Under the pieces are notes generated by a model. That model searched no databases. It was not told where the DNA came from and worked only from the letters and a program-made list of their open reading frames with translations. A DNA stretch of 63,999 bases, counting the filler, from Jimgerdemannia flammicorona (taxonomy: Eukaryota), in assembly GCA_003990765.1 (NCBI GenBank). It is 3 parts of 3 records of this genome, joined end to end, with 100 filler letters (N's around TTAATTAATTAA, not from the genome) between each part and the next. Parts side by side here need not be neighbours in the genome. Positions count along the whole stretch, not along the records: positions 1 to 21,324 come from RBNJ01001480.1; 2 more parts are not named here. One strand, 5' to 3'. Both the position numbers and the translations under genes were made by a program. Of this stretch, positions 1 through 63,999 are shown in pieces (within the stretch, counting starts at the first letter, position 1; every line of letters starts with the position of its first letter).

Positions 1-58
1 AAAAAAAAAAAAAAAAAAAAAAAATACACCTCCAAAGTCATACCCCTTCCTTTTCCAT

Positions 59-1102
59 TCATACCTGCACGACCGCATCCCCCTCCGTCACGAATGTAGG
101 CTTCACCAATTCCCAAGCGCCCTTCCAAATCCCGCCCTCATCCGTCCCTCCCTCATCCTCCCCTCCTCCACCGCCCAACAACATGGTCGACCATCTCCCC
201 GGGTCGAACCGGTCGACGACCATGTCCGCCCCCTCAGACACCGGGAACGAACGCGCGAGGAAGAAGCCCTGCGGCCGAGACTGTGAAGTGCGGAAGAGAT
301 ACCGGTGCATGGCACGGAGGGCAGTGGGTTGGAAGGTGATGGCGCGCGGGAGGAGGAGGCGAATTGATGAGTGGGAGTTCGGGGGTGTAGTGTAGGTTAG
401 GGTATCCCTAGTAAATGGTTTTAGGGAAAGGAGGCCAGAAAGACGGAGATTTAAGACATGGACGGAGAAAACCAAGCGTGACATCAGTGGTACTAACCAG
501 ATGAAAACTCGCTGTTCGAGCGGCAAGCTCAAGATTTGTTGGCTGAGGTTCCTGTACGTTCGCAGCTCGCCCGCGTTGCTGTTATCCCTTTTATCCAAGT
601 AATCTTTGGGCGAGGGTATAATAAAATTGGGAAGCGGCTGACGCTCCAGCCGTAGTGGTGAGCGAGCCCTCTGAGTTTCTGGCGTTTGCGGTGTGGGTTC
701 GGAGATCCTGGGCTGTTGTCGCTTCGACACGGTAGGTTCCTTTCGCGTCGTGGCGCTCTTGGATGACGGGATTGGGTTCTTGGACGTGTCGACATTCAGC
801 TTGGTCGTGGTTGCGTGCGCCGTCGTGGGTTCGGGTCGGTTCTGCGGGATCTTCCCTTGCGCGGCCGTCCTCGACTTATTCGTCTCGATCACGGGTGGCG
901 CTTTTGCTGCTGGTTTCCCCCCTTTTTTGACCGTCGCAACCGGGTTGCGTGGTTGTTGGGATTTTTGCTCACGTATTCGGTGCCAGTGAGGCAGCAACTC
1001 GTCATCGAGGCGCAGCTGTGCTAGCTGGGAAGTCACTTTTTGGGCGGGTTGTTGTTGATGAGCCGGTTGAGAGAGCGGTCCTTTGTTGGTATCGGCGGAC
1101 AT
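59..1102 (-). CDS. Hypothetical protein with low-complexity P/Q/K/T-rich N-terminus
   Basis: 372-aa ORF (59..1177); likely start ATG at 1102 (MSADTNK...); GC-rich coding-like composition; no recognised domain. Confidence 0.5.
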   Translation of the reverse strand: MSADTNKGPLSQPAHQQQPAQKVTSQLAQLRLDDELLPHWHRIREQKSQQPRNPVATVKKGGKPAAKAPPVIETNKSRTAAQGKIPQNRPEPTTAHATTTKLNVDTSKNPIPSSKSATTRKEPTVSKRQQPRISEPTPQTPETQRARSPLRLERQPLPNFIIPSPKDYLDKRDNSNAGELRTYRNLSQQILSLPLEQRVFIWLVPLMSRLVFSVHVLNLRLSGLLSLKPFTRDTLTYTTPPNSHSSIRLLLPRAITFQPTALRAMHRYLFRTSQSRPQGFFLARSFPVSEGADMVVDRFDPGRWSTMLLGGGGGEDEGGTDEGGIWKGAWELVKPTFVTEGDAVVQV

Positions 1103-1295
1103 TCGTGGGGTCAATGGCGAAAGACCAGTTGTTGACTTGTGAAACGCGTTGGTCACGTGCGTGACTGCCCATTTCAAGAACGCGTCGCAAAGGTCTCATT
1201 TTTTTTTTTAATATACACACAAACTGATTATCCAGCAAGCCCAAGAAGCACAAGTAATTAAGCTCATTTACAACTAGTTTGACGAGAACATTCCA

Positions 1296-1988
1296 TTAAA
1301 TGCTAGCCCACGTCGCCGCAACTATCGACCATTCCACCATCATTGCCAACAGCCCTACCATGGCCCTTGCACCCCCTGAAACTTGTCTGTCCGATTTATT
1401 GGCGCTCTCCCCCGTCTTGGTGGCCTGCGGACTCCCGCTGGTGACGTTAGTCGTCGGGGTAAACGAGGCCGTGGTCGAGTGTAGATCGTAAACATTCGTG
1501 GGAGCGAAGCTCGACCCGCACTGATACGACTGACGGCACTGCGCGGAGCAGCTATCGCGATCACCGTTCACGGGACGGGTATTGCAACTCGCCAAGCAAT
1601 TCTGGAGATCGATTTGGCAGAGAGCAAAGGGGACCGGAAATTGGTACTCGGACATTGAGGGCGGCTGTGCGCCACATTGGCAGGTCCTGGATGGCAAGGA
1701 AAAGGGAGAGTGGAGGGAACACCGGGTTAAAACATGAATGGCTAGTCGTTGTGATAGGTAGAGAAAGCGCAACTACCAGAAAAGTGTATTCGGGTCACAA
1801 GTGTTTGGCGACGCTGAGGCCGACTGACAGGCGACGTTGCAGGTATTGATCTGTTGGCGACAGAGCTGTATCTTCCAGGCTGAGTCCAACTTGGAGATGT
1901 CTGGGAGGGCTTGCACGAAGGGCGGGATCAGGATACCGAGGAGGAGGAGAAAGAAGAGGAAGAGCAGATTGGGCTTGCATGTCGTCAT
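1296..1988 (-). CDS. Secreted Cys-rich, probably GPI-anchored cell-surface protein; 2 exons (1988-1777, 1686-1296)
   Basis: Signal peptide (LLFLFFLLLLGILIPPFVQA); Cys pattern CRQQINTCNVAC...NTC...WTCQC...C...CLASC...CSAQC...C; S/T-rich stalk and hydrophobic C-terminus; GT-AG intron 1776-1687 joins TG+G to give Trp in frame. Confidence 0.8.
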
Positions 1989-2879
1989 CGTGGGTTATTG
2001 GTTGAATAAGGGAGAGGGAACTGAGGATGAAACGGGAGAGGAAGAGCAAACCATTTTATAGAAGCCAATTTTTTTTTTAAAAAAAAAAGGGCGAAAGAAA
2101 TACCTGACCTCTCGCTAGTCTCAAACCATCACCAAACCGCATAAAACGTTCATGTTCATTTAGATTCTGATCGAATCATGCCACATATCCTGAGTAATGT
2201 CTTTGGCGTAGGCGGGTCTTTAGGGGTGCGTATTATGTATCTTTATTATTGTAAATGCAAACATTACCTTAATATATCTGTAAATGAAGGTGTGTGGTTT
2301 GTTACGTGATGAAGGAAAGGGTGATTTCTCCGATGCATGGTTCGAACTGGGCTAACCAGATCAAACGCCCGTGTTTTATCTGTTGCATATACGTGCACTT
2401 ATGTATTTACTCAGTGGCCAATATCAATTCTATTTATTATTAGGAAATATGTGGGCTTGCCTCAATATATCAAATATTTCACAAGATCTTACATCTTAAA
2501 TGACTGTATTTATGATGATTCCTGGATATGTCTCGCAAAGTGCTTATTCATAACGCATCCACCATTTAGTTCACTCATTCTATAGAAAACAGACAGAAGT
2601 GATCATCTCCTCCTCCACGTAGAGTAATCAATTGAAAACAGCAAGTAACATCGATTTTGATATGTGTGAAAAGATTTCATTTTCGTTGAATTGTGTGCGA
2701 GTGAAGCCATGCCGGTTGCTCTCCAAAGAGATTTTTAGCATACGTAGATCGAGGTATGAGACATATGGCTGGGTTGGAGGCGATGATATCAATGTTTCAA
2801 CATCGAACCCATGTTTTCCTTTCTCATAAATGACGACTTTATATCCGATGTTGAAGCATTCATCCAAATTTAACAAATT

Positions 2880-3427
2880 CATAGTCTAGCATATACTTTA
2901 GCCACTTTTTCTTAAATATTCCTGAATATTCTATCAGTTTCTGTAGCTTTCCACCACCTTCTAGAATATTTATTAGTCACATAGCCTAGTTATAATATAA
3001 TTGTCAGTCTGTAGAAATCTATAGAACTTGGCAAAAATACATATCTCAGTATTGTTTTTCTTAGTAATACTTCTTTCAGTTTAGTTATTCTTAGTCACTC
3101 TAACTTTTTGTTAAAATATTAAGTCTTAACTAAAGCTTTTTAGAATTAATTATTTTCTCTTAAAGAAATCAGAACTATTATTTTTTAAATTATAAATATA
3201 TATAATTAATAAATAAGATAATAAAAGTTTAGTTTAATATACTATAAAAATTATAAAAAAAAACTCATAGACTAAGTATTTCTCAGATACTAAAGTATTA
3301 TAATATTAAATTCTTATTACTGAGATGTGCCAATTTGGCTATAAAAAAAGATTTTGATATTTATATGAGTACCTTAAGATATAGAGTCTATTATTATAAG
3401 AGAGTTACTTATTAGAATAACTGTTAT
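2880..3427. repeat. AT-rich degraded repeat, possibly an old LTR relic distantly similar to the family C LTR
   Basis: Abrupt shift to TpA-rich sequence; short motifs (aatattctat, tattagtcac, tatagaactt) resemble the C LTR. Confidence 0.3.
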
Positions 3428-5102
3428 TATAAGTGCACAACCTTCAAGCCACTGAAATTACACATCACCCTCTGAATAAGCCACTGAAATCACATGTGAC
3501 CTCTGAACAAATCTGGAAATCACCTGCTTGATCACAAAGCTGAGTCAAACCGAAGTCACAGCACACAAAGCTGAGTCAATATGAAGTCACAGAATATAAG
3601 ATTTACACAAACAGAATCTTACCAATCAGGACCAAATGCATATATACTGAGCACCAAGATGCGTCAAATCAGAGAACCAAAACAAACAATAACTACAACT
3701 TCCAAACACACAAACATGACCACTGAGATCTATACCCGTATCCATGCTGACATTTGGAATGCCATTGTCAACTGAGCCACACCCCCTCTGCCTCTTATAA
3801 ATATCCATAGCCTAGCACTCCTCTATTTCATAGAAGCCCAATGGAATGCTCTGAACATGCTTAGTAAGGCCCACTGAATCAGACAAATCTCAAGCTACTA
3901 CTAGATCAGCTGCCTCCTGGAAGATATGATTGAACATTACCACGATACAGACATTATCCAGATGTCTCAACACCAGAAGCTCATTGCCTGCAAACATCGA
4001 GAACTCTTCTATGAGTATAGCACTATTATTCTCCACCTCTGAGTTACTATAGCTGAAATGGTTGCTACCCTGTCCTATGGCCAAATCAATGACATGATAT
4101 AAGAACTCAACCACAAGTACCTCGAGTATGTCGAAACCACAGATAGAACCTTTCCACACCCCAATGATCATATTCTGCAAATGCCCCAAGTTGAATATGC
4201 TATGAAGGATATCTACGATATAATCTACTTTGATGAAGATGAAGCAGAAGACAATAATCTCTCTGATGCTGACATGACTTCTAGCTAAGGATCTCTACCA
4301 ACCCTGATTACACCACCAACCTTGCCAATGAACTTACAACAATTCATAACAGCATACGAAACTTATTGAGACAATGACCACTGATATGAATACTAACCTG
4401 CATTCACCCCTGATTACTTCAACTACAATGAAGAGACCGGAGAACACAACCTGTACCTCTAGACAACCCTCGAGATTGAACCAACCACTCCACCACCCGA
4501 GTATGAGCAACATGAACCACAGCCACCAGCTTACTACAACTCCATGACTCATAGTGCTGTAACCTACAGAAGGTATGCAGATAGCAAATCCAATGAAACT
4601 GAAGATGATGTACCCCTCCTTTGCCCACCAACATCTTATCCAGCATATGAGACTGATGATGCCATCTTGTGGAATGAAGACGAAGTTCCAATATATTATT
4701 ACCTCAGCGAACAAGGAGAAGTAATCTGCGAATCACTCTTCCTAGATAACTACTTCATCAGAGATGATGCAATTGATGGTGATGTTATCGAGGACTACCC
4801 AGACAGTGCCTAAACCTATAAATAGCCTAAATAGTCATAGTATAGTTAGATTAGCCTTATACGATGTGACTGTGAACTGACTCAGCAGTCAGATAATCTC
4901 TTGACATGTCAGATTACACTTGTACTATATAACTGCATTCTGACTCAGCAAAGCACTTAGTGCTACATCCATATCTAGCATAGTCCAGATAGCCCCTCAC
5001 TGGTAAAAATACTCTCTCCCTCAGATCTCAGAATCTCAGACTCAAACATATAAGAACATTCCTGAATACTTCCCCACAATATCCCTTCACACAACTACTC
5101 CT
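3428..5102 (+). mobile_element. Family A LTR copy A0, interrupted at 5102 by element A1
   Basis: Colinear with the LTR at 5103-7133, starting TATAAGTGCACAA (consensus TGTAAGCGCACAA) and ending ...TACTCCT, where a new LTR begins; the last ~390 bp are missing. Confidence 0.9.
3716..4813 (+). pseudogene. U3-encoded accessory ORF of family A, copy with several premature stops
   Basis: Same 1098-nt span as the intact copy 18607-19704; stops are of the TGA/TAG/TAA type expected from C>T or G>A. Confidence 0.85.
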
Positions 5103-5183
5103 TGTAAGCGCACAACCTCCAAGCCACCAAAATTACATGCGTCCTCCGAACAAATCTGGAAATTACCTGCTTGATCACGAAGC

Positions 5184-5289
5184 TGAGTCAAACTAAAGTC
5201 ACAGTGCACAAAGCTGAGTCAATACGAAGTCACAGAACATAAGATCTACACAAACAGAATCTTACCAATCAGGACCAAATGCATATATA
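5184..5289 (+). promoter_or_regulatory. Putative promoter of the U3 ORF: two TGAGTCA (AP-1/Gcn4-type) sites and TATATA
   Basis: TGAGTCA at 5184 and 5215 inside a ~31-bp tandem duplication; TATATA at 5284-5289, 70 nt before ATG 5359; present in all four A LTRs. Confidence 0.5.
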
Positions 5290-5358
5290 CTGAGCACTGA
5301 GACATGTTGAATCAGAGAACCAAAACAAACAACAACCATAACTTCCAAACACACAAAC

Positions 5359-6455
5359 ATGATCACTGAAATCTATAACCGCATCCATGCTGACATTTGG
5401 AATGCCATTATCAACTGAGCCACACCCCCTCTGCCCCTCATGAATATCCATAGCCTGGCACCTCTCTACTTCGTGAAAGCCCGATGGAATGCCCTGAACA
5501 TGCTTAACGAGGTCCACCAGATCGGACAAATATCAAGCTACTACCAGATCGGCCACCTCTTAGAAGATATAGTCGAACACCACCACAATACAGATATTAC
5601 CCAGATGTCTCAACACCAGAAGCTCATTGTCCGCAAACATCGAGAACTCTTCTATGAGTACAACACCTTTATTTCCCACCTCCGAGTCACTACCAGTGAA
5701 ATGGTTGCTACTCTGTCCTACGGCCAAATCGATGACATGATACAAGAACTCAACCACAAGTACCTCAAATACATCAAGACCACAGACAGAACCTTCCCAC
5801 ACCCTGATGACCATATCCTGCAAATGCCTCAAGTCAGATATGCCATGAAGGACGTCTATGATATAATCCACTTCGACGAAGATGAAGCAGAAGACAATGA
5901 TCCCTCCGACGCTGACATGACCTCAAGCCAAGAATCTCTGCCAACTCTGATCACTCCGCCAACCTTGCCGATGAACCTACAACAGTTCATAACCACATAC
6001 GAAACTTATTGGAACAATGACCACTGGCACAAATACCAACCCGCGTTCACCTCTGATTACTTCAATTACAATGAAGAGACCGGAGAACACAACCTGTACC
6101 TTCAGACAACCCTTGAGATCAAACCAACCACTCCACTACCCGAGTATGAGCAACATGAACCACAGCCACCAGCATACTATAACCCTGCAACTCAAGTGCT
6201 GTAACCTATAGAAGGTACGCAGACAGCAAATCCGATGAAAGCAAAGACAATACACCCATCCTTTGCCCACCAACACCTTATCCAGCATATGAAACAGACG
6301 ATACTATCCTGTGGGATAGAGATGAAGTCCCAATGTATTACTACCTCAGCCAACAAGGAGAAGTAATCCGCGAACCACTCTTCCTAGATGACCACTTCAT
6401 CAGAGATGATGCAATCAATAGTGATGTCATCGAAAACTACCCAGATAGTGCCTAA
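5359..6455 (+). pseudogene. U3-encoded accessory ORF of family A (one early TGA and a 1-nt deletion)
   Basis: ORF 5440..6204 matches the intact 365-aa copy; frameshift near 6195. Confidence 0.85.
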
Positions 6456-6518
6456 ACCTATAAATAGTCTAGCAGTCATAGTATAGATAGATTAACCTTG
6501 TATGACGTGACTGTGAAC

Positions 6519-6652
6519 TGACTCAACAGTCAGACGATCTCTTGACATGTCAGATCACACTTGTACTATGTGACTGCATTCTGACTCAGCAAGGCACTTA
6601 GTGCTACATCCATATTTAGCATAGTCCAGATAGCCCCTCACTAGTATAAATA
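6519..6652 (+). promoter_or_regulatory. Putative genomic-RNA promoter of the A LTR: two TGACTCA sites and TATAAATA
   Basis: TGACTCA at 6519 and 6582; TATAAATA at 6645-6652 (another at 6459-6466); AATAAA at 6770. Confidence 0.5.
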
Positions 6653-7136
6653 CCCCCTCCCCCAGACCTCAGAATCTCAGACTGGAACAATCCGAACACA
6701 ACTCCTGAGCACTTTCCCACAATACCCCTTTACACAAATACTCCTAGTATAGCAATATCATGAATAGCAAATAAACCTATTCCATAACCCATAAACTACT
6801 CTTAAGTAAATCCGCTCCCTATTAGGTCCTACTCCTAACCCCATTACGAAATTTCCTAATTGGGTATTGTCTGCAGCGATATGCCAATTAAACTAAGCCA
6901 GTCTTAGTTTCTTGAACTTCCTGAAATACAGAAAATCCTGAACATCTAGAACTAGTCCGAAAAAGGACTTTGGTTGAGACGTCAACCCAATCTTGAAATC
7001 AATAAGCATAGAGGACGTACTCCATACAAAATTGATCTTGACCATAAGAAAACGGTCTTCCAGAATATCCAGAATATTCAGAAAACTCTTCCAGAACTAC
7101 GTAATGATTACCCTAAAAAGTAACCCTCTTACAACT

Positions 7137-7148
7137 TGGTAGCAGTAG
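7137..7148 (+). other. Primer-binding site, tRNA-iMet type
   Basis: TGGTAGCAG begins 3 nt after the LTR end and is complementary to an initiator-Met tRNA 3' end (...CUGCUACCA). Confidence 0.8.
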
Positions 7149-8095
7149 TTTACAATCCAATTCCGCTTCAAGACGCTACCTCACTCTGCTACAAATCCCT
7201 CTGCAAATTCCTACAAGTTGGTATAAAGCCCAACCTCTGAACTGGAATTTATCCTGAACCATCTGATAATCTGGAGAGAATTGAACCTGATGTACAAGGA
7301 CAATTTGACCTCCACACCTGCAACAAGTGGGATAAACTTCATTCAAAGAAAGAAGTACTCAAGTTAAACCAGCAAATAGGCAAAACTCTATTCACTGAAC
7401 TCCTTGCACTACACCCAGCAAGTCAAGATGAAGAAGGTCTTATTGAAGCCTTCTTTACTCTTCTCAACAAGAGTTTCGTCAGCTCCACAAATCTGAGCAA
7501 CCTAGGACAACCAGCAGCAGTCTTTCTAGCCTTAGTTCCTCACGAAGCCCAAGCCTCTGTAGCCAAGTGGCTCAACTCTACCGACTTTCACCACACCAGG
7601 ACCAAGACTGCATTATACTACCAATTCCAGAACAGCAAGGCCTGCCATATTCTTAAGGAAGAAGCAAGAGAAACCCTTCATCAACTACCTGACCCCAAAC
7701 CTGAAGCAGGCCCTGCTATAGCCCTACCTGAATCTGAAACCAATACCAAACCTGAACTTGACTTTGAATTAAGTCCATCTGAAATCAGATATACAACTAA
7801 TTCTGTCTACTTTGACGCCGAGCAAACCCAATTACATGGGGACCAAACTGAAGAAGAGGAGGAGTATCTCACTGAATTCGATCTCGGATATACCACCGAA
7901 GGAGACACACATCCATCAGGACAGAATACACCTACACAGCAACAAACAGCTATCTATCAAGCCCTCACTCCAGATCCACAACTACTACTCCAGCAACTTA
8001 CACAGACCCAAAGAACCCCATCACACTCTGCACCAGTATCTCAAGTAGTACTAGTAATACCACTACCAGCAGTCCAACCACCTCCAGCAATCAAC

Positions 8096-9368
8096 ATGGC
8101 GAACCAACAGATTCTAGACCTCACAGCCCAAGTAGCTATAATGGCAGCAACCATTACTGCCTTAGCCGAACAGACCCAACCTACCAAAAATCTGAGCCTA
8201 CCTACCTTCAATGGTACTGCACAAGAAGTCCAAAGCTTCATTAGTGTAGTTGACACCAACTTCAAAGCCAATCAATGGACCAATGAATGAGTTGCTGACT
8301 GCGTTCTGACAAACAATCAAGACCACACCCTGGAATAACTCTTTGCTACCACTACAGCCTATGTCCGCCAAGTTGTTACATTCTTCCGAGGACCTGCCGA
8401 AGAATAGTGGTGAACCCTTCCTGAAAAACCCCTCATATAGGATACCCGACCTACAGTAGTTGCTCAGAATATAGCAAACAATGCCCCAGGATATGGAGCC
8501 CATCCTGCAGCCCCTGGACTCAAACAACTCATGATTGCTCAATATCGCAGCGAAACCATGATTGCTGAATCTCGAGTAAAACTCCGCAACCTCAAATTCG
8601 ATGTACATGGCAAAGAAGAATTTGAAACCTTCTGTACAAAACTCAAGTCACTCCTGAACACTGTTGGCCTAGGATATATTGCCAATGATGAAGCATGAAA
8701 TGGTACAAGAGCAGACCATTTATTCGATGCACTGCCTGAATGGCTTATTAGAAAAATCCGAGAACAAGGCCGCCCAGTTGGTTGTGACCACCAACAATAG
8801 TGCCTGGCAAGAATTAAGACCATGGTCAAGCGAATCCTAACAGCTGGACCAATTCTGCCCCAAAGATAATTTAACAACAAGGAAAGGACTTGGACCAAGA
8901 AAGAAGAACCCAAGCATGAAGCATCCCAAGCTCCCTCCACATCCACCTCTTGGACACCCAGAAATCCTGAACCCACCCAGTCCAGCACCTTCAAGAAACT
9001 TACTGAAGGCGAAAGGAATGAACTTCGAAGAAGTGGAGCATGCTTCTATTGCCAAAAGACAGGACACATGGCCAGTACCTGCCCCAACCGGAAACCCCGA
9101 ACAGCAACACAAGCAACTGTTACCACTCTGCACCACCTCAACAACCTGACCACCAGAACACTAGACTTTGTCAAGTTAAGACAAACTGCTAAGGCCCCAA
9201 TCAAAGGAAGTCAAAAAGCAGCTGGATATAACCTGTATACAGCTGAAGAAGCTACAGTCTCCAACCAAGAAGTCAAACAAGTCTACACAGGAATCAGTAT
9301 CCAAATCCCTGAAGGACATGTTGGAAGAATATGCTGTCGCAGCAGCCTAGCATTGAAAGGACTCTCAG
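8096..9368 (+). pseudogene. A1 gag (capsid and CCHC nucleocapsid) fused in frame to the N-terminal half of dUTPase
   Basis: Matches A2 gag; KGSQKAAGYNL and GRICCRSSLA dUTPase motifs; several in-frame stops. Confidence 0.88.
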
Positions 9369-11406
9369 TGTAAGAGGGTTACTTTTTAGGGCAACCATTA
9401 TGTAGTTCTGGAAAGGTTTTCTGGATATTCTGGATGTTCTGAAAGACTGTTTTCTTATGGTCAAGATCAATTTCGTATGGAGTACGTCCTCTACACTTAT
9501 TGATTTCAAGATCAGGTTGATGTCTCAACCAAAGTCCTTTTTCGGACTAGTTCTGGATGTTCAGGATTTTCCGTATTTCAGGAAGTTCAAGAAACTAAGA
9601 CCAGCTTAGTTGAATTGGCGTATCGCTGCAGACAATACCCAATTAGGAAATTTCGTGACGGGGTTAGGAGTGGGACCTAACAGAGAGTGGATTTACTTAA
9701 GAGTGATTTGTGGGTTATGGAATAGGTTTATTTGCTATTCATGATATTACTATACTAGGAGTATTTGTATGAAGGGATATTGTGGGGAAGTGCTCAGGAG
9801 TTCTGTTCAGATTGTTCAAGTCTGTTCAAGTCTGAGATTCTGAGGTCTGGGGGAGGGGGTATTTATACTAGTGAGGGGCTATTTGGACTATGCTAGATAT
9901 GGATGTAGTACTAAGTGCCTTGCTGAGTCAGAATGCAGTCACATAGTACAAGTGTGATCTGACATGTCAAGAGATCGTCTGACTGCTGAGTCAGTTCACA
10001 GTCATGTCATACAAGGTTAATCTATCTATACTATAACTGCTAGACTATTTATAGGTTTAGGCACTATCTGGGTAGTCCTCGATGACATCACCATCGATTG
10101 CATCATCTCTGATGAAGTAGTCATCTAGGAAGAGTGGTTCACGGATTACTTCTCCTTGTTGGCTAAGGTAGTAATACATTGGGACTTCATCTCCATCCCA
10201 AAGGATAGCATCATCTGTTTTGTATGCTGGATAAGGTGTTGGTGGGCGAAGAATGGGTGTACTGTCTTCGCTTTCATCGGATTTGCTGTCTGCATACCTT
10301 CTATAGGTTACAGCACTATGAGTTGCAGGGTTATAGTATGCTGGCGGCTGTGGTTCATGTTGCTCGTACTCAGGTAGTGGAGTGGTTGGTTCGATCTCGA
10401 GAGTTGTCTGAAGGTACAGGTTGTGTTCTCCAGTCTCTTCATTATAATTGAAGTAATCGGGGGTGAACGTGGGTTGGTATTCGTGTCAGTGGTCATTGTA
10501 TAAGTCTTGTATGTAATTATGAACTGTTATAAGTTCATTGGCAAGGTTGGTGGTATGATCAGGGTTGGCAGAGATTCTTGGCTAGAGGTCATGTCGGCGT
10601 CAGAGGGATCATTGTCTTCTGCTTCATCTTCGTCGAAGTGGATTATATCATAGACGTCCTTCATGGCGTATCCAACTTGAGGTATTTGCAGGATGTGGTC
10701 ATCAGGGTGCGGGAAGGTTCTGTCTGTGGTTTCGACATACTCGAGGTACTTGTGGTTGAGTTCTTGTATCATGTCATTGATTTGGTCGTAGGACAGAGTA
10801 GCAACCATTTTGCTGGTAGTGACTCGGAGGCGGGGAATAAAGGTGTTATACTCATAGAAGAGTTCTCGATGTTTGCAGGTGATAAGCTTTTGGTGTTGAG
10901 ACATCTGGGTAATATCTGTATTGTGGTGGTGTTCGACCATGTCTTCTAGGAGGTGGCCGATCTGGTAGTAGCTTGAGATTTGTCCGATTCGGTGGGCCTT
11001 GCTAAGCATGTTCAGGGCATTCCATCGGGCTTCCACAAAGTAGAGGGGTGCTAGGCTATGGATATTCATGAGGGGTAGAGGGGGTGTGGCTCAGTTGACA
11101 ATGGTATTCCAAATGTCAGCGCAGATGCAGTTGTAGATCTCAGTGGTCATGTTTGTGTGTTTGGAAGTTGTAGTTGTTATTTGTTTTGGTTCTCTGGTTT
11201 GACGTGTCTCGGTGCTCGGTATATAAGCATTTGGTCCTGATTAGTAAGGTTCCGTTTGTGTAAATCTTGTGTTCTGTGACTTCGTATTGACTCAGCTTTG
11301 TACACTGTGACTTCGGTTTGACTCAGCTTTGTGATCAAGCAGGTGATTTCCAGATTTGTTCGGAGGTCGCATGTGATTTCAGTGGCTTGGAGGTTGTGCG
11401 CTTACA
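9369..11406 (-). repeat. 3' LTR of A2 (2038 bp)
   Basis: Reverse complement of the A LTR; preceded on the minus strand by a PPT. Confidence 0.95.
10057..11150 (-). pseudogene. U3-encoded accessory ORF of family A (premature stops and a 4-nt deletion)
   Basis: ORF 10527..11069 matches the intact copy; 4-nt deletion near 10500 accounts for the 4-bp difference between the two LTRs. Confidence 0.85.
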
Positions 11407-11420
11407 ACTCTCCCCTTCTT
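11407..11420 (-). other. Polypurine tract of A2
   Basis: AAGAAGGGGAGAGT immediately 5' of the 3' LTR. Confidence 0.85.
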
Positions 11421-11849
11421 AGCTTTCGACGTCCTCGTCGGGGCCTTCTAATTTGTTCTAGTGTTGTTACACTGTTTGGGAGGTCAAAAGTCTGGTAAGG
11501 TCCATTTTCTCAGAAAGTGGCATGCTCATAGTACAGTTGCCTAACACGTTGGATTCACACGTTAAAGGGTCGTTTGTTCAATGCCATGCACCGGAAGTGA
11601 TTCTGATGTCATTCACTGCTGGAGAATTTTCTCTAAGGAATCTTCTTAAATGTCTACGCCTTGTTTCCTACCAGTGGTACAGGGAGAATAGGCTTGCTTT
11701 CAGTTTTGCTATTTTTCCAGAGGGTCGGTATTCTTGTCTTGTTTTGCTGAGTTCCTGACTTAGTTTGTGATAGTTATAATGTTCGGGAGGATAATACATA
11801 GTATGTATGGATCGGTGCAGAGTATTTGGTTTTACTTGTTCAAGAAATC

Positions 11850-14800
11850 ATATTTCTGAACTAGGTCGGTAGCATTCTGAAGATGGGTTCTCAGGTTGCA
11901 TCGTGGATTGGGTAACCTTTCCATTTGATAAGGTACTCGGGATGGTTCTTGTTACCACATTTGTTGAGGATTTGTTCAACTTCGTATTCTTCTTGATCAT
12001 TAATGATGACAGGTGCAGGTGGTTTGGTGGTTCAGTTTGGAAATAGTTCGTCATCATTGTCATTGTATCGCTTGAGACGTTGAACATTAAAGACTGGGTG
12101 AATCTTAATGGTGTCTGGTAGCACCAGTTTGTAGGAGGTTGGAGAGACTTGTGCGATAACTTCAAATGGTCCAATGAACTTGCTGTTCAGCTTTATAAAT
12201 GGTCTGTGCTTGAGGTTGTCAACTCGGTATCCTCTGATATCTAGTAGAACTTTTTCTCCAATATCGAAAGTTTCTTCTCGGCAGTGTTGGTTAACATACT
12301 GTGACTGTTGTTCTTGTGCTCGTGATAAATTCTCAATTGCGATCTGGCTTAGATTGCGCATTCGGAGTAGGAATTCCTCAACGGCTTCGACTGTGGAGGG
12401 TTCTTCAGTGGTTCGGATAAGTGTCAGAGGGGTGTTTGGGTTTTATCCAGTGTTGGCGAAGAATGGGGTCATTCTAAGAGAGGCTTGCTTGCTATTGTTA
12501 TAGGCAAACTCGACTGCGGTGAGGTGTTCATGCCAATCATCTTGTCTGTAGGAGACATAGTTCCTTAGCATTTGTTCCAGAGTTCGATTCATTCTTTCGG
12601 TTTGGCCATCAGTTTCAGGATGAAAGGCTGTGGATAGTACAAGTTTCGTTCCAAGGTGTGCATGGAGGGCTTTCCAAAAGTGGCTGGTGAATTTCGGATC
12701 TTGGTCACTAACAATGATCTTAGGTAGACCATAATAGTGGAAGATGTTGTCAAACAAGAGTATGGCTATATCTGGTGCTGTTGCAGTGGTGGTAGTAGGC
12801 ACAAAGTGGGCTTGTTTGCTGAGGTAGTCTACAAAGACAACAATTGCATCTTTTCCATTCTTGGTTCGAGGTAGTTGTACAATGAAGTCTATAGAGATTT
12901 GTTCCCAATTTGCAGATGGTACTGGAATAGGGTGGAGTAAGCCGGGTTTTGCTAGTGTTGAGGACTTGTTTCTTTGGCAGGCATCACAGGAAGTGATATA
13001 GGTTTTGAGCTGATCTGCCATGCGGGGCCAATAGAAGTTTCGGGAGATAACTTCATAACATTTATCAAATCCTAAATGTCCAGCTGTAGGGGCATCATGA
13101 CATTTGAATAGGATAGTCCTTCGGAGGTCTCGGTTGTTTGGGACATACAATCTGTCCTTATAGTAGATAGCATTATCCTTGAGTTAGTATTGATTGTACC
13201 AGGTATGCTTGTCAGCATCATCATTGTTCAGGATTTCTCAGAGTGCTTGAGCTTCTTTATCATCTACACATGCTGCGATGATTTGTTCCATGATAGTGTT
13301 GGTAACCAAGATCAGGGTTTGGATAATCTCTTCGATTAGTGGTCTGGAGATTGCATCGGCAACAATATTTTCCTTGCCAGGGCGGTACTGGATTTCATAA
13401 TCAAAGTTGGTGAGAACTTTCATCCATCTAGCTTGCTTTCGAGAAAGAGTAGCCTGTGTCTTGATGTTGACTAATGATTTGTGGTCAGTCAATACAGTGA
13501 AGTGTGCTCCTTCTAGATATGGTCGCCATTTGATCAGAGTGTCTATGATGGCTAGCATTTCCTTTTCATGAGTTGCATAGTTGATTTCGGCATCATTGAA
13601 CTTGCGGGAGTGATAGGCCACAGGGTGTCCTTCTTACATGAGCACTGCTCCAAGAGCTAGGTCAGAGGCATTAGTAGTGACTTCATATGGTAGGGCAGGG
13701 TTTGCTGCTTGAAGTACTGGTATGGTTATCAGGGCATCTTTCAGTGCTTGAAAGGTGGTATCTTGTTCGGGTCCCCAATTTACAAGATTGTTGAAGTCTT
13801 TCTCTTGTTTCATGGTCCAGGGTTGTTCTTGTTTCTTGCTGTACTTGGTCATTTGAGTGAGGGCAGTAGCGATTTTAGCAAAGTTGGCAACAAATCGCCT
13901 GTAATAGTTTGCTAATCCCAGGAATGACTGGAGGTCTTTCAGCTTCTTTGGTCTGGGCCAATCTTTGATTGCAGAGATTTTGCTGGGGTTCACTTTGATT
14001 CCATTTGGAGTGACAATGTGTCCAAGGAATTGAATTTCTTTCAGAAGAAATTCACACTTGCTGAGTTTTGCAAAGAGTCGGTTTTCTCGGAGTTTCAGTA
14101 GTACTAGTTCAAGGTGTTTGAGATGTTCCTCCAGAGTTTTGCTGAAGACTAGGATGTCATCAATGTAGACAATAACGAATTTGTCCAGGTATGGATGCAG
14201 AATGGTATTCATCAGTGTCTGGAAGGTTGCTGGAGCATTAGTTAAGCCAAAAGGCATAACCAGGAACTCGAAGTGTCCATAGCGAGTTCGGAAAGCTGTC
14301 TTATAGATGTCTTCTTCTTTCATGGCAATTTGTCAGTAACTATTTCGCAGGTTAAAAGAGCTCATGAATTGTGGGTTGGTGAGCCTATCAAATATTTCAT
14401 CAATCCTCGGTAGTGGGCAACAGTTCTTGATGGTCTGTTCATTGAGATTGTGGTAGTCAATGCACATTCGCAGGTCTCCTCCTTTTTTGACAACAAAGAG
14501 GACTGGTGCACCATAGGGTGATACACTAGGTCTGATGAATCCTTGTTCTAGGAGTTTGTCGATTTCCTTCTTGAGTGCATCAATTTCTCTTGAGGACATG
14601 TGGTAGATTGACTTGAAGGCTGGTTTGGCATCTGGGATAGTCTTGATAGCATGGTCTACTGTTCGTTTGTGTGGTAGGCCTTTCGGAAGTTTCTTTGGGA
14701 ATATGTCTTGGAATTTCTGGAGTAGTGGTCTGACACGGCTGTCAACTTTGGAAAAATCTTCTTCAGAGTTCTTGGGTTCTCCTTTGGATGGTCGGATGGA

Positions 14801-16957
14801 GATGGCAAAGAGAGGGCATTTCTTGGCCAATTTCTTGAGTAGTAGTTTGTTGATGTGGGTGATCTTTGGTCCAGGGTCCCTAGAGTTGAGTGGGTCCTTT
14901 TCGCCTTATAGTTTGAAGTTGTGGCATCCTTTCTTGATGGTAAGGGAATGGTTTACCCAATCGATCATGGGGTTCTCTTGTTTTAACCATGGAGTTCCAA
15001 GGATGATTTTATTGTCAGGAAGTGGTACGATTTGGAGGGTAACATGTACTCAGTAGTCACCAATTCGGAAGGGTAGATTGCGGACTTCTTTGCTAATAAC
15101 ATATGAGGTTCCATCAGCTGTAGCAACTGCTTGAGTTTGCTGTACTGGAGAGGTAAAGACCTTGAGTCTGTTGGCTGTCTCCTTATTGATGAAATTGCCT
15201 GAGGCACCACTGTCTATCATAATCTTGACAGGTGCTCCATTGACAAAAGCCTTAAGGGTGAGCAGTTTGTCTGATCCAATGGTGGTGATTTCAGTTGTAG
15301 GAGCCTTTCTTCTGTTGGTTCTTCTTTGAGCCAGTTTGTTGACACAAGAGAAGCAATCATCAATCATTCGGGAAGAGTACATTCCAATACCATGAGGGCA
15401 TCAGCCACTTGGTACATATCCATCTTCGATCTTCTTGTAGAATTGTTCTTCTTTGCTCACAGTAGGTTGGGCTGGGGCCTTATTTGATGAGCCAAATCCT
15501 TTGGATCCTCGGATGGTGGGTAGTAGTTCAGGGACTTCCTTGACTGTCAGGGTTGACTCGATTTTTTCGAATAGGATCTGGGTGATGCAGAAGCCAATAG
15601 GGATTTTGAAGGGTGTCCAACTGTAGTTTCAGATGAGGACAATGATTTCACCTGTGTAATCTTCATCAATGACTCCTCCTTCTACTGAGAGTCCTTTCAG
15701 TGCTAGGCTGCTGCAACAGCATATTCTTCCAACATGTCCTTCAGGGATTTGGATACTGATTCCTATATAGACTTGTTTGACTTCTCGGTTAGAAACTGTA
15801 GCTTCTTCGGCTGCATATAGATCATATCTGGCTGCTTTTTGACTTCCTTTGGTTGGGGCCTTAGCAGTTTGTCTTAACTTGACAAAGTCTAGTGTTCTGG
15901 TGGTCAAGTTGTTGAGATGGTGCAGAGTGGTAACAGTTGCTCATGTTGCTGTTCGGGGTTTTCAGTTAGGGCAGGCACTGGCCATGTGTCCTGTCTTTTG
16001 GCAATAGAAGCATGCTCTGCTTCTTCGAAGTTCATTCCTTTCGCCTTCAGTAAGTTTCTTGAAGGTACTTGGCTGGGTGGGTTCATGATTTCTGGGTGTC
16101 CAAGAGGTGGATGTGGAGGGAGCTCGAGATGCTTCATGCTTGGGTTCTTCTTTCTTGGTCCAAGTCTTTTCCTTGTTGTTGAATTGCCTTCGGGGCAGAA
16201 TTGGTCCAGCTGTTAGGATTCGCTTGACCATGGTCTTGATTCTTGCTAGGCACCATTGTTGGTGATTGCAACCAACTGGGTGGCCTTGTTCTTGGATTTT
16301 TCTAGTGAGCCATTCAGGTAGGGCATCGAATAAATGGTCTGCTCTTGTACCATTTCGTGCTTCGTCATTGGCAATATATCCTAGGCCAACAGTGTTCAGG
16401 AGTGACTCAAGTTTTGTACAGAAGGTTTTGAATTCTTCTTTGCCATGTACATCAAATTTGAGGTTGTGGAGTTTTACTCGAGATTCGGCAATCATTGTTT
16501 CGCTGCGATATTGAGCAATCATGAGTTGTTTGAGTCCATGGGCTACAGGATGGGCTCCATATCCTGGGGCATTATTTGCTGCATTCTGGGCAACTACTGC
16601 AGGTCGGGTATCCCATGTGAGGGGTTTTTCGGGAAGGGTTCGCCACCATTCTTCGGCAGGTTCTCGGAAGAATGTAACAACTCGGTGAACATAAGCTGTA
16701 GTTGTAGCAAAGAGTTGTTCTAGGGCGTGGTCTTGATTGTTTGTCAGAATGCGGTCAGCAACTCGCTCATTAGTCCATTGATTGGCTTCAAAGTTGGTGT
16801 CAACTACACTAATGAAGCTTTGGACTTCTTGTGCAGTACCGTTAAAGGTAGGTAGGCTCAGATTTTTGGTAGGCTGGGTCTGTTCGGCTAAGGCAGTAAT
16901 GGTTGCTACCATTATAGCTACTTGGGCTGTGAGGTCTAGAATCTGTTGGTTCGCCAT
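11850..16957 (-). pseudogene. A2 gag-dUTPase-PR-RT-RNaseH-integrase-chromodomain polyprotein with scattered stops
   Basis: CCHC knuckle; dUTPase; DSGA; YIDD; RNase H (EKEMLAI, TDHKSL); integrase HHCC, DFIVQLP and HPETDGQTER; GPF motif; chromodomain EEYEVEQIL...YLIKWKGY. Confidence 0.95.
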
Positions 16958-17903
16958 GTTGTTTACTGGAGGCAGTTGGACTGCTGGTAGTGGTATTACT
17001 GGTACTACTTGAGGTACTAGTGCAGAGTGTAATGGGGTTCTTTGGGTCTGTGTAAGTTGCTGGAGTAGTAGTTGTGGATCTGGAGTGAGGGCTTGATAGA
17101 TAGCTATTTGTAGCTGTGTAGGTGTATTCTGTCCTGATGGATGTGTGTCTCCTTCGGTGGTGTATCTGGGATCAAATTCGGTGAGATACTCCTCCTCTTC
17201 TTCAGTTTGGTTCCCATGTAATTGGGTTTGCTCGACGTCAAAGTAGACAGAATCAGTTATATATCTGATTTCAGATGGACTTAATTCAAAGTCAAGTTCA
17301 GGTTCGGTATTGGTTTCAGATTCGGATAGAGCTGTAGCAGGGCCTGCTTCAGGTTCAGGGTCAGGTAGTTGATGAAGGGTTTCTCTTGCTTCTTCTTTGA
17401 GGATATGGCGGGCCTTGCTATTCTGGAATTAGTAGTATAAGGCGGTCTTGGTCCTGGTGCGGTGAAAGTCAGTAGAGTTGAGCCACTTGGCTACAGAGGC
17501 TTGGGCTTCGTAAGGAACTAAGGCTAGAAAGACTGCTGCTGGTTGTCCTAGGTCACTCGGATTTGTGGAGCTGACAAAACTCTTGTTGAGAAGAGTAAAG
17601 AAGGCTTCAATAAGACCTTCTTCATCTTGACTTGCTGGGTGTAGTGCAAGGAGTTCAGTGAATAGGGTTTCACCTATTTGTTGGTTTAACTTGAGTACTT
17701 CTTTCTTTGAATAAAGTTTATCCCACTTATTGCAGGTGTGGAGGTCAAATTGTCCTTGTACGTCAGGTTCAATTCTCTCCAGATTGTCAGATGGTTCGGA
17801 TTAATTCCAGTTCAGATGTTGGGCTTTATACCAACTTGTAGGAATTCACAGAAGGGTTTGTAGCGGAGTGAGAAAGCGTCTTGAAGCAGAATTGGATTGT
17901 AAA

Positions 17904-17915
17904 CTGCTGCTACCA
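17904..17915 (-). other. Primer-binding site of A2 (tRNA-iMet type)
   Basis: TGGTAGCAGCAG 3 nt downstream of the 5' LTR. Confidence 0.8.
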
Positions 17916-17918
17916 AGT

Positions 17919-19960
17919 TGTAAGAGGGTTACTTTTTAGAGCAACCATTACGTAGTTCTGGAAAGGTTTTCTGGATATTCTGGATGTTCTGGAAGACCGT
18001 TTTCTTATGGTCAAGATCAATTTCGTATGGAATACATCCTCTACGCTTATTGATTTCAAGATTGGGTTGATGTCTCAACCAAAGTCCTTTTTCGGACTAG
18101 TTCTGGATGTTCAGGATTTTCCGTATTTCAGGAAGTTCAAGAAACTAAGACCAGCTTAGTTGAATTGGCGTATCGCTGCAGACAATACCCAATTAGGAAA
18201 TTTCATGATGAGGTTAGGAGTGGGACCTAACAGAGAGTGGATTTACTTAAGAGTGGTTTGTGGGTTATGGAATAGGTTTATTTGCTATTCATGATATTAC
18301 TATACTAGGAGTATTTATGTAAAGGAATATTGTGGAGAAGTGCTCAGGAGTTCTGTTTGGATTGTTCAAGTCTGTTCGAGTCTGAGATTCTGAGGTCTGG
18401 GGGAGGGGGTATTTATACTAGTGAGGGGCTATTTGGACTATGCTAAATATGGATGTAGCACTAAGTGCCTTGCTGAGTCGGAATATAGTCACATAGTACA
18501 AGTGTGATCTGACATGTCAAGAGATCGTCTGACTGCTGAGTCAGTTCACAGTCACGTCATACAAGGCTAATCTATCTATACTATGACTGCTAGACTATTT
18601 ATAGGTTTAGGCACTATCTGGGTAGTCCTCGATGACATCACCATCGATTGCATCATCTCTAATGAAGTAGTCATCTAGGAAGAGTGGTTCATGGATTACT
18701 TCTCCTTGTTGGCTAAGGTAGTAATACATTGGGACTTCATCTCCATCCCAAAGGATAGCATTGTCTGTTTCGTATGCTGGATAAGGTGTTGGTGGGCGAA
18801 GGATGGGTGTACTGTCTTCGCTTTCATCGGATTTGCTGTCTGCGTACCTTCTATAGGTTACAGCACTATGAGTTGCAGGGTTATAGTATACTGGCAGCTG
18901 TGGTTCATGTTGCTCGTACTCGGGTAGTGGAGTGGTTGGTTCGATCTCAAGGGTTGTCTGAAGGTACAGGTTGTGTTCTCCGATCTCTTCATTATAATTG
19001 AAGTAATCGGGAGTGAACGTGGGTTGGTATTCATACCAGTGGTCATTGTCCCAATAAGTCTCGTATGTAATTATGAACTGTTGTAAGTTCATCGGCAAGG
19101 TTGGTGGTGTGATCAGGGTTGGCAGAGATCCTTGGCTAGAGGTCATGTCGGCGTCAGAGGGATTATTATCTTCTGCTTCATCTTCGTCGAAGTGGATTAT
19201 ATCGTAGACATCCTTCATGGCATATCCGACTTGAGATATTTGCAGGATGTGGTCATCAGAGTGCGGGAAGGTTCTGTCTGTGGTTTCGACATACTCGAGG
19301 TACTTGTAGTTGAGTTCTTGTATCATGGCATCAATTTGGCCGTAGGACAGGGTAGCAACCATTTCACTGGTAGTGACTCGGAGGTAGGGAATAAAGGTGT
19401 TGTACTCATAGAAGAGTTCTCGATATTTGTGGGCAATAAGCTTTTGGTGTTGAGACATCTGGGTAATATCTGTATCGTGGTGGTGTTCGACCATGTCTTC
19501 TAGGAGGCGGCCGATCTGGTAGTAGCTTGAGATTTGTCCGATTTGGTGGGCCTCGCTAAGCATGTTCAGGGCATTCCATTGGGCTTCCACAAAGTAGAGG
19601 GGTACCAGGCTATGGATATTCATGAGGGGCAGAGGGGGTGTGGCTCGGTTGACAATGGCATTCCAAATGTCAGCGCGGATGCAGTTGTAGATCTCAGTGA
19701 TCATATTTGTGTGTTTGGAAGTTGTGGTTATTATTTGTTTTGGTTCTCTGGTTCGACGTGTCTTGGTGCTCGGTATATATGCATTTGGTCCTGATTAGTA
19801 AGGTTCTGTTTGTATAAATCTTGTGTTCTGTGACTTCGTATTGACTCAGCTTTGTGCACTGTGACTTCGGTTTGACTCAGCTTTGTGATCAAGCAGGTGA
19901 TTTCCAGATTTGTTTGGAGGTCGTGTGTGATTTCAGTGGCTTGGAGGTTGTGCGCTTACA
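17919..19960 (-). repeat. 5' LTR of A2 (2042 bp)
   Basis: TG...CA termini; next to PBS and TSD. Confidence 0.95.
18607..19704 (-). CDS. Intact 365-aa accessory protein encoded inside the LTR (U3); helical N-terminal domain and acidic, Y/P-rich C-terminal half; function unknown
   Basis: Uninterrupted ATG-to-TAA ORF; the same frame is kept in three other A LTR copies; homologous ORF in family B LTRs. Confidence 0.85.
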   Translation of the reverse strand: MITEIYNCIRADIWNAIVNRATPPLPLMNIHSLVPLYFVEAQWNALNMLSEAHQIGQISSYYQIGRLLEDMVEHHHDTDITQMSQHQKLIAHKYRELFYEYNTFIPYLRVTTSEMVATLSYGQIDAMIQELNYKYLEYVETTDRTFPHSDDHILQISQVGYAMKDVYDIIHFDEDEAEDNNPSDADMTSSQGSLPTLITPPTLPMNLQQFIITYETYWDNDHWYEYQPTFTPDYFNYNEEIGEHNLYLQTTLEIEPTTPLPEYEQHEPQLPVYYNPATHSAVTYRRYADSKSDESEDSTPILRPPTPYPAYETDNAILWDGDEVPMYYYLSQQGEVIHEPLFLDDYFIRDDAIDGDVIEDYPDSA

Positions 19961-21324
19961 CTCAGTAGAAGGAGGAGTCATTGACGAGGATTACACAGGT
20001 GAAATCATTGTCCTCATTCGAAACCATAGTTGGACACCCTTCAAGATCCCTATTGGCTTCTGCATTGCCCAGATCTTGTTCAAAAAAATTGAGTCAACCC
20101 TGACAGTCAAGGAAGTCCCTGAACTACTACCCACCATCCGAGAATCCAAAGGATTTGGCTCATCAAACAAGGCCCCAGTCCAACCTACTGTGAGCAAAGA
20201 AGAACAATTCTACAAGAAAATAGAAGATGGATATATATCAAGTGGCCGATGCCCTCATGGTATTGGAATGTACTCTTCCCGAATGATTGATGATTGCTTC
20301 TCTTGTATCAACGAACTGGCTCAAAGAAGAACCAACAGAAGGAAAGCTCCTACAACTGAAATCACCAGCATTGGATCAGACAAACTGCTCACCCTTAAGG
20401 CTTTTGTCAATGGAGCACCTGTTAAGATTATGATAGACAGTGGCGCCTCAGGCAACTTCATCAATGAAGAGACAGCCAACAGACTCAAGGTCTTCACCTC
20501 TCCAGTACAGCAAACTCAAGCAGTTGCTACAGCTGATGGAACCTCACATGTTATTAGCAAAGAAGTCCACAATCTACTCTTCCGAATTGGTGACTACTGA
20601 GTACATGTTACCCTCCAAATCGTACCACTTCCTGACAATGAAATCATCCTTGGAACTCCATGGTTAAAACAAGAGAACCCCATGATTGATTGGGTAAACC
20701 ATTCTCTGACCATCAAGAAAGGACGCCACAACTTCAAACTATAAGGCGAAAAGGACCCACTCAACTCTAGGGACCCTGGACCAAAGATCACTCACATCAA
20801 CAAGCTACAGCTCAAGAAATTGGCCAAGAAATGCCCTCTCTTCGCCATCTCCATCCAACCATCCAAAGGAGAACCCGAGAACTCTGAAGAAGATTTTTCC
20901 AAAGTTGACAGCCGTGTCAGACCACTACTCCAGAAATTTCGAGATATATTCCCAAAGAAGCTACCGAAAGGCCTACCTCCCAAATGAGCAGTAGACCATG
21001 CAATCAAGACTATCCCAGATGCCAAACCAGCCTTCAAGTCAATCTACCACATGTCTCCAAGAGAAATTGATGCACTCAAGAAGGAAATCGATGAACTCCT
21101 AGAACAAGGATTCATCAGACCCAGCGTATCACCCTATGGTGCACCAGTCCTCTTTGTTGTCAAGAAAGGAGGAGACCTGTGAATGTGTATTGACTACCGA
21201 GATCTTAATGAACAGACCATCAAGAACTGTTGCCCACTACCAAGGATCGATGAAATATTTGATAGACTTACCAACCCACAATTTATGAGCTCTTTTGACC
21301 TGCGAAATGGTTACTGGCAAATTG
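19961..21324 (+). pseudogene. Continuation of the A1 polyprotein: dUTPase C-terminal half, protease, RT start
   Basis: VEGGVIDEDYTGEI, RESKGFGSS, IDSGASGNF, CIDYRDLN; in-frame stops. Confidence 0.9.
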
Positions 21325-21424
21325 NNNNNNNNNNNNNNNNNNNNNNNNNNNNNNNNNNNNNNNNNNNNTTAATTAATTAANNNNNNNNNNNNNNNNNNNN
21401 NNNNNNNNNNNNNNNNNNNNNNNN
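21325..21424. other. Assembly gap with a TTAATTAATTAA stop linker
   Basis: N-run containing an artificial all-frame stop spacer. Confidence 0.98.
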
Positions 21425-24069
21425 ATCTTGGCTTCAGTGATGATGAGGAGGAACAAGAATCAGACATCACCCTCAAGGTCAAGAAGTTTCACCCTGAAGC
21501 CAAGATCCCAGAATATAAGACTGAAGGAGCCATAGAAATGGACCTTGCCAGCATTCAAGATACTACCCTTGAACCACAGACCACCACTCTACTTGGCACT
21601 GGAATTGGAGTCAAGTTACCAGAGAACTATACCAGAATTATCAAGACCAAGAGCAGTCTGGCCAAAAGCAAAATCTCAGTTGAAGGAGGAGTAATTGACC
21701 CTGATTACACTGGCGAGATCTTCCTCATAGTCAGGAATCACAACCACACCACCTCCTTCGAAGTCAAGAAGCATGACAGAATTGGCCAGATGCTGATCCA
21801 TGAAATCAAGAAGCCCAAGATCATTGAAGCCATCGAACTCATCAAGACCAAGAGAGGAGAACAAGGCTTTGGATCTACTGGAAGAGGAGCCTATACTGCC
21901 ACCAAGATTACTGAACTTGAGCACAAGAAAGACAAGGACCAGAACAAGCACACATATACTATTGGAGAAAACTTTCCCCTAGAGGAACAACTCCTCAAGA
22001 TCCTGCATCAGAACGAAGGAGTACTTGCTACAGACTTCAGGGATATCCACAATCAAGAACCCAAGTACTACCACGAAGTTGACACTGGTGATACCAAGCC
22101 CATCTACCTGAAAGCCAGACTCATACCACCTGTCTACAGAGAATGGCTGCGAGCAGAACTCAAGGAAATGGAAGAAGCCAGAATCATCAAGCAAGCTATC
22201 AGTCCCTGGGCCTCACCCATTGTTCTTGCCCTGAAGAAAGGAAGCAAGCCTGGAGAGTTTGCACCAAGACTCTGCATTGACTACAGGAAGCTCAATGCCA
22301 TCACCAAGAAGGATAGACAGCCCTTGCCAAATATTGAAGAGATTCTTACCACTCTTGGAAGCAAAGCCAAATACTTCACCACCTTAGATCTGTTCTCAGG
22401 CTTCCATCAGATTGGTCTCACTCAAGATGCCAGTGAGAAATCAGCCTTCATCACACCTCATGCCACCTATATCTATCTGCGAATGCCATTTGGAATATGC
22501 AATGCCCCAGCAAGTTTCCAGCAAATGATGAACAGAGTCTTCAGCAATGAGATTGGAAAATGGCAGTTTGTCTATGTTGATAATGTGATCATCTTCAGCA
22601 ACACTGTATGGGAATATGTCAATCACATACAGCTAGCCCTCAAGAGGCTCAAGGAGCATGGCCTCTACATCAAGCCCAAGAAATGCAAGTTTGTAGCTCA
22701 AGAAATTGCCTACCTAGGACCCCTCATCAACCAGACTGGAATCCACTCAGACCCCATGAAGATCGAGGCTGTTGCAGCCTACCCGAGACCCAGAACAACC
22801 ACAGAAGTCCATGCCTTCCTTGGACTGGCCAGCTACTACAGAAGGTTCATCAAAGGATACTCCAATATTGTAGCACCTATCTATGAGCTACTGAAGAAGG
22901 AGACCAAATTCGAATAGACCAAGGAGTACCAATAAACCTTCAATAAACTCAAGACCAGGTTGACCCAAGCACCTTTCCTCAGAAGACCAGATTGGAACCT
23001 AGAATTCATCCTGCAGACAGATACAAGTGCTATAGAACTTGAAGCAGTCCTAGCCCAGAAGAAAGATGGATATGAATATGTTATCTCCTATGCAAGCCAA
23101 GGTACCCATAGAGCAGAACAGAACTATGAGTCATACAAGCTTGAATGCTTAGCAGTAGTTTGGGCAGTAGATAAGTTCCACTACTACCTAGCCGGAAAAC
23201 ACTTCACCATTCAAACAGACCTCTCTGCTCTTGCCTGGCTATTCCACACTCTGAACCTCAAAGGAATATATGCCAGATGGATCTACAGGCTGCAAGAGTA
23301 TGACTGTACTGTCAAGCACCACTCAGGAAAGACCAATACCAATGCCGATGCACTCTCAAGGACACCCCAAAACACCCCCATCAAGACTATTCAACATGAA
23401 TAAGGAGCTATACTATGGATTAATCAGCTACTTTGGGCAGCAGAAGATGCCCAACCACCTCAAACCCTGGACAATCACCATCATCAACTGGACTTGGAAA
23501 TAGTTTGAATTAAACAATACTATACTTAGAAAAGGAGGAAAGCTAGTAATACCTGAACACAAGAAGTATCAAGTAATGAAGGAAGTATATGAGCAAGGAC
23601 ACTTAGGAGGAACCAATACATATGGCAAGGCAAGAAGAACCATGTGGTGGCCCAAGATGGAAGAAGACCTGTGCCAATTTGTCAAAGGGTGTGATAAGTG
23701 CCAAAAACAGAAACAAGATCAGTAAGACCAGGCATCTGGGTCATCAAGAATTGAGCCTATCCCCTTCCACCACATCACAATGGATATCATTGGACCACTA
23801 CCAGTAACACTATCAGGAAACCACTATATTATAGATATTGTAGACCTCTTCGCCAAATGGATAGAGGCAGGAGCATTACAAGAAGCCAATGCCCTCTCTA
23901 TAGTCGACTTTCTGTACTGAAAAATCATCTACTGCTACAAGACACCAAAGCAAATCACAACAGACCATGGAATGGAATTTGTCAATAGATTCCACGAGAT
24001 AATATATCAGAAATACAAGATCCAGCACATCAAGACCACCATGTACCACCCTCAAGGAAATGGACAGAC
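21425..24069 (+). pseudogene. Element B pol: dUTPase, RT, RNase H and integrase N-terminal part
   Basis: GGVIDPDYTGEI, RGEQGFGSTG, SPWASPIVL, RLCIDYRKLN, RMPFGICNAPASFQ, NADALSR. Confidence 0.92.
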
Positions 24070-24472
24070 TGTAATATTTTAGCATAGTTTATTTCTTTTC
24101 TTTGTCTTTCCTCAATATTCTATGACCTTCCAGTACTTTCCAAATGCTTAGAAATCCTTTTGTGGCACCAAGCATCCTCTAGTACTTATTTAGCTAGTCA
24201 CTGATTGTCCTGGAAACTTATAGAACTTTATTTGTCATCATTTGTCATCTTTGCCGAGAACTTTCCTCTTGGTATTTTCCTTTGATTTCTCAGATCCTTC
24301 CGGATCCTTCTTTCAGATCTTGTATCAATATCCCCTTTGTTCTCATGAATAAAGTCTGAGAATATTTTCTCTCAGAAATCTTTCAAGAATACTTGAATCC
24401 TCAGTATCTCTTTGAGCTACTTAGGACTACCAGAACTAGTTGCTTCCTCATTTAGAAACCAGAACCATTACA
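24070..24472 (+). repeat. 5' LTR of element C
   Basis: TGTAAT...TTACA; direct repeat of 29696-30098. Confidence 0.95.
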
Positions 24473-24540
24473 CTTGGTAGCAGCGGTTAAGTTACACCTA
24501 GCCTTATCAAGACACCTGTCAAGATATCAGTCACAACACT

Positions 24541-27500
24541 ATGGGGGACAATGGGTGGAATCCTTCATACAGTACCTATGGTCCAGGTAATACCTCATAC
24601 CATCAGTAAGAAGAAGAGGAACAGCAAAACCCTACTCAGTCAAATGGGGCCATCAAGAGTCTTTTGCAGACTGCATTAGCTCAGACTGCTCAACTTCAAG
24701 AATGCATAGAAAGAAAGGAAAGCAAGGCCTCCGCTCATACCTCTGCACCTCCACTGACATCAATATATCCAACAGCAGTCACTATCAAGCCTCAGAAGCC
24801 TGACACTTTTGATGGTCAAAGAGGAGGACTGTCTACCAACGCCTGGCTTTTCCAATTGGAGCAATATAGAGAACTGACCAATTTGGAAGAAGCAACACTA
24901 GTCCAATTTGCCACCACACTCCTCCGAGGGAATGCTGCAATCTGGTAGTGAAATCATGTCCAGAATACCAGATTCTCTGGCTGAATCAAGACCTGGGGTG
25001 AATTCTCTAATGCTATTCAAGGCCAATTCAAACCAGTCAACAGCACTAAGGCCATGCAAGACCATCTGGCAAATGTCAAACAACTCAAGTCTGTGCAAGT
25101 ATATAATGCACAATTCCTGTCAATCCTGCTAGAATTACTATATGTCACTGAAGATGAGAAGGTTGACAAGTACATCAGAGGCCTGAAAGGTCAAACCCAA
25201 GTTCATGTTGAACTAGAAGAACCCAAGGATCTAGACATGGTAATGAAAATTGCTGATAGGTTTGATGTCATCATCTATGATCACTATTTTGAACAGAAGA
25301 GACTACCTTTCAACAACAACAATAACCACAGAAGGGAGGAATCCAAAGTCAGAACTATTGGACCTGCCCCCATTGACCTAGATACCATCAACTAGAACAA
25401 GAAAGGCAAGATTACACCTGAGGAAAAGGAGTACCTCAAGAAGGCTAGAGCCTGCTTCTTTTGCCATCAGCCTGGTCACATTGCAACAAAATGTCCCAAG
25501 AAAACTGCCAAACCAAAGAGGATCCTGGTCCTGTTCAAAGACACTCAAGGTCAACCAGTTGAACAAGAAGTTGTACTCAATTTCATGCGAGTCAACTCCA
25601 AGGCCCAGATCCCTCAAGCACAGTCAGAAGGAGCCATTAGTTTGGACCTTCAAGCAGTACAACAAGTCACTATTCTGGCACATGAGAGAAGGCTCATTTC
25701 AACTGGTCTTTCAGTTGAATTTCCCAAGGAACATTATGCAAGAATTTTACCAAGATCAGGCCTCAGTTTCAAGTACTCATTGGATGTTGGTGCTGGAGTC
25801 ATTGACCCTGACTTCTGAGGTGAAATGTAAGTCCTGCTAGTCAACCACAAGAACCAACTATATACCGTCAATGAAGGTAACAGAATTGCACAGCTCATTC
25901 TGGAGTGAGCCACCCTACCAGTCATCAAAGAAGTCACCAAGCTGTCTCCAACCAAGCAAGATCAGAAAGGCTTTGGCAGCACTGACAAAGTTGCAAGTAT
26001 AGCTGAGAACCAAGCCAATTCAATACTCATTTTCAAAGGTCTAGTCAAGGGACAAGAACTAGATATTCTCATAGACAGTGGAGCTGTTGGGAACTTCATC
26101 AACAAGAACCTCATCGATAAGCTCAAGATTCTCACCAAACCAGCTGGCAAGAATGGTAGAGTTGTTACCACAGATGGCACCACCTTACCAATTGACTCAA
26201 TTGCTGCTAAACTTCCCCTCAAGATCCAGAAGTACTGGGAATGTTTAGATTTCGAGATAGCACCACTAGGAGATCATGACCTGATCCTAGGCAAACCCTG
26301 GCTAACATGGCACAACCCTCAGATTGATTGGACCAAGAATGAAGTCACCTTGATTCAGGATGGAGCCAACATTACCATCAAGCCAGACAAGACTCAGACG
26401 AGAACCCCAATTGCGACCCTTTCAGCAATTCAGTTCAAGAAGGCCCTCAAGAAAGCTACCTATGCCTTTGTGGCACTGATCTGATCAAAGAAAGAAGACA
26501 AGAAGCTATCAATTGGTGAAAGCATCAAGTTACTACGGAATAAGTACAAGGATGTCTTCCCAGACAAACTACCTGGTCTACCATCCTCAAGAGACCATGA
26601 CTATGAGATCAAGTTGGTACCTGATGCAGCTATACCTAAGAAGAAAATGTACCATATGTCTCTACTCGAAATTGAAGCAGTCAAGAAGGAACTCAATGAA
26701 CTCATTGAGTGAGGAGGCATTCAGCCAAGTAAGTCACCCTTTGGCTCCCCAGTCCTATTTGTCAAGAAAAAGGATGATACTCTGCGAATGTGCATAGACT
26801 ACTGAGCACTCAACAAGATCACAGTCAAGAACCATTATCTGCTACCACTCATATATCAAATCTTTGATGCTCTCAAAAATGCAAAGTACTTCACCAAGAT
26901 TGATCTCACCTCTGAGTATCACCAAATTCGAATCAAGCCAGAAGACATACCCAAGACTGCCTTCATGACACCCTTTGGACTCTACAAATTTCTAGTCATG
27001 GCCTTTGGTCTCACCAATGCACCAGCAACCTTTCAAGATCTCATGTAAACTGTCTTCAAAGACCAGCTCTATATCTTTGTACTTGTATACATTGATGACA
27101 TCCTGATCTTCAGTAGAACTGAAGAAGAATACCTCAAGCACATTGAACAAGTCCTCAAGATCCTCTGCAAGAACAAGCTCTACGCAAAGCTCAAAAAATG
27201 TGAATTTTTCAAGGATCAAGTCAAATACCTTGGACACATTGTATCAGCCAAAGGAATTCAAGTAGACCCAAGGAAAATACAAGCCATTGAACAGTGGCCT
27301 ATACCAGCAAACCTCACAGAACTCAGGTCCTTCCTTGGTCTGGCTGGATACTACCATCAATTTATCAAGAACTTTTCTGGCATTGCAGAATCTTTGACAA
27401 ATCTCCTGTGAAAGGAACCCAACTCTGACCTCTATGTCCCCTACATCTGGGATGCTTTCTGTCAACAAGCTTTTCAAGAACTCAAGAACCGTCTGACCCA

Positions 27501-29382
27501 TGCACCTGTCCTGAGAAACATGGACCCAAACTTGAAGTTCACAGTCACTACAGATGTATCTAACTTTGCCATTGGTGCAGTCATTTCTCAAGATGATGGT
27601 CAAGGACACCAACCTATTGCCTTTGAGTCAAGAAAATTGTCCCTAGTGGAACAAAAGCTGGCTACTCATGAAAAGGAACTCCTGGCAATCATGCATGCCC
27701 TCAAGATCTGGGAATACTATCTAGAAGGAGTTGAGTTCAATGTGATCACTGATCACAGATCCCTCCAGTACATCAACACTTAACCAACTCTTTCTTGCCA
27801 ACAAGCCAAGTGGAGTCAACTACTTCAGACCTTTATCCCAAACATCATCTACAAGCCTGGCAAAACCCTAGTTGTACCAGATGCACTTTCAAGAAGATCT
27901 GACCTTGCTGCAATTTTACAAGTCACTGTGGCACCTGAATTCCTCAACCAGATCAAGAAGACGTATGAACAAGACTCTCTGGTTCTACAAAGGAACACCA
28001 AGGAATTCAAGAAAAAGTACACCATTAAGGACAACCTCATGTACTATCAAGACAAAGTATATATTCCTGCCAACCCTGAACTTTGGTACAAGATTCTTCA
28101 TGAACATCATGACTCCCCACTAGCTGGCCACCTTGGAACTGAGAAGATCATCAAGAATATCCAACGAGACTACTACTGGCCAAACATGCTCAAGGAAATC
28201 AAGGAGTATATCCAAAGCTACGATCTTTGTCAAAGAAACAAGTCAAGTAACCAAGCACCAGCCAGTCTTCTACAACCCTTGTCAATTCCAACCAAGAAGT
28301 TCGAACAAGTCACAATGGACTTCATTGTGCAACTCCCATGAACCAAAACAGGCTATGATGCTATTGTTGTGTTTGTGGACTATCTCACTAAGATTACAAT
28401 TGCTGAGCCAACCACAACCAATGCCACTGCCCCAAAAATTGCAAGAATCTTCTTCAAGACTGTCTTCCACCATTATGGACTTCCCTGAGTAATTATCAGC
28501 AACCGTGATCCCAAGTTCACAAGTCACTTCTGGTAAGCACTCTTCAAGACCCTTGGAACCCAAATTGCTATGTCCACTGCCTTCCATCCTCAAACTAATG
28601 GACAGACAGAGCAAATGAACAGAACACTTGAACAAATGCTCAAAAACTATGTGTCTTATGAGCAAGATAATTGGGACCACTATCTGACCTATGCCAAGTT
28701 CACCTACAACAATACCAACCAATCATCAACTGGCCTTTCCCCATTTCAGCTACTTAATGGTCAAAACCCCAAGACCCCTGCAAGCCTAGTCCAATTCCAG
28801 CAATCCAGTCACACTCAAGTTCCCACAGCCCACAACCTTATCGACAAAATAGATTCCCTTCTCAAGATTGCCACTACAAATCTGCAAAAGGCTCAGCAAT
28901 ATTAAGCTAAGTATGCAGATAAGAAGCAGCGAGATGTCATATACAATATTGGTGATATGATTCTACTCAAAGCCGACAACATCAAGGCTCAATCTCAAGT
29001 CAACCGCCAGTCAGCCAAATTCCAGCCCAAGTACCTTGGACCCTTTGAAATTACTGAGCAAGTCTCTACCTGGTCTTACCATCTCAACTTGCCAACAACC
29101 ATGCATATACACCCAGTATTCCATATGTCACAACTCAAGGCCTGGAATCAGTCACCCCCATACCCTGGCCGAATTCTGACACCATCAGCACCAGTCATAG
29201 TTGAAGTCCACATCGAGTATGAAGTTGAGAAAATCTTAGACAAGTGAGTCTGATATCATTGCACAGAATACCTAGTCAAGTAGATGGGTTACCCTGAATA
29301 TGATGCTACCTGGAAACCTGCTGCCAATCTCAAGAACTTCCAAGACCTCATCTAAGAGTTCAAGCAAAAAGAAACTCATTGA
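24541..29382 (+). pseudogene. Element C gag-dUTPase-PR-RT-RNaseH-IN-chromodomain polyprotein with many stops
   Basis: PQKPDTFDG gag; CFFCHQPGHIATKC; ILPRSGL and AGVIDPDF dUTPase; IDSGA; YIDD; HPQTNGQTE; GPF; EYEVEKILD. Confidence 0.93.
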
Positions 29383-29695
29383 CTGCCCATGAGGTTCTCC
29401 CCTTGGATAGTAGACGACCTACTATACTAATCAGGCACATTATGCATCGGGGCTCCCTAAGGGATACAGCATCAGAAGTAAGAGATATAGGAGAACCCTA
29501 TAAATCCTGCAACCAATGAGGTTTGAACCAGTTCTCATCCAATCAAGATGATACTTTGGCCCTTGCCTTATACAAGGATGGCCAATTCTTGCCAATGAGT
29601 TGGTATATTTAATTTGAAGTTTCTTTTAGTCTTATTGTTTATTATGTATAACTTTGAGAATTCAATGAGAATATTGATTCTTAAGGAGGGGGAGA

Positions 29696-30098
29696 TGTAA
29701 TATTTTAGCATAGTTTATTTCTTTTCTTTGTCTTTCTTCAATATTCTATGACCTTCCAGTACTTTCTGAATGCTTAGAAATCCTTTCTTGGTGCCAATCA
29801 TCCTCTAGTACTTATTTAGCTAGTCACTGATTGTCCTGGAAACTTGTAGAACTTTATTTGTCATTATTTGTCATCTTTGCTGAGAACTTTCCTCTTGGCA
29901 TTTTCCTTTGATTTCTCAGATCCTTCTGGATCCTTCTTTCAGATCTTGTATAAATATTCCCTTTGTTCTCATGAATAAAGTCTCAGAATATTTTCTCTCT
30001 GAAATCTTTTGAGAACACTTGAATTCTTAGTATCTCTTCGAGCTACTTAGGACTACCAGAACTAGTCACTTCCTCATTTAGAAACCAGAACTGATACA
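29696..30098 (+). repeat. 3' LTR of element C
   Basis: Follows the PPT; direct repeat of the 5' LTR. Confidence 0.95.
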
Positions 30099-30103
30099 CA
30101 GAC

Positions 30104-30677
30104 AGAAAGAACCAACAAGACCCTCAAGAACATCCTGGCGAAAATCTCAGAGACATATGAGAATTGGAATAACTATCTCCCAACTGCCCTCTCTGTCCTA
30201 TGAGACATATGGTCACAGAGCACACACTTTACCCCAAGGGAGCAGCTCTTTAGAGAAGAAGATTCTGATGAAATCTCAGCCACAAATCTAGACCTAACTT
30301 GGAAATGGGTTGATGCAGAAATCCAGAGACTACACCAAATCAGGAAGAAGGCTGAAGATTATATCACCAAGTCACAAGCGCTGACAAGAAAGAATGCAGA
30401 AAAGAATCACAAGGCCCTAGAACCCATCCGAATCAGAGAAAAGGTTCTACTGTATCGAAATATGGTAGAAGCCTCATGGTTACGAAAACTGGAGCCCAAA
30501 TGGGAAGAACCCTTCTATGTGCAAGATATCAAGGGAACTACCTTCTGGCTTAGAAAAATCTCAGGGACTATACTGCCTACTATGGTACATAGTAACAGAC
30601 TCAAGAAGTACCACAAACCTATACAAGAGAAACAAAACATAATGACTGCCCACAAGGTTCTAGTCCATGAATCATAA
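30104..30677 (+). pseudogene. Element B integrase C-terminal part
   Basis: ERTNKTLKNIL continues the frame interrupted by C; KLEPKWEEPF...VHSNRLKKY (GPY/F module). Confidence 0.88.
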
Positions 30678-31232
30678 CAGCATATCCCATGACCAGCAGG
30701 CTATCTGTCTGGACCATTCTCTAAGGGATATGGTACCGGCAACTACTCATCCATGAGACTTTCAAAGTTAGAGGAGTTTGAACTGTTAACTGATTAGTCA
30801 AGATCAGAATCAGGCCCTTGCTCTATATGAAGGGAGCGACCCTTCACCATCACGCCAAAATACAAAGAGAAGATGCCAGCCCATAAACACCACTTTACGA
30901 CCCCTTGCCAGAGGTTATGGGATCAGCAAATTTTTCAGAACTGGACCAATGAATAAGGATGCTCAGGAAGATCCTTATTCAGGAGGAAGATGTGATGGTG
31001 ACTCCAGAATGATGACATCAGCACAGAAGACAGCCTTTCTTTGTAAGCTACCAGATCTGAGTACAAGAAGATCATATGGCATATGAGATGAACAATGATG
31101 ACCAACTGTGAGTCATTGTGACCACAGTATAAGCATTCTGAAGAATATAAAAGAAGGATTGAGGAACCGCAGTAGCAGCAACCAACAAGAACCACCAATC
31201 CCAAAATAGCTCAAAGACTTACCACAAATAAA

Positions 31233-32054
31233 ATACCTGCTGCCCACCAAACCTCAAGGTCAAGGAATCACCAAGGCATCTCAGTTGAGGAAAGGATGTT
31301 CCAAGACATTAGAAGAGCCATGGGGACCCAAAAAAGAAGGACTCCCAGTGTCAACCTGGGTACTGTAGACCCTTATTACTTTATTCTCTACTGCTGCAAA
31401 ATGGAAACAAGGATCACCATTGCTACTGAATGCCTCCAAATGTGGCAGGAGTATGAAATAGGAAACCTCCTCTGCCGGGAGTTCCCACAGGCCAGCACTC
31501 AAGAGCTACAAGATACCACTCCCATGGATATATGCGAAACAAGGATAGCTAAGAAGATCCATCAGATCTTCAGGCATGCACCATAGTTGATCCCCAACTT
31601 GGAGTATGTTAGAGTCTCAGACTTCAGAGACCTGTCATCCCGCTGTATCAATGCACTAGAAGCCAGGGTGACTATAGAAGCCCAGTCCACTATCACCCTC
31701 AACAGTGAAGAAGTAGAAGACTTCTGGCATCCTATCCTTCAGGACAACCCAGACCAATTCCTACAAGGATTGATCTCACTATTCCAAGGCCCAAGCATCC
31801 AGATTAGACTTCCCCAAGACCCCACATTTGTTCCTTATTTTGTAGAAGAAAACCTCATAGATTGGAGAGCTCCAGATCTTGTTCCAGATTTCTCCACCGA
31901 ACATGATGATGTCATCAGTGATGACATCATCCTGTGCGACATCGACATACTTGAAGCATGCGAACCACACAACAACGAATTCGCGGACCTCATCTTCTTC
32001 AGTGATGATGATGATGATGATAAAGCCCCCATGATCCTGAACATTCTGCTCTAA
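31233..32054 (+). pseudogene. U3-encoded accessory ORF of family B (~273 aa)
   Basis: ORFs 31296..31586 and 31587..32054 are one frame; the TAG at 31584 is TGG and the ATA at 31233 is ATG in the solo LTR copy; preceded by TGAGTCA (31109) and TATAAAA (31146). Confidence 0.82.
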
Positions 32055-32064
32055 GTTCCTTGTT

Positions 32065-32192
32065 ACACTGGATAATGCCAGCACCGGTATTCTCATGTAA
32101 TACTGGATAATACCAGTACTGGTATTCTGAGGTGATGTGAAATTGTTCCAGCATCAGCATTTTGATGTGATACTAAATAATACCAGCATCCT
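32065..32192 (+). repeat. About 4 degenerate copies of a 35-bp tandem repeat in the B LTR
   Basis: Units start at 32065, 32100, 32135 and 32170 (consensus near ATACTGGATAATACCAGCACTGGTATTCTGATGTG); also present in the solo LTR. Confidence 0.8.
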
Positions 32193-32684
32193 GAACCTGT
32201 ACAACCATCAGTGCCAACTCTGGAACTTAGTAGTTTTAGTTATTGGAATTTATATTTAGCTTTATATCTTAGCTACCATTGAATTATATTTTGTATAAAT
32301 ACCCCTCTTATTTCCTCTGAAATAAAGTCAGTTCTGCAATACACATACTTCCTTGCAAGCAATCTAAGAGATAAAAAGATAGTTAAAGATAAGAAGTTTG
32401 AGGACTATAAGACCTTGGGAAGGCACTCTAATAAGAACTTGCTTATAACAAACTTGAGTTAGTCTAAGAGATACACCTTGAAGAGAATCTGGTGTATTTG
32501 AAGGACTCAGCGACCACTATGTGACACTGGGCAGCAAAGGGAATGAGGGACAGAGGGGAGCAAGTTAAGGATTCCAGAACTCTCTATATCTGATTTCTTT
32601 TGAGCTACTAGCTGCTGCTATGGCATAAGGACATTTTACTATATATATTCTAAAATAGATCATAAAGTGTTCAAGCACTTGTAG

Positions 32685-32720
<36 letters not shown>

Positions 32721-33361
32721 CTTATATAATAGTTAAACAATTTAAGAAATAAAATTATTTTTAAACTTATACATATAACTTAATATAATTTATTTATTTA
32801 TACTAGAAATAAAATTAATAACTTTAATTTTATTTAGCTTTTTGGAATAGGTTTATCATTAACAATTAAAATTTTTGATAGTACTGATGATTGAAGCAAC
32901 TACTTGGATCTATTTCTCTTTGTATTTTAGTATTGAATACTTATATGTATTTCAGCCCAAGAGGTCTTTTGTCCAATATTTTAGTACCCCCCCGCTTTAC
33001 GACTGGTGAAATCGATTGCCGAGTTTCATCAGGCCTTGGAACATGGCCATTAAGCAAGCATTTTCGGCGTGGAAGGCGAATATCAGTTTGCATATGGTGA
33101 CGGGATTTTTAACTCTGTGATGTGAATTGGTTATGCCATTATAATGGCAAGTTACACAATACCGGATAATGGTCTGAAAGGCTGTAAGGAAGTGCGCAGC
33201 AGTCATGTGGGCAGCTGTCAAATTTGAATAATCGGAATAATCGAAATTACTGCTCACAACCCGACCACTCGCAACAAAGTTGAGTAAGTTACCACAAGAC
33301 CTATGAGAGCAATCCAGTTTAGTACATATAGCGCAACTAACCATATCCCATATAACTAGAC

Positions 33362-36036
33362 ATGTCATCCCAAAGCAATAATGCAAACATCACCACCGGA
33401 ACTCTGTTTGCCAGCATGATCGGCGGCCAGTTGCCAACTACCCACAGGCAAGGAGACTCCGCTGAAGGTTTGGTGCAAAACGTGACAAACAACGTTGATG
33501 CAGTTAGCACACACGGGGGACCAGCATTTCTCGGACCCAATAATACCATGTTGGAATCTCATGTAATGGTGAACTATGGTAAGGAGATAGAATTATCCAA
33601 GTGCATATATGTGTGCAAATTTTCATAGTGGATAAACTAATAACTGAACTATTATATTTTATAACGCCAGGCACCATCAATAATTTCAACTCCACACCAA
33701 TTGACAATGTCAACATTGAAAATAAGAAAATGTTCCTAGTTCCGCTCAAGCCCACAAACCGGTTCATAGGCCGAGAGGACATCATGGAAAAGATCCTGGC
33801 AGCAATCACTGAAAACCAATCGAAAGTCGCACATGCGCCGGTAGTCCTCAAAGGCATTGGTGGCATGGGGAAAATGGAAACCATGCTGCAATTTAGTTAC
33901 CGGTGCCACGAGACCTATCATTATGGCTTCTGGCTTCACGTTGATGGAAAGAAGGCGACTCTTGATGCCTTCAGAAGTCTGGCAAAGAAACTTGGGATAC
34001 TCACTGGGGCCAAAATATTCGGCAATACCGATGCTTTGGCTAATTTGATTCGCGAATGGTTTGGAACGAAGACCAGCTGGCTGCTTCTCTTAGATAACAT
34101 AAATGATGCCAATGATATAGACCGTTATATTCCAGCAACAGGTGGAGATGTTATCATGACAACTCGCAATAATGTTCCTTCTTCCTGGGCCACCGTAATC
34201 AAAGTAGACAAGATGACCAACGAGCAGGCCCTTTCTCTCTTGATTGGTTCACGATCTCCATCTGCTGATCCAATAACTGATGCACAACACATTGTACAAA
34301 AGCTCGACTGTTTCCCTCTGGCCATAAACATTGCTCATTCCTATCTTGAATGAACTAAAACAACTTTTGGAGATTATCTGAAGTTGATTACAAAAAATCC
34401 TAAAGTGTTACTCACTGGCAGCGATCACAGCAATCTGAGCATCTACAAGGAGACAGTGGCTACAGTGTGGAAATTGTCATTCAATCAAATCAAGGAGCAA
34501 AACCTGTTGGCAACGCGAATTCTCCATGCTTGCGCCTTTCTCCAACCAGACGCAATACCAGTATCCATTTTCCAATGACAACACGATGCCTTGGCGCTCT
34601 TTCGGAAACCATTGCGAGGACCCCTAGAGGAGACAGCTGAACAGGTTATTCTTTTGGCGATTGGCACATTAGTTGAATTTTCGTTTCTTCGGCGAACTAC
34701 CAGAGATGATGTCAACTGCAAAAGCATTACCAATGGCGAAGGTGATACAAATATTTTCGACCCAACTAGTGACATGCTTTCAATTCACTGCATGATGCAA
34801 ATGGTAGTTCGTGATGGGATGGAAAGTGGTGAGAATCTGAAGTGGCTAGGGCGCATCGTTGCTCATGCAGTGAGGAGGAGTGATCGTTTTCGGTGGTTTG
34901 AATGCATAGATATTCGAGTGGCGAAGAGCATGGAGTATCTATGATGTTTGGAAACCATCATTGCAGCACTGAATAAGGAATTCGTTTCCGTAGACTATCA
35001 TATTCCACAAGTCTGAATAACAAACGAAGCGCATCTTCCACATGTCCGACATATTGTTGCTCAACTTAAAAATATAGAGAAAATGTCCGCTGAGACCCAT
35101 GTCCTTCTAGTCAGCCTGCTTAATCAAACCACTTGGTACTTGATAAATGGTGGTATTTACCAAGGCACCGAGTAGCTCTCACAGATGGCTGTATCACTTT
35201 CGGAAGCAAAACTTGGGATGAACGATAGCACAACAGCATTTTCTCTGAGAGCTTTGGCTTGGCTTTACTTTAGCCAGGGCAAATACGACAAGGCGGAGCC
35301 GCTGTATGAACGGGCACTGGTGATTTATGAGAAGGTGTTGGTATCAGAGCACTTAAGTACAGCATATACTATGAATAGTCTGGCTATTCTTTACAAAGAC
35401 CAGGGCAAATACGACAAGGCGGAGCCGCTGTACGAATGGGCACTGGCGATCCATGAGAAGGTGTCGGGATCAGAGCACCCAGACACCGCAACATGTCTGA
35501 TCAATCTGGGTGTGCTCTACAAAGTGCAGAGCAAATATGACAAGGCCAAGCCGCTGTATGAACGGGCACTGGCGATCCATGAGAAGGTGTCGGGATCAGA
35601 GCACCCAAACATGGCAACATGTCTGAACAATCTGGGTGCGCTCTATGATGAGCAGGGCAAAAACGACAAGGCGGAGCCATTGTACGAACGGGTGCTAGCG
35701 ATCCGTGAGAAGGTGTTGGGAACAGAGCACCCATTCATGGCAACAACTCTGCAAAATCTGGCTAATATCTACAACAACCAGGGCAAATACGACAAGGTGG
35801 AGCTGCTGTACGAACAGGCGCTGACGATTAATAAGAAGGTGTTGGGAGCAGAGCGTCCAGAAACGGCAAGAACTCTGTACAATCTGGCTTTCCTCTACAA
35901 AAGACAGAATGAATATGACAAGGCGAAGCCACTGCACAAATGGGCGCTGGCAAACCAAGAGAAGGTGTTGGGATCAGAGCATCCACATACGGCCCTATTT
36001 CGGGAAGCTCTAGCTAGATGTCCTTGCACTGTTTAA
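33362..36036 (+). pseudogene. NLR-like NB-ARC-TPR gene with five in-frame stops; intron 33579-33670
   Basis: FIGRED; Walker A GIGGMGK(M); Walker B WLLLLDNI; VIMTTRN; CFPLAI; 126-bp (42-aa) TPR repeats YDKAEPLYERALAI.EKVLG.EHP; stops at 34351, 34576, 34942, 35014 and 35173 with no frameshift. Confidence 0.9.
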
Positions 36037-37449
36037 TGGCATTACTTGGTATCCCCATTCATATTTATTTCCATCCGCCTCTCCTATTTTACGAATCACA
36101 AGTGGACCCCTCCCTTCTGCCATAGTGTAGAACATTCAGTCGAGTACTAATATATCTACCAAATTGTGTAATGGTATTGCTGTGATCCCTCCACGTTAAA
36201 TATTATTTTTATTTTATTTTTATATAAATATATTATTTGACTATTGGAATTAAGTATTGTTTGATGCATACATTTGATGACAAATTCTTGTAGCTCATCT
36301 TTGCGGTAAATTTGGGTTCGATATACCATCGCTTCAACCCAGCCAGCACGTGTGTGGTCCCAAATAACTATAAATAGAGATAGCACGGTTGTGGGTGCCC
36401 TCTGATAACACACATCAACTGTCCCGCCTCCGCCCAACCTCACCCGACCTCTTCTACACCCACACATGACTAACCTCACCACTCGACCTCCATATCGCCC
36501 TACATCCTCTCGGCAAACGCAACAGCAGGTCATGTGGCATCTACAATCATTTGTGGAGGGGTGACGATGCGGCGTGAATTTACCTGATCAGGAAGCAGAT
36601 GCAGCCCCCCTGCCGGGTGCGATGGCGGAAGTGAAAGATGGGATTGGCTGGATCGACGACTTGACAAAACGCCTGACAATCCACCGTATTCTGACCTTAA
36701 ATATATCTGGCATATGACGCTTGTCAAAAAAAAAATAAAAAATAAAAAATAAAAAAAACACCATCACAATTATCACCTCTCTCCGATTACCAAAACCCAT
36801 GCCCTTAAAAATAAACTACAAGCTCTTGTACCTTCCCTAACTCCCACGTTACTTTCTTCGATCCTCACAGCTTCGACCCATCTCTTTCTCACAAACGCAA
36901 CGCCTCCTGCCCTGTCCGATTGTCCGCAAGTCGCACGATAGCGTGGCACACCACAGTCCCAGACACTGGGCCACAACTATCACACACGCAATTATATGAC
37001 ACAAGCGCCACATTTTATTCAACCTGGGCCAGTTGTATATATAAGATCGCGGGTAGACACTAAATCAAGGGGGATGAAATGAAACGCGAATGTAAGAGGA
37101 GTTCGAGGAGGTGGATGGAAAGGCTATCTACGGGCTACCAAATCTCTGGGTGGAAGGGGATGAAAGGGTATATGATGTGCAAAAGATTTTGGGATTAAGA
37201 AGGGCGATAAGTATTGCTAGGATAATGTGGTAATCATGTGAGGGAGTGTTTGTGCGTGCATGAGTGAGTGATATATACATGAACAAATAGGATAATCAGG
37301 CCGAAACGAATAATGATATATGGAAAACGGAAAAAGGAGATGAGCAAGAAAGGAATACGTAACAAATTCCGTCAATACAACTGCAATTTTAACGAGAAGC
37401 AATCTCCCCCGATTCACAGCCCGGTCGACATTGTTCCAACATCCTGTAC

Positions 37450-39760
37450 CTACACATCGTCGTCATCCTCCACACTCTTCCCCGCCTTTCCAGACCCTAT
37501 GACGACCTCAGGTTCTCTGCATTTCTTCTTAATCGATAAACTCCACCACCATGTCCCTACGGCCACAAGACTCAAGAACCCCCACATAAAATGTACTCTG
37601 ACAATCCATGGGAATTCCTCCTTATCCAAATCCCAACTATACAGAGTCCCACACAAAGCTGGTCCGATCGCCCTCATTCCGCTAGCCATGCACTGCGCGA
37701 ATCTGTTGATGGTTCCAAGAGTGCTGAGAAAAGACGCTGAATCAGACACGAGGATCATGGAGCTGGTAAACACAATCACGCTGCAAATGATCTTGCCGGC
37801 CAGGTATACCATGAGTCCGGCCCAGATGTAGGAGCCATGGAGATGGTGCAGAAATCCCTGAATAAAGTAGAGTGGAATGTAGATGGTGAGCGCGAAGCAG
37901 AAGACGGTGAGGGTTCCCCAGCAATGCTGCAAAGCAGGCCAGAGGAGCAGCTGCATGACAAGAGTCATTATGCCGGCGACGGAAAGAGAGATGCCGATGT
38001 CATTGAGACTGCCCTCGGAGGGTGGAGTTGCAGCCCAGATGGAGTAAAGCCCATCATACATGATGGTTTGGAAGCAGGCGAGGATGTAAGCGGTAATGAT
38101 GATGAGGAGTGGGCGAGTCAGCACCGAGCGGAGGGTCAGTTTGCTGGGTTTGGATTTCGGTTTGGATCGAAAAGCAGTGCCGGTGATGGTGGTGGTGTCG
38201 AGTGTTGGGGTTGGGGAAGGGGAAGGGGCGCGAGAGGAAAGCGGGGATGACTGGAGGGTTAGGGTAGAGGACGTGGATATGGATGGAGGTGGGCAGGTTG
38301 AGAGGACGGGAAAAGTGTTGTATTCGGGGATGCCAGTGCCAGAGGGCATGATTTCAGACATCAGAGGCTGTCGCTCTGCGACTTCGCTGCCTTCCTCACT
38401 TTCATCCTCATTGTCCGGATCCCTGCTCTTTGTACCCAACGTCTCCTCCAGAAAAAAGACGCCAAACACCAGTCCGACAGTGCACAAACATGCGCCAGTG
38501 AAACATGGCAAAAAGTACAAGTTTGCCTCAAGCAAGGTCGTGATCCATCCTCTGCCACCAAACACTGTGAGGTGCTTTTCGATGGGGTGAGTGAGGAAGC
38601 CGCCAAGGATGGGGCCGAAAATGGATCCTAGGCTATACATGAGTGGAAGAAGGGAGAAGGCACAGGTGCATTGGTTAGACGAATGATCAACTGTCAGCTT
38701 AGTGACCATGGACTTGAGAGCGCCGATGTTGCCATTCAGCAGGCCGCAAAGCGAGCGCGAGGCGAGTGCCCAGGTATATGAGTGTGATAAGCTGAAAAGG
38801 AGGATTGAAATGATCATGCCGGTCATCCCGATGAGTATGACGGGGCAATGACCTGTGTATGGATAGGTGGATGGGTAGACGGATGGGTAGATGGATGGGT
38901 AGATGGGTGGGTAGATGGGGATGGGTGAGTGAAAGATATGAGGAGCTGTTTCGTTGAACAGATCATTGAGAGTCAAGGGAGAGAAACCTTACCGATTCGG
39001 TCTGATAGATATCCCCATGGAAGACCTAGTTAATTGATGAGTCAAGAGGGAATTTTGGTAAGGGATGTCGGTTCCAGCTAATTTGATAACTAAAATGATT
39101 GTCTCGACTGAAGAAAATGAACCTAGCTATCTCTTCTCAAGGATTACAAATCACATTGTGACTCCCTCACTTATCTTTTCCACCTACACTACCATTTTGG
39201 TCATGTGATATCACGAGATAAGTCCACCCTGAACATCATTGTGGTCGCTTGATATCACAAGATAAGCATTGGTTTTGTAGATGTTCAAAAACTCACCTGA
39301 GAAGAATTGGGCAATGGCGAAACTTGATAAGATGTAACCGGTGTAGAATCCAATCTTGTTGGAGTCATCGGTGACATTGAAGTCTCTCACCATCTGTGTG
39401 AAATATGCATATGAGGAGAAGGGGGAGGGGAGTTATTAAACAATAAGATAGTCCGAAAGCACGCCAATAAAATAAATAAAATAAAATAAAATAAAATAAA
39501 AATAATATAATTTAAAAAAACATGCAAGCCGCAAGAAATATGGACAAAGAGCATTACTTACAAAGTAGACAAAGGGGAATAGAATGGTGAAGCAGACGGG
39601 TTCCTGGAATGAGGGGGTGAGTGGTTTTGGTGAACAGGCCGAAGGGACCAAAGGAGAGCTTGTGAAACGAAGTCATGCATGGTGGTTTATACATACAGAC
39701 ACACAGAATGAACAACTGTCTCGTGGGGAAAGGTAGATGTTTTTTTCCAGCAGTTTCCAT
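37450..39760 (-). CDS. Multi-exon MFS transporter (ZIFL/YCR023C-like), possibly decaying
   Basis: Exons reading [65 protein letters not shown] and MRAIGPAL, with GT donors; several conserved residues look altered by G>A or C>T. Confidence 0.8.
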
Positions 39761-39926
39761 GGTGGGATTTTGGAGTGTGTGCAGGTATGGATGACAGGGT
39801 ATAGAAGACAGAAGAGATGATCGGAGTGAAAAAACCGGGTTATGTCCTAGGCCAGATGTGTGTTGCCAAAAAGTGGCGTTTGCTAGGGTGGCAACAGTCA
39901 CAGACCCAGGTGGGTGGTATATACAT

Positions 39927-41472
39927 TGTCATATAGTGGTCGCTGAGTCCTTCAAATATGCCAGATTCTCTTCAGGGTGTATCTCTTAGACTAACTCAAG
40001 TTTGTTATAAGCAAGTTCTTATTGGAGTGCCTTCCCAAGGTCTTATAGTCCTCAAACTTCTTATCTTTAACTGTCTTGTTATCTCTTAGATTGCTTGTAA
40101 GGAAGTGTGTGTATTGCACTGAGTTGACTGACTTTATTTCAGAGGAAATAAGAGGAGTATTTATGCAAAATATAACTCAATGGTTGCTAAGATATAAAGC
40201 TAAATATAAATTCCAATAACTAAAATAAAATGCCAGGACAGGAAAAACTGCTAAGTTCCAGGGTCAGCACTGATGCTTGTACAGGTTCAGGATGCTGGTA
40301 TAATTCAGTGTTACATCAAAATACTGGTGCTGGAACAATTCCGCATCACCTCAGAATGCTGGTGCTGGCATTATTTGGTATCACATCAGAATGCCAGTGC
40401 TGGCATTATTTGGTGTAACCAAAGGACTTAGAGCAGAATGTTCAGGACCATGGGGGCTTCATCATCAGATGTCAGGATGTCTTCGAAGGAGATGAGGTCT
40501 GCAAATTCGTCATCATCACATGTTTCACGTATGTCACATGGGATGACATCATCACATTCGGCAGTGGGGAAATCAGGAACAAGGGGATCTGGAGCTCTCC
40601 AGTCTATGAGATTCTCTTCCACAAAATAGGGAACAAATGTGGGGTCTTGGGGAGGTCTAACCTGGATGCTGGGCCTTGGAATACTGAGATCAATCCTTGC
40701 AGGAATTGGTCTGGGTTGTCCTGGAGGATGGAGTGCCAGAAGTCTTCTACTTCATCACTATTGAGGGTGATAGTGGACTGGGCTTCTGTAGCCACCCTGG
40801 CTTCTAGTGCATTGATATGGCAGGATGACAGGTCTCTGAAGTCTGAGACTCTAACATACTCTAAGTTGGAGATCGACCATGGTGTATGCCTGAAGATCTG
40901 ATAGATCTTCTTAGCTGTCCTTATTTCATGTATATCTATGGAAGTGGCATCTTATAGCTCTTGAGTGCTGGCCTGTGGGAACTCCCAGCAGAGGAGGTTT
41001 CCTATTTCATACTCCTGCCACATTTGAAGGCATTCAGTAGCAATAGTGATCCTTGTTTCCATTTTACAGCAGTAGAGGATATAGTGATAAGGATCATCAG
41101 TATCCAGGTTGACACTAGGAGTCCTTCTTGAGCAGGTCCTCATGGCTCTACTGATGTCTTGGAATATCCTTTCTTCAACTGAGTTGCCTTGGTGGCTCCT
41201 TGACCTTGAGGTTTGGCGAGCAGTAGGCATTTTGTTTGTGGTAAGTCTTTGAGCTATTTTGGAATTGGTGGGTCTTGTTGGTTGCTGCTACTGTGGTTCC
41301 TTGATCCTTCTTTTATATTCCTCAAGATACTTATACTGTGGTCACAATGACTCACAGTTGGTCATCATTGCTCATCTCATATGCCTTATGATCTTCTTGT
41401 GCTCCGATCTGGTGGCTTGCAAGGAAAGACTATCTTCTGTGCTGATGTCATCATTCTGGAGTCACCATTATA
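39927..41472 (-). mobile_element. Solo LTR of family B
   Basis: Reverse complement of 30991-32526 over its whole length; flanks ATACAT and ATATAT fit a TSD with one C>T change. Confidence 0.9.
40428..41230 (-). pseudogene. U3-encoded accessory ORF of family B, solo-LTR copy
   Basis: Starts MPTARQ...; TAA at 40952 where the other copy has CAA; 1-nt deletion near 40670; ends APMVLNILL. Confidence 0.82.
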
Positions 41473-41530
41473 ATATATAAAACCCAAGCCTGCAAGATAT
41501 AATAAATGAAAAGAAAGATAATATAATAAC

Positions 41531-41570
<40 letters not shown>
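41531..41570 (+). repeat. (AAT)n microsatellite
   Basis: About 13 AAT units. Confidence 0.9.
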
Positions 41571-41571
<1 letters not shown>

Positions 41572-42746
41572 AAAACTTCAAGGCAATAGGCCTCAAGAAT
41601 TAGCTCAATTGATGGCCATATATGTTGAAGAAATTCAACTATCTTTACATTGTCACTATTATCTAAAATCTGCCAAAATAAATCACAAAATCTCTGTTAT
41701 CTCATTTATTTCCAGCTGCAAATTCTCAGCCTCTCTCTGCTCCTTGGTCTCAAACTCATGAAATTTAACTACTTCACAATGCTCATAGACTAAATATCCA
41801 GCCTCAGTAAATGTATCTTGAAAATCTTGCCAGATATGCTCCATGAGTAGCTTTGAAAAATATATTGACAAGGTGTTAAATATTATGTGAAATATTGACA
41901 ATAACACTCAGCATTAATTAATCCTGGTGGTGCTTTTCCTTTCTCAATTCTTTTCAATACAAAAAGGGCCTCATCAGCAAGTAGTCATTAGAGAGGATAG
42001 GGGAATTTGTGAATTTCAGTAAGAACAGTATCATCAATAGCAGTATCAGAGAGCTTGTAAGTTCAAAATTGCAATGCTGCTCATCAGGGATCCTGGCTAT
42101 TCTTAGTGTCAAGCTTGGTACTCTTTATATATATATCTATAGTTTAACATATTGTTATTGAATTTTGAAATCAAATAATTAAATGTCTTTAAATATGAAA
42201 TAGTTCTCCAAATCAATTGAATCAATTTAATTCTAAATTCAAACTTAATTATGTTTTCAATTATATCTTAGCAATAAATGGTCCAAATTTAATATAATTT
42301 AGCTTGTTAGAATCCCCTAATTAAGGAGATTCTAATGTACTAAACATTATTAAAATTGGATTACAAATTGCCAAGAAATGATTAAAATTAGGTAAGGTTT
42401 CAAATTTGATTCAAATTAAAAAATTCCTAATTCTATTCTATTTAAATCAACCCAGTTTGAATTGATTTGATTCCTTTGAAAAACTAATAGTAAAGATAAC
42501 AAAAAGACTAATTAAACCATAAGAGAGTGATATGGCAGTCTTGAGTTCACTGTGATATGATTTTATGACATTTGTAGTTATTATTTGAAAGAGAAGTAGT
42601 GAGTACTGACAGACCCAAAGAGACCATTTTCTATATTGTTCGTATAGTTTTTTATAATACAGTTCTTGATGGCTAGAGTAAGAGTAAGTTCAATTGCTTG
42701 TTATACATTCTTCTTACAATTAGTTCTGATTTGATACTGCATAGCC

Positions 42747-42846
42747 NNNNNNNNNNNNNNNNNNNNNNNNNNNNNNNNNNNNNNNNNNNNTTAATTAATT
42801 AANNNNNNNNNNNNNNNNNNNNNNNNNNNNNNNNNNNNNNNNNNNN
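42747..42846. other. Assembly gap with stop linker
   Basis: N-run containing TTAATTAATTAA. Confidence 0.98.
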
Positions 42847-43971
42847 CAGAAGCGAGAAAACACATAACACACTCCAAAGAAACGAATGCGACCCATCCTC
42901 CACGTCCTTGCTTTTGTGTTCCCGGCCTACACCGACGTGTGACCGTCAGTCGTCGTGACGTCGACTCCACCGTCAGAAATATGACGTATTGCTTTCTGTG
43001 GATTTGGTGTCCACACACCAACGTAATGACGAAAAAAAAAAAAAAAGGTTTCGAATCTAGGGGCGTTATGGAAACCTACGTCGTTCGTGTCTAGGTTTTT
43101 GAGTTATGAGCGACCGAAATTGTTCAGTTTTTACAACGGTGCTTCGTAAACACGTCTCGAACCTTCAATTAAAAATAAAAATAAAATTACCTTCTTTGCA
43201 ATTTGGGCATTTTCAAAACGATGTCAGCATCAACGAATCGCGAGTCTCCGTCTTCGGTGGCAACGATGCGAACCATGGCCACGGCGCGTTGGGAAGTCAT
43301 TGGGTATGTAAATTATCTACAGAATTTAACCCGAAGAGAGTGAGATTCATGTTTTAACACATACTGTCGTTGCTCTACCGGATGTAAAAATAAAAATAAA
43401 ACCGGACAAACCAAATGAGTGGTGATATCGCAGTCACTGAGACGTATATACACATAATTACCTACGTAAAACGTAATACACGGGCCATGGAGAAATGTAA
43501 ATAATTCTGCGCGCTGGGAAAGTGACGGGATTGCTGTTTTTCCAAAGAGCTCCTTGATCCGAACAAGCGAATGAATTCGGTCGGAACTATATATGACTCC
43601 TATACAGAAAGTAGCGCGACAATATTAAACGTCACTGGATTTAAAATTATGAAGTGACGATGTCGCGATGTGAAAGCCCTGCCACACACCACGATCTCTT
43701 AAACCGGCTCTTTACAGAAATCTAATTTAGGCGGTCCGATCAAGAGAACTTCAAGTTGTCGAAGGTGCACGTCGTCGTGTACAGGGTGCTCGTTGCACAA
43801 CAGCGGGGACGTGACCAACATCCGTTAAGACCTATTGTAACTGGAGGTCCTGGGCAATATGACAAGACGAATTCATACGAATGCAACCTGGAACATGAAA
43901 CAATACAGATGGTGCGACCTTATTTGCTACTATTGATTGTTTGTATTTGTAAAAACAAGTAAAAAATGTCT

Positions 43972-45174
43972 TCAGCTCGAATTAATCGCTGACGCCCCAA
44001 CAAACAACCCTATATCAATAGCAACATTGCATAGCATCGCCATCCGCAGGCCAACCTTATTCCTCATCAGGGCCATCATAGGACCCGTCTCAGATGCAAA
44101 AATAGCCAGGAAGATCCCAATGGGAAAGAGAAGAGGAAACCTGACATAGACTATACCGACAGCGATCTTCCTGGCATTGTTCGTTAGTGAAGCAATCCCG
44201 TGCATCCACCAGCTAGCCTGCGTGACCGGTTCAGGCGCGTCGTGAAACACCTTAGCAACGCCGACATCAGACGAATACATAAAAAGCAGAAATATCTGGC
44301 CTAAAATACTCCATGCCGTGGTGAACAAAGCAACGCCGAGTCTCACAGAGTAGACCGGGGTAAAATTCGTTCTCTTTGCGATATTGCGCACGCCATAGTA
44401 GTAAATGTACTCGCAAATAGCTTTGCCGGCGTACATATGAAGATGGCCGCGATCTGATATAGTCGTTTTCAAAGAGCACGCCAGGTTACGTGACAGAGAA
44501 TACTCAAAGTAGAGCTGCGCACAGATGACAAGGACGATGGCGATCGGTATCATCGTAACACCATAGCGGATCAAGCTGCCGTACAAAATAGAACGCGGCT
44601 CGTCCGGGTGGTCTCGCAGCGTGTGTGTGTCAATGTAGAAGAAAGGCACGATAGTGCAGAGCGCGACGATTATGCCGACGAACGGAATATGTCGTACGTT
44701 GGAGCGTCTCTCCTTGAACTGGGCGGTTGCAAAAACCCGATTCATATGAGCGCCGTAGCGTTTGAGCATGGAGACAACGGACGCGAGGATGGTTTGTGAT
44801 GTCATACGACCATGATGTCCCTCTTCGAGCGTGGAGAGGTTGGTCTCGAACGCATTCGCGTGCAGGGTTGATAGCACGGAGCCGTAACGTGTTCTCCGAT
44901 TTCCTCCGCTCTGGGCATCGTGGGCGAAGAACCCTCCGTCGTCTGGCTCTGGTGGGGTATCGGATCTTCGCCCGTGCTGCATCTCGGTTTTAGCACAAAA
45001 GTCGGTTGAAGTGTTTTTGAGCAGAACGTCAAGCCATTTTGCGGGGCTCCCACGTCCCCCACAAAAATAATCCATCAGGTCTGCAGGCCTATTGGCGCCG
45101 TGTAACAATGTACATCTGTAAATCAATGTCGTACACGCCATGCGACGATGAAAAGAGGCACGGAGCATGCTCAT
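43972..45174 (-). CDS. Hypothetical multi-pass membrane protein; exon boundaries uncertain
   Basis: 400-aa ORF with about 5 hydrophobic segments; no family recognised. Confidence 0.55.
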   Translation of the reverse strand: MSMLRASFHRRMACTTLIYRCTLLHGANRPADLMDYFCGGRGSPAKWLDVLLKNTSTDFCAKTEMQHGRRSDTPPEPDDGGFFAHDAQSGGNRRTRYGSVLSTLHANAFETNLSTLEEGHHGRMTSQTILASVVSMLKRYGAHMNRVFATAQFKERRSNVRHIPFVGIIVALCTIVPFFYIDTHTLRDHPDEPRSILYGSLIRYGVTMIPIAIVLVICAQLYFEYSLSRNLACSLKTTISDRGHLHMYAGKAICEYIYYYGVRNIAKRTNFTPVYSVRLGVALFTTAWSILGQIFLLFMYSSDVGVAKVFHDAPEPVTQASWWMHGIASLTNNARKIAVGIVYVRFPLLFPIGIFLAIFASETGPMMALMRNKVGLRMAMLCNVAIDIGLFVGASAINSS

Positions 45175-45680
45175 GAGCCGTGCGGTCGGACATCGAAACC
45201 ATACATGAGAATGAAGCGGCCCAACAAGGTAATTATGCGTGCCAAAGGTGCATGCAAAGTATGCCGTTTATGGATGGCGTGAGCGCGTCACGTCGACCTC
45301 GGCATGGTCGCCGCTTTGAGTCTGTGCCATATATTGTCATTTCTTGATGAATTCGCATCAATAGCGGTTTCTTCGACAGGTACTTTTCCTTTGGAATCTG
45401 TGCGCCCTTTAATGGATGTATTCAATAACAATTAGACATGGATCTTAATAACGGGATTTTTCTGCTTTCCTTGTCCTGTTTCGTTTTCGATGTGCCAGTT
45501 TTTGCCGCAATGTGCATTTATCAAAAGCTAAAGGCGATGCCCCCCCTGTATTGCATAAATTCCTTTATTGGGATACTTATAAAAGACAGCAGTTATAAAA
45601 ATTGCTAACAATATCGATAATGGGCTATAAATCGGGATAGTTATAAAAGATTTCTGACAATACTATTGTAGTCGAAGTTG

Positions 45681-47220
45681 TTACATAATATCGTTTGCAA
45701 TGACTGTAGCAACAGCCTTCGTGACCTGGTTGTAAAGCTCGCGCACATTTGTTTGATCGAGATTAATCTGAACTATGGTCATTTTATCCGTGCTACCCTC
45801 AGGATCGTCGTTCACAGTCCTTATGTTCTTCAGCATATGATCTGTAGACCCGTTTATTCTGCTGAATATAAATCGGATGTTTCTTGCCTTGATATCCTTG
45901 ACAATTTCAGACATGTGTCGGTTGCCTCCTGCCATGTCTTTCGGATGACTGTCGCCCGAAGTTCTTCTATAGCACCAAGGTCCGTGACCTGGTGTATCGG
46001 CAATAAATATCAAAACTTGACCAATTCATAGCAAGCGCACATGTAAGACCCCCAGCCACATCCTCTGCTCGTCACCACCTCCACTGGCCCTCTGCGCGGC
46101 AATCTTGTTCTTCACGAGTTCTACCGTCTCGGTGAAGTCGATACTGTCGAGATGACCAACGTTGCCGAAATCGCGATAAGCCACGAAAGAAACTCTGATC
46201 TTGAGTTCCTGGCTAGTGGTGCCCTTGATATCATCCTTGATCTTTTGTACGATGCCGTAGATTTGGTTCTTTCCAGCATCGATCCAGCATCCCATGGGTC
46301 CTGTACAATCCATGACGAAGCACAAATCCACCGCCAAGGGACCTGGGCCGGCTTTAGCGTCAAAGGCTAGATCGATGTTCCATCTCGCTTTTGCCACCTC
46401 TTCTGCACCGACCTTGTTCCATATGGCTTCTAGAGAAGTTAACCCAACGCCGTCGAAGTTGATCGCCTTCTCGGATATCACTGAGTTGTTTTCCGGTCTG
46501 TCGCCTTTTCCCTGACTGTCGAAAAGCTGCCTGAGGGCATCGGATAAAAGGTTGGGTCTCTGAGGTATGACGTAGTGCTGGAATACCGTCCCCACGCCAC
46601 CAGAGTTGAGACACCAATGACAAGAACATCTTTCTCTTCAGCTCTCTTCTGAACCTGTGCCAACCTCATGCCACGCTGATCGTAGCCATCGGTCAAGAAG
46701 AACATTAGCATCGGACCGTTGATGGCACCAGAATGTTCGACCATGATGAGATCGGTGGCGTAGAAATGGCATCCGAGATATAGCTGCTGCCGTCGCTTAA
46801 CTTTGATGCTTGCAGACTTGATAACACCATGTGCTTGGTAGCTGCATCCCATGCCTGTTCTTGGCCCTTAATAAGCCTCACTTCGGTTCCGAACGTCAGA
46901 ATGTTGAAATTGGAGATGCCGCACTCATCTAAAGCGGAACACATGCTGATGAGAGAATCAATGGCCCCCAACCCATGGACATCGTTCATGGACATGGATA
47001 CATCGAGCACCAGAGCCACGCGATAGTTCTTCTTCGGATAACCGATCATATTCTCATAAATTTTCAGGTCTTGGCCTCCTGTGCAGATCCAACGGAGCAC
47101 CCCGGGAATGCTCAGCCTCGACCCGCGCGTATCTCGCAAGGGCCTAGTCGCTTTGTTGTTGACGAAGACCACGTCCTCAAATAGTGATGTCAAGTCCGAG
47201 ATGATTCCCTGTAGTGTGAC
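45681..47220 (-). pseudogene. 3' part of a gene with two tandem vWA domains, frameshifted and cut at its 5' end by a TE relic
   Basis: MIDAS motifs LVLDVSMSM (midasin-like context GSRLSIPG...KIY) with FFLTDGY, and DLCFVMDCTGPM...FVAYRDF...ASGGGD with IFIADTPGHG; pieces lie in different frames. Confidence 0.7.
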
Positions 47221-47239
47221 TAACTTCAGCCATATACCC

Positions 47240-49260
47240 TGAACACTTTTGAAGAAAAAACTACACTACCTCTAGATCCAGTAATTATTGATCAGCAACC
47301 AGAATATGAAGTAGACCACATCCTGGATTATAAGGATCACTAATTTAGATAAGCTGCCAAGCCCATCTGGTACTACCTCATGAAATGGAAAGAATACCCC
47401 AAGTATGACATTATCTGGAAATAGAAAAAAGAAGACAATTTTTTGTCAAATGTAGAAGAAGCAGTAATCTGATACAGATATCTGATATAATAGAAATTCT
47501 AATGAAATTTTTGAAAGACAGTCATATCTCTGAATATTCAAAGTATAAATATTCTGAAATAATTCTATATAGATAATCTACTCTCAATATAAGTACCTAG
47601 TAATGATACTGAGAACAAACTAAGAACAAGATTGCCACTACTGTTCTTATAGCTATTGAATATTAATAAAATTCTATCAAACTATCTTTTGTTAATATAT
47701 AAATCTCTAAAGATTCAGATCCAAATGAAGTCCAATAATATCTTAGAAGGATCTAACATTTTCAGACTTTTTACTACTATTAAGAATTAAAGAAGTACTA
47801 TGAGATATATAGGATGTCTCATCTATTAACAAGTTACTCTCAGTACTGCTAAATAATGAGTCTGTCTTTTTATTGATAACTATATCTACATTATTACCAA
47901 AAGACTCTATGTTCTTTTCTGTACCTGACTCTAAGTCCTTGACTACTTTTATAAAGTATCTCCTAAGAATATTATTAATTTGAATAATGAATAATTGAGC
48001 AATATTGTCTTTCAAGTAGTCTAGTATACTACTCTTTAGTTTGATGAGTACTTAGAGTTTAGTTCTAAGTCTAATGAGTAGACTCAAATAAAGAAGAGAA
48101 GAATATAACAAATCATTATATACTTATAAGTTACTGCAAATTTCAATAAAAGTTTCTATAAAAATTCCTATGGAAATTTCTATGGAATTTCTAACTAGTA
48201 GTTATAGTTATCTAAAATAATAATATATATATATATATATCTAGTATACTATATTTAGTTATAGTCTCAAATATATATAAATACTCTCTATATTGAATAT
48301 ATTATAACCTCAGCTCTACTTTTTCCAAATATAAGAATAAAGTAGTATTCTTATCATAGAACTCTCAGATCTAACTTATTAATAATTTTGAGTCTGATCA
48401 ACTTAAGATATAAATATAGTACTTTCATTAGTACAAAAACCCAAAAGTAATATCTAGACTCTAATATAATAGGTAATTGAAACTCAGTAATTATATTTTT
48501 ACAAAAACTTAGAACTTAAGACCAATAGTCAGTTTATACCCTTATTTTACTATTTGGATTATTTCTACAAGTTGATACAGTAAGGCAGTCCTGATTATCT
48601 GGTATATCTGATATAGTATATAGCTAAATTATAGTAACTATATAATTTAGATAATAACTCTCTACTAAGTTATCACACTATATTAGTTTTAAAATCAGAG
48701 TCTGATTATTCTGAGTTCTTTTTAGATCTAAAAGTTTTAGAAGTCTGTTAGACTTTCTTAGTCCTTTTTGTCTCTCTAGCTAGTCTCCTTTAAACTATCT
48801 TATTGAGATACTTAGTATAGTATTGAGATACTATAAGAATACTATTCTCTTGAGATATATATAGTACTATTTTTAGTTTTGAGTATCAGATCTTTTCTTT
48901 GGAGGTTAGTCTTAATATTATAGTATATTTTTAATATATCTAATAATTTTAAACTTATTTATATATATGGAAAATATATACTTCTTTTCTGGATCTAATT
49001 ATAGTCTTTATATATATCTATTTTCTGAACAGACTATTTAGTATATAATAACTACAATATTATTAATTGTCATAGTTTATAATTTTACCCTTACTAGTTA
49101 ATGATATCAGAAAGACTAACAACATCAGTAGCAAATTCTAATATACTTAGTTCTATGATATTATTGATATTATAGATTATTTTAGTTTATAATATCAATA
49201 AAGTCATAAACTAATTTAGTCTGTGATGTCATTAACATCATTGACCTATTTTTAGGGCAT
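47240..49260. mobile_element. Heavily degraded retroelement relic(s), including a chromodomain remnant
   Basis: Plus strand 47270-47420 reads PVIIDQQPEYEVDHILDY...YYLMKWKEYPKYDIIW; the rest is very TpA-rich. Confidence 0.6.
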
Positions 49261-49374
49261 AACTATAGTGATGTCATAGGAGAAAAAAGTGTTCGAAAGG
49301 AAAGCCAGACTATGACCTTTATAGAAGTCTGTTTATATAAACGCCCTTACAAACTAATAAACAGACATGGAGAA

Positions 49375-52300
49375 TTACTCCTCAATCACATTCTGTCCCG
49401 TAGCCTTGGCCAGCATGCCCTCCAAACTCCTCAAAGTCCTTTTCATCTCCTCCAGCTGTGATTTCAGGTCTCCATCCTTCAAAGTCTTTTTCATCTCCAT
49501 CAGCTGTGCCTTCAGGTCTTCGATGGCGGGCTGAGTGGCAATTTCTGGTTGCGGGCGAAACTTCTCCATCCACTCGTTGACGGTGTCGGCAGTGGCATAG
49601 TAGTACATGTATGACGGGAACCAGTGGCTGTGCTGGCGTTGCGCTGGGGTCAACATGAACACCTGGTTTGAAGAACTTTGTGCGTCAGTCAAAAAGGCTA
49701 CGCCAGTCAGAAAACAAACGACAAAGAAAGAACGATGAGCACCTCAACTTCGGCAATCACGCTAGCCAATTGCCCCAGCCAAGCCTTGTGCCCAGTCTCC
49801 TTAGTATCCGAAATAGTGTCACCCATAAACGAGATGAGCAAGTTAAGTAGTAGGATACCTGTTTTAAAAGACACAAGTGAAATCGTAAGTCGGGGGGTTT
49901 TTTTTTTTTTTTTTTCGTTTGAACCTAAACCTTCTACTGGTCCTTCGTCAGACTTACCCATCAAGAAAAAAAACACCGCTTTAAGCCAATCAACGGCAGG
50001 TTTGCCATCAAACGGCGCGATGCTGGAATAGTCACTCGCGATGAAGAAGTAGGTGGATTTGATGGCGGTTAGGACGGATTGATTGTAACCATTAGGGCCT
50101 TTGTCGTTTTCCTCTGGGAAGGATTTTACAAGGTAGTATAGGGCGTGTGTAAAGCCCTGAAAGAAAAGGATAGTAAAAATTGAAATGGTAAGTTGAGGCT
50201 CATAGAAGACGGATATACATTGATTGAAAGGCATTCTTACAAAGACAAAGAAGGCTATCAAAACCAAGAGCCAGATGATCTTTTTGCAGATCTCGATGAC
50301 TGTGTAAATGAGAGGGCCAAACTTTTTGAACACGCGCATTTGCATCATCTGCGAGGTAGCAATAGTGTGAGCCACAATGTTACTTTGCAATCTCGAACGT
50401 TCGTAAATTGACGAAAAGCAGAAAGTACCAGCTGAAACCAAAGAAGGAGAATCGTGTAGCTGTGTAGCCACGAGAGATAGGTTTCGTATGTCGGAACGGT
50501 TCCCTGTGGAGATTGTAGTTAATTCGTTTGAGTGGACCATTCCATAGACAAGAAGGGAAGGGAATAGAGTCAAGTTCGGCGAGTTACCTGGATCAGCACA
50601 TATGTGCAGGTGGCAATCGGGAATGTAAAGGCGCATAGGTCGAGATAATTATAAACCTAAAAATTAAATAGCAAGGATGTTATATTGCTGGTAGTGCCAT
50701 ACGGTGGATATGTTAGCTAACGTGTTGGCTCGACGACAAAACTTACTGAAGAAACGTATGCTAGCGGTTCGGTCAATATCTGTCTGAACTCTTGAAGCAA
50801 GAAAAAGCATCCAATCGCAATTGAGGCACACATGATGGGGTTCACAGCAGCTGAGGAATTAGTAGCCAAGTGAATGCCGACAGAAACAAGAATGCAGTAG
50901 CACACGTAGAGGAACAAGTTCAGGTACACATAGTACTTTGCGTAAGCGTCCCTGTTAAAGGGAATGTCGCCGCGTAAGTTAGGATCTTCGGAAGCTCCCG
51001 AGGCACAAATAATAATAACAATATACATTGAACTTGCCATTTGAAAGCCAGTGTCGCCTCCATCACCACTGAATCGAACAATGGATTTCTACCAGAGAGA
51101 GCCTCTCTGGAGAATGGGCTTCTTGGCTTGATCCAAGTGTCCCAAAAACTCTGCTTTTCGGGAGGATAGATGCAAAAATCCGCAAGAGGAACTGTTGGAC
51201 AATACAATAACACAGTATTATTTGCAATCAATGTCTATCCTCGAATGTCGCAAGAGAGCCGTATGGATCAAATTTTCGGATAAAAGGGGCGCTTACCAAG
51301 ACAAACTCGCAACGGCAACCCCTTCTCATTCAACTTTTTTACCAGACTGATATTTTCCTCTTTTTTTCCACGGGAAAACGTCGACAAAGCAGAGAATATC
51401 GAAGAGTTCGCTAGGTCAAACAACGAGAGCGGTCTTTTAACCCTCAGTTGGTCATTCATGAAGATAGGTTTCAGATTTTTTGCAACAGTTGGGCCGAAAT
51501 GCGTAAAAACCTCGCCATTATCGTTCACAAAGTGTTCCATCTTCGACGGCAGATACGAGACGCGGTGGAGCATCTCCGTGACTAAAAACGGATAGGTGGA
51601 ACAGAGATCGCTGATACTGGCTGAAACGAGTACCATATACGCGGCGTCCGTATGTCCGCCTTTTTCGTTGTGGAATCGCTGAAAGTACTTCATCAGGGCG
51701 GTAACCATGTAGGTGTTCCTACACTTGATGGCTAACGCGAGTGAAGTCGATTCGGAGGGCAAGCGCGAATGATGACAGCGCGGAAGATAGGTATTTTTCT
51801 CGAGGATCTTCTCGGCTAGATTGTTTAACAGTGGATCCAAGTCGCTATTTTCCTGGATGAGCTTGCCGATCAGGGTGACGCCGCTACCATGCCTGATGAA
51901 GTTGTTGATTCTGCTGGCGTAGTAGCCACAGAATTCAACCACAGCCTCTAACTGTACGGCGCAGTTTGACTGCAGCATCGCCGCGAGAAGATCAACAGCC
52001 TCGAAGAGGTGATCGACGATAAAATGACTGCAACGGTCACCTGGGCCGGGAAGAGCGAGCTCGTATTGGATGTGCATGGAGAAAGGGTGATCGCTGAGGG
52101 TTTCCTTTCCTTCGGCACACCGTAACCGTAGCTTGACATCCCCGGTGACGTTGACGAGCACGACAGCGCTGATAAGACGCTGTCGCTGATTCTCTTTACG
52201 AAGTTTTTTTCCTTTGAAACTATTTGTGTCGTCAGTTTCGCTGTCCTCCGGGCTTTTGACAAAAGGAGTAGACCAAATGTACTGCAGCGAAAGTGGCGAG

Positions 52301-55300
52301 GTTTTCCAGACCTATGCCATCATATATGTCGTTAATATCGAATAAATATACTCAACAAACTGCTCGCAATGACTTTCAACAATAACCCCATAATAATAAC
52401 AATAATAAATAAAACAAAAATACCTGGATAGTGTTGCAGCCAATGACCAACAATCTCTTCCCATCCTCGAGCAAATACGCAGAAAGCAACTCGCCTCGGC
52501 CTCTTTGGTTGTCTATAGGACTTCTCATCCAAGGTTCGGGATATAACTCGACGTCAGGCTGTCCCCGCACTTTGATAAAAACGAAATGCTTCCAATACTT
52601 CAACTCAGAGTTGCTGAGCTCCTCAGCGACAGCTTTGATGTCAATGACGACATCCCCGTTCTTGTTTTGCATCGGGGTGGTATATATAAATGGCTCGTTA
52701 CTGTCATCATAATCCGGCGCTCCGCTGAGAAAGTAGCCCCCGCCCCAGAAACATAATAGTAATAAAGAGATCAGCCAACATAGCGGAGGGAAAAAAACAA
52801 GTCTTGGAGTTGCCATGGCTTACCTTGGATGTTCCGCAATACATCGAACATTTTTAGAAACTGTTGTTGATAGATTGACGGTTGAAATTGCGATGTCGAA
52901 TCCATCAATCGCAATGATCATCTCTCTGCTAAATATCACGCGTCCGAAAACCGGCACGGCGTCGCACAGTGTGGTTGCGATGACCTGGCAATCATTGTAG
53001 ACGTCTCTGATTTGTGCCTCGATAACCTCCGGCTTATTCTTATCGTCGCCATCGGCGCGGCGAATGAACGTCACGATTCGATCCTCAGTGTCTGCGAAGC
53101 CGACATAGTTGATGTCACCGTCTTTTTCCACGGTCTCGCCAAGTCGGAGACCCGTGCGAGCGTCGAAAACAGTCAGCTTGCCTCTGATTCCGGCGATGAC
53201 CGCGAGGTCGCCGGAGGTCGAGATGGCCATCTTGCTATAGCCATTGAAGGTAGATCCCATGTGCTTATAGCCCTCGGCGCTTTGAAGCCGCATTTTCATG
53301 TGACCCGATTGTACTGAGAAGATGGACGCAATGTTCTCGGACTCAAGTCGAATCATAGAGGAATTGGTTGCCGAGTTTATCATGATGTTGGTTGTGGTGT
53401 ATTTTGAGATAGGATCCCATACAGCGAAGTTCCGCAGGTCTATTCGATGGTCGAGCTTCCAAGTCGTTGCATCGAAGACATAGAGATAGTCGGTGGTCGA
53501 AAAGAGGAACTTCCCTGCTGTATCGAGAGGGAGCTGCTCTGGTCTCAAAGCTCTGGTGCGAAAGTTCTCGTTCACCTGTTGAACGACCGTGATTTGAAAG
53601 TCAGAATTGGCATCCTGGAGGGTAACGCCGGTGCTCTGTGTTGACGCTTGTATCTCAGCCAATTGAACTTCTGGGTGAACGAACTTTCCATATCCCGAGA
53701 GGTGACTGATGTATGGAAGCTCAATGATCTTCTGTGGTTTGGTTAACGTCGAGTCAATCGAGTAGACAGTGCATGGTAGCAATGCGGGATGAGAATCAGA
53801 GCTCTCCATGACATCCTTGCTTCGAGGAACTGGCTCCTCGTAGGCGACCAAAAAACGAGCGTCATCACGAATTGCAACAGAAATCGCAGCATGAGGAGTG
53901 TTGACGTTGAGGTTTGCGATGGCGTCAAATTTCCACTCGGTGTGCTTCTCCAGCGAGTCGTCGTGAACAAGCCAAACGGTGACACGCCCGTCTTGCCGTG
54001 ACAACGACACTAAGTAAACGCCGGTACCCGAGAGTGAAATATGATCGATGGGTGCTTGATGGGGCGTCTCGGTGATTTTGAGGTTGTGGTCCGAGGAGGT
54101 ACTCTCTTCTACTCCAACGTGATCTTCTATTTCCTTGTCTTTGGATCTTGGCCTCAACTCGACCCAATCAAAATGCTGCGAGAAAGATGCCGCCATCAGC
54201 GTTTGTCAGGCTCAACTTCCATATCAAGTGAAAACGTAGTCCCCACTTACCAGCCCATTATAATCATGCCTGTCGTGGCCCTTCCTTATACGTATGGTCA
54301 CTGCGCTCCACCCCAGTGTCGGTTCAAGTTTTAAAGGCTGCGGCATCGTCCACTCGAACCAATCTGAGCGTGAAAGCATGCATTTACCAAAACGTGTTAG
54401 AAAGCGAAAGGCTGCCCTGATGCAACGAAAATTGGAATGCTAAACTGGCGTACCTTGGCCCTTGTACTTTTTAAATTCTTCTGCCTTTACTGAAAGATTC
54501 AGTTGGCCGCGCCCGGATGGAGTTTGGTCCTGGAAATATTATTCAAGTTTGTGCGTCGTTGATCTAAGTTTCGTGCTGCAAATGCAAAATTTAAATTTGA
54601 CTTACTGGATGCAAGCCCTCCGCAGAGAAGTTTATTTCTATTTCATCTGGTTGAAGATACCCGGGAGATGTGGTGATTTTCATTGCAAGAAATTGTTGGA
54701 ATCAAACAGATCATTGAATACATACCTGTTCCCACAAAGCTATCTGCATCGAGCTTCATTCTCCATACCACGTCGTAGTTACCGGCGACAATATACCTCA
54801 ACCGACCGGCAAACTAATAATCAAACCAATGGCGACGTAAGTGGTTTTGGGCAAATCGATCATCAGCAAAGGAATGAGAAACCCCAATTCAGTCCCTACT
54901 GTACTTACGTCCCATCCACGCGCGCAATGCATATATACGACTTTCCCAAATTCGCTGTTGATATATCATGTGTACGTATGTCATTACACCTTTGACTCAT
55001 GCAAGTCTTTGTAAAGGATTCAATCTCCATACCTTTCGTGATGGTCTATAATTCGAAAATCGGGAATGTGATCTGCGTCCTCATCAGGTTGGCTGCTGCC
55101 GAACCCCGCACGCTTCTGTTTATATGCGGCCACCTGCTTGCATACGTCAAACTTCTCCGCGTCGGCGAAGAAAATCTTGTATGATTCCTTTGGTTCGAAC
55201 AGTGATAGAATGGCAGGATCCACCTGCGATACTCCGGACGCCGTGTCCTCTGTCGCGATCGCATGTGGAGGCAAGACTTGTTGGATTTTGCTCGCAGACT

Positions 55301-55447
55301 TCCGTTGGTGTTTCAACAACGGTCTCAACTCGACGTAGTCAAATGCCTGCAGAATCGAAATCGTAATCAGGATCGGAATCGGACGTAGGAATGAATATGC
55401 ACGTTCAAGTTTATCTCTTACCACCAAGGTGCCATTATCAATCGCAA

Positions 55448-55488
<41 letters not shown>

Positions 55489-56459
55489 AATGTTCCTCTT
55501 GTAATAGCCATTGGTGTTCAAAATAGCAATATCGACGTCGACACCTCCGTAACAAGGCTCAATGTAGACGTAATCCGAGAGAATATACTCAATCCAGCCT
55601 GCAGAGGATGACGTCATGTTGAGCGTGACGACAAGCGAGGCTCAAAATGATTGAATGGATATCTGCCTACCTTTGCCATTGTTATCTTTGAAAATATTCT
55701 CGTAGTAAAGATGGCTGATTTTTCCAGATTTGTTGGAAGGATCAGTCTATTACGAGCCATTGAGCATCCTTCGAGTAAGCATTTGAAATTTGGAACTGCA
55801 AAGAAGAAGCTGCAAGCGCGCGTACCTTTCTGTGAGGTTCGACTAAGAAAGTGAGTCCGCCGGGAAGGTCCGGAGCCGGACGATTGTCTGTATTCGTTTG
55901 AATCGATGCCACCAGCTGATAGGTACCCGGACGAACGCCGTGGATATATCCCTTGACCTGCCGTAAGAACTGTATTAGTTTCCAAGTCCAGGTTGCTAAA
56001 TAACCATGTGATAAGATCTGGAAAGGCAACTCACATATAACCAACAAGTTTCTTTCAAAAATACGACTTTACCCCCGCGTTCACTGCGACATGATGGGCA
56101 CGTGTGAGTGTGATGACGACACAAAATATCACGACAGTTCGGTGTGACAAGTAGATCAAACGCACCTGGTGGGATCGTCTTGCAAACTCCAGCTTCCGCC
56201 CTGAAAGTCATGGATGGCGATAGCGTTCGTGCCTGTATCGTCGCATTCGGCATTTGACTCGTAGTCGCCGGCGTAGATGCGGTAGAGCGGCGAAGGACAC
56301 ACATCCGCGACTGCGAAAGGCAAAGCCGTGTTTTTAAGAATATTATTGATTCGAGACAACGACCTGAGAGGAACGGGATAGCTACAAACACGACTCACCT
56401 GTCTCCTCAAGTTCGTGGACCTCCTCCTCTATGGGAATCACGACGTTGTTGTTTGACAT
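49375..56459 (-). CDS. Large multi-exon TRP-like cation channel with two N-terminal PP2-like domains and a WD40-like beta-propeller
   Basis: First exon ATG 56459 to GT donor 56398; two domains ending FDYVELRP and FDWVELRP; propeller-like exon 54196-52820; MEATLAFKW; RVFKKFGPLIYTV; GFTHALYYL; ILLLNLLISFMGDT; KAWLGQLASVIAEVE; C-terminal coiled coil. Confidence 0.8.
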
Positions 56460-56695
56460 CGTATCCGACGCTTTTTCGTTCTTGTACTGGGTGTCGAAAA
56501 GGATGGGCAGATGAAGAATAGAGGCATTTAAATATTTTTATTGTATATATATGGAGTGATTTGCCTCGGCTCATCCTATTTTGACGTTTTTTACTGTCTC
56601 CTGACAATCAAGACCAAACCGGGGTATGTACCCAGTCGATGATCTCCATATTCTAGATGCGGCTTGTACTTTCTAGGATTCTGCGGCGGACGGCG

Positions 56696-56938
56696 ACAAA
56701 CACGACTCACCTGTCTCCTCAAGTTCGTAGACCTCCTCCGCGATGTTGAACATGGAAATCACGACGTTGTTCGACATCGTATCCGACGCTTTTTTCGTTG
56801 TTGTACTGGGTGTCGAAAAGGATGAGTAGATCTTTAGATCTTTTTATTGAGACAAATTACTATATGGAATGATTTGCCTAGGCTCATCCTATTTTGACGC
56901 TCTTTACTGTTTTCTGACAATCGAAACCAAAACGGGGG
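56696..56938 (-). repeat. Tandem duplicate of the channel gene's first exon and upstream region (copy of ~56384-56625)
   Basis: Direct repeat with ~312-bp offset; ATG 56777 to donor GTGAGT at 56710. Confidence 0.85.
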
Positions 56939-57788
56939 TGGCGATGATCGTCATCAAAATTCAAGTAATTCCTTTCTCGGAGGTTCGAATGGGGAAAGGC
57001 TACGTCCAGACTGATATCACATTGCCAAGATCCTGTCAAGTCGGCTCAGCCTCCCGTCCATCCGTCTTCTGAGCTACAACGCGCCATTCATGGTCTGGGT
57101 CGTCCGTTCAAGGTCAAGTAAGCTATGAAGAGCTTGGCGATTAAACATTCCATTCGTGTGCCCGTTTTGCCGACCCGCAGAGGAATGACGAGGTCCCCTC
57201 CGTATTTCGCATGTTGACGCACATAACCCTTGAAACGTGTGGTGGGGCTGGGTGGGGCTGGGCACAAAACAATTAAATGCGACTGCTCGCATACCCCGGG
57301 GCTTGCCGTGTGGTCCCTGCCACTGTCTCGAGGAAAGCCCGCACCATTTCTCTAACTAAACCTACCGCCACGTTCCCCTCGTTATGATGAATAATGTCCG
57401 AGTTGGCATCACTTCAATATCCCAATGTCTTCTACGAAGGAAGCGAGGCTAAAATTGTCATCAGACATCCCAACACCGCCCTTAGAAGTAGCATCTTGGT
57501 CAAATGACATGACACATATACGAATTGCAATGTTTGAATGCGTAAGCAGCGAAAGCCGCACAAGGCAACTGCGCAGCCGCGCAGCCGCGAAAGTCGCACA
57601 AGGCTTGCGCCATACCACACAAACCACAAGCCACCAAAAAAAAAAAAAAAAAAAAAAAAAGAAAAAAAAACTGTGTTGATCAATAACAAGCAGACATTTC
57701 GGGAAATAATAACTATATATGTTATTTATGATTTGTATGGCTAATATAATGATCAATTATTAGTATATAATTATCTTAGTATACTGAT

Positions 57789-58063
57789 TAGTGCTCGGAA
57801 CGAATCGAATTGAATCGAATCAAGGTCGAAGTTCGATTCGAACCTAATTTTTCAAAATTCAATAACATATCCAAATTTAATGAATTTTAGCTGTTAAATG
57901 CACCTTATTATGGTGAATATAGCACAACAAAGAATATTAAATTTAGATGTGTTTTCATTGAGTTATTACATTTTAAAAGTTGGGATAAAATTTTTTGAAT
58001 CGAATCGGACCTCAATTCGAATGATCCCCAATTCGATTCGATTTGAATCGTTTGGGAGCACTA
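57789..58063. mobile_element. hAT-type MITE (275 bp)
   Basis: TIRs TAGTGCTC..AACGAATCGAA and its complement; subterminal GAATC repeats; exact 8-bp TSD ATACTGAT (57781-57788, 58064-58071). Confidence 0.9.
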
Positions 58064-60886
58064 ATACTGATATTCTATTTAATATATAAGCTTTTTCTTA
58101 TATTAGAAAATGATTAGTATAATAGATATCTTAATATTAAAGATTGATTACCATCAAGTCTAGAAGTAGTTATATTAATAATTATTATATTTTAAAAGAT
58201 AAAATTAGAAATATACTCTAAACTTATAAATAATAATATTTATATATTTAATACTATTATATAAATTTAACTATAATATTAAATAAAGAATATCTTTTAT
58301 ATATTATATATTAACTTTAACTTTATATATTATTTTTTATTTTATTTTTCTATAATATTTATATTAAAGTTACTTATAAAATTAATTTAAATATTACCAT
58401 AAGATATTTAAATAATTTAAATATATTTATATTAATTTACATATAATTTAAAATAAAGATATACTAAGTGTGTATAATAATATATCTACAGTTAATTAAT
58501 AGTAGTAATATTGTCTATTTTAAATAATTCTTTCTATTTTAATTTTATTTTTATCATTTTACTTCTATCTGTACTATCAGAAAAAGAATATACATATATC
58601 AATTATAATGTAAAAAAAGAACTATTAGGAGCAAAGCACCAATAAATAACAATTATGCAGTGAAAGAGAGAGAGAAATGGTCGACTGAATCGTGTAATAC
58701 CATGTAATGCAGCCAACCTGTAAAGGTTACAGAACTGCACAGTCCACTTTAGAGCAGAAGGCCAGTTCGAAGGTTACTCCCGAGTTGGGTTCAAACTGAC
58801 GCCCATTCTATGCATGTGCAGAACGCCAGGTCCGAAGGTCACACCATCTTGGGGATTCGAACTGACCGACTGACAGCACGTGGACCGTCACTCTACGACC
58901 TGGCCTAGAACAAAATTCCAAGTTTTGGCCAAAAGTTGTGCAATGGTTCTGAAGAAAAGAAGTGTTTCAGATGCAATTGTAGTGTGAAAAGCGAGACCAA
59001 TCCTAGTCGCTCGGTTTCGATAGAACATGTTCTCTGGCACTGCATTGATGTGAGTGAGTTTGTAAATGAAGCCGCTGATGTGCTTGTAGGCGGCGCCGAC
59101 GGGGTTGAAGAGAGATACGTCATTAATATAAAAGTGTGGTTTCTGCCGTGGAGGACACTATCGTCTTTTCGTGAATATGGTCGAGACGGACTTGCACCAC
59201 CCATCAGCGGCGTTCGAGCTCCACCTTTACGCATCGTCTCCATCGATCGTTTATTCCCTCCCCCCCAAAAAGCTTCCTTTGTTTTCAATGACGCACGTGT
59301 CTCAATAACTTATGACCTTCCAAACAGCAGCACGTCTCATCATATGCAGTAGAACGTTAATGTTTCCATCACTATGATCACTATGATGCCTTAAAATCAC
59401 TAAAACCTAGCTTTAGGCCTGTGGAAGAGGGGGCAACGCCGATGGTTTATCGAACGTCCTGACATACTATGATTCGGACGATTACGCGAGCATTACAAGT
59501 GTATATGGATGGGGTCTCTGCTGACGTGGCGTGTTTAAACGAACATTTCGATCACGATATTCGAAAACGAGCGTTCCTTGAATTGGCAGTGTCCCATGAA
59601 ATGTCTCGGCTTGCTTATCTGCGAGCAACGAGTCCATATTTTTTACGCAAGTGTTCCAACGAGACCTTCCTTGAGTTTTTGTGCTAGTTTTGAAACTGGT
59701 CACGCATATCATCCAAGGGGTCTGACGCGACGAAGCATGTGTTGATGCCAGTTCGGTAGGTTTCAAAGAACCCTCTGTTCTGGCATCATTTCCAAAATAA
59801 GACAAAAGAAAAAGCGTTTCTAACAAAAAAATATATAATATCTAATTATGGACAGCACGCATACATACATTCCAATATGGCGCGCGTCAAGTGTCAGCTA
59901 TCTGCTACTTATTTCTATTAACAGAAATTCCTCGGCACCGGTAATCTTAATAAACTTACAATAGTTGACAAGAATAAACATAATATAGAAGAAAACCGGG
60001 TTAAGGTTGCCCATGTCACGGATCCCTCAATGGCTGGGTCTGCGAATCGGACGAAAGAGCCGAATGCCTCACGGTAGGTGGCTGGACATTGGCGTCGGTG
60101 AACTGCTTGCGGTCGCCAAAACCGGCCGGACCGTTAGTTAATTCATTCATTTCCCTGTAGGGGCGCATTTGCACCGTGGAGGAAACATAAAGGAGGGAGA
60201 GGAAGCGCGAGAAGACGACTTGCGTTTCAGGGTGGAAGGGGACGACGATTACGCCCGGCTGAGAATTGATTGGTGGGGAGGTATGTGTATGTGAGTGGTC
60301 TGCGTAGTGATGTGATCGCAAAGTCTCACAATGGGGTTCTGTTCATCGGTGTATGTCAATTGAAAACAAGAGAAAGAAAGGGGAACGTTGGGGCGACGAA
60401 CAGGAACGCCGACTTAAGACTATAGTAGACTATATAGATCACATTATTGACATGGTGAAAAGGTCTAGCATCACTGGACTAAATAAAGCTTGATGTTATA
60501 ATAGTGATATAGGTTTTTAATATTATAACATTATAAGTAGTCTAGAAATTTATTTTAAAAAATTACTTAGTTTACAAAAGTTTCAATATTTTCTTTTTAC
60601 TAAAGCAAATCTAGATATTATTAAAGTCCAAGAAGTTGCAAATAGTTCTTTCTGAAAATTCAAGCTATTGAAGACTAGTAAATCCATCACTCCTCAAACT
60701 ATAGAAAAAATTAAAGTTTTGTCATTTTTGGTTCTTAAGTCTTCTCCTATGTAATTGAAACACTAAGAGTATCTCTATTACAATATTCACCTATTTGTTA
60801 GAGATTAATTTAAAGATATTACTTGCCCAAGATCAATCTATAATGATAATGAATAAAATATTAAAAGAATAAGATAAGAAAAAATT

Positions 60887-61300
60887 ATGGTAAACATTTT
60901 AGAAGTACAACAACATGTAAACAAAGAATTGCTAAATGAAATCAAAATACTGAAAAAGCAATTAGTCAATAAAGAAGAAAATCTTAAATAGGAAATTTGA
61001 AAGGTTGATCAAGAAGAGTAAAAATATAGAGTAAAAGACTACAAGTATTCTACTTTTAAAAAGTTGGATGATAAATGATTAGAGGAAGGTAAAGTCAGAA
61101 TAGCAATTAACTCTAATAAAACTAAAGAATGAGTCAAAGATTATAAAAGAGTTTATTTCAATAATATTATTATTGAAAAGATGTTAGAAAGTTTTTGTGA
61201 TTTATCCAAAGAATTATATATAATATGAGCTAAATATATTTCAAAATGAAGTGAATAAGGTTATTAAATTACTAGACAAAAGCAGCAAATTAAAGAGTAA
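60887..61300 (+). pseudogene. Decayed bacterial-style coiled-coil ORF, probably from a Mollicutes-related endobacterium
   Basis: One frame from ATG 60887 to TAA 61300 with five TGA at Trp-like positions and no TGG; other stops fit CAA/CAG>TAA/TAG; next ATG follows 3 nt later. Confidence 0.55.
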
Positions 61301-61303
61301 AAA

Positions 61304-61840
61304 ATGTCTAATAAGTAATTATAAAAAGACCTCAGAGATATTTGAAGTAAAGGTCAAACTTATATCGAAACTACAAATTATGCTTATAGATTAAAGTTAG
61401 AGAGTGACATCAAACACAAGAAAGAAAAAAAGAATTTACAAAATGATTTGCAGATAACTTATAAGTTATAAGTTATAGAAGTAAATGATTTAGTAAAGAA
61501 AATAGCAATATTAGAAAATGCTGGTAATGAACTTTTGAAAGTATTAGTAAAAATTCAAGATAAATTAAAGTAGAGATTAAAGGCAAATGAAAATTTGTAA
61601 AAAGAATTAAGATGACAAAAAGAGTTATTAACAAACTCTCAAAAGGAAACAAATGAGTAAAAAAGATTGAGAGAAAAAGCAGAATTCTAATTATACTTAA
61701 CCAACAAACCCTTACCTAAGTGACCAAATAAACTTAAAGAGTTGGGAAGAAAAATAAAAGTTAAACTTCAATATTTTGTAGAAAAAATTAAGTCTCAAAA
61801 GGAGACAATGATTGCTAAAATTGAAGTTCTGATTAAATAA
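61304..61840 (+). pseudogene. Decayed coiled-coil ORF, probably endobacterial
   Basis: Single frame, K/E/N-rich, ends NKPLPK...VEKIKSQKETMIAKIEVLIK*. Confidence 0.55.
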
Positions 61841-61990
61841 TTATAAAAGAACTACTTTATATAGTTTTAGAGTTAGAGAAATAAAATCAATAAGTGATAT
61901 GTTCTTTTTATCATAGCTTCAATAGGAAAAGTAGACCTGCTATTTATCAAATAAGAATGTATAGCAAATTAATAAACAAATTAGTTAATA

Positions 61991-63408
61991 ATGACTATAT
62001 ATATAAAGAGTATAAGAAAATTTTTGAAAATAATGAATTACCCAAGTGCAAGAGATATAGAAGATTATAAATAGATACTAATATTGATATTCATAGTAAC
62101 AAATATATCTGTAATTGTATTAAATATAAAGAGAAATTGAAGAAAGAAGAAAAAGAACTCTCTTCTTTATCTTGAACATTTGCTTTTTATGAATAGTAAG
62201 TAAATGCTCTTTAAGAATAATTGAAAGAGACTGAGTAAATATACCCCTTTCTCTGCTACCTTACCAGTTATAATGATTTGGTAGACAACTTTCTGAGTCT
62301 ACTTTCCATAATTATTACCCCCTCTACCTCAGGTTGATTTGCTACACCTATTGTAGGACAGTGGGAGAGAGGCAATGGTGATGAGTTGCCCCTTTATCAG
62401 TGTCAGATTAGTGTCTTCTCTACTTTTTCATGATTTCTGATACCTTCAGCTATGTCTGAAGTGCATTTGTTTTGGGGTGGTACCTTTTTCTTTTTGCCAT
62501 CACCAACAAGGTACTGTCTCAGTATATTATGAGCTATATAGAGAGTCAGCCAATCTTGGGTATCAAGTGCTCAGTGTAGGTTATCTGCAGGTTCTTGGTA
62601 TCTATAGTGGGGCCCTCTGACTTTGGCAAGCTTCTCAGTGAGCATAGTTCTGGTGTAGATAACTGCTTTTTGAGTGTTGTCAGGATAGGAGGGGAGATGG
62701 TCATCACAGATAAGAGGAAGGGTAATAATGGTAAACCAGTAGAATGCCAGGCTGAGGACAGTTATCAGGGCTAGAGCAAGTACTACTTTGGTGAGGTCTT
62801 TTGATTAGTACAGAGCAGTTAGTTAGTAGGTGTCACTCTCAACTTCTTTTGGTGATTCAGTGGATTGAGTCTCAGTTGTTAGAAGGGGTTGAGGGACCCA
62901 AGGCTACCCATTTTAGATATCTTGGCTATACTTAACTAAAACTAGAAGCTGATATAGTAATATGATCAAGGTCTATAGGCTTGAGTAGTGAGATATTGGG
63001 GGTCTTCTCTTGCCTCACATATAAGTTCTTTACTTATTTTGACTGAAAGAACCAGGCCCTACCCACCATAATATACTTTGATGAGGGGTTTTCTTTGTCT
63101 ATCATTCTCTTTGGTGTGGCAGAAGCTATTCTATTTGGCTCAGATATAGTTTTGTATATATATTGGAGTCTCGGGCATACACTTTCAGTCATTGGCATAT
63201 GGCTGAGTTCCCCCTGGTAGTAGAGAGAGCATGGTATATAGAATGAGGTATAGGCCAACATAGGCTCTACTATACCTAGCATGGTTGAGCTGCTGAATAA
63301 TAGCTAGTCTAGGTTAATAAGAGAACAGTGCTTGATGGGTGGTGGGAGAGGATTTTGACCTATATAGTCTAGGTTCTCTTCCAATAAAAATCCACAGGAC
63401 ATTGAGTC

Positions 63409-63476
<68 letters not shown>

Positions 63477-63733
63477 CTAAGTAAACAATCAAGATAAAAA
63501 GAGAAAAGGTGGCTAAGTTTTAAGAAAAATCTAAGAAGTGGAGCAAAAGACAAAAATAAGAATTATTGGGTAAAATAAAGAAGTTAAGAGCCAAAGTGAA
63601 AAGATTAAAAAAACTCACCCTGCAAGAGCTAATTAATGAAATCAATGAATTAAAAGCCTAATTATAACAGAATGGTCAATTAACTGCTCAAATTGAGGTT
63701 AAAAAGTGACCTTGATTGAAAATAAGAAAGTAA
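61991..63733 (+). pseudogene. Decayed Cys/coiled-coil ORF, probably endobacterial, split by a poly(A) retroposon
   Basis: 5' part 61991-62241 (...LPKC...IDTNID...CNC...AFYE...LKETE) continues after 63487 (IKIKREKVAKF...ELINEINELKA...TAQIEVKK-TGA-P-TGA-LKIRK*). Confidence 0.6.
62242..63474 (+). mobile_element. Truncated non-LTR (LINE-like) insertion with poly(A) tail
   Basis: AATAAA at 63383 and ~62-nt poly(A) at 63413-63474; TSD GACTGAGTAAATA (62229-62241) versus GACTAAGTAAACA (63475-63487). Confidence 0.75.
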
Positions 63734-63812
63734 TTCCAATATTATCAAATGTTCACTTTGTCTGATTTTGTTGCAGCATGCCTCAAATTTATGGATTGGC
63801 TAGTTGACCAAG

Positions 63813-63897
63813 TGGCCAGGGTGGCTCGGCCAGTTGGCTGTAAATTTAAGGCCGAGCCACCCTGGCCAGCCATTGGCCATATGGCCAGAGATCCCTA
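63813..63897. repeat. Perfect 19-bp inverted repeat and probable hAT-like transposon end
   Basis: TGGCCAGGGTGGCTCGGCC (63813-63831) pairs with 63850-63868; TGGCCA repeats end in ...GATCCCTA (TAGGGAT on the minus strand). Confidence 0.55.
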
Positions 63898-63999
63898 GTT
63901 TGAAGTGATGTCGTCACCCTCTGTGGCCAGAAATGCCGTTTTGTTATGATTCAAATTCGTCACCATTCAAAGATACGATCCACCAATTTGAGATTACTA

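Follow-up and report, generated by a model that had tools for sequence, protein, structure and literature searches.

An open reading frame under coding constraint within the LTRs of two distant Ty3/gypsy lineages of Jimgerdemannia flammicorona: a probable accessory gene

A few retroviruses aside, LTRs count as DNA of purely regulatory function and are masked by annotation pipelines. What, then, is the nature of a long, intact, sense-oriented open reading frame that lies wholly inside the LTR of a Ty3/gypsy retrotransposon of the fungus Jimgerdemannia flammicorona, and is it related to a shorter frame in the LTR of a second, distantly related element nearby? These questions were examined in a window of 63,999 nt (the whole stretch of DNA analysed here, filler included) from assembly GCA_003990765.1, which consists of three joined parts that are not necessarily neighbours; window positions 1 to 21,324 correspond to RBNJ01001480.1. 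The explanation that we favour, with moderate confidence, is a real accessory gene housed in the U3 of two distant dUTPase-bearing lineages, expressed on its own and encoding a regulator.

Two families of LTRs with an internal open reading frame

The longer frame, ORF A, belongs to a nested element and to the remains of the elements around it:

9369-19960, minus strand: element A, a nested chromovirus with the LTR pair A4 (5') and A3 (3')
17919..19960, minus strand: A4, 5' LTR of element A, 2042 nt, 94.9% identical to A3, with TG..CA ends
18607..19704, minus strand: ORF A, 365 codons, sense, intact, wholly within A4 (LTR positions 257-1354 of 2042)
17904..17916, minus strand: primer-binding site TTGGTAGCAGCAG, 2 nt past the element A 5' LTR
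9369..11410, minus strand: A3, 3' LTR of element A, with polypurine tract AAGAAGGGGAGAG immediately upstream
5103..7133, plus strand: A2, 5' LTR of an older A-type element, into which element A is inserted
3478..5102, plus strand: A1, truncated A LTR of about 1.63 kb

Element A has a 5-bp target-site duplication (CTCAG) at both sides, and its pol shows the order PR-RT-RNaseH-INT with a C-terminal chromodomain, which makes it a chromovirus (Pfam matches to RVT_1, RT_RNaseH, Integrase_H2C2, rve and SH3_Tf2-1, and to Chromo at E=6e-9). The primer-binding motif TTGGTAGCAGCAG also follows A2 and the LTR of a further element, C. The 365-codon sense frame announced by the original prediction proved intact in A4, the only one of the four A copies in which it is open, and one of six LTR copies window-wide when the B family is included. 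Read in the A4 frame, the copy in A3 (10057-11150) carries three stops and a 4-nt deletion, that in A2 (5359-6455) one stop and a 1-nt deletion, and that in A1 (3716-4813) ten stops and no indel. Among 1.84 billion representative proteins, ORF A has two relatives, P0002 (64% identity) and P0003 (89%), and none beyond these.

The second family comprises two LTRs and their shorter frame:

30991..32526, plus strand: B1, 3' LTR of gypsy element B, 1.5 kb, with polypurine tract AGGAGGAAGA at 30981-30990
31233..32054, plus strand: ORF B, 273 codons; in the B1 copy the start position reads ATA and a single TAG stop interrupts the frame at 31584-31586
39927..41472, minus strand: B2, second B LTR, a solo LTR or remnant, inverted relative to B1 and with no B internal sequence adjoining

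The integrase of element B is interrupted by element C and resumes in 30103-30677, running up to B1, and pol ends there without a chromodomain; the predicted distinction between an A family with a chromodomain and a B family lacking one was thus borne out. Two 1.5-kb B LTRs with a frame of about 273 codons had likewise been proposed, and their coordinates and the frame itself stood up. They are not the LTR pair of one element, because they lie in opposite orientations on either side of host genes (NB-ARC/TPR and MFS). B1 and B2 are 86.5% identical, and a search around B2 gave no clear target-site duplication. The B2 copy of the frame (approximately 40428-41230) has one stop and a 1-nt deletion, so that neither B copy in the window is intact and the only solo-like copy, B2, carries a broken ORF. 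Relatives of ORF B (P0004-P0018) are 59-80% identical to it, and several are intact at 247-323 aa on separate metagenome contigs; a metagenome scan with the single protein P0004 returned one locus, L001. All A and B relatives lie on metagenome contigs of 540-2375 nt, which leave the wider context out of view.

A dUTPase domain is present in the pol of all three elements, A, B and C. In element C, the LTR measures 400 bp and holds no ORF. Reverse transcriptase identity is 36-38% between A and B and 42.5% between C and B; since the closer relative of B is element C, which has no ORF, and not A, the gene must have been lost, or have moved between lineages, at least once. As a separate observation, contigs of two other runs show loose ends resembling the termini of the element C LTR inside A LTR copies; these contigs appear to be DNA.

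Relationship between the A and B proteins

The original prediction held that the A and B proteins align almost without gaps, and gave two blocks. Both blocks coincide exactly with the match found by BLASTP and HMMER (BLASTP E=1e-4 over 109 aa, 23% identity), but this match is confined to the N-terminal ~120 residues; beyond it the C-terminal halves of A and B gave no alignment. A C-terminal motif common to both, PT..P.[FY]...W, was considered and dropped, as it fell below significance.

Are the two frames related, or are they independent LTR ORFs whose N-terminal likeness stems from chance or composition? The latter reading draws on the low identity, on tails that do not align, on the absence of a fold to compare, and on a weak profile-profile comparison: the hhalign check of A versus B that had been suggested at the outset yielded only E=0.007 with a probability of 5%. 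Against it, the B profile matched A-family sequences in single comparisons at E=2e-8 (P0003) and E=1.4e-6 (A4), and its score against them increased as B sequences were added. None of 20,000 shuffles of P0003, and 1 of 20,000 of A4, scored as high as the real A/B comparison, and when the B profile was run over 1221 six-frame pieces of the window, A ORF copies supplied the top three non-B matches. The match is, moreover, collinear and at the same distance from the N-terminus in both proteins, and the gene occupies the same place in both LTRs. An independent origin therefore appears unlikely to us, if the most serious of the alternatives, and the A and B ORFs are probably homologous as judged from their sequences, the N-terminal homology being moderately supported.

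This relationship is not mirrored in the surrounding DNA. As had been stated from inspection by eye, the A and B LTRs are dissimilar; their DNA cannot be aligned except for a common 13-mer, which is the TATA box described below.

Position of the ORFs and candidate transcription signals

The following signals locate the ORFs within their LTRs:

18406..18418, minus strand: main A LTR TATA box GTATAAATACCCC, past the ORF A stop codon, at about position 1545 of the LTR
18277..18282, minus strand: AATAAA, putative poly(A) signal of the A LTR, following the main TATA box by ~130 nt
32293-32305 and 32321-32326, plus strand: main B LTR TATA box GTATAAATACCCC, then AATAAA, kept in L001
19772..19782, minus strand: upstream TATA-like element GCATATATACC, candidate promoter, 76 nt before the ORF A ATG
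31146..31153, plus strand: upstream box TATAAAAG, 87 nt before the ORF B start position
19842..19879, minus strand: two TGAGTCA sites in a 31-bp tandem duplication that precedes the candidate promoter GCATATATACC
31109-31115, plus strand: TGAGTCA site near ORF B

The main TATA box is exact in A2, A3, A4 and B1, with 0.02 matches expected by chance, and it is kept in the distant B relative L001. The AATAAA of the A LTR is kept in A2, A3 and A4, and A1 ends before that point. ORFs A and B end 190-240 nt upstream of GTATAAATACCCC. Because they lie upstream of this core TATA box and the AATAAA that follows it, both ORFs probably belong, as judged by sequence, to U3 and not to R.

The upstream elements bear on how the frames might be expressed. 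The GCATATATACC element is present in all four A copies, with one change in A3, and its B counterpart TATAAAAG shows no change between B1, B2 and the diverged L001, in contrast to the neighbouring DNA. Further upstream of ORF A lie the TGAGTCA sites, which we take to be of the AP-1/Gcn4 type. A gene with its own promoter inside the LTR, formed by the TATA element 76-87 nt before the start codon, is consistent with this arrangement, and we put it forward tentatively, at slightly less than even chances. A possible splice acceptor before ORF A, ACTAATCAG at 19791-19799, was rejected: its branch-like motif stands 3 nt from the AG, and it is altered in A1 and A2.

The conserved TATA element before each ORF could be read in another way. 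Genomic RNA would begin there, the R region would be very long, with the ORF as the first cistron of the full-length RNA, and the second TATA would be incidental or serve a shorter RNA. The arrangement would be akin to that in some plant gypsy elements, which have extra ORFs upstream. Against it, no other non-coding stretch is as well conserved across A, B and L001 as GTATAAATACCCC followed by AATAAA, and the LTR of element C, 400 bp long and without an ORF, has a similar TATA-AATAAA module as its core (score 34, z 5.0; the largest of 300 shuffles scored 35). We also know of no precedent for an R region of ~1.5 kb, and we regard a long R as quite improbable, the U3 position being preferred.

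Coding constraint, protein character and known accessory genes

Among separate insertions of ORF A, changes accumulate at third codon positions (37/25/84, 32/16/42, 31/11/49 and 51/21/78 by codon position; p=2e-9 to 3e-3), and dN/dS is 0.16-0.27 in the ORF frame versus 0.61-2.1 in the two other sense frames, these being plain Nei-Gojobori values without CpG or transition correction, with the two other sense frames as their sole control. The sister LTRs A3 and A4 show no pattern (18/15/23; p=0.42). Seven of the ten in-ORF variants listed from contigs of the two other runs are synonymous third-position changes. For ORF B, the comparison of B1 with L001 gave dN 0.27 and a saturated dS of about 2, hence dN/dS ~0.12, with codon positions at 58/37/94, and five of the six indels between B1 and B2 are multiples of three. 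Judged by these substitution patterns, purifying selection has acted on the ORFs as long as their lineages replicate, and neutral decay follows once a copy has inserted. The prediction of a selected, non-neutral accessory ORF was in this respect upheld for both families, and that we are dealing with a real, selected gene of the transposable elements appears very likely.

Could the gene nevertheless be a passenger, a captured fragment of a host gene that brings the element no benefit? LTR retrotransposons do capture host sequence, and the ORF has no assigned function. On the other side, its only homologues among the 1.84 billion representative proteins and in a 5.8-billion cluster index are A-like and B-like ORFs, purifying selection acts inside both transposon lineages, and the gene is kept in two lineages as far apart as their reverse transcriptases indicate, which together make a passenger very unlikely. 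That there is no gene, the open frame being a by-product of a T-poor, A/C-rich LTR sense strand (22.6% T and 15.9% G in the A LTR), would agree with most window copies being broken, but is strongly disfavoured, because the 395-codon stop-free run in the A4 LTR was reached by none of 2000 dinucleotide-preserving LTR shuffles (maximum 251), the third-position excess is frame-specific, the low dN/dS of ORF B holds against a relative with saturated synonymous sites, and the ORF is kept in diverged relatives.

The ORF A product is predicted to be helical over its N-terminal ~140 aa, followed by an acidic, Tyr/Pro-rich C-terminal part (pI 4.2). Across the A and B products, pI is 4.2-4.6 and the C-terminal halves are strongly negative, with 30-residue windows whose net charge is -7 to -10 and which contain 7-13 hydrophobic or aromatic residues; charge and composition agree with the acidic, hydrophobic tails originally described in both proteins. 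No hydrophobic segment was found in either product (maximum Kyte-Doolittle 19-residue mean 0.98). Searches of Pfam at E<=1 returned no family for the A and B ORFs, gag and pol domains included, PDB sequence profiles no match below E=0.25, and the ESM Atlas no lead (best scores 0.86, low recognition); none of the three revealed a recognisable DNA-binding or promoter-targeting domain. AlphaFold gave no confident fold (pLDDT 31 for A and 39 for B). A match to gag or env, named in advance as evidence against the idea, or to any other known family, appeared in neither Pfam, the PDB sequences nor the protein collections. In the favoured explanation, at the moderate confidence given for it as a whole, the ORFs would represent a new protein family, whose N-terminal domain (~120 residues) is helical and whose acidic, hydrophobic tail evolves fast.

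How would such an accessory gene work? Its carriers are a chromovirus (A) and a non-chromovirus (B), distantly related within Ty3/gypsy. Each LTR would be a self-contained transcription unit, in which the upstream TATA element would drive a monocistronic mRNA ending at the LTR's own poly(A) signal, and 5', 3' and solo LTRs could all express the gene. The product may be a soluble, probably nuclear regulator that aids the element, as its composition suggests. By analogy with foamy-virus Tas, our leading guess, which is possible but doubtful, is a transcriptional activator of the LTR; the next guess would be an antagonist of host silencing.

Accessory genes that lie in or overlap U3 are known from retroviruses, namely MMTV sag (the 'LTR ORF'), lentiviral nef and foamy-virus tas/bet. 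Like sag, nef and tas, ORFs A and B are sense frames within the LTR; they probably lie in its U3 part, upstream of the putative LTR promoter, and by analogy they may share an accessory, non-structural role. They differ in their host, a fungal Ty3/gypsy retrotransposon without env, and in the LTR-internal promoter proposed here in place of splicing. A relationship to Sag, Nef or Tas was not apparent from Pfam (no match at E<=1) or PDB (none below E=0.25), and whereas MMTV Sag has a membrane segment, the ORF A and B products have none. The tails recall acidic activation domains of the VP16 or Gcn4 type in being rich in Asp and Glu with bulky hydrophobics, a likeness of composition in which the character is kept and the sequence is not; foamy-virus Tas is an element-encoded activator of its own LTR. 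Unlike acidic transcriptional activators, the A and B proteins contain no recognisable DNA-binding domain.

A second comparison is with the additional ORFs (aORFs) of retrotransposons, in connection with which Zhao et al. 2011 is cited. Examples include plant Ogre, Retand, RIRE2 and Grande and, in the fungal element Boty, the antisense gene brtn, and in the passages of PMC7264820 drawn on here aORFs are described from the internal region, on either side of gag-pol. Like the aORFs of those passages, ORFs A and B are extra genes beside gag and pol, conserved among family copies and thought to help the element. They are distinct from gag and pol within a bona fide element, conserved and under coding constraint, and they lie outside the internal region: in contrast to the aORFs so described, they are placed wholly inside the LTR, so that a full element has a copy at either end and a solo LTR retains one. 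They show no sequence similarity to any named family. The dUTPase in pol of A, B and C is shared with the basidiomycete and Tuber gypsy elements covered by the consulted part of PMC2864245 (Postia placenta PosPlaTy3, Phanerochaete chrysosporium and Tuber Tmt1). According to the Figure 3 legend of that paper, some fungal elements have an 'add. ORF' whose function is unknown, and the portion of its text drawn on here makes no mention of an LTR-internal ORF. In limited full-text searches, U3 ORFs were found only for MMTV.

If the LTRs do contain a selected protein gene, a layer of regulation comparable to that in complex retroviruses would exist in some fungal retrotransposons, it would be seen how a shift of the polypurine tract can fold an accessory gene into U3, and a whole protein family would have been hidden through repeat masking. 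The ways in which these elements evade or adjust host silencing would become open to test, and solo LTRs could be expressed genes. Solo LTRs usually far outnumber full elements. In the most far-reaching reading, which we consider unlikely, the LTRs of a fungal Ty3/gypsy group would be autonomous genes, each combining its own promoter, the coding sequence of a new, element-encoded nuclear-regulator family and a poly(A) site. Their elements would be 'complex' retrotransposons with Tas-like positive feedback or an anti-silencing factor, the gene having been passed between, or retained by, chromovirus and non-chromovirus lineages. With each solo LTR, the host genome would then receive a gene ready for use, which might continue to act in trans or become domesticated.

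Nested elements and their LTRs

Comparing the window with itself and reading its junctions revealed a stack of nested Ty3/gypsy elements, with host genes between the two B LTRs:

3478-5102, + strand: A1, truncated fourth A LTR copy, preceding A2
5103-7133, + strand: A2, 5' LTR of an older A-type element that hosts element A
8870-9370 and 19845-20597: dUTPase-bearing regions, A type
9369-19960, - strand: complete element A, with LTR pair, TG..CA ends and target-site duplication
9369-11410, - strand: A3, 3' LTR of element A
17919-19960, - strand: A4, 5' LTR of element A
18607-19704, - strand: ORF A, 365 codons, sense, wholly within A4 from LTR position 257
21427-22914: dUTPase-bearing region, element B
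~24070-30102: gypsy element C, dUTPase-bearing, with 400-bp LTRs without ORF and target-site duplication CAGAC
30991-32526, + strand: B1, 3' LTR of element B, with the polypurine tract AGGAGGAAGA directly before it
31233-32054, + strand: ORF B, 273 codons
33601-36047: NB-ARC/TPR (NLR-like) gene, between the inverted B1 and B2
37450-38976, - strand: main exon of an MFS transporter gene; probable first exon near 39554-39928
39927-41472, - strand: B2, B LTR inverted relative to B1

The LTRs of element A, a chromovirus, are 2.04 kb long and 94.9% identical (A3 versus A4), and the element is bounded by a perfect 5-bp target-site duplication, CTCAG. Its polypurine tract, AAGAAGGGGAGAG, precedes the 3' LTR, and its primer-binding site, TTGGTAGCAGCAG, lies 2 nt past the 5' LTR. 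The degenerate interior codes for dUTPase, protease, RT, RNase H and integrase, together with a gag that has a CCHC knuckle; an SH3-like domain and a chromodomain (Pfam Chromo, E=6e-9) are also encoded. Element A inserted into the dUTPase region of the older A-type element, whose junction with element B is hidden by the run of N at 21325-21424. In all three gypsy families of the window, a dUTPase domain lies upstream of the protease.

Element B encodes dUTPase, RT, RNase H and integrase, and its pol ends without a chromodomain. The integrase is in two parts, an early part at 23504-24069 and an end part before the B1 polypurine tract, with element C between them; because this tract and the integrase end precede B1, we assigned B1 as the 3' LTR of element B. 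The two B LTRs, previously listed together, turned out to be separate insertions and not a pair belonging to one element, since they are inverted relative to each other, no B internal sequence was found beside B2 by window self-comparison, and the NB-ARC/TPR and MFS genes lie between them. The end of B2 is directly upstream of the MFS gene in the same orientation, so that transcription from the LTR promoter might extend into the gene. In the TPR part of the NB-ARC gene, a 126-bp (42-codon) unit is repeated six times, with 60-80% identity between units. Contigs from two other sequencing runs (X1 and X2) break off within A LTR copies at 18046, 18517 and 19800 and continue into sequence resembling the element C LTR terminus; these loose ends suggest that C-like elements inserted repeatedly into A LTRs in the genomes sampled by those runs.

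Reading frames within the LTRs and their constraint

The intact 365-codon sense ORF noted inside the A LTR was recovered in A4, whereas the other three A copies are interrupted. In the frame of A4, A3 carries three stops and a 4-nt deletion, A2 one stop and a 1-nt deletion, and A1 ten stops and no indels. The ORF of about 273 codons described for the B LTRs has that length, but neither B copy is intact: in B1 the start position reads ATA and a single TAG stop interrupts the frame, and in B2 the ATG is preserved but the frame is broken by one stop and a 1-nt deletion. Thus, one of the six LTR copies in the window holds an intact ORF. Codon 20 of ORF A (19645-19647) encodes Arg in A4 and the A-like relative P0003 but reads as a stop in three of the four window copies, which looks like recurrent mutation. 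Variants in X1/X2 are mostly transitions, the top class being plus-strand G>A, equivalent to C>T on the sense strand (133 places in X1 and 80 in X2).

T and G are scarce on the A LTR sense strand. The 395-codon stop-free run of A4 was not reached in any of 2000 dinucleotide-preserving shuffles of the LTR (shuffle maximum, 251). In all four pairs of separate A insertions compared, differences are concentrated at third codon positions:

Differences between A copies at codon positions 1/2/3
A4-A1: 37/25/84, p=2e-9
A2-A1: 51/21/78, p=9e-8
A3-A2: 31/11/49, p=7e-6
A4-A2: 32/16/42, p=3e-3

Among separate insertions, Nei-Gojobori dN/dS was 0.16-0.27 in the ORF A frame and 0.61-2.1 in the two other sense frames, figures uncorrected for the strong transition/CpG bias here and guarded by these control frames alone. 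The two LTRs of one element are identical at insertion and drift afterwards; the sister LTRs A3 and A4 had no third-position bias (18/15/23, p=0.42). The X1/X2 contigs contain diverged copies; among 40 listed variants, with a further 312 unlisted, 10 fall within ORF A, and 7 of these 10 are synonymous third-position changes. For ORF B, an intact relative is carried by a 1345-nt metagenome locus (L001), from which B1 differs by 58/37/94 at the three codon positions (p=2e-6), with dN 0.27, dS ~2 (saturated) and dN/dS 0.12 over 193 codons; five of the six ORF indels that separate B1 from B2 have lengths divisible by three. Judging from these sequences, the pattern is that expected of a transposon-borne gene under selection. 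The original reading of a selected retrotransposon accessory protein is largely borne out.

Probable relationship and character of the predicted LTR proteins

Protein searches returned two A-like proteins, P0002 (64% identity to ORF A over residues 115-364) and P0003 (89% over residues 1-128), and 15 B-like ones; the latter form two subfamilies, of 247-271 aa and of 323 aa, and include several full-length members on separate short contigs. A single BLASTP comparison aligned A and B in one collinear segment of 109 residues (23% identity, E=1e-4). An HMMER profile built from the B family gave 18.1 bits for P0003 and 12.3 bits for A4; adding nine B sequences raised the scores to 20.0 bits (E=2e-8) for P0003 and 14.0 bits (E=1.4e-6) for A4 at Z=1. 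The real score was matched by 0 of 20,000 shuffles of P0003 and by 1 of 20,000 of A4; hhalign between the two small alignments was weak (E=0.007, probability 5%). When 1221 six-frame pieces of the window were searched blindly with the B profile, the top three non-B matches were copies of the A ORF, read in the right frame (best E=0.001). The aligned region (A residues ~6-127, B residues ~18-141) is that of the two sequence blocks originally singled out; the C-terminal halves have composition alone in common. On this evidence the N-terminal domains of A and B are likely to be homologous. The elements themselves are distantly related: the RTs of A, B and C are mutually 36-42% identical, and B is nearer to the ORF-less C (42.5%) than to A (36-38%), so the LTR gene has been either lost from some lineages or swapped between LTRs.

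Both proteins are acidic (pI 4.2-4.6) and contain no hydrophobic segment, and hence appear soluble rather than env-like or Sag-like. Their N-terminal 120-165 residues are predicted to be helical in low-confidence models (pLDDT 31 and 39), the ORF B product having a basic, Arg/Ser-rich N-terminus. The C-terminal parts are strongly negative with abundant bulky hydrophobic and aromatic residues, in agreement with the acidic, hydrophobic tails noted at the outset. No known family was matched in Pfam, PDB sequences or the ESM Atlas. Since the composition would suit an acidic activation region joined to a small targeting domain, our leading guess is an element-encoded LTR activator, with an antagonist of silencing second.

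Putative LTR promoters and known accessory genes

A main TATA box lies downstream of both ORFs within an identical 13-mer, GTATAAATACCCC, which is exact in A2, A3, A4 and B1 (0.02 matches expected by chance) and is followed by AATAAA after ~130 nt in A and 16 nt in B. This TATA-AATAAA island is conserved in L001, where the surrounding non-coding DNA has diverged, and the 400-bp LTR of element C holds a similar module (score 34, z 5.0; largest of 300 shuffle scores, 35). By sequence, the island would be the core promoter, placing the ORFs, which end upstream of its TATA box, in U3. A further TATA element precedes each ORF: TATAAAAG, 87 nt before the ORF B start, is invariant in B1, B2 and L001, and GCATATATACC, 76 nt before the ORF A start, occurs in every one of the four A copies and is altered once, in A3. 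Both elements have TGAGTCA sites upstream. These features raise the possibility, at slightly below even chances, of a two-promoter LTR, in which the first (upstream) promoter would produce a short LTR-gene mRNA that terminates at the poly(A) signal of that LTR. In the main rival reading, genomic RNA would begin at the first TATA element, with the ORF lying within a very long R.

The motif TGASTCA, which we take to be an AP-1/Gcn4-type site, occurs 26 times in the window (13.2 expected; reached in none of 100 shuffles). Sixteen sites are in A LTR copies (within 3541-19879), where a 31-bp tandem duplication upstream of the ORF holds two and as many as two precede the main TATA box; each B LTR has one (31109 and 41348), upstream of TATAAAAG. 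Summed X1/X2 depth is 160-4900 across the final ~400 nt of the A LTR (17955-18365) and 0-70 across the remaining LTR and gag; it starts to climb a few tens of bases past the main TATA box and drops at the LTR end. R-U5 material, as strong-stop DNA or as short RNA, could account for this, as could a far commoner repeat sharing the segment.

Additional ORFs of LTR retrotransposons are well known in plants, and the fungal element Boty has the antisense gene brtn; the review PMC7264820 places such ORFs in the internal region, either before or after gag-pol, whereas ORFs A and B are inside the LTR. A survey of fungal gypsy elements, PMC2864245, describes members with a dUTPase and, in a figure legend, cites an "add. 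ORF" of unknown function whose position is not given in the text consulted, and the parts of the crapaud study consulted (PMC10787394) describe variable 5' LTR halves and report no LTR ORF. Literature phrase searches at the level of listings and abstracts returned MMTV papers, and none on ORFs within LTRs of LTR retrotransposons.

The retroviral genes sag, nef and tas are located in U3 and are the closest analogues by position; Pfam gave no sequence relationship between their products and the A and B proteins. Within the sources covered, extra ORFs are known but internal, U3 genes are retroviral and no sequence matches, so the accessory gene would belong to a familiar class with a new location and family: so far, an LTR-retrotransposon gene at a site described otherwise for retroviruses alone, apparently encoding a protein family without known relatives. 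If the two-promoter reading is true, any LTR, solo copies included, would be a complete gene.

Follow-up and report, generated by a model that had tools for sequence, protein, structure and literature searches.

A decayed Sola1-like transposon with TGA-coded tryptophan, and relatives bearing fungal genes, in the nuclear genome of Jimgerdemannia flammicorona

The window analyzed here, a 63,999-nucleotide stretch of Jimgerdemannia flammicorona DNA made of three contigs joined by N spacers, contains at positions 60416-63784 what is left of a Sola1-like DNA transposon of the cut-and-paste kind with terminal inverted repeats (TIRs), namely its 3' half, dead and decayed. With a probability of roughly 0.55, we favor the reading that this is a truncated copy of a transposon whose TGA-coded half is kept functional most likely in Mollicutes-related endobacteria (MRE), and which inserts into the nucleus of the fungal host. 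The combination of a bacterial-code transposase with intron-containing fungal genes suggests a transposon needing both organisms.

The remnant lies on contig C1514 (window 42847-63999) and comprises the end of a transposase gene, two passenger genes, one TIR and a later host retroposon (table 1). Missing are the left TIR, the left arm, ORF A and the first 443 transposase codons; no second TIR was found at up to 8 mismatches in 42847-60415. Two other J. flammicorona loci match the upstream stretch 60018-60386 at 71-72% identity and run on as host sequence with neither transposase nor TIR. A preliminary description of this DNA had recognized co-oriented, intronless, AT-rich relics, and such they are (23% GC, CpG observed/expected 0.05), with strong tblastn matches to intact proteins translated with table 4 (E values of 6e-57, 3e-39 and 5e-25). 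The first of these matches is to the intact transposase P0126 (66% identity), PF25273 being assigned on full-length copies.

Table 1. Features of the transposon remnant and adjoining DNA, in window coordinates.
Feature	Position	Strand	Basis
Low-copy gene-family DNA of the host, abutting transposase codon 444	60018..60414	.	Two host paralogs
DUF7869 (Sola1-like DDD) transposase 3' end, residues 444-589, dead	60416..60856	+	P0126, PF25273
Passenger gene 1, ~317 codons, coiled-coil-like, TGA=Trp, dead	60887..61840	+	P0269 alignment, E 3e-39
Passenger gene 2, 5' part: Cys-pair region and coiled coil	61843..62239	+	P0005 residues 1-132, E 5e-25
Retroposon target site duplication, left copy	62229..62239	+	Sequence; empty site in L002, L004, L005
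Host non-autonomous poly(A) retroposon, 1.17 kb and A62 tail	62240..63474	+	Later insertion
Retroposon target site duplication, right copy	63475..63485	+	11 bp, one mismatch (G>A) to left copy
Passenger gene 2, 3' part	63486..63733	+	P0005 residues 134-206, E 3e-19
Right terminal inverted repeat	63750..63784	+	3 mismatches in 25-nt core; 14-copy end alignment

Several boundaries drawn in the preliminary description have to be moved. Its upstream relic (approximately 60560-60880) is real, and is now seen to begin at 60416 and to be the C-terminal end of the transposase. The frames 60887-61300 and 61304-61840, which it had counted as two, are a single gene through which P0269 aligns without a break (60920-61834), and their 3-nt spacing is an artifact, the TAA at 61298 and the ATG at 61304 being products of decay. 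The 2-nt gap between the two passenger genes is the real operon-like spacing: gene 2 begins not at 61991 but 2 nt past the preceding stop, where its start codon has decayed to ATA. The block, formerly taken to end at 63733, runs on to a right TIR that had been overlooked; AAAT adjoins this TIR where sister copies have an ATAT target duplication. The splitting of the last frame by a poly(A) element with a target site duplication was correctly seen, and the frame is continuous in the uninterrupted copies L002, L004 and L005. The retroposon, with its A tail at 63413-63474, has 39 other full-length copies of 81-83% identity (40 candidates scored of 6108); a 5' inversion within it was rejected, colinear full-length copies being present. 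All four examples given earlier of TGA at tryptophan positions (60998, 61076, 61130 and the pair 63707/63713) stand opposite Trp in the intact homologs, as do the TGA codons at 61247 and 61343. The pair lies at the homolog termini, and 8 of 13 copies have TGA at its first site and 10 of 11 at its second. Over the whole window element, TGA=Trp applies to 7 of the 13 in-frame TGA, the other six facing R, C, Q, K/L, S or a gap.

The window copy, far from a one-off insertion, belongs to a family with at least 151 transposase copies in the genome. A 29-nt end motif has 205 genomic matches (none for the reversed control), and ATAT adjoins 80 of 83 distinct ends in J. flammicorona and 23 of 27 in metagenomes. 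Outward pairs of TIRs, each about 35 bp, bound L061, L062, L136, L140, L144, L145 and L165. The flanks of the 7.2-kb L144 unit lie side by side, overlapping by 4 bp, in three distinct paralogous copies of the repeat (L019, L083=L147 and L166), and those of L136 and L145 fit within 8-10 bp, no informative paralog being found for the other four of the seven elements compared. Whole 7-9 kb units have thus inserted into nuclear repeats (one exact and two approximate cases of seven), and the ideas of a one-ended element, or of paired TIRs as two unrelated right ends, were dropped after this comparison. The ATAT ends and the L144 overlap amount to a 4-bp duplication of an AWWT target, the window copy showing AAAT.

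These data bear on passive, NUMT-like capture of endosymbiont DNA at double-strand breaks, with a bacterial transposon included by chance. The window copy alone, joined to host DNA without its left end, looks so, and copies in the nucleus are dead, with neutral change at the tips. Nuclear insertions of symbiont DNA of the NUMT or Wolbachia type are likewise dead, decaying and later struck by host retroelements. Unlike them, the units described here have precise TIR ends and target duplications in place of random breakpoints, no bacterial chromosome DNA outside the TIRs of the loci profiled, and spliced fungal genes inside. We consider passive capture very improbable, and the empty sites already largely refute it.

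The transposase (~585 aa) carries the domain PF25273 (DUF7869). Its catalytic Asp residues in P0126 are D311, D390 and D432, with a spacing of D-78-D-41-D, and almost every copy has at these positions either D or the N that decay makes of it. Residues 264-465 of the model match the cores of integrase and Mos1 mariner (Z 8.5-8.8, rmsd 3.1-3.8), which places the DDD triad in an RNase H-like fold; Foldseek by itself reached only E 0.006. We take the spacing to agree with that of Sola1, where the last two Asp lie about 40 residues apart, and DUF7869 to be probably Sola1, the Pfam name of the domain being only DUF7869. Sola1 DNA transposons, said to have been described by Bao et al. in 2009, resemble the present family in TIR length, 4-bp AWWT-type target, transposase size and catalytic core. 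What sets our elements apart is the TGA=Trp transposase, the near-strict ATAT, the operon-like bacterial-type passengers on the right and the spliced fungal genes on the left. Excerpts of published texts name the AWWT target as a Sola1 hallmark (PMC3845634) and record Sola1 in Rhizophagus (PMC5751038).

The code of the transposase was read codon by codon in 60 of the at least 151 copies. At W133, 48 copies have 39 TGA, 9 TAA and neither TGG nor TAG; at W308 we counted 49 TGA, 6 TAA and 3 TGG; the control site W212 has 18 TGG, 17 TAG, 8 TGA and 7 TAA. No copy covering all five Trp sites is free of TGA and TAA. Intact metagenome transposases contain no TAA or TAG, and two of them (L118 and L129) differ by TGG/TGA at W212 and W399. 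This census shows that TGA=Trp was inherited and not made by decay, the family having evolved under genetic code 4. A host that itself reads TGA as Trp was rejected, since long host-type frames use TGG only (8/8 and 9/9 Trp) and the host code is therefore standard. Transversion sites common to at least three copies number 108 of 226 at four-fold positions vs. 92 of 1117 at non-degenerate ones, and singletons 39 of 226 vs. 271 of 1117, which shows that the copies diverged under purifying selection.

We give scarcely any credence to an ordinary standard-code fungal Sola1 with TGA arising from G>A decay, or to contamination of the assembly by an endosymbiont. Decay does create TGA, as the preliminary description had cautioned: about half of those across the transposase copies derive from Arg codons (137 R, 134 W), with CpC>TpC decay near 20%, and an excerpt of PMC10507103 reports MRE contigs contaminating Glomeromycotina assemblies. 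Both proposals are refuted by the codon census, in which W133 and W308 depart from the W212 control and undecayed metagenome copies have TGA and no other stops, and by the empty sites, which place insertions in host repeats. The earlier judgment that this DNA is nuclear agrees with the host retroposon that has struck the window copy, with decay of the methylation type, with the presence of host genes on the contig and with an assembly that shows no bacterial rpoB over the cut-off. The absence of rpoB also weighs against the reading we favor, under which a living symbiont in this host is conjectural.

MRE use genetic code 4 (TGA=Trp). We infer an MRE source from this code, a sister transposase in Candidatus Moeniiplasma and the bacterial-type cargo. 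The Moeniiplasma protein (MCE8163216, 329 aa, known here as protein only) is 48% identical to the transposase and falls in a sister clade in a quick tree (SH-aLRT 99); it is the sole named MRE link. The J. flammicorona clade is unresolved in that tree, from which we accordingly take neither a count of invasions nor an ancient direction of transfer. The other named close matches are Glomeromycotina assemblies, and among the remoter DUF7869 relatives are proteins of unrelated bacteria (a Desulfobulbaceae MAG), which leaves it conjectural that the transposase made a round trip from fungus to bacterium to fungus. MRE carry many transposases, according to an excerpt of PMC4916391. Of the origin first proposed, an MRE-like source remains the best inference, with TGA=Trp ancestral; a single passive bacterial or phage insertion is not supported. 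No virion, replication or tyrosine-recombinase genes and no phage-family matches accompany an integration made by a DDE enzyme with TIRs. The window passenger proteins had nothing over the cut-off in Pfam or PHROGs (best PHROGs E 0.008, on the coiled coil), and phages searched with passenger gene 2, like plasmids searched with the transposase, gave no match. Exact back-translated patterns, which make weak negatives, found no confirmed relative and no TIR-bounded copy in an MRE chromosome in two GTDB scans (P0005, P0126) and nothing in four IMG/VR scans (TIR, P0006, alignment A3, P0269).

A TGA=Trp source other than MRE, such as another Mollicute, its phage or plasmid, or a mitochondrial replicon, would act by the same mechanism, and we hold it to be improbable. 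The passenger genes were first described as resembling MRE hypothetical proteins, a likeness the searches do not bear out: no MRE name appears among the 120 homologs listed of 192 for passenger gene 2 (L002 copy) or the 34 of 34 for the N-terminal part of passenger gene 1, all metagenomic and without name. No MRE housekeeping genes were seen outside the TIR on 25 metagenome contigs of 1-6 kb, and the distant bacterial DUF7869 relatives could also be read this way. Against such a source stand Moeniiplasma as the nearest named bacterial homolog, the Glomeromycotina matches, a cargo that is not of mitochondrial type (TGA-coded uridine kinase, HIT and LRR proteins) and the empty phage, plasmid and IMG/VR searches. 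The HIT and uridine-kinase cargo had no exact match in a protein collection, and the ESM Atlas clusters found for P0005 (0.91-0.92, unnamed, without taxa, low recognition) and for ORF A (scores under 0.8 only) were not used as evidence.

Complete copies carry a left arm, 2.6-5.2 kb of standard-code fungal genes, which is bounded on one side by the left TIR and on the other by a hairpin preceding ORF A. Where an outward TIR is present upstream (13/13 copies) it sits at that distance, in loci partly picked by perfect TIR matches, which favors copies with unique arms. Unmethylated-type DNA lies upstream of ORF A in 29 of 36 copies, and beyond the right TIR in 12 of 24 (Fisher p 0.02). In the reading we favor, the spliced arm genes stay unmethylated and appear expressed. 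Arms of L140, L142 and L134 contain Crinkler domains (PF20147), and those of L146 and L118 a spliced AAA-ATPase_like gene. L146 and L118, an intact copy from a soil metagenome, have their arm in common (87.5% over 1.7 kb), together with a GT-AG intron and the junction, with a dN/dS of 0.34 in exons and 0.14 in the transposase; in this one arm pair, both halves of the unit are under selection, each in a different code. For the L136 and L140 arms, J. flammicorona yielded no more than partial paralogs (best 74% over ~0.9 kb), apart from one sister arm reaching 88%. Host gene DNA therefore moves inside the TIRs, as shown by empty sites outside arm-bearing units, a shared arm and a spliced gene. 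Pack-MULE and Pack-CACTA elements likewise move host gene DNA between TIRs as a unit, and Crinkler genes can be transposon-associated. Our elements are like them in mostly unique arms and Crinkler cargo, and unlike them in having arms of 2.6-5.2 kb that invariably occupy the left side and change over at one fixed hairpin, and in bearing a transposase not fully translatable in the host code.

Near-identical cores with different arms (L154/L161, L074/L144) and L076, an 873-bp TIR-bounded unit without bacterial-type DNA, point to mobilization inside the nucleus, which a host-made helper explains equally well. Repeated import from MRE, followed by nuclear spread and arming through a helper translated by the host (from an unsampled TGG-recoded copy, a shortened product begun at the Met that follows W133, or TGA read-through or editing), is accordingly a serious alternative, if a doubtful one. 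Two JGI proteins, P0129 and P0130, represent clusters with 4 and 33 members, of which the full-length ones listed come from contigs as long as 84 kb and the fragments from contigs as long as 236 kb; they begin just past W133, contain the later Trp sites and fit a shortened standard-code frame; three J. flammicorona copies have TGG at W308; and ORF A, Trp-free in the intact copy, ends in a basic cluster that we presume resembles a nuclear-localization signal. However, W133 is TGG or TAG in none of 48 copies and no TGA-free full-length copy was found, the shortened form would lose the N-terminal Cys/His region, P0129 and P0130 are known here only as proteins, and the host code is standard. Many lineages would, besides, still have to pass through a TGA=Trp phase to account for the purifying selection on internal branches.

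Returning to the MRE-maintained transposon, we put forward that the transposase and right-arm passengers would be maintained where TGA is translated as Trp, the likeliest setting being MRE within the cytoplasm of the fungus. The transposase, presumably made in the bacterium, would bind the ~35-bp TIRs, excise the unit and insert it at ATAT, host nucleus included, the protein or a protein-DNA complex probably passing to the nucleus. Nuclear insertions would come from many diverged source elements; there the TGA-coded half would be untranslatable, become methylated and decay by C>T. The left arm would be exchanged, between TIR and hairpin, for 3-5 kb of fungal DNA. More tentatively, and with a lower probability of being right, the element might be a cross-kingdom shuttle whose genome is written in two codes, the transposase being produced in the endobacterium alone and the arm genes in the nucleus alone, while the intact unit cycles from nucleus to bacterium and back. 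The L146/L118 unit, its dual-code selection and the lack in this genome of a close parental locus for either arm searched are the trace such a cycle would leave.

No description of such an element was found in searches of openly licensed PMC and bioRxiv papers. Host-to-MRE gene transfer is reported in Mucoromycota, and the excerpt available describes MRE-host transfers as single genes and names no vehicle (PMC10507103). Such transfers share with our elements AT-rich, intronless, bacterial-code genes in a fungal nucleus, LRR-type cargo and traffic between symbiont and host; unlike them, the elements here carry host genes and arrived by transposase-type insertion with target duplications, on at least 151 occasions and out of many lineages under selection. 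A practical warning concerns annotation: the Glomeromycotina gene models P0134 and P0135 omit exactly the stretches holding the TGA Trp sites, as if spliced around these codons. The bacterial-code transposon, which inserts into the nuclear genome by its own chemistry and has host genes aboard, is a candidate vehicle for gene exchange between MRE and fungi, and its Crinkler-type cargo belongs to a rapidly diversifying, effector-type family. Two questions become testable, the movement of DNA between MRE and host and the spread and diversification of Crinkler-type genes in these fungi. If the shuttle is real, effector-type genes would travel with it from one fungal lineage to another, because MRE switch hosts.

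The block at 60416-63784 is a truncated relic of a transposon, since its left side is joined at about 60415 to host gene-family sequence and no left end of the element was found anywhere on its contig, RBNJ01001514.1. The window consists of three contigs with N spacers at 21325-21424 and 42747-42846; the feature is contiguous only with 42847-63999, and 63999 is a contig end. Block 60500-62240 has 23% GC and a CpG o/e of 0.05, versus 46% and 1.07 just upstream. The preliminary description treated 60887-61300 and 61304-61840 as separate ORFs, but intact homologs read with table 4 (TGA=Trp) align across both as a single passenger gene. Its proposal that the last ORF is split by a poly(A)-tailed element with a target-site duplication holds: the insertion is a host retroposon present in many copies; of 6108 candidates 40 were scored, and 39 of these proved to be further full-length copies. 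It belongs to a discrete family of non-coding poly(A) elements whose candidate copies number in the thousands.

Features of the window copy, its contig and ORF A of soil-metagenome contig L118 (window positions unless a locus is named)
Feature	Position	Strand	Remark
Transposase residues 444-589	60416-60853		66% identity to intact table-4 homolog
Passenger gene 1	60887-61840		Single gene, by intact table-4 homologs
Passenger gene 2	61843-63733		Begins 2 nt after passenger gene 1; interrupted by poly(A) element
Poly(A) element in passenger gene 2	62240-63474		1.17 kb; 11-bp target duplication
Right inverted-repeat end of block	63750-63784
Host-type exons	46026-54205	minus	VWA domain (PF25106) near 46.0-46.6 kb
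Long multi-exon host-type gene	49.4-54.2 kb	minus	Weak WD40 match; membrane-like C-terminal exons
ORF A, 112 aa	L118:3980-4318		No Trp codon in intact copy

Elsewhere on the contig lies host-type sequence whose long ORFs read in the standard code; WD40-like and VWA-domain exons are among them. Within 57900-58620, a CpG-free stretch of about 12% GC (58060-58620) is probably a heavily decayed element; the short repeat beside it also interrupts the transposase gene of another copy, L028. A small GC-rich repeat at 63780-63900, with perfect 19-bp inverted arms (63813-63831 and 63850-63868), adjoins the right terminal inverted repeat (TIR), and the left arm of copy L061 contains sequence related to it.

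Searching the genome with the window block gave 58 matches. A 180-residue transposase piece occurs in at least 151 genome places (387 candidates, 150 scored), and a 29-nt end motif was counted 205 times, against none for its reversed control. The transposase domain is Pfam DUF7869. In an AlphaFold model (mean pLDDT 66), residues 264-465 match the catalytic cores of retroviral integrase and Mos1 mariner with Z of 8.5-8.8; Foldseek alone gave only E 0.006. Three aspartates are conserved across copies of this TIR/DDD element, and ATAT adjoins 80 of 83 distinct genomic ends and 23 of 27 soil-metagenome contig ends. PMC3845634 names an AWWT target as the hallmark of Sola1, and PMC5751038 records Sola1 in Rhizophagus.

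Seven loci (L061, L062, L136, L140, L144, L145 and L165) hold complete units, 6-9 kb long and with an outward TIR at each end, in the order left TIR, left arm, hairpin, 112-aa ORF A, transposase, AT-rich passengers and right TIR. Empty-site comparison had an informative paralog for three of the seven and none for four. The outer flanks of L144 map side by side and overlap by 4 bp in a nuclear repeat, as seen in three distinct copies of it, and for L136 and L145 the fit is to within 8-10 bp. Therefore, whole units, arm included, entered nuclear DNA by transposition, duplicating ATAT within nuclear repeats; passive capture of endosymbiont DNA in the nucleus is very improbable.

The genetic code of the transposase needs to be separated from decay, as G>A change also yields TGA: across copies, TGA stands opposite Arg 137 times and opposite Trp 134 times, with CpC>TpC decay at close to 20%. 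In the window copy, all TGA codons cited at Trp-like positions in the preliminary description do align to Trp, but this applies to only 7 of the 13 in frame, the other six aligning elsewhere. A Trp-site census of 60 copies with at least 250 codons distinguishes decay from inheritance. The ancestrally TGG site W212 reads TGG in 18 copies, TAG in 17, TGA in 8 and TAA in 7, while W133 reads TGA in 39 and TAA in 9, never TGG or TAG, and W308 reads TGA in 49, TAA in 6 and TGG in 3. No copy free of TGA and TAA was found among those covering all five Trp sites. In undecayed metagenome copies the table-4 frames are open; the 585-aa transposase of L118 has three TGA and two TGG, and L129 reads TGA where L118 reads TGG. 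Passenger genes share this usage, with 120 TGA versus 8 TGG at the Trp sites of one cargo.

Selection was gauged from transversions, a class of change that does not arise by decay. Sites common to at least three copies number 108/226 four-fold versus 92/1117 non-degenerate, and singleton sites 39/226 versus 271/1117. The lineages therefore diverged under translation and selection of a TGA-bearing gene, each nuclear copy then drifting neutrally. The median four-fold transversion distance between copies is 0.16; the cores of one small cluster are nearly identical. That the TGA usage is a product of decay alone, or that the element is assembly contamination, is barely credible. The host code is standard, because the long arm ORFs use only TGG.

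We favor, at slightly better than even odds (about 0.55), a scenario in which the transposase would be synthesised in endobacteria and, as protein or protein-DNA complex, would reach and act on nuclear DNA. The main rival is a helper transposase translated by the host: the JGI proteins P0129 and P0130 begin just after W133 and, judged by protein sequence, could be such a form. We regard this rival as unlikely. The Ambispora gene models P0134 and P0135 omit stretches with W85 and/or W312, as if introns had been predicted over in-frame TGA.

The bacterial source was sought among homologs. The nearest named one is a protein of Ca. Moeniiplasma glomeromycotorum, a Mollicutes-related endobacterium (MRE), 329 aa long and 48% identical, in a sister clade to the group of J. 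flammicorona, metagenome and Glomeromycotina-assembly sequences (quick tree, SH-aLRT 99). Among remoter DUF7869 relatives are proteins from bacteria of Desulfobulbaceae type. The host's gene families and homologs suggest that it belongs to Mucoromycota. In metagenome contigs L115, L116 and L127, genes coded with TGA next to this TIR include those for a uridine kinase, an HIT protein and an LRR protein. The HIT protein is also present in at least 41 genomic loci, and the LRR protein has a C-terminal membrane anchor. PMC4916391 describes transposases as abundant in MRE, and PMC10507103 and PMC10386755 describe gene exchange between MRE and hosts. The homologs listed for the window passenger proteins (120 of 192 and 34 of 34) are all unnamed, bacterial chromosomes yielded no copy bounded by TIRs (metagenome contigs, and GTDB scans with exact back-translated patterns, which are weak), and no bacterial rpoB exceeded the cut-off in the assembly (four weak matches); for these reasons we only infer an MRE source. 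A source other than MRE with the table-4 code is improbable.

As for the left arms, DNA upstream of ORF A has host-like GC and no CpG loss in 29 of 36 copies; beyond the right TIR this holds for 12 of 24 (p 0.02), in a sample biased toward perfect TIRs. A left TIR was detectable in 13 copies, always 2.6-5.2 kb from ORF A; compact left ends (190-240 bp) were encountered in three metagenome contigs and nowhere else. Remnants of right-end passenger genes, 50-250 bp long, are frequent at left ends (L143:311-460; L138:278-525; L061:6690-6843), which may thus be right ends put to new use. Pfam matched 5 of 19 ORFs scanned, one being a host Rpb2 control. Arm genes include Crinkler N-terminal domains (L140, L142 and metagenome L134) and an AAA-ATPase-like gene. 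Arms differ between near-identical cores, the switch point being the hairpin, and no close parent locus was found in the genome for the two arms searched. The arms of L146 and metagenome L118 are 87.5% identical over 1.7 kb and share a GT-AG intron and the hairpin junction; dN/dS is 0.34 for arm exons (standard code) and 0.14 for the transposase (table 4), so spliced fungal cargo is under selection in this pair. That armed elements go back into the bacterium, as a true shuttle, is conceivable if doubtful. An 873-bp unit (L076:452-1324), with a TIR at each end, ATAT on both flanks and no visible AT-rich bacterial-type DNA, suggests non-autonomous derivatives built from host DNA.

Lacking a Trp codon in the intact copy, ORF A reads identically in both codes; its C-terminal lysine/arginine cluster resembles a nuclear-localisation signal. 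Two similar hairpins with 7-bp arms and a 6-bp spacer flank it (L118:3900-3965 and 4324-4343), and the L118 transposase start is immediately preceded by a TIR-like motif. Three copies (L030, L140 and L142) have ORF A inverted, and four (L029, L062, L155 and L178) have inverted passenger blocks. The ORF A region may be an invertible cassette, and both kinds of inversion could possibly stem from site-specific recombination by MRE XerC/D-type enzymes, which PMC10507103 places in most MRE. In two undecayed metagenome contigs a pair of TIRs meet at their outer ends, with a single ATAT between them (L113:1480-1551) or about 16 bp apart (L130:1010-1100). Such a pair marks either an excised element that has closed into a circle or an element that landed in the target duplication of another.

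Elements of Sola1 type, Pack-type capture and gene transfer between MRE and hosts are all known already. In mainly open-access literature we found no description of a bacterial-code transposon that carries host genes and inserts into the nucleus of a fungus. The interest of the element lies in its being a testable candidate vehicle for gene traffic between symbiont and host.
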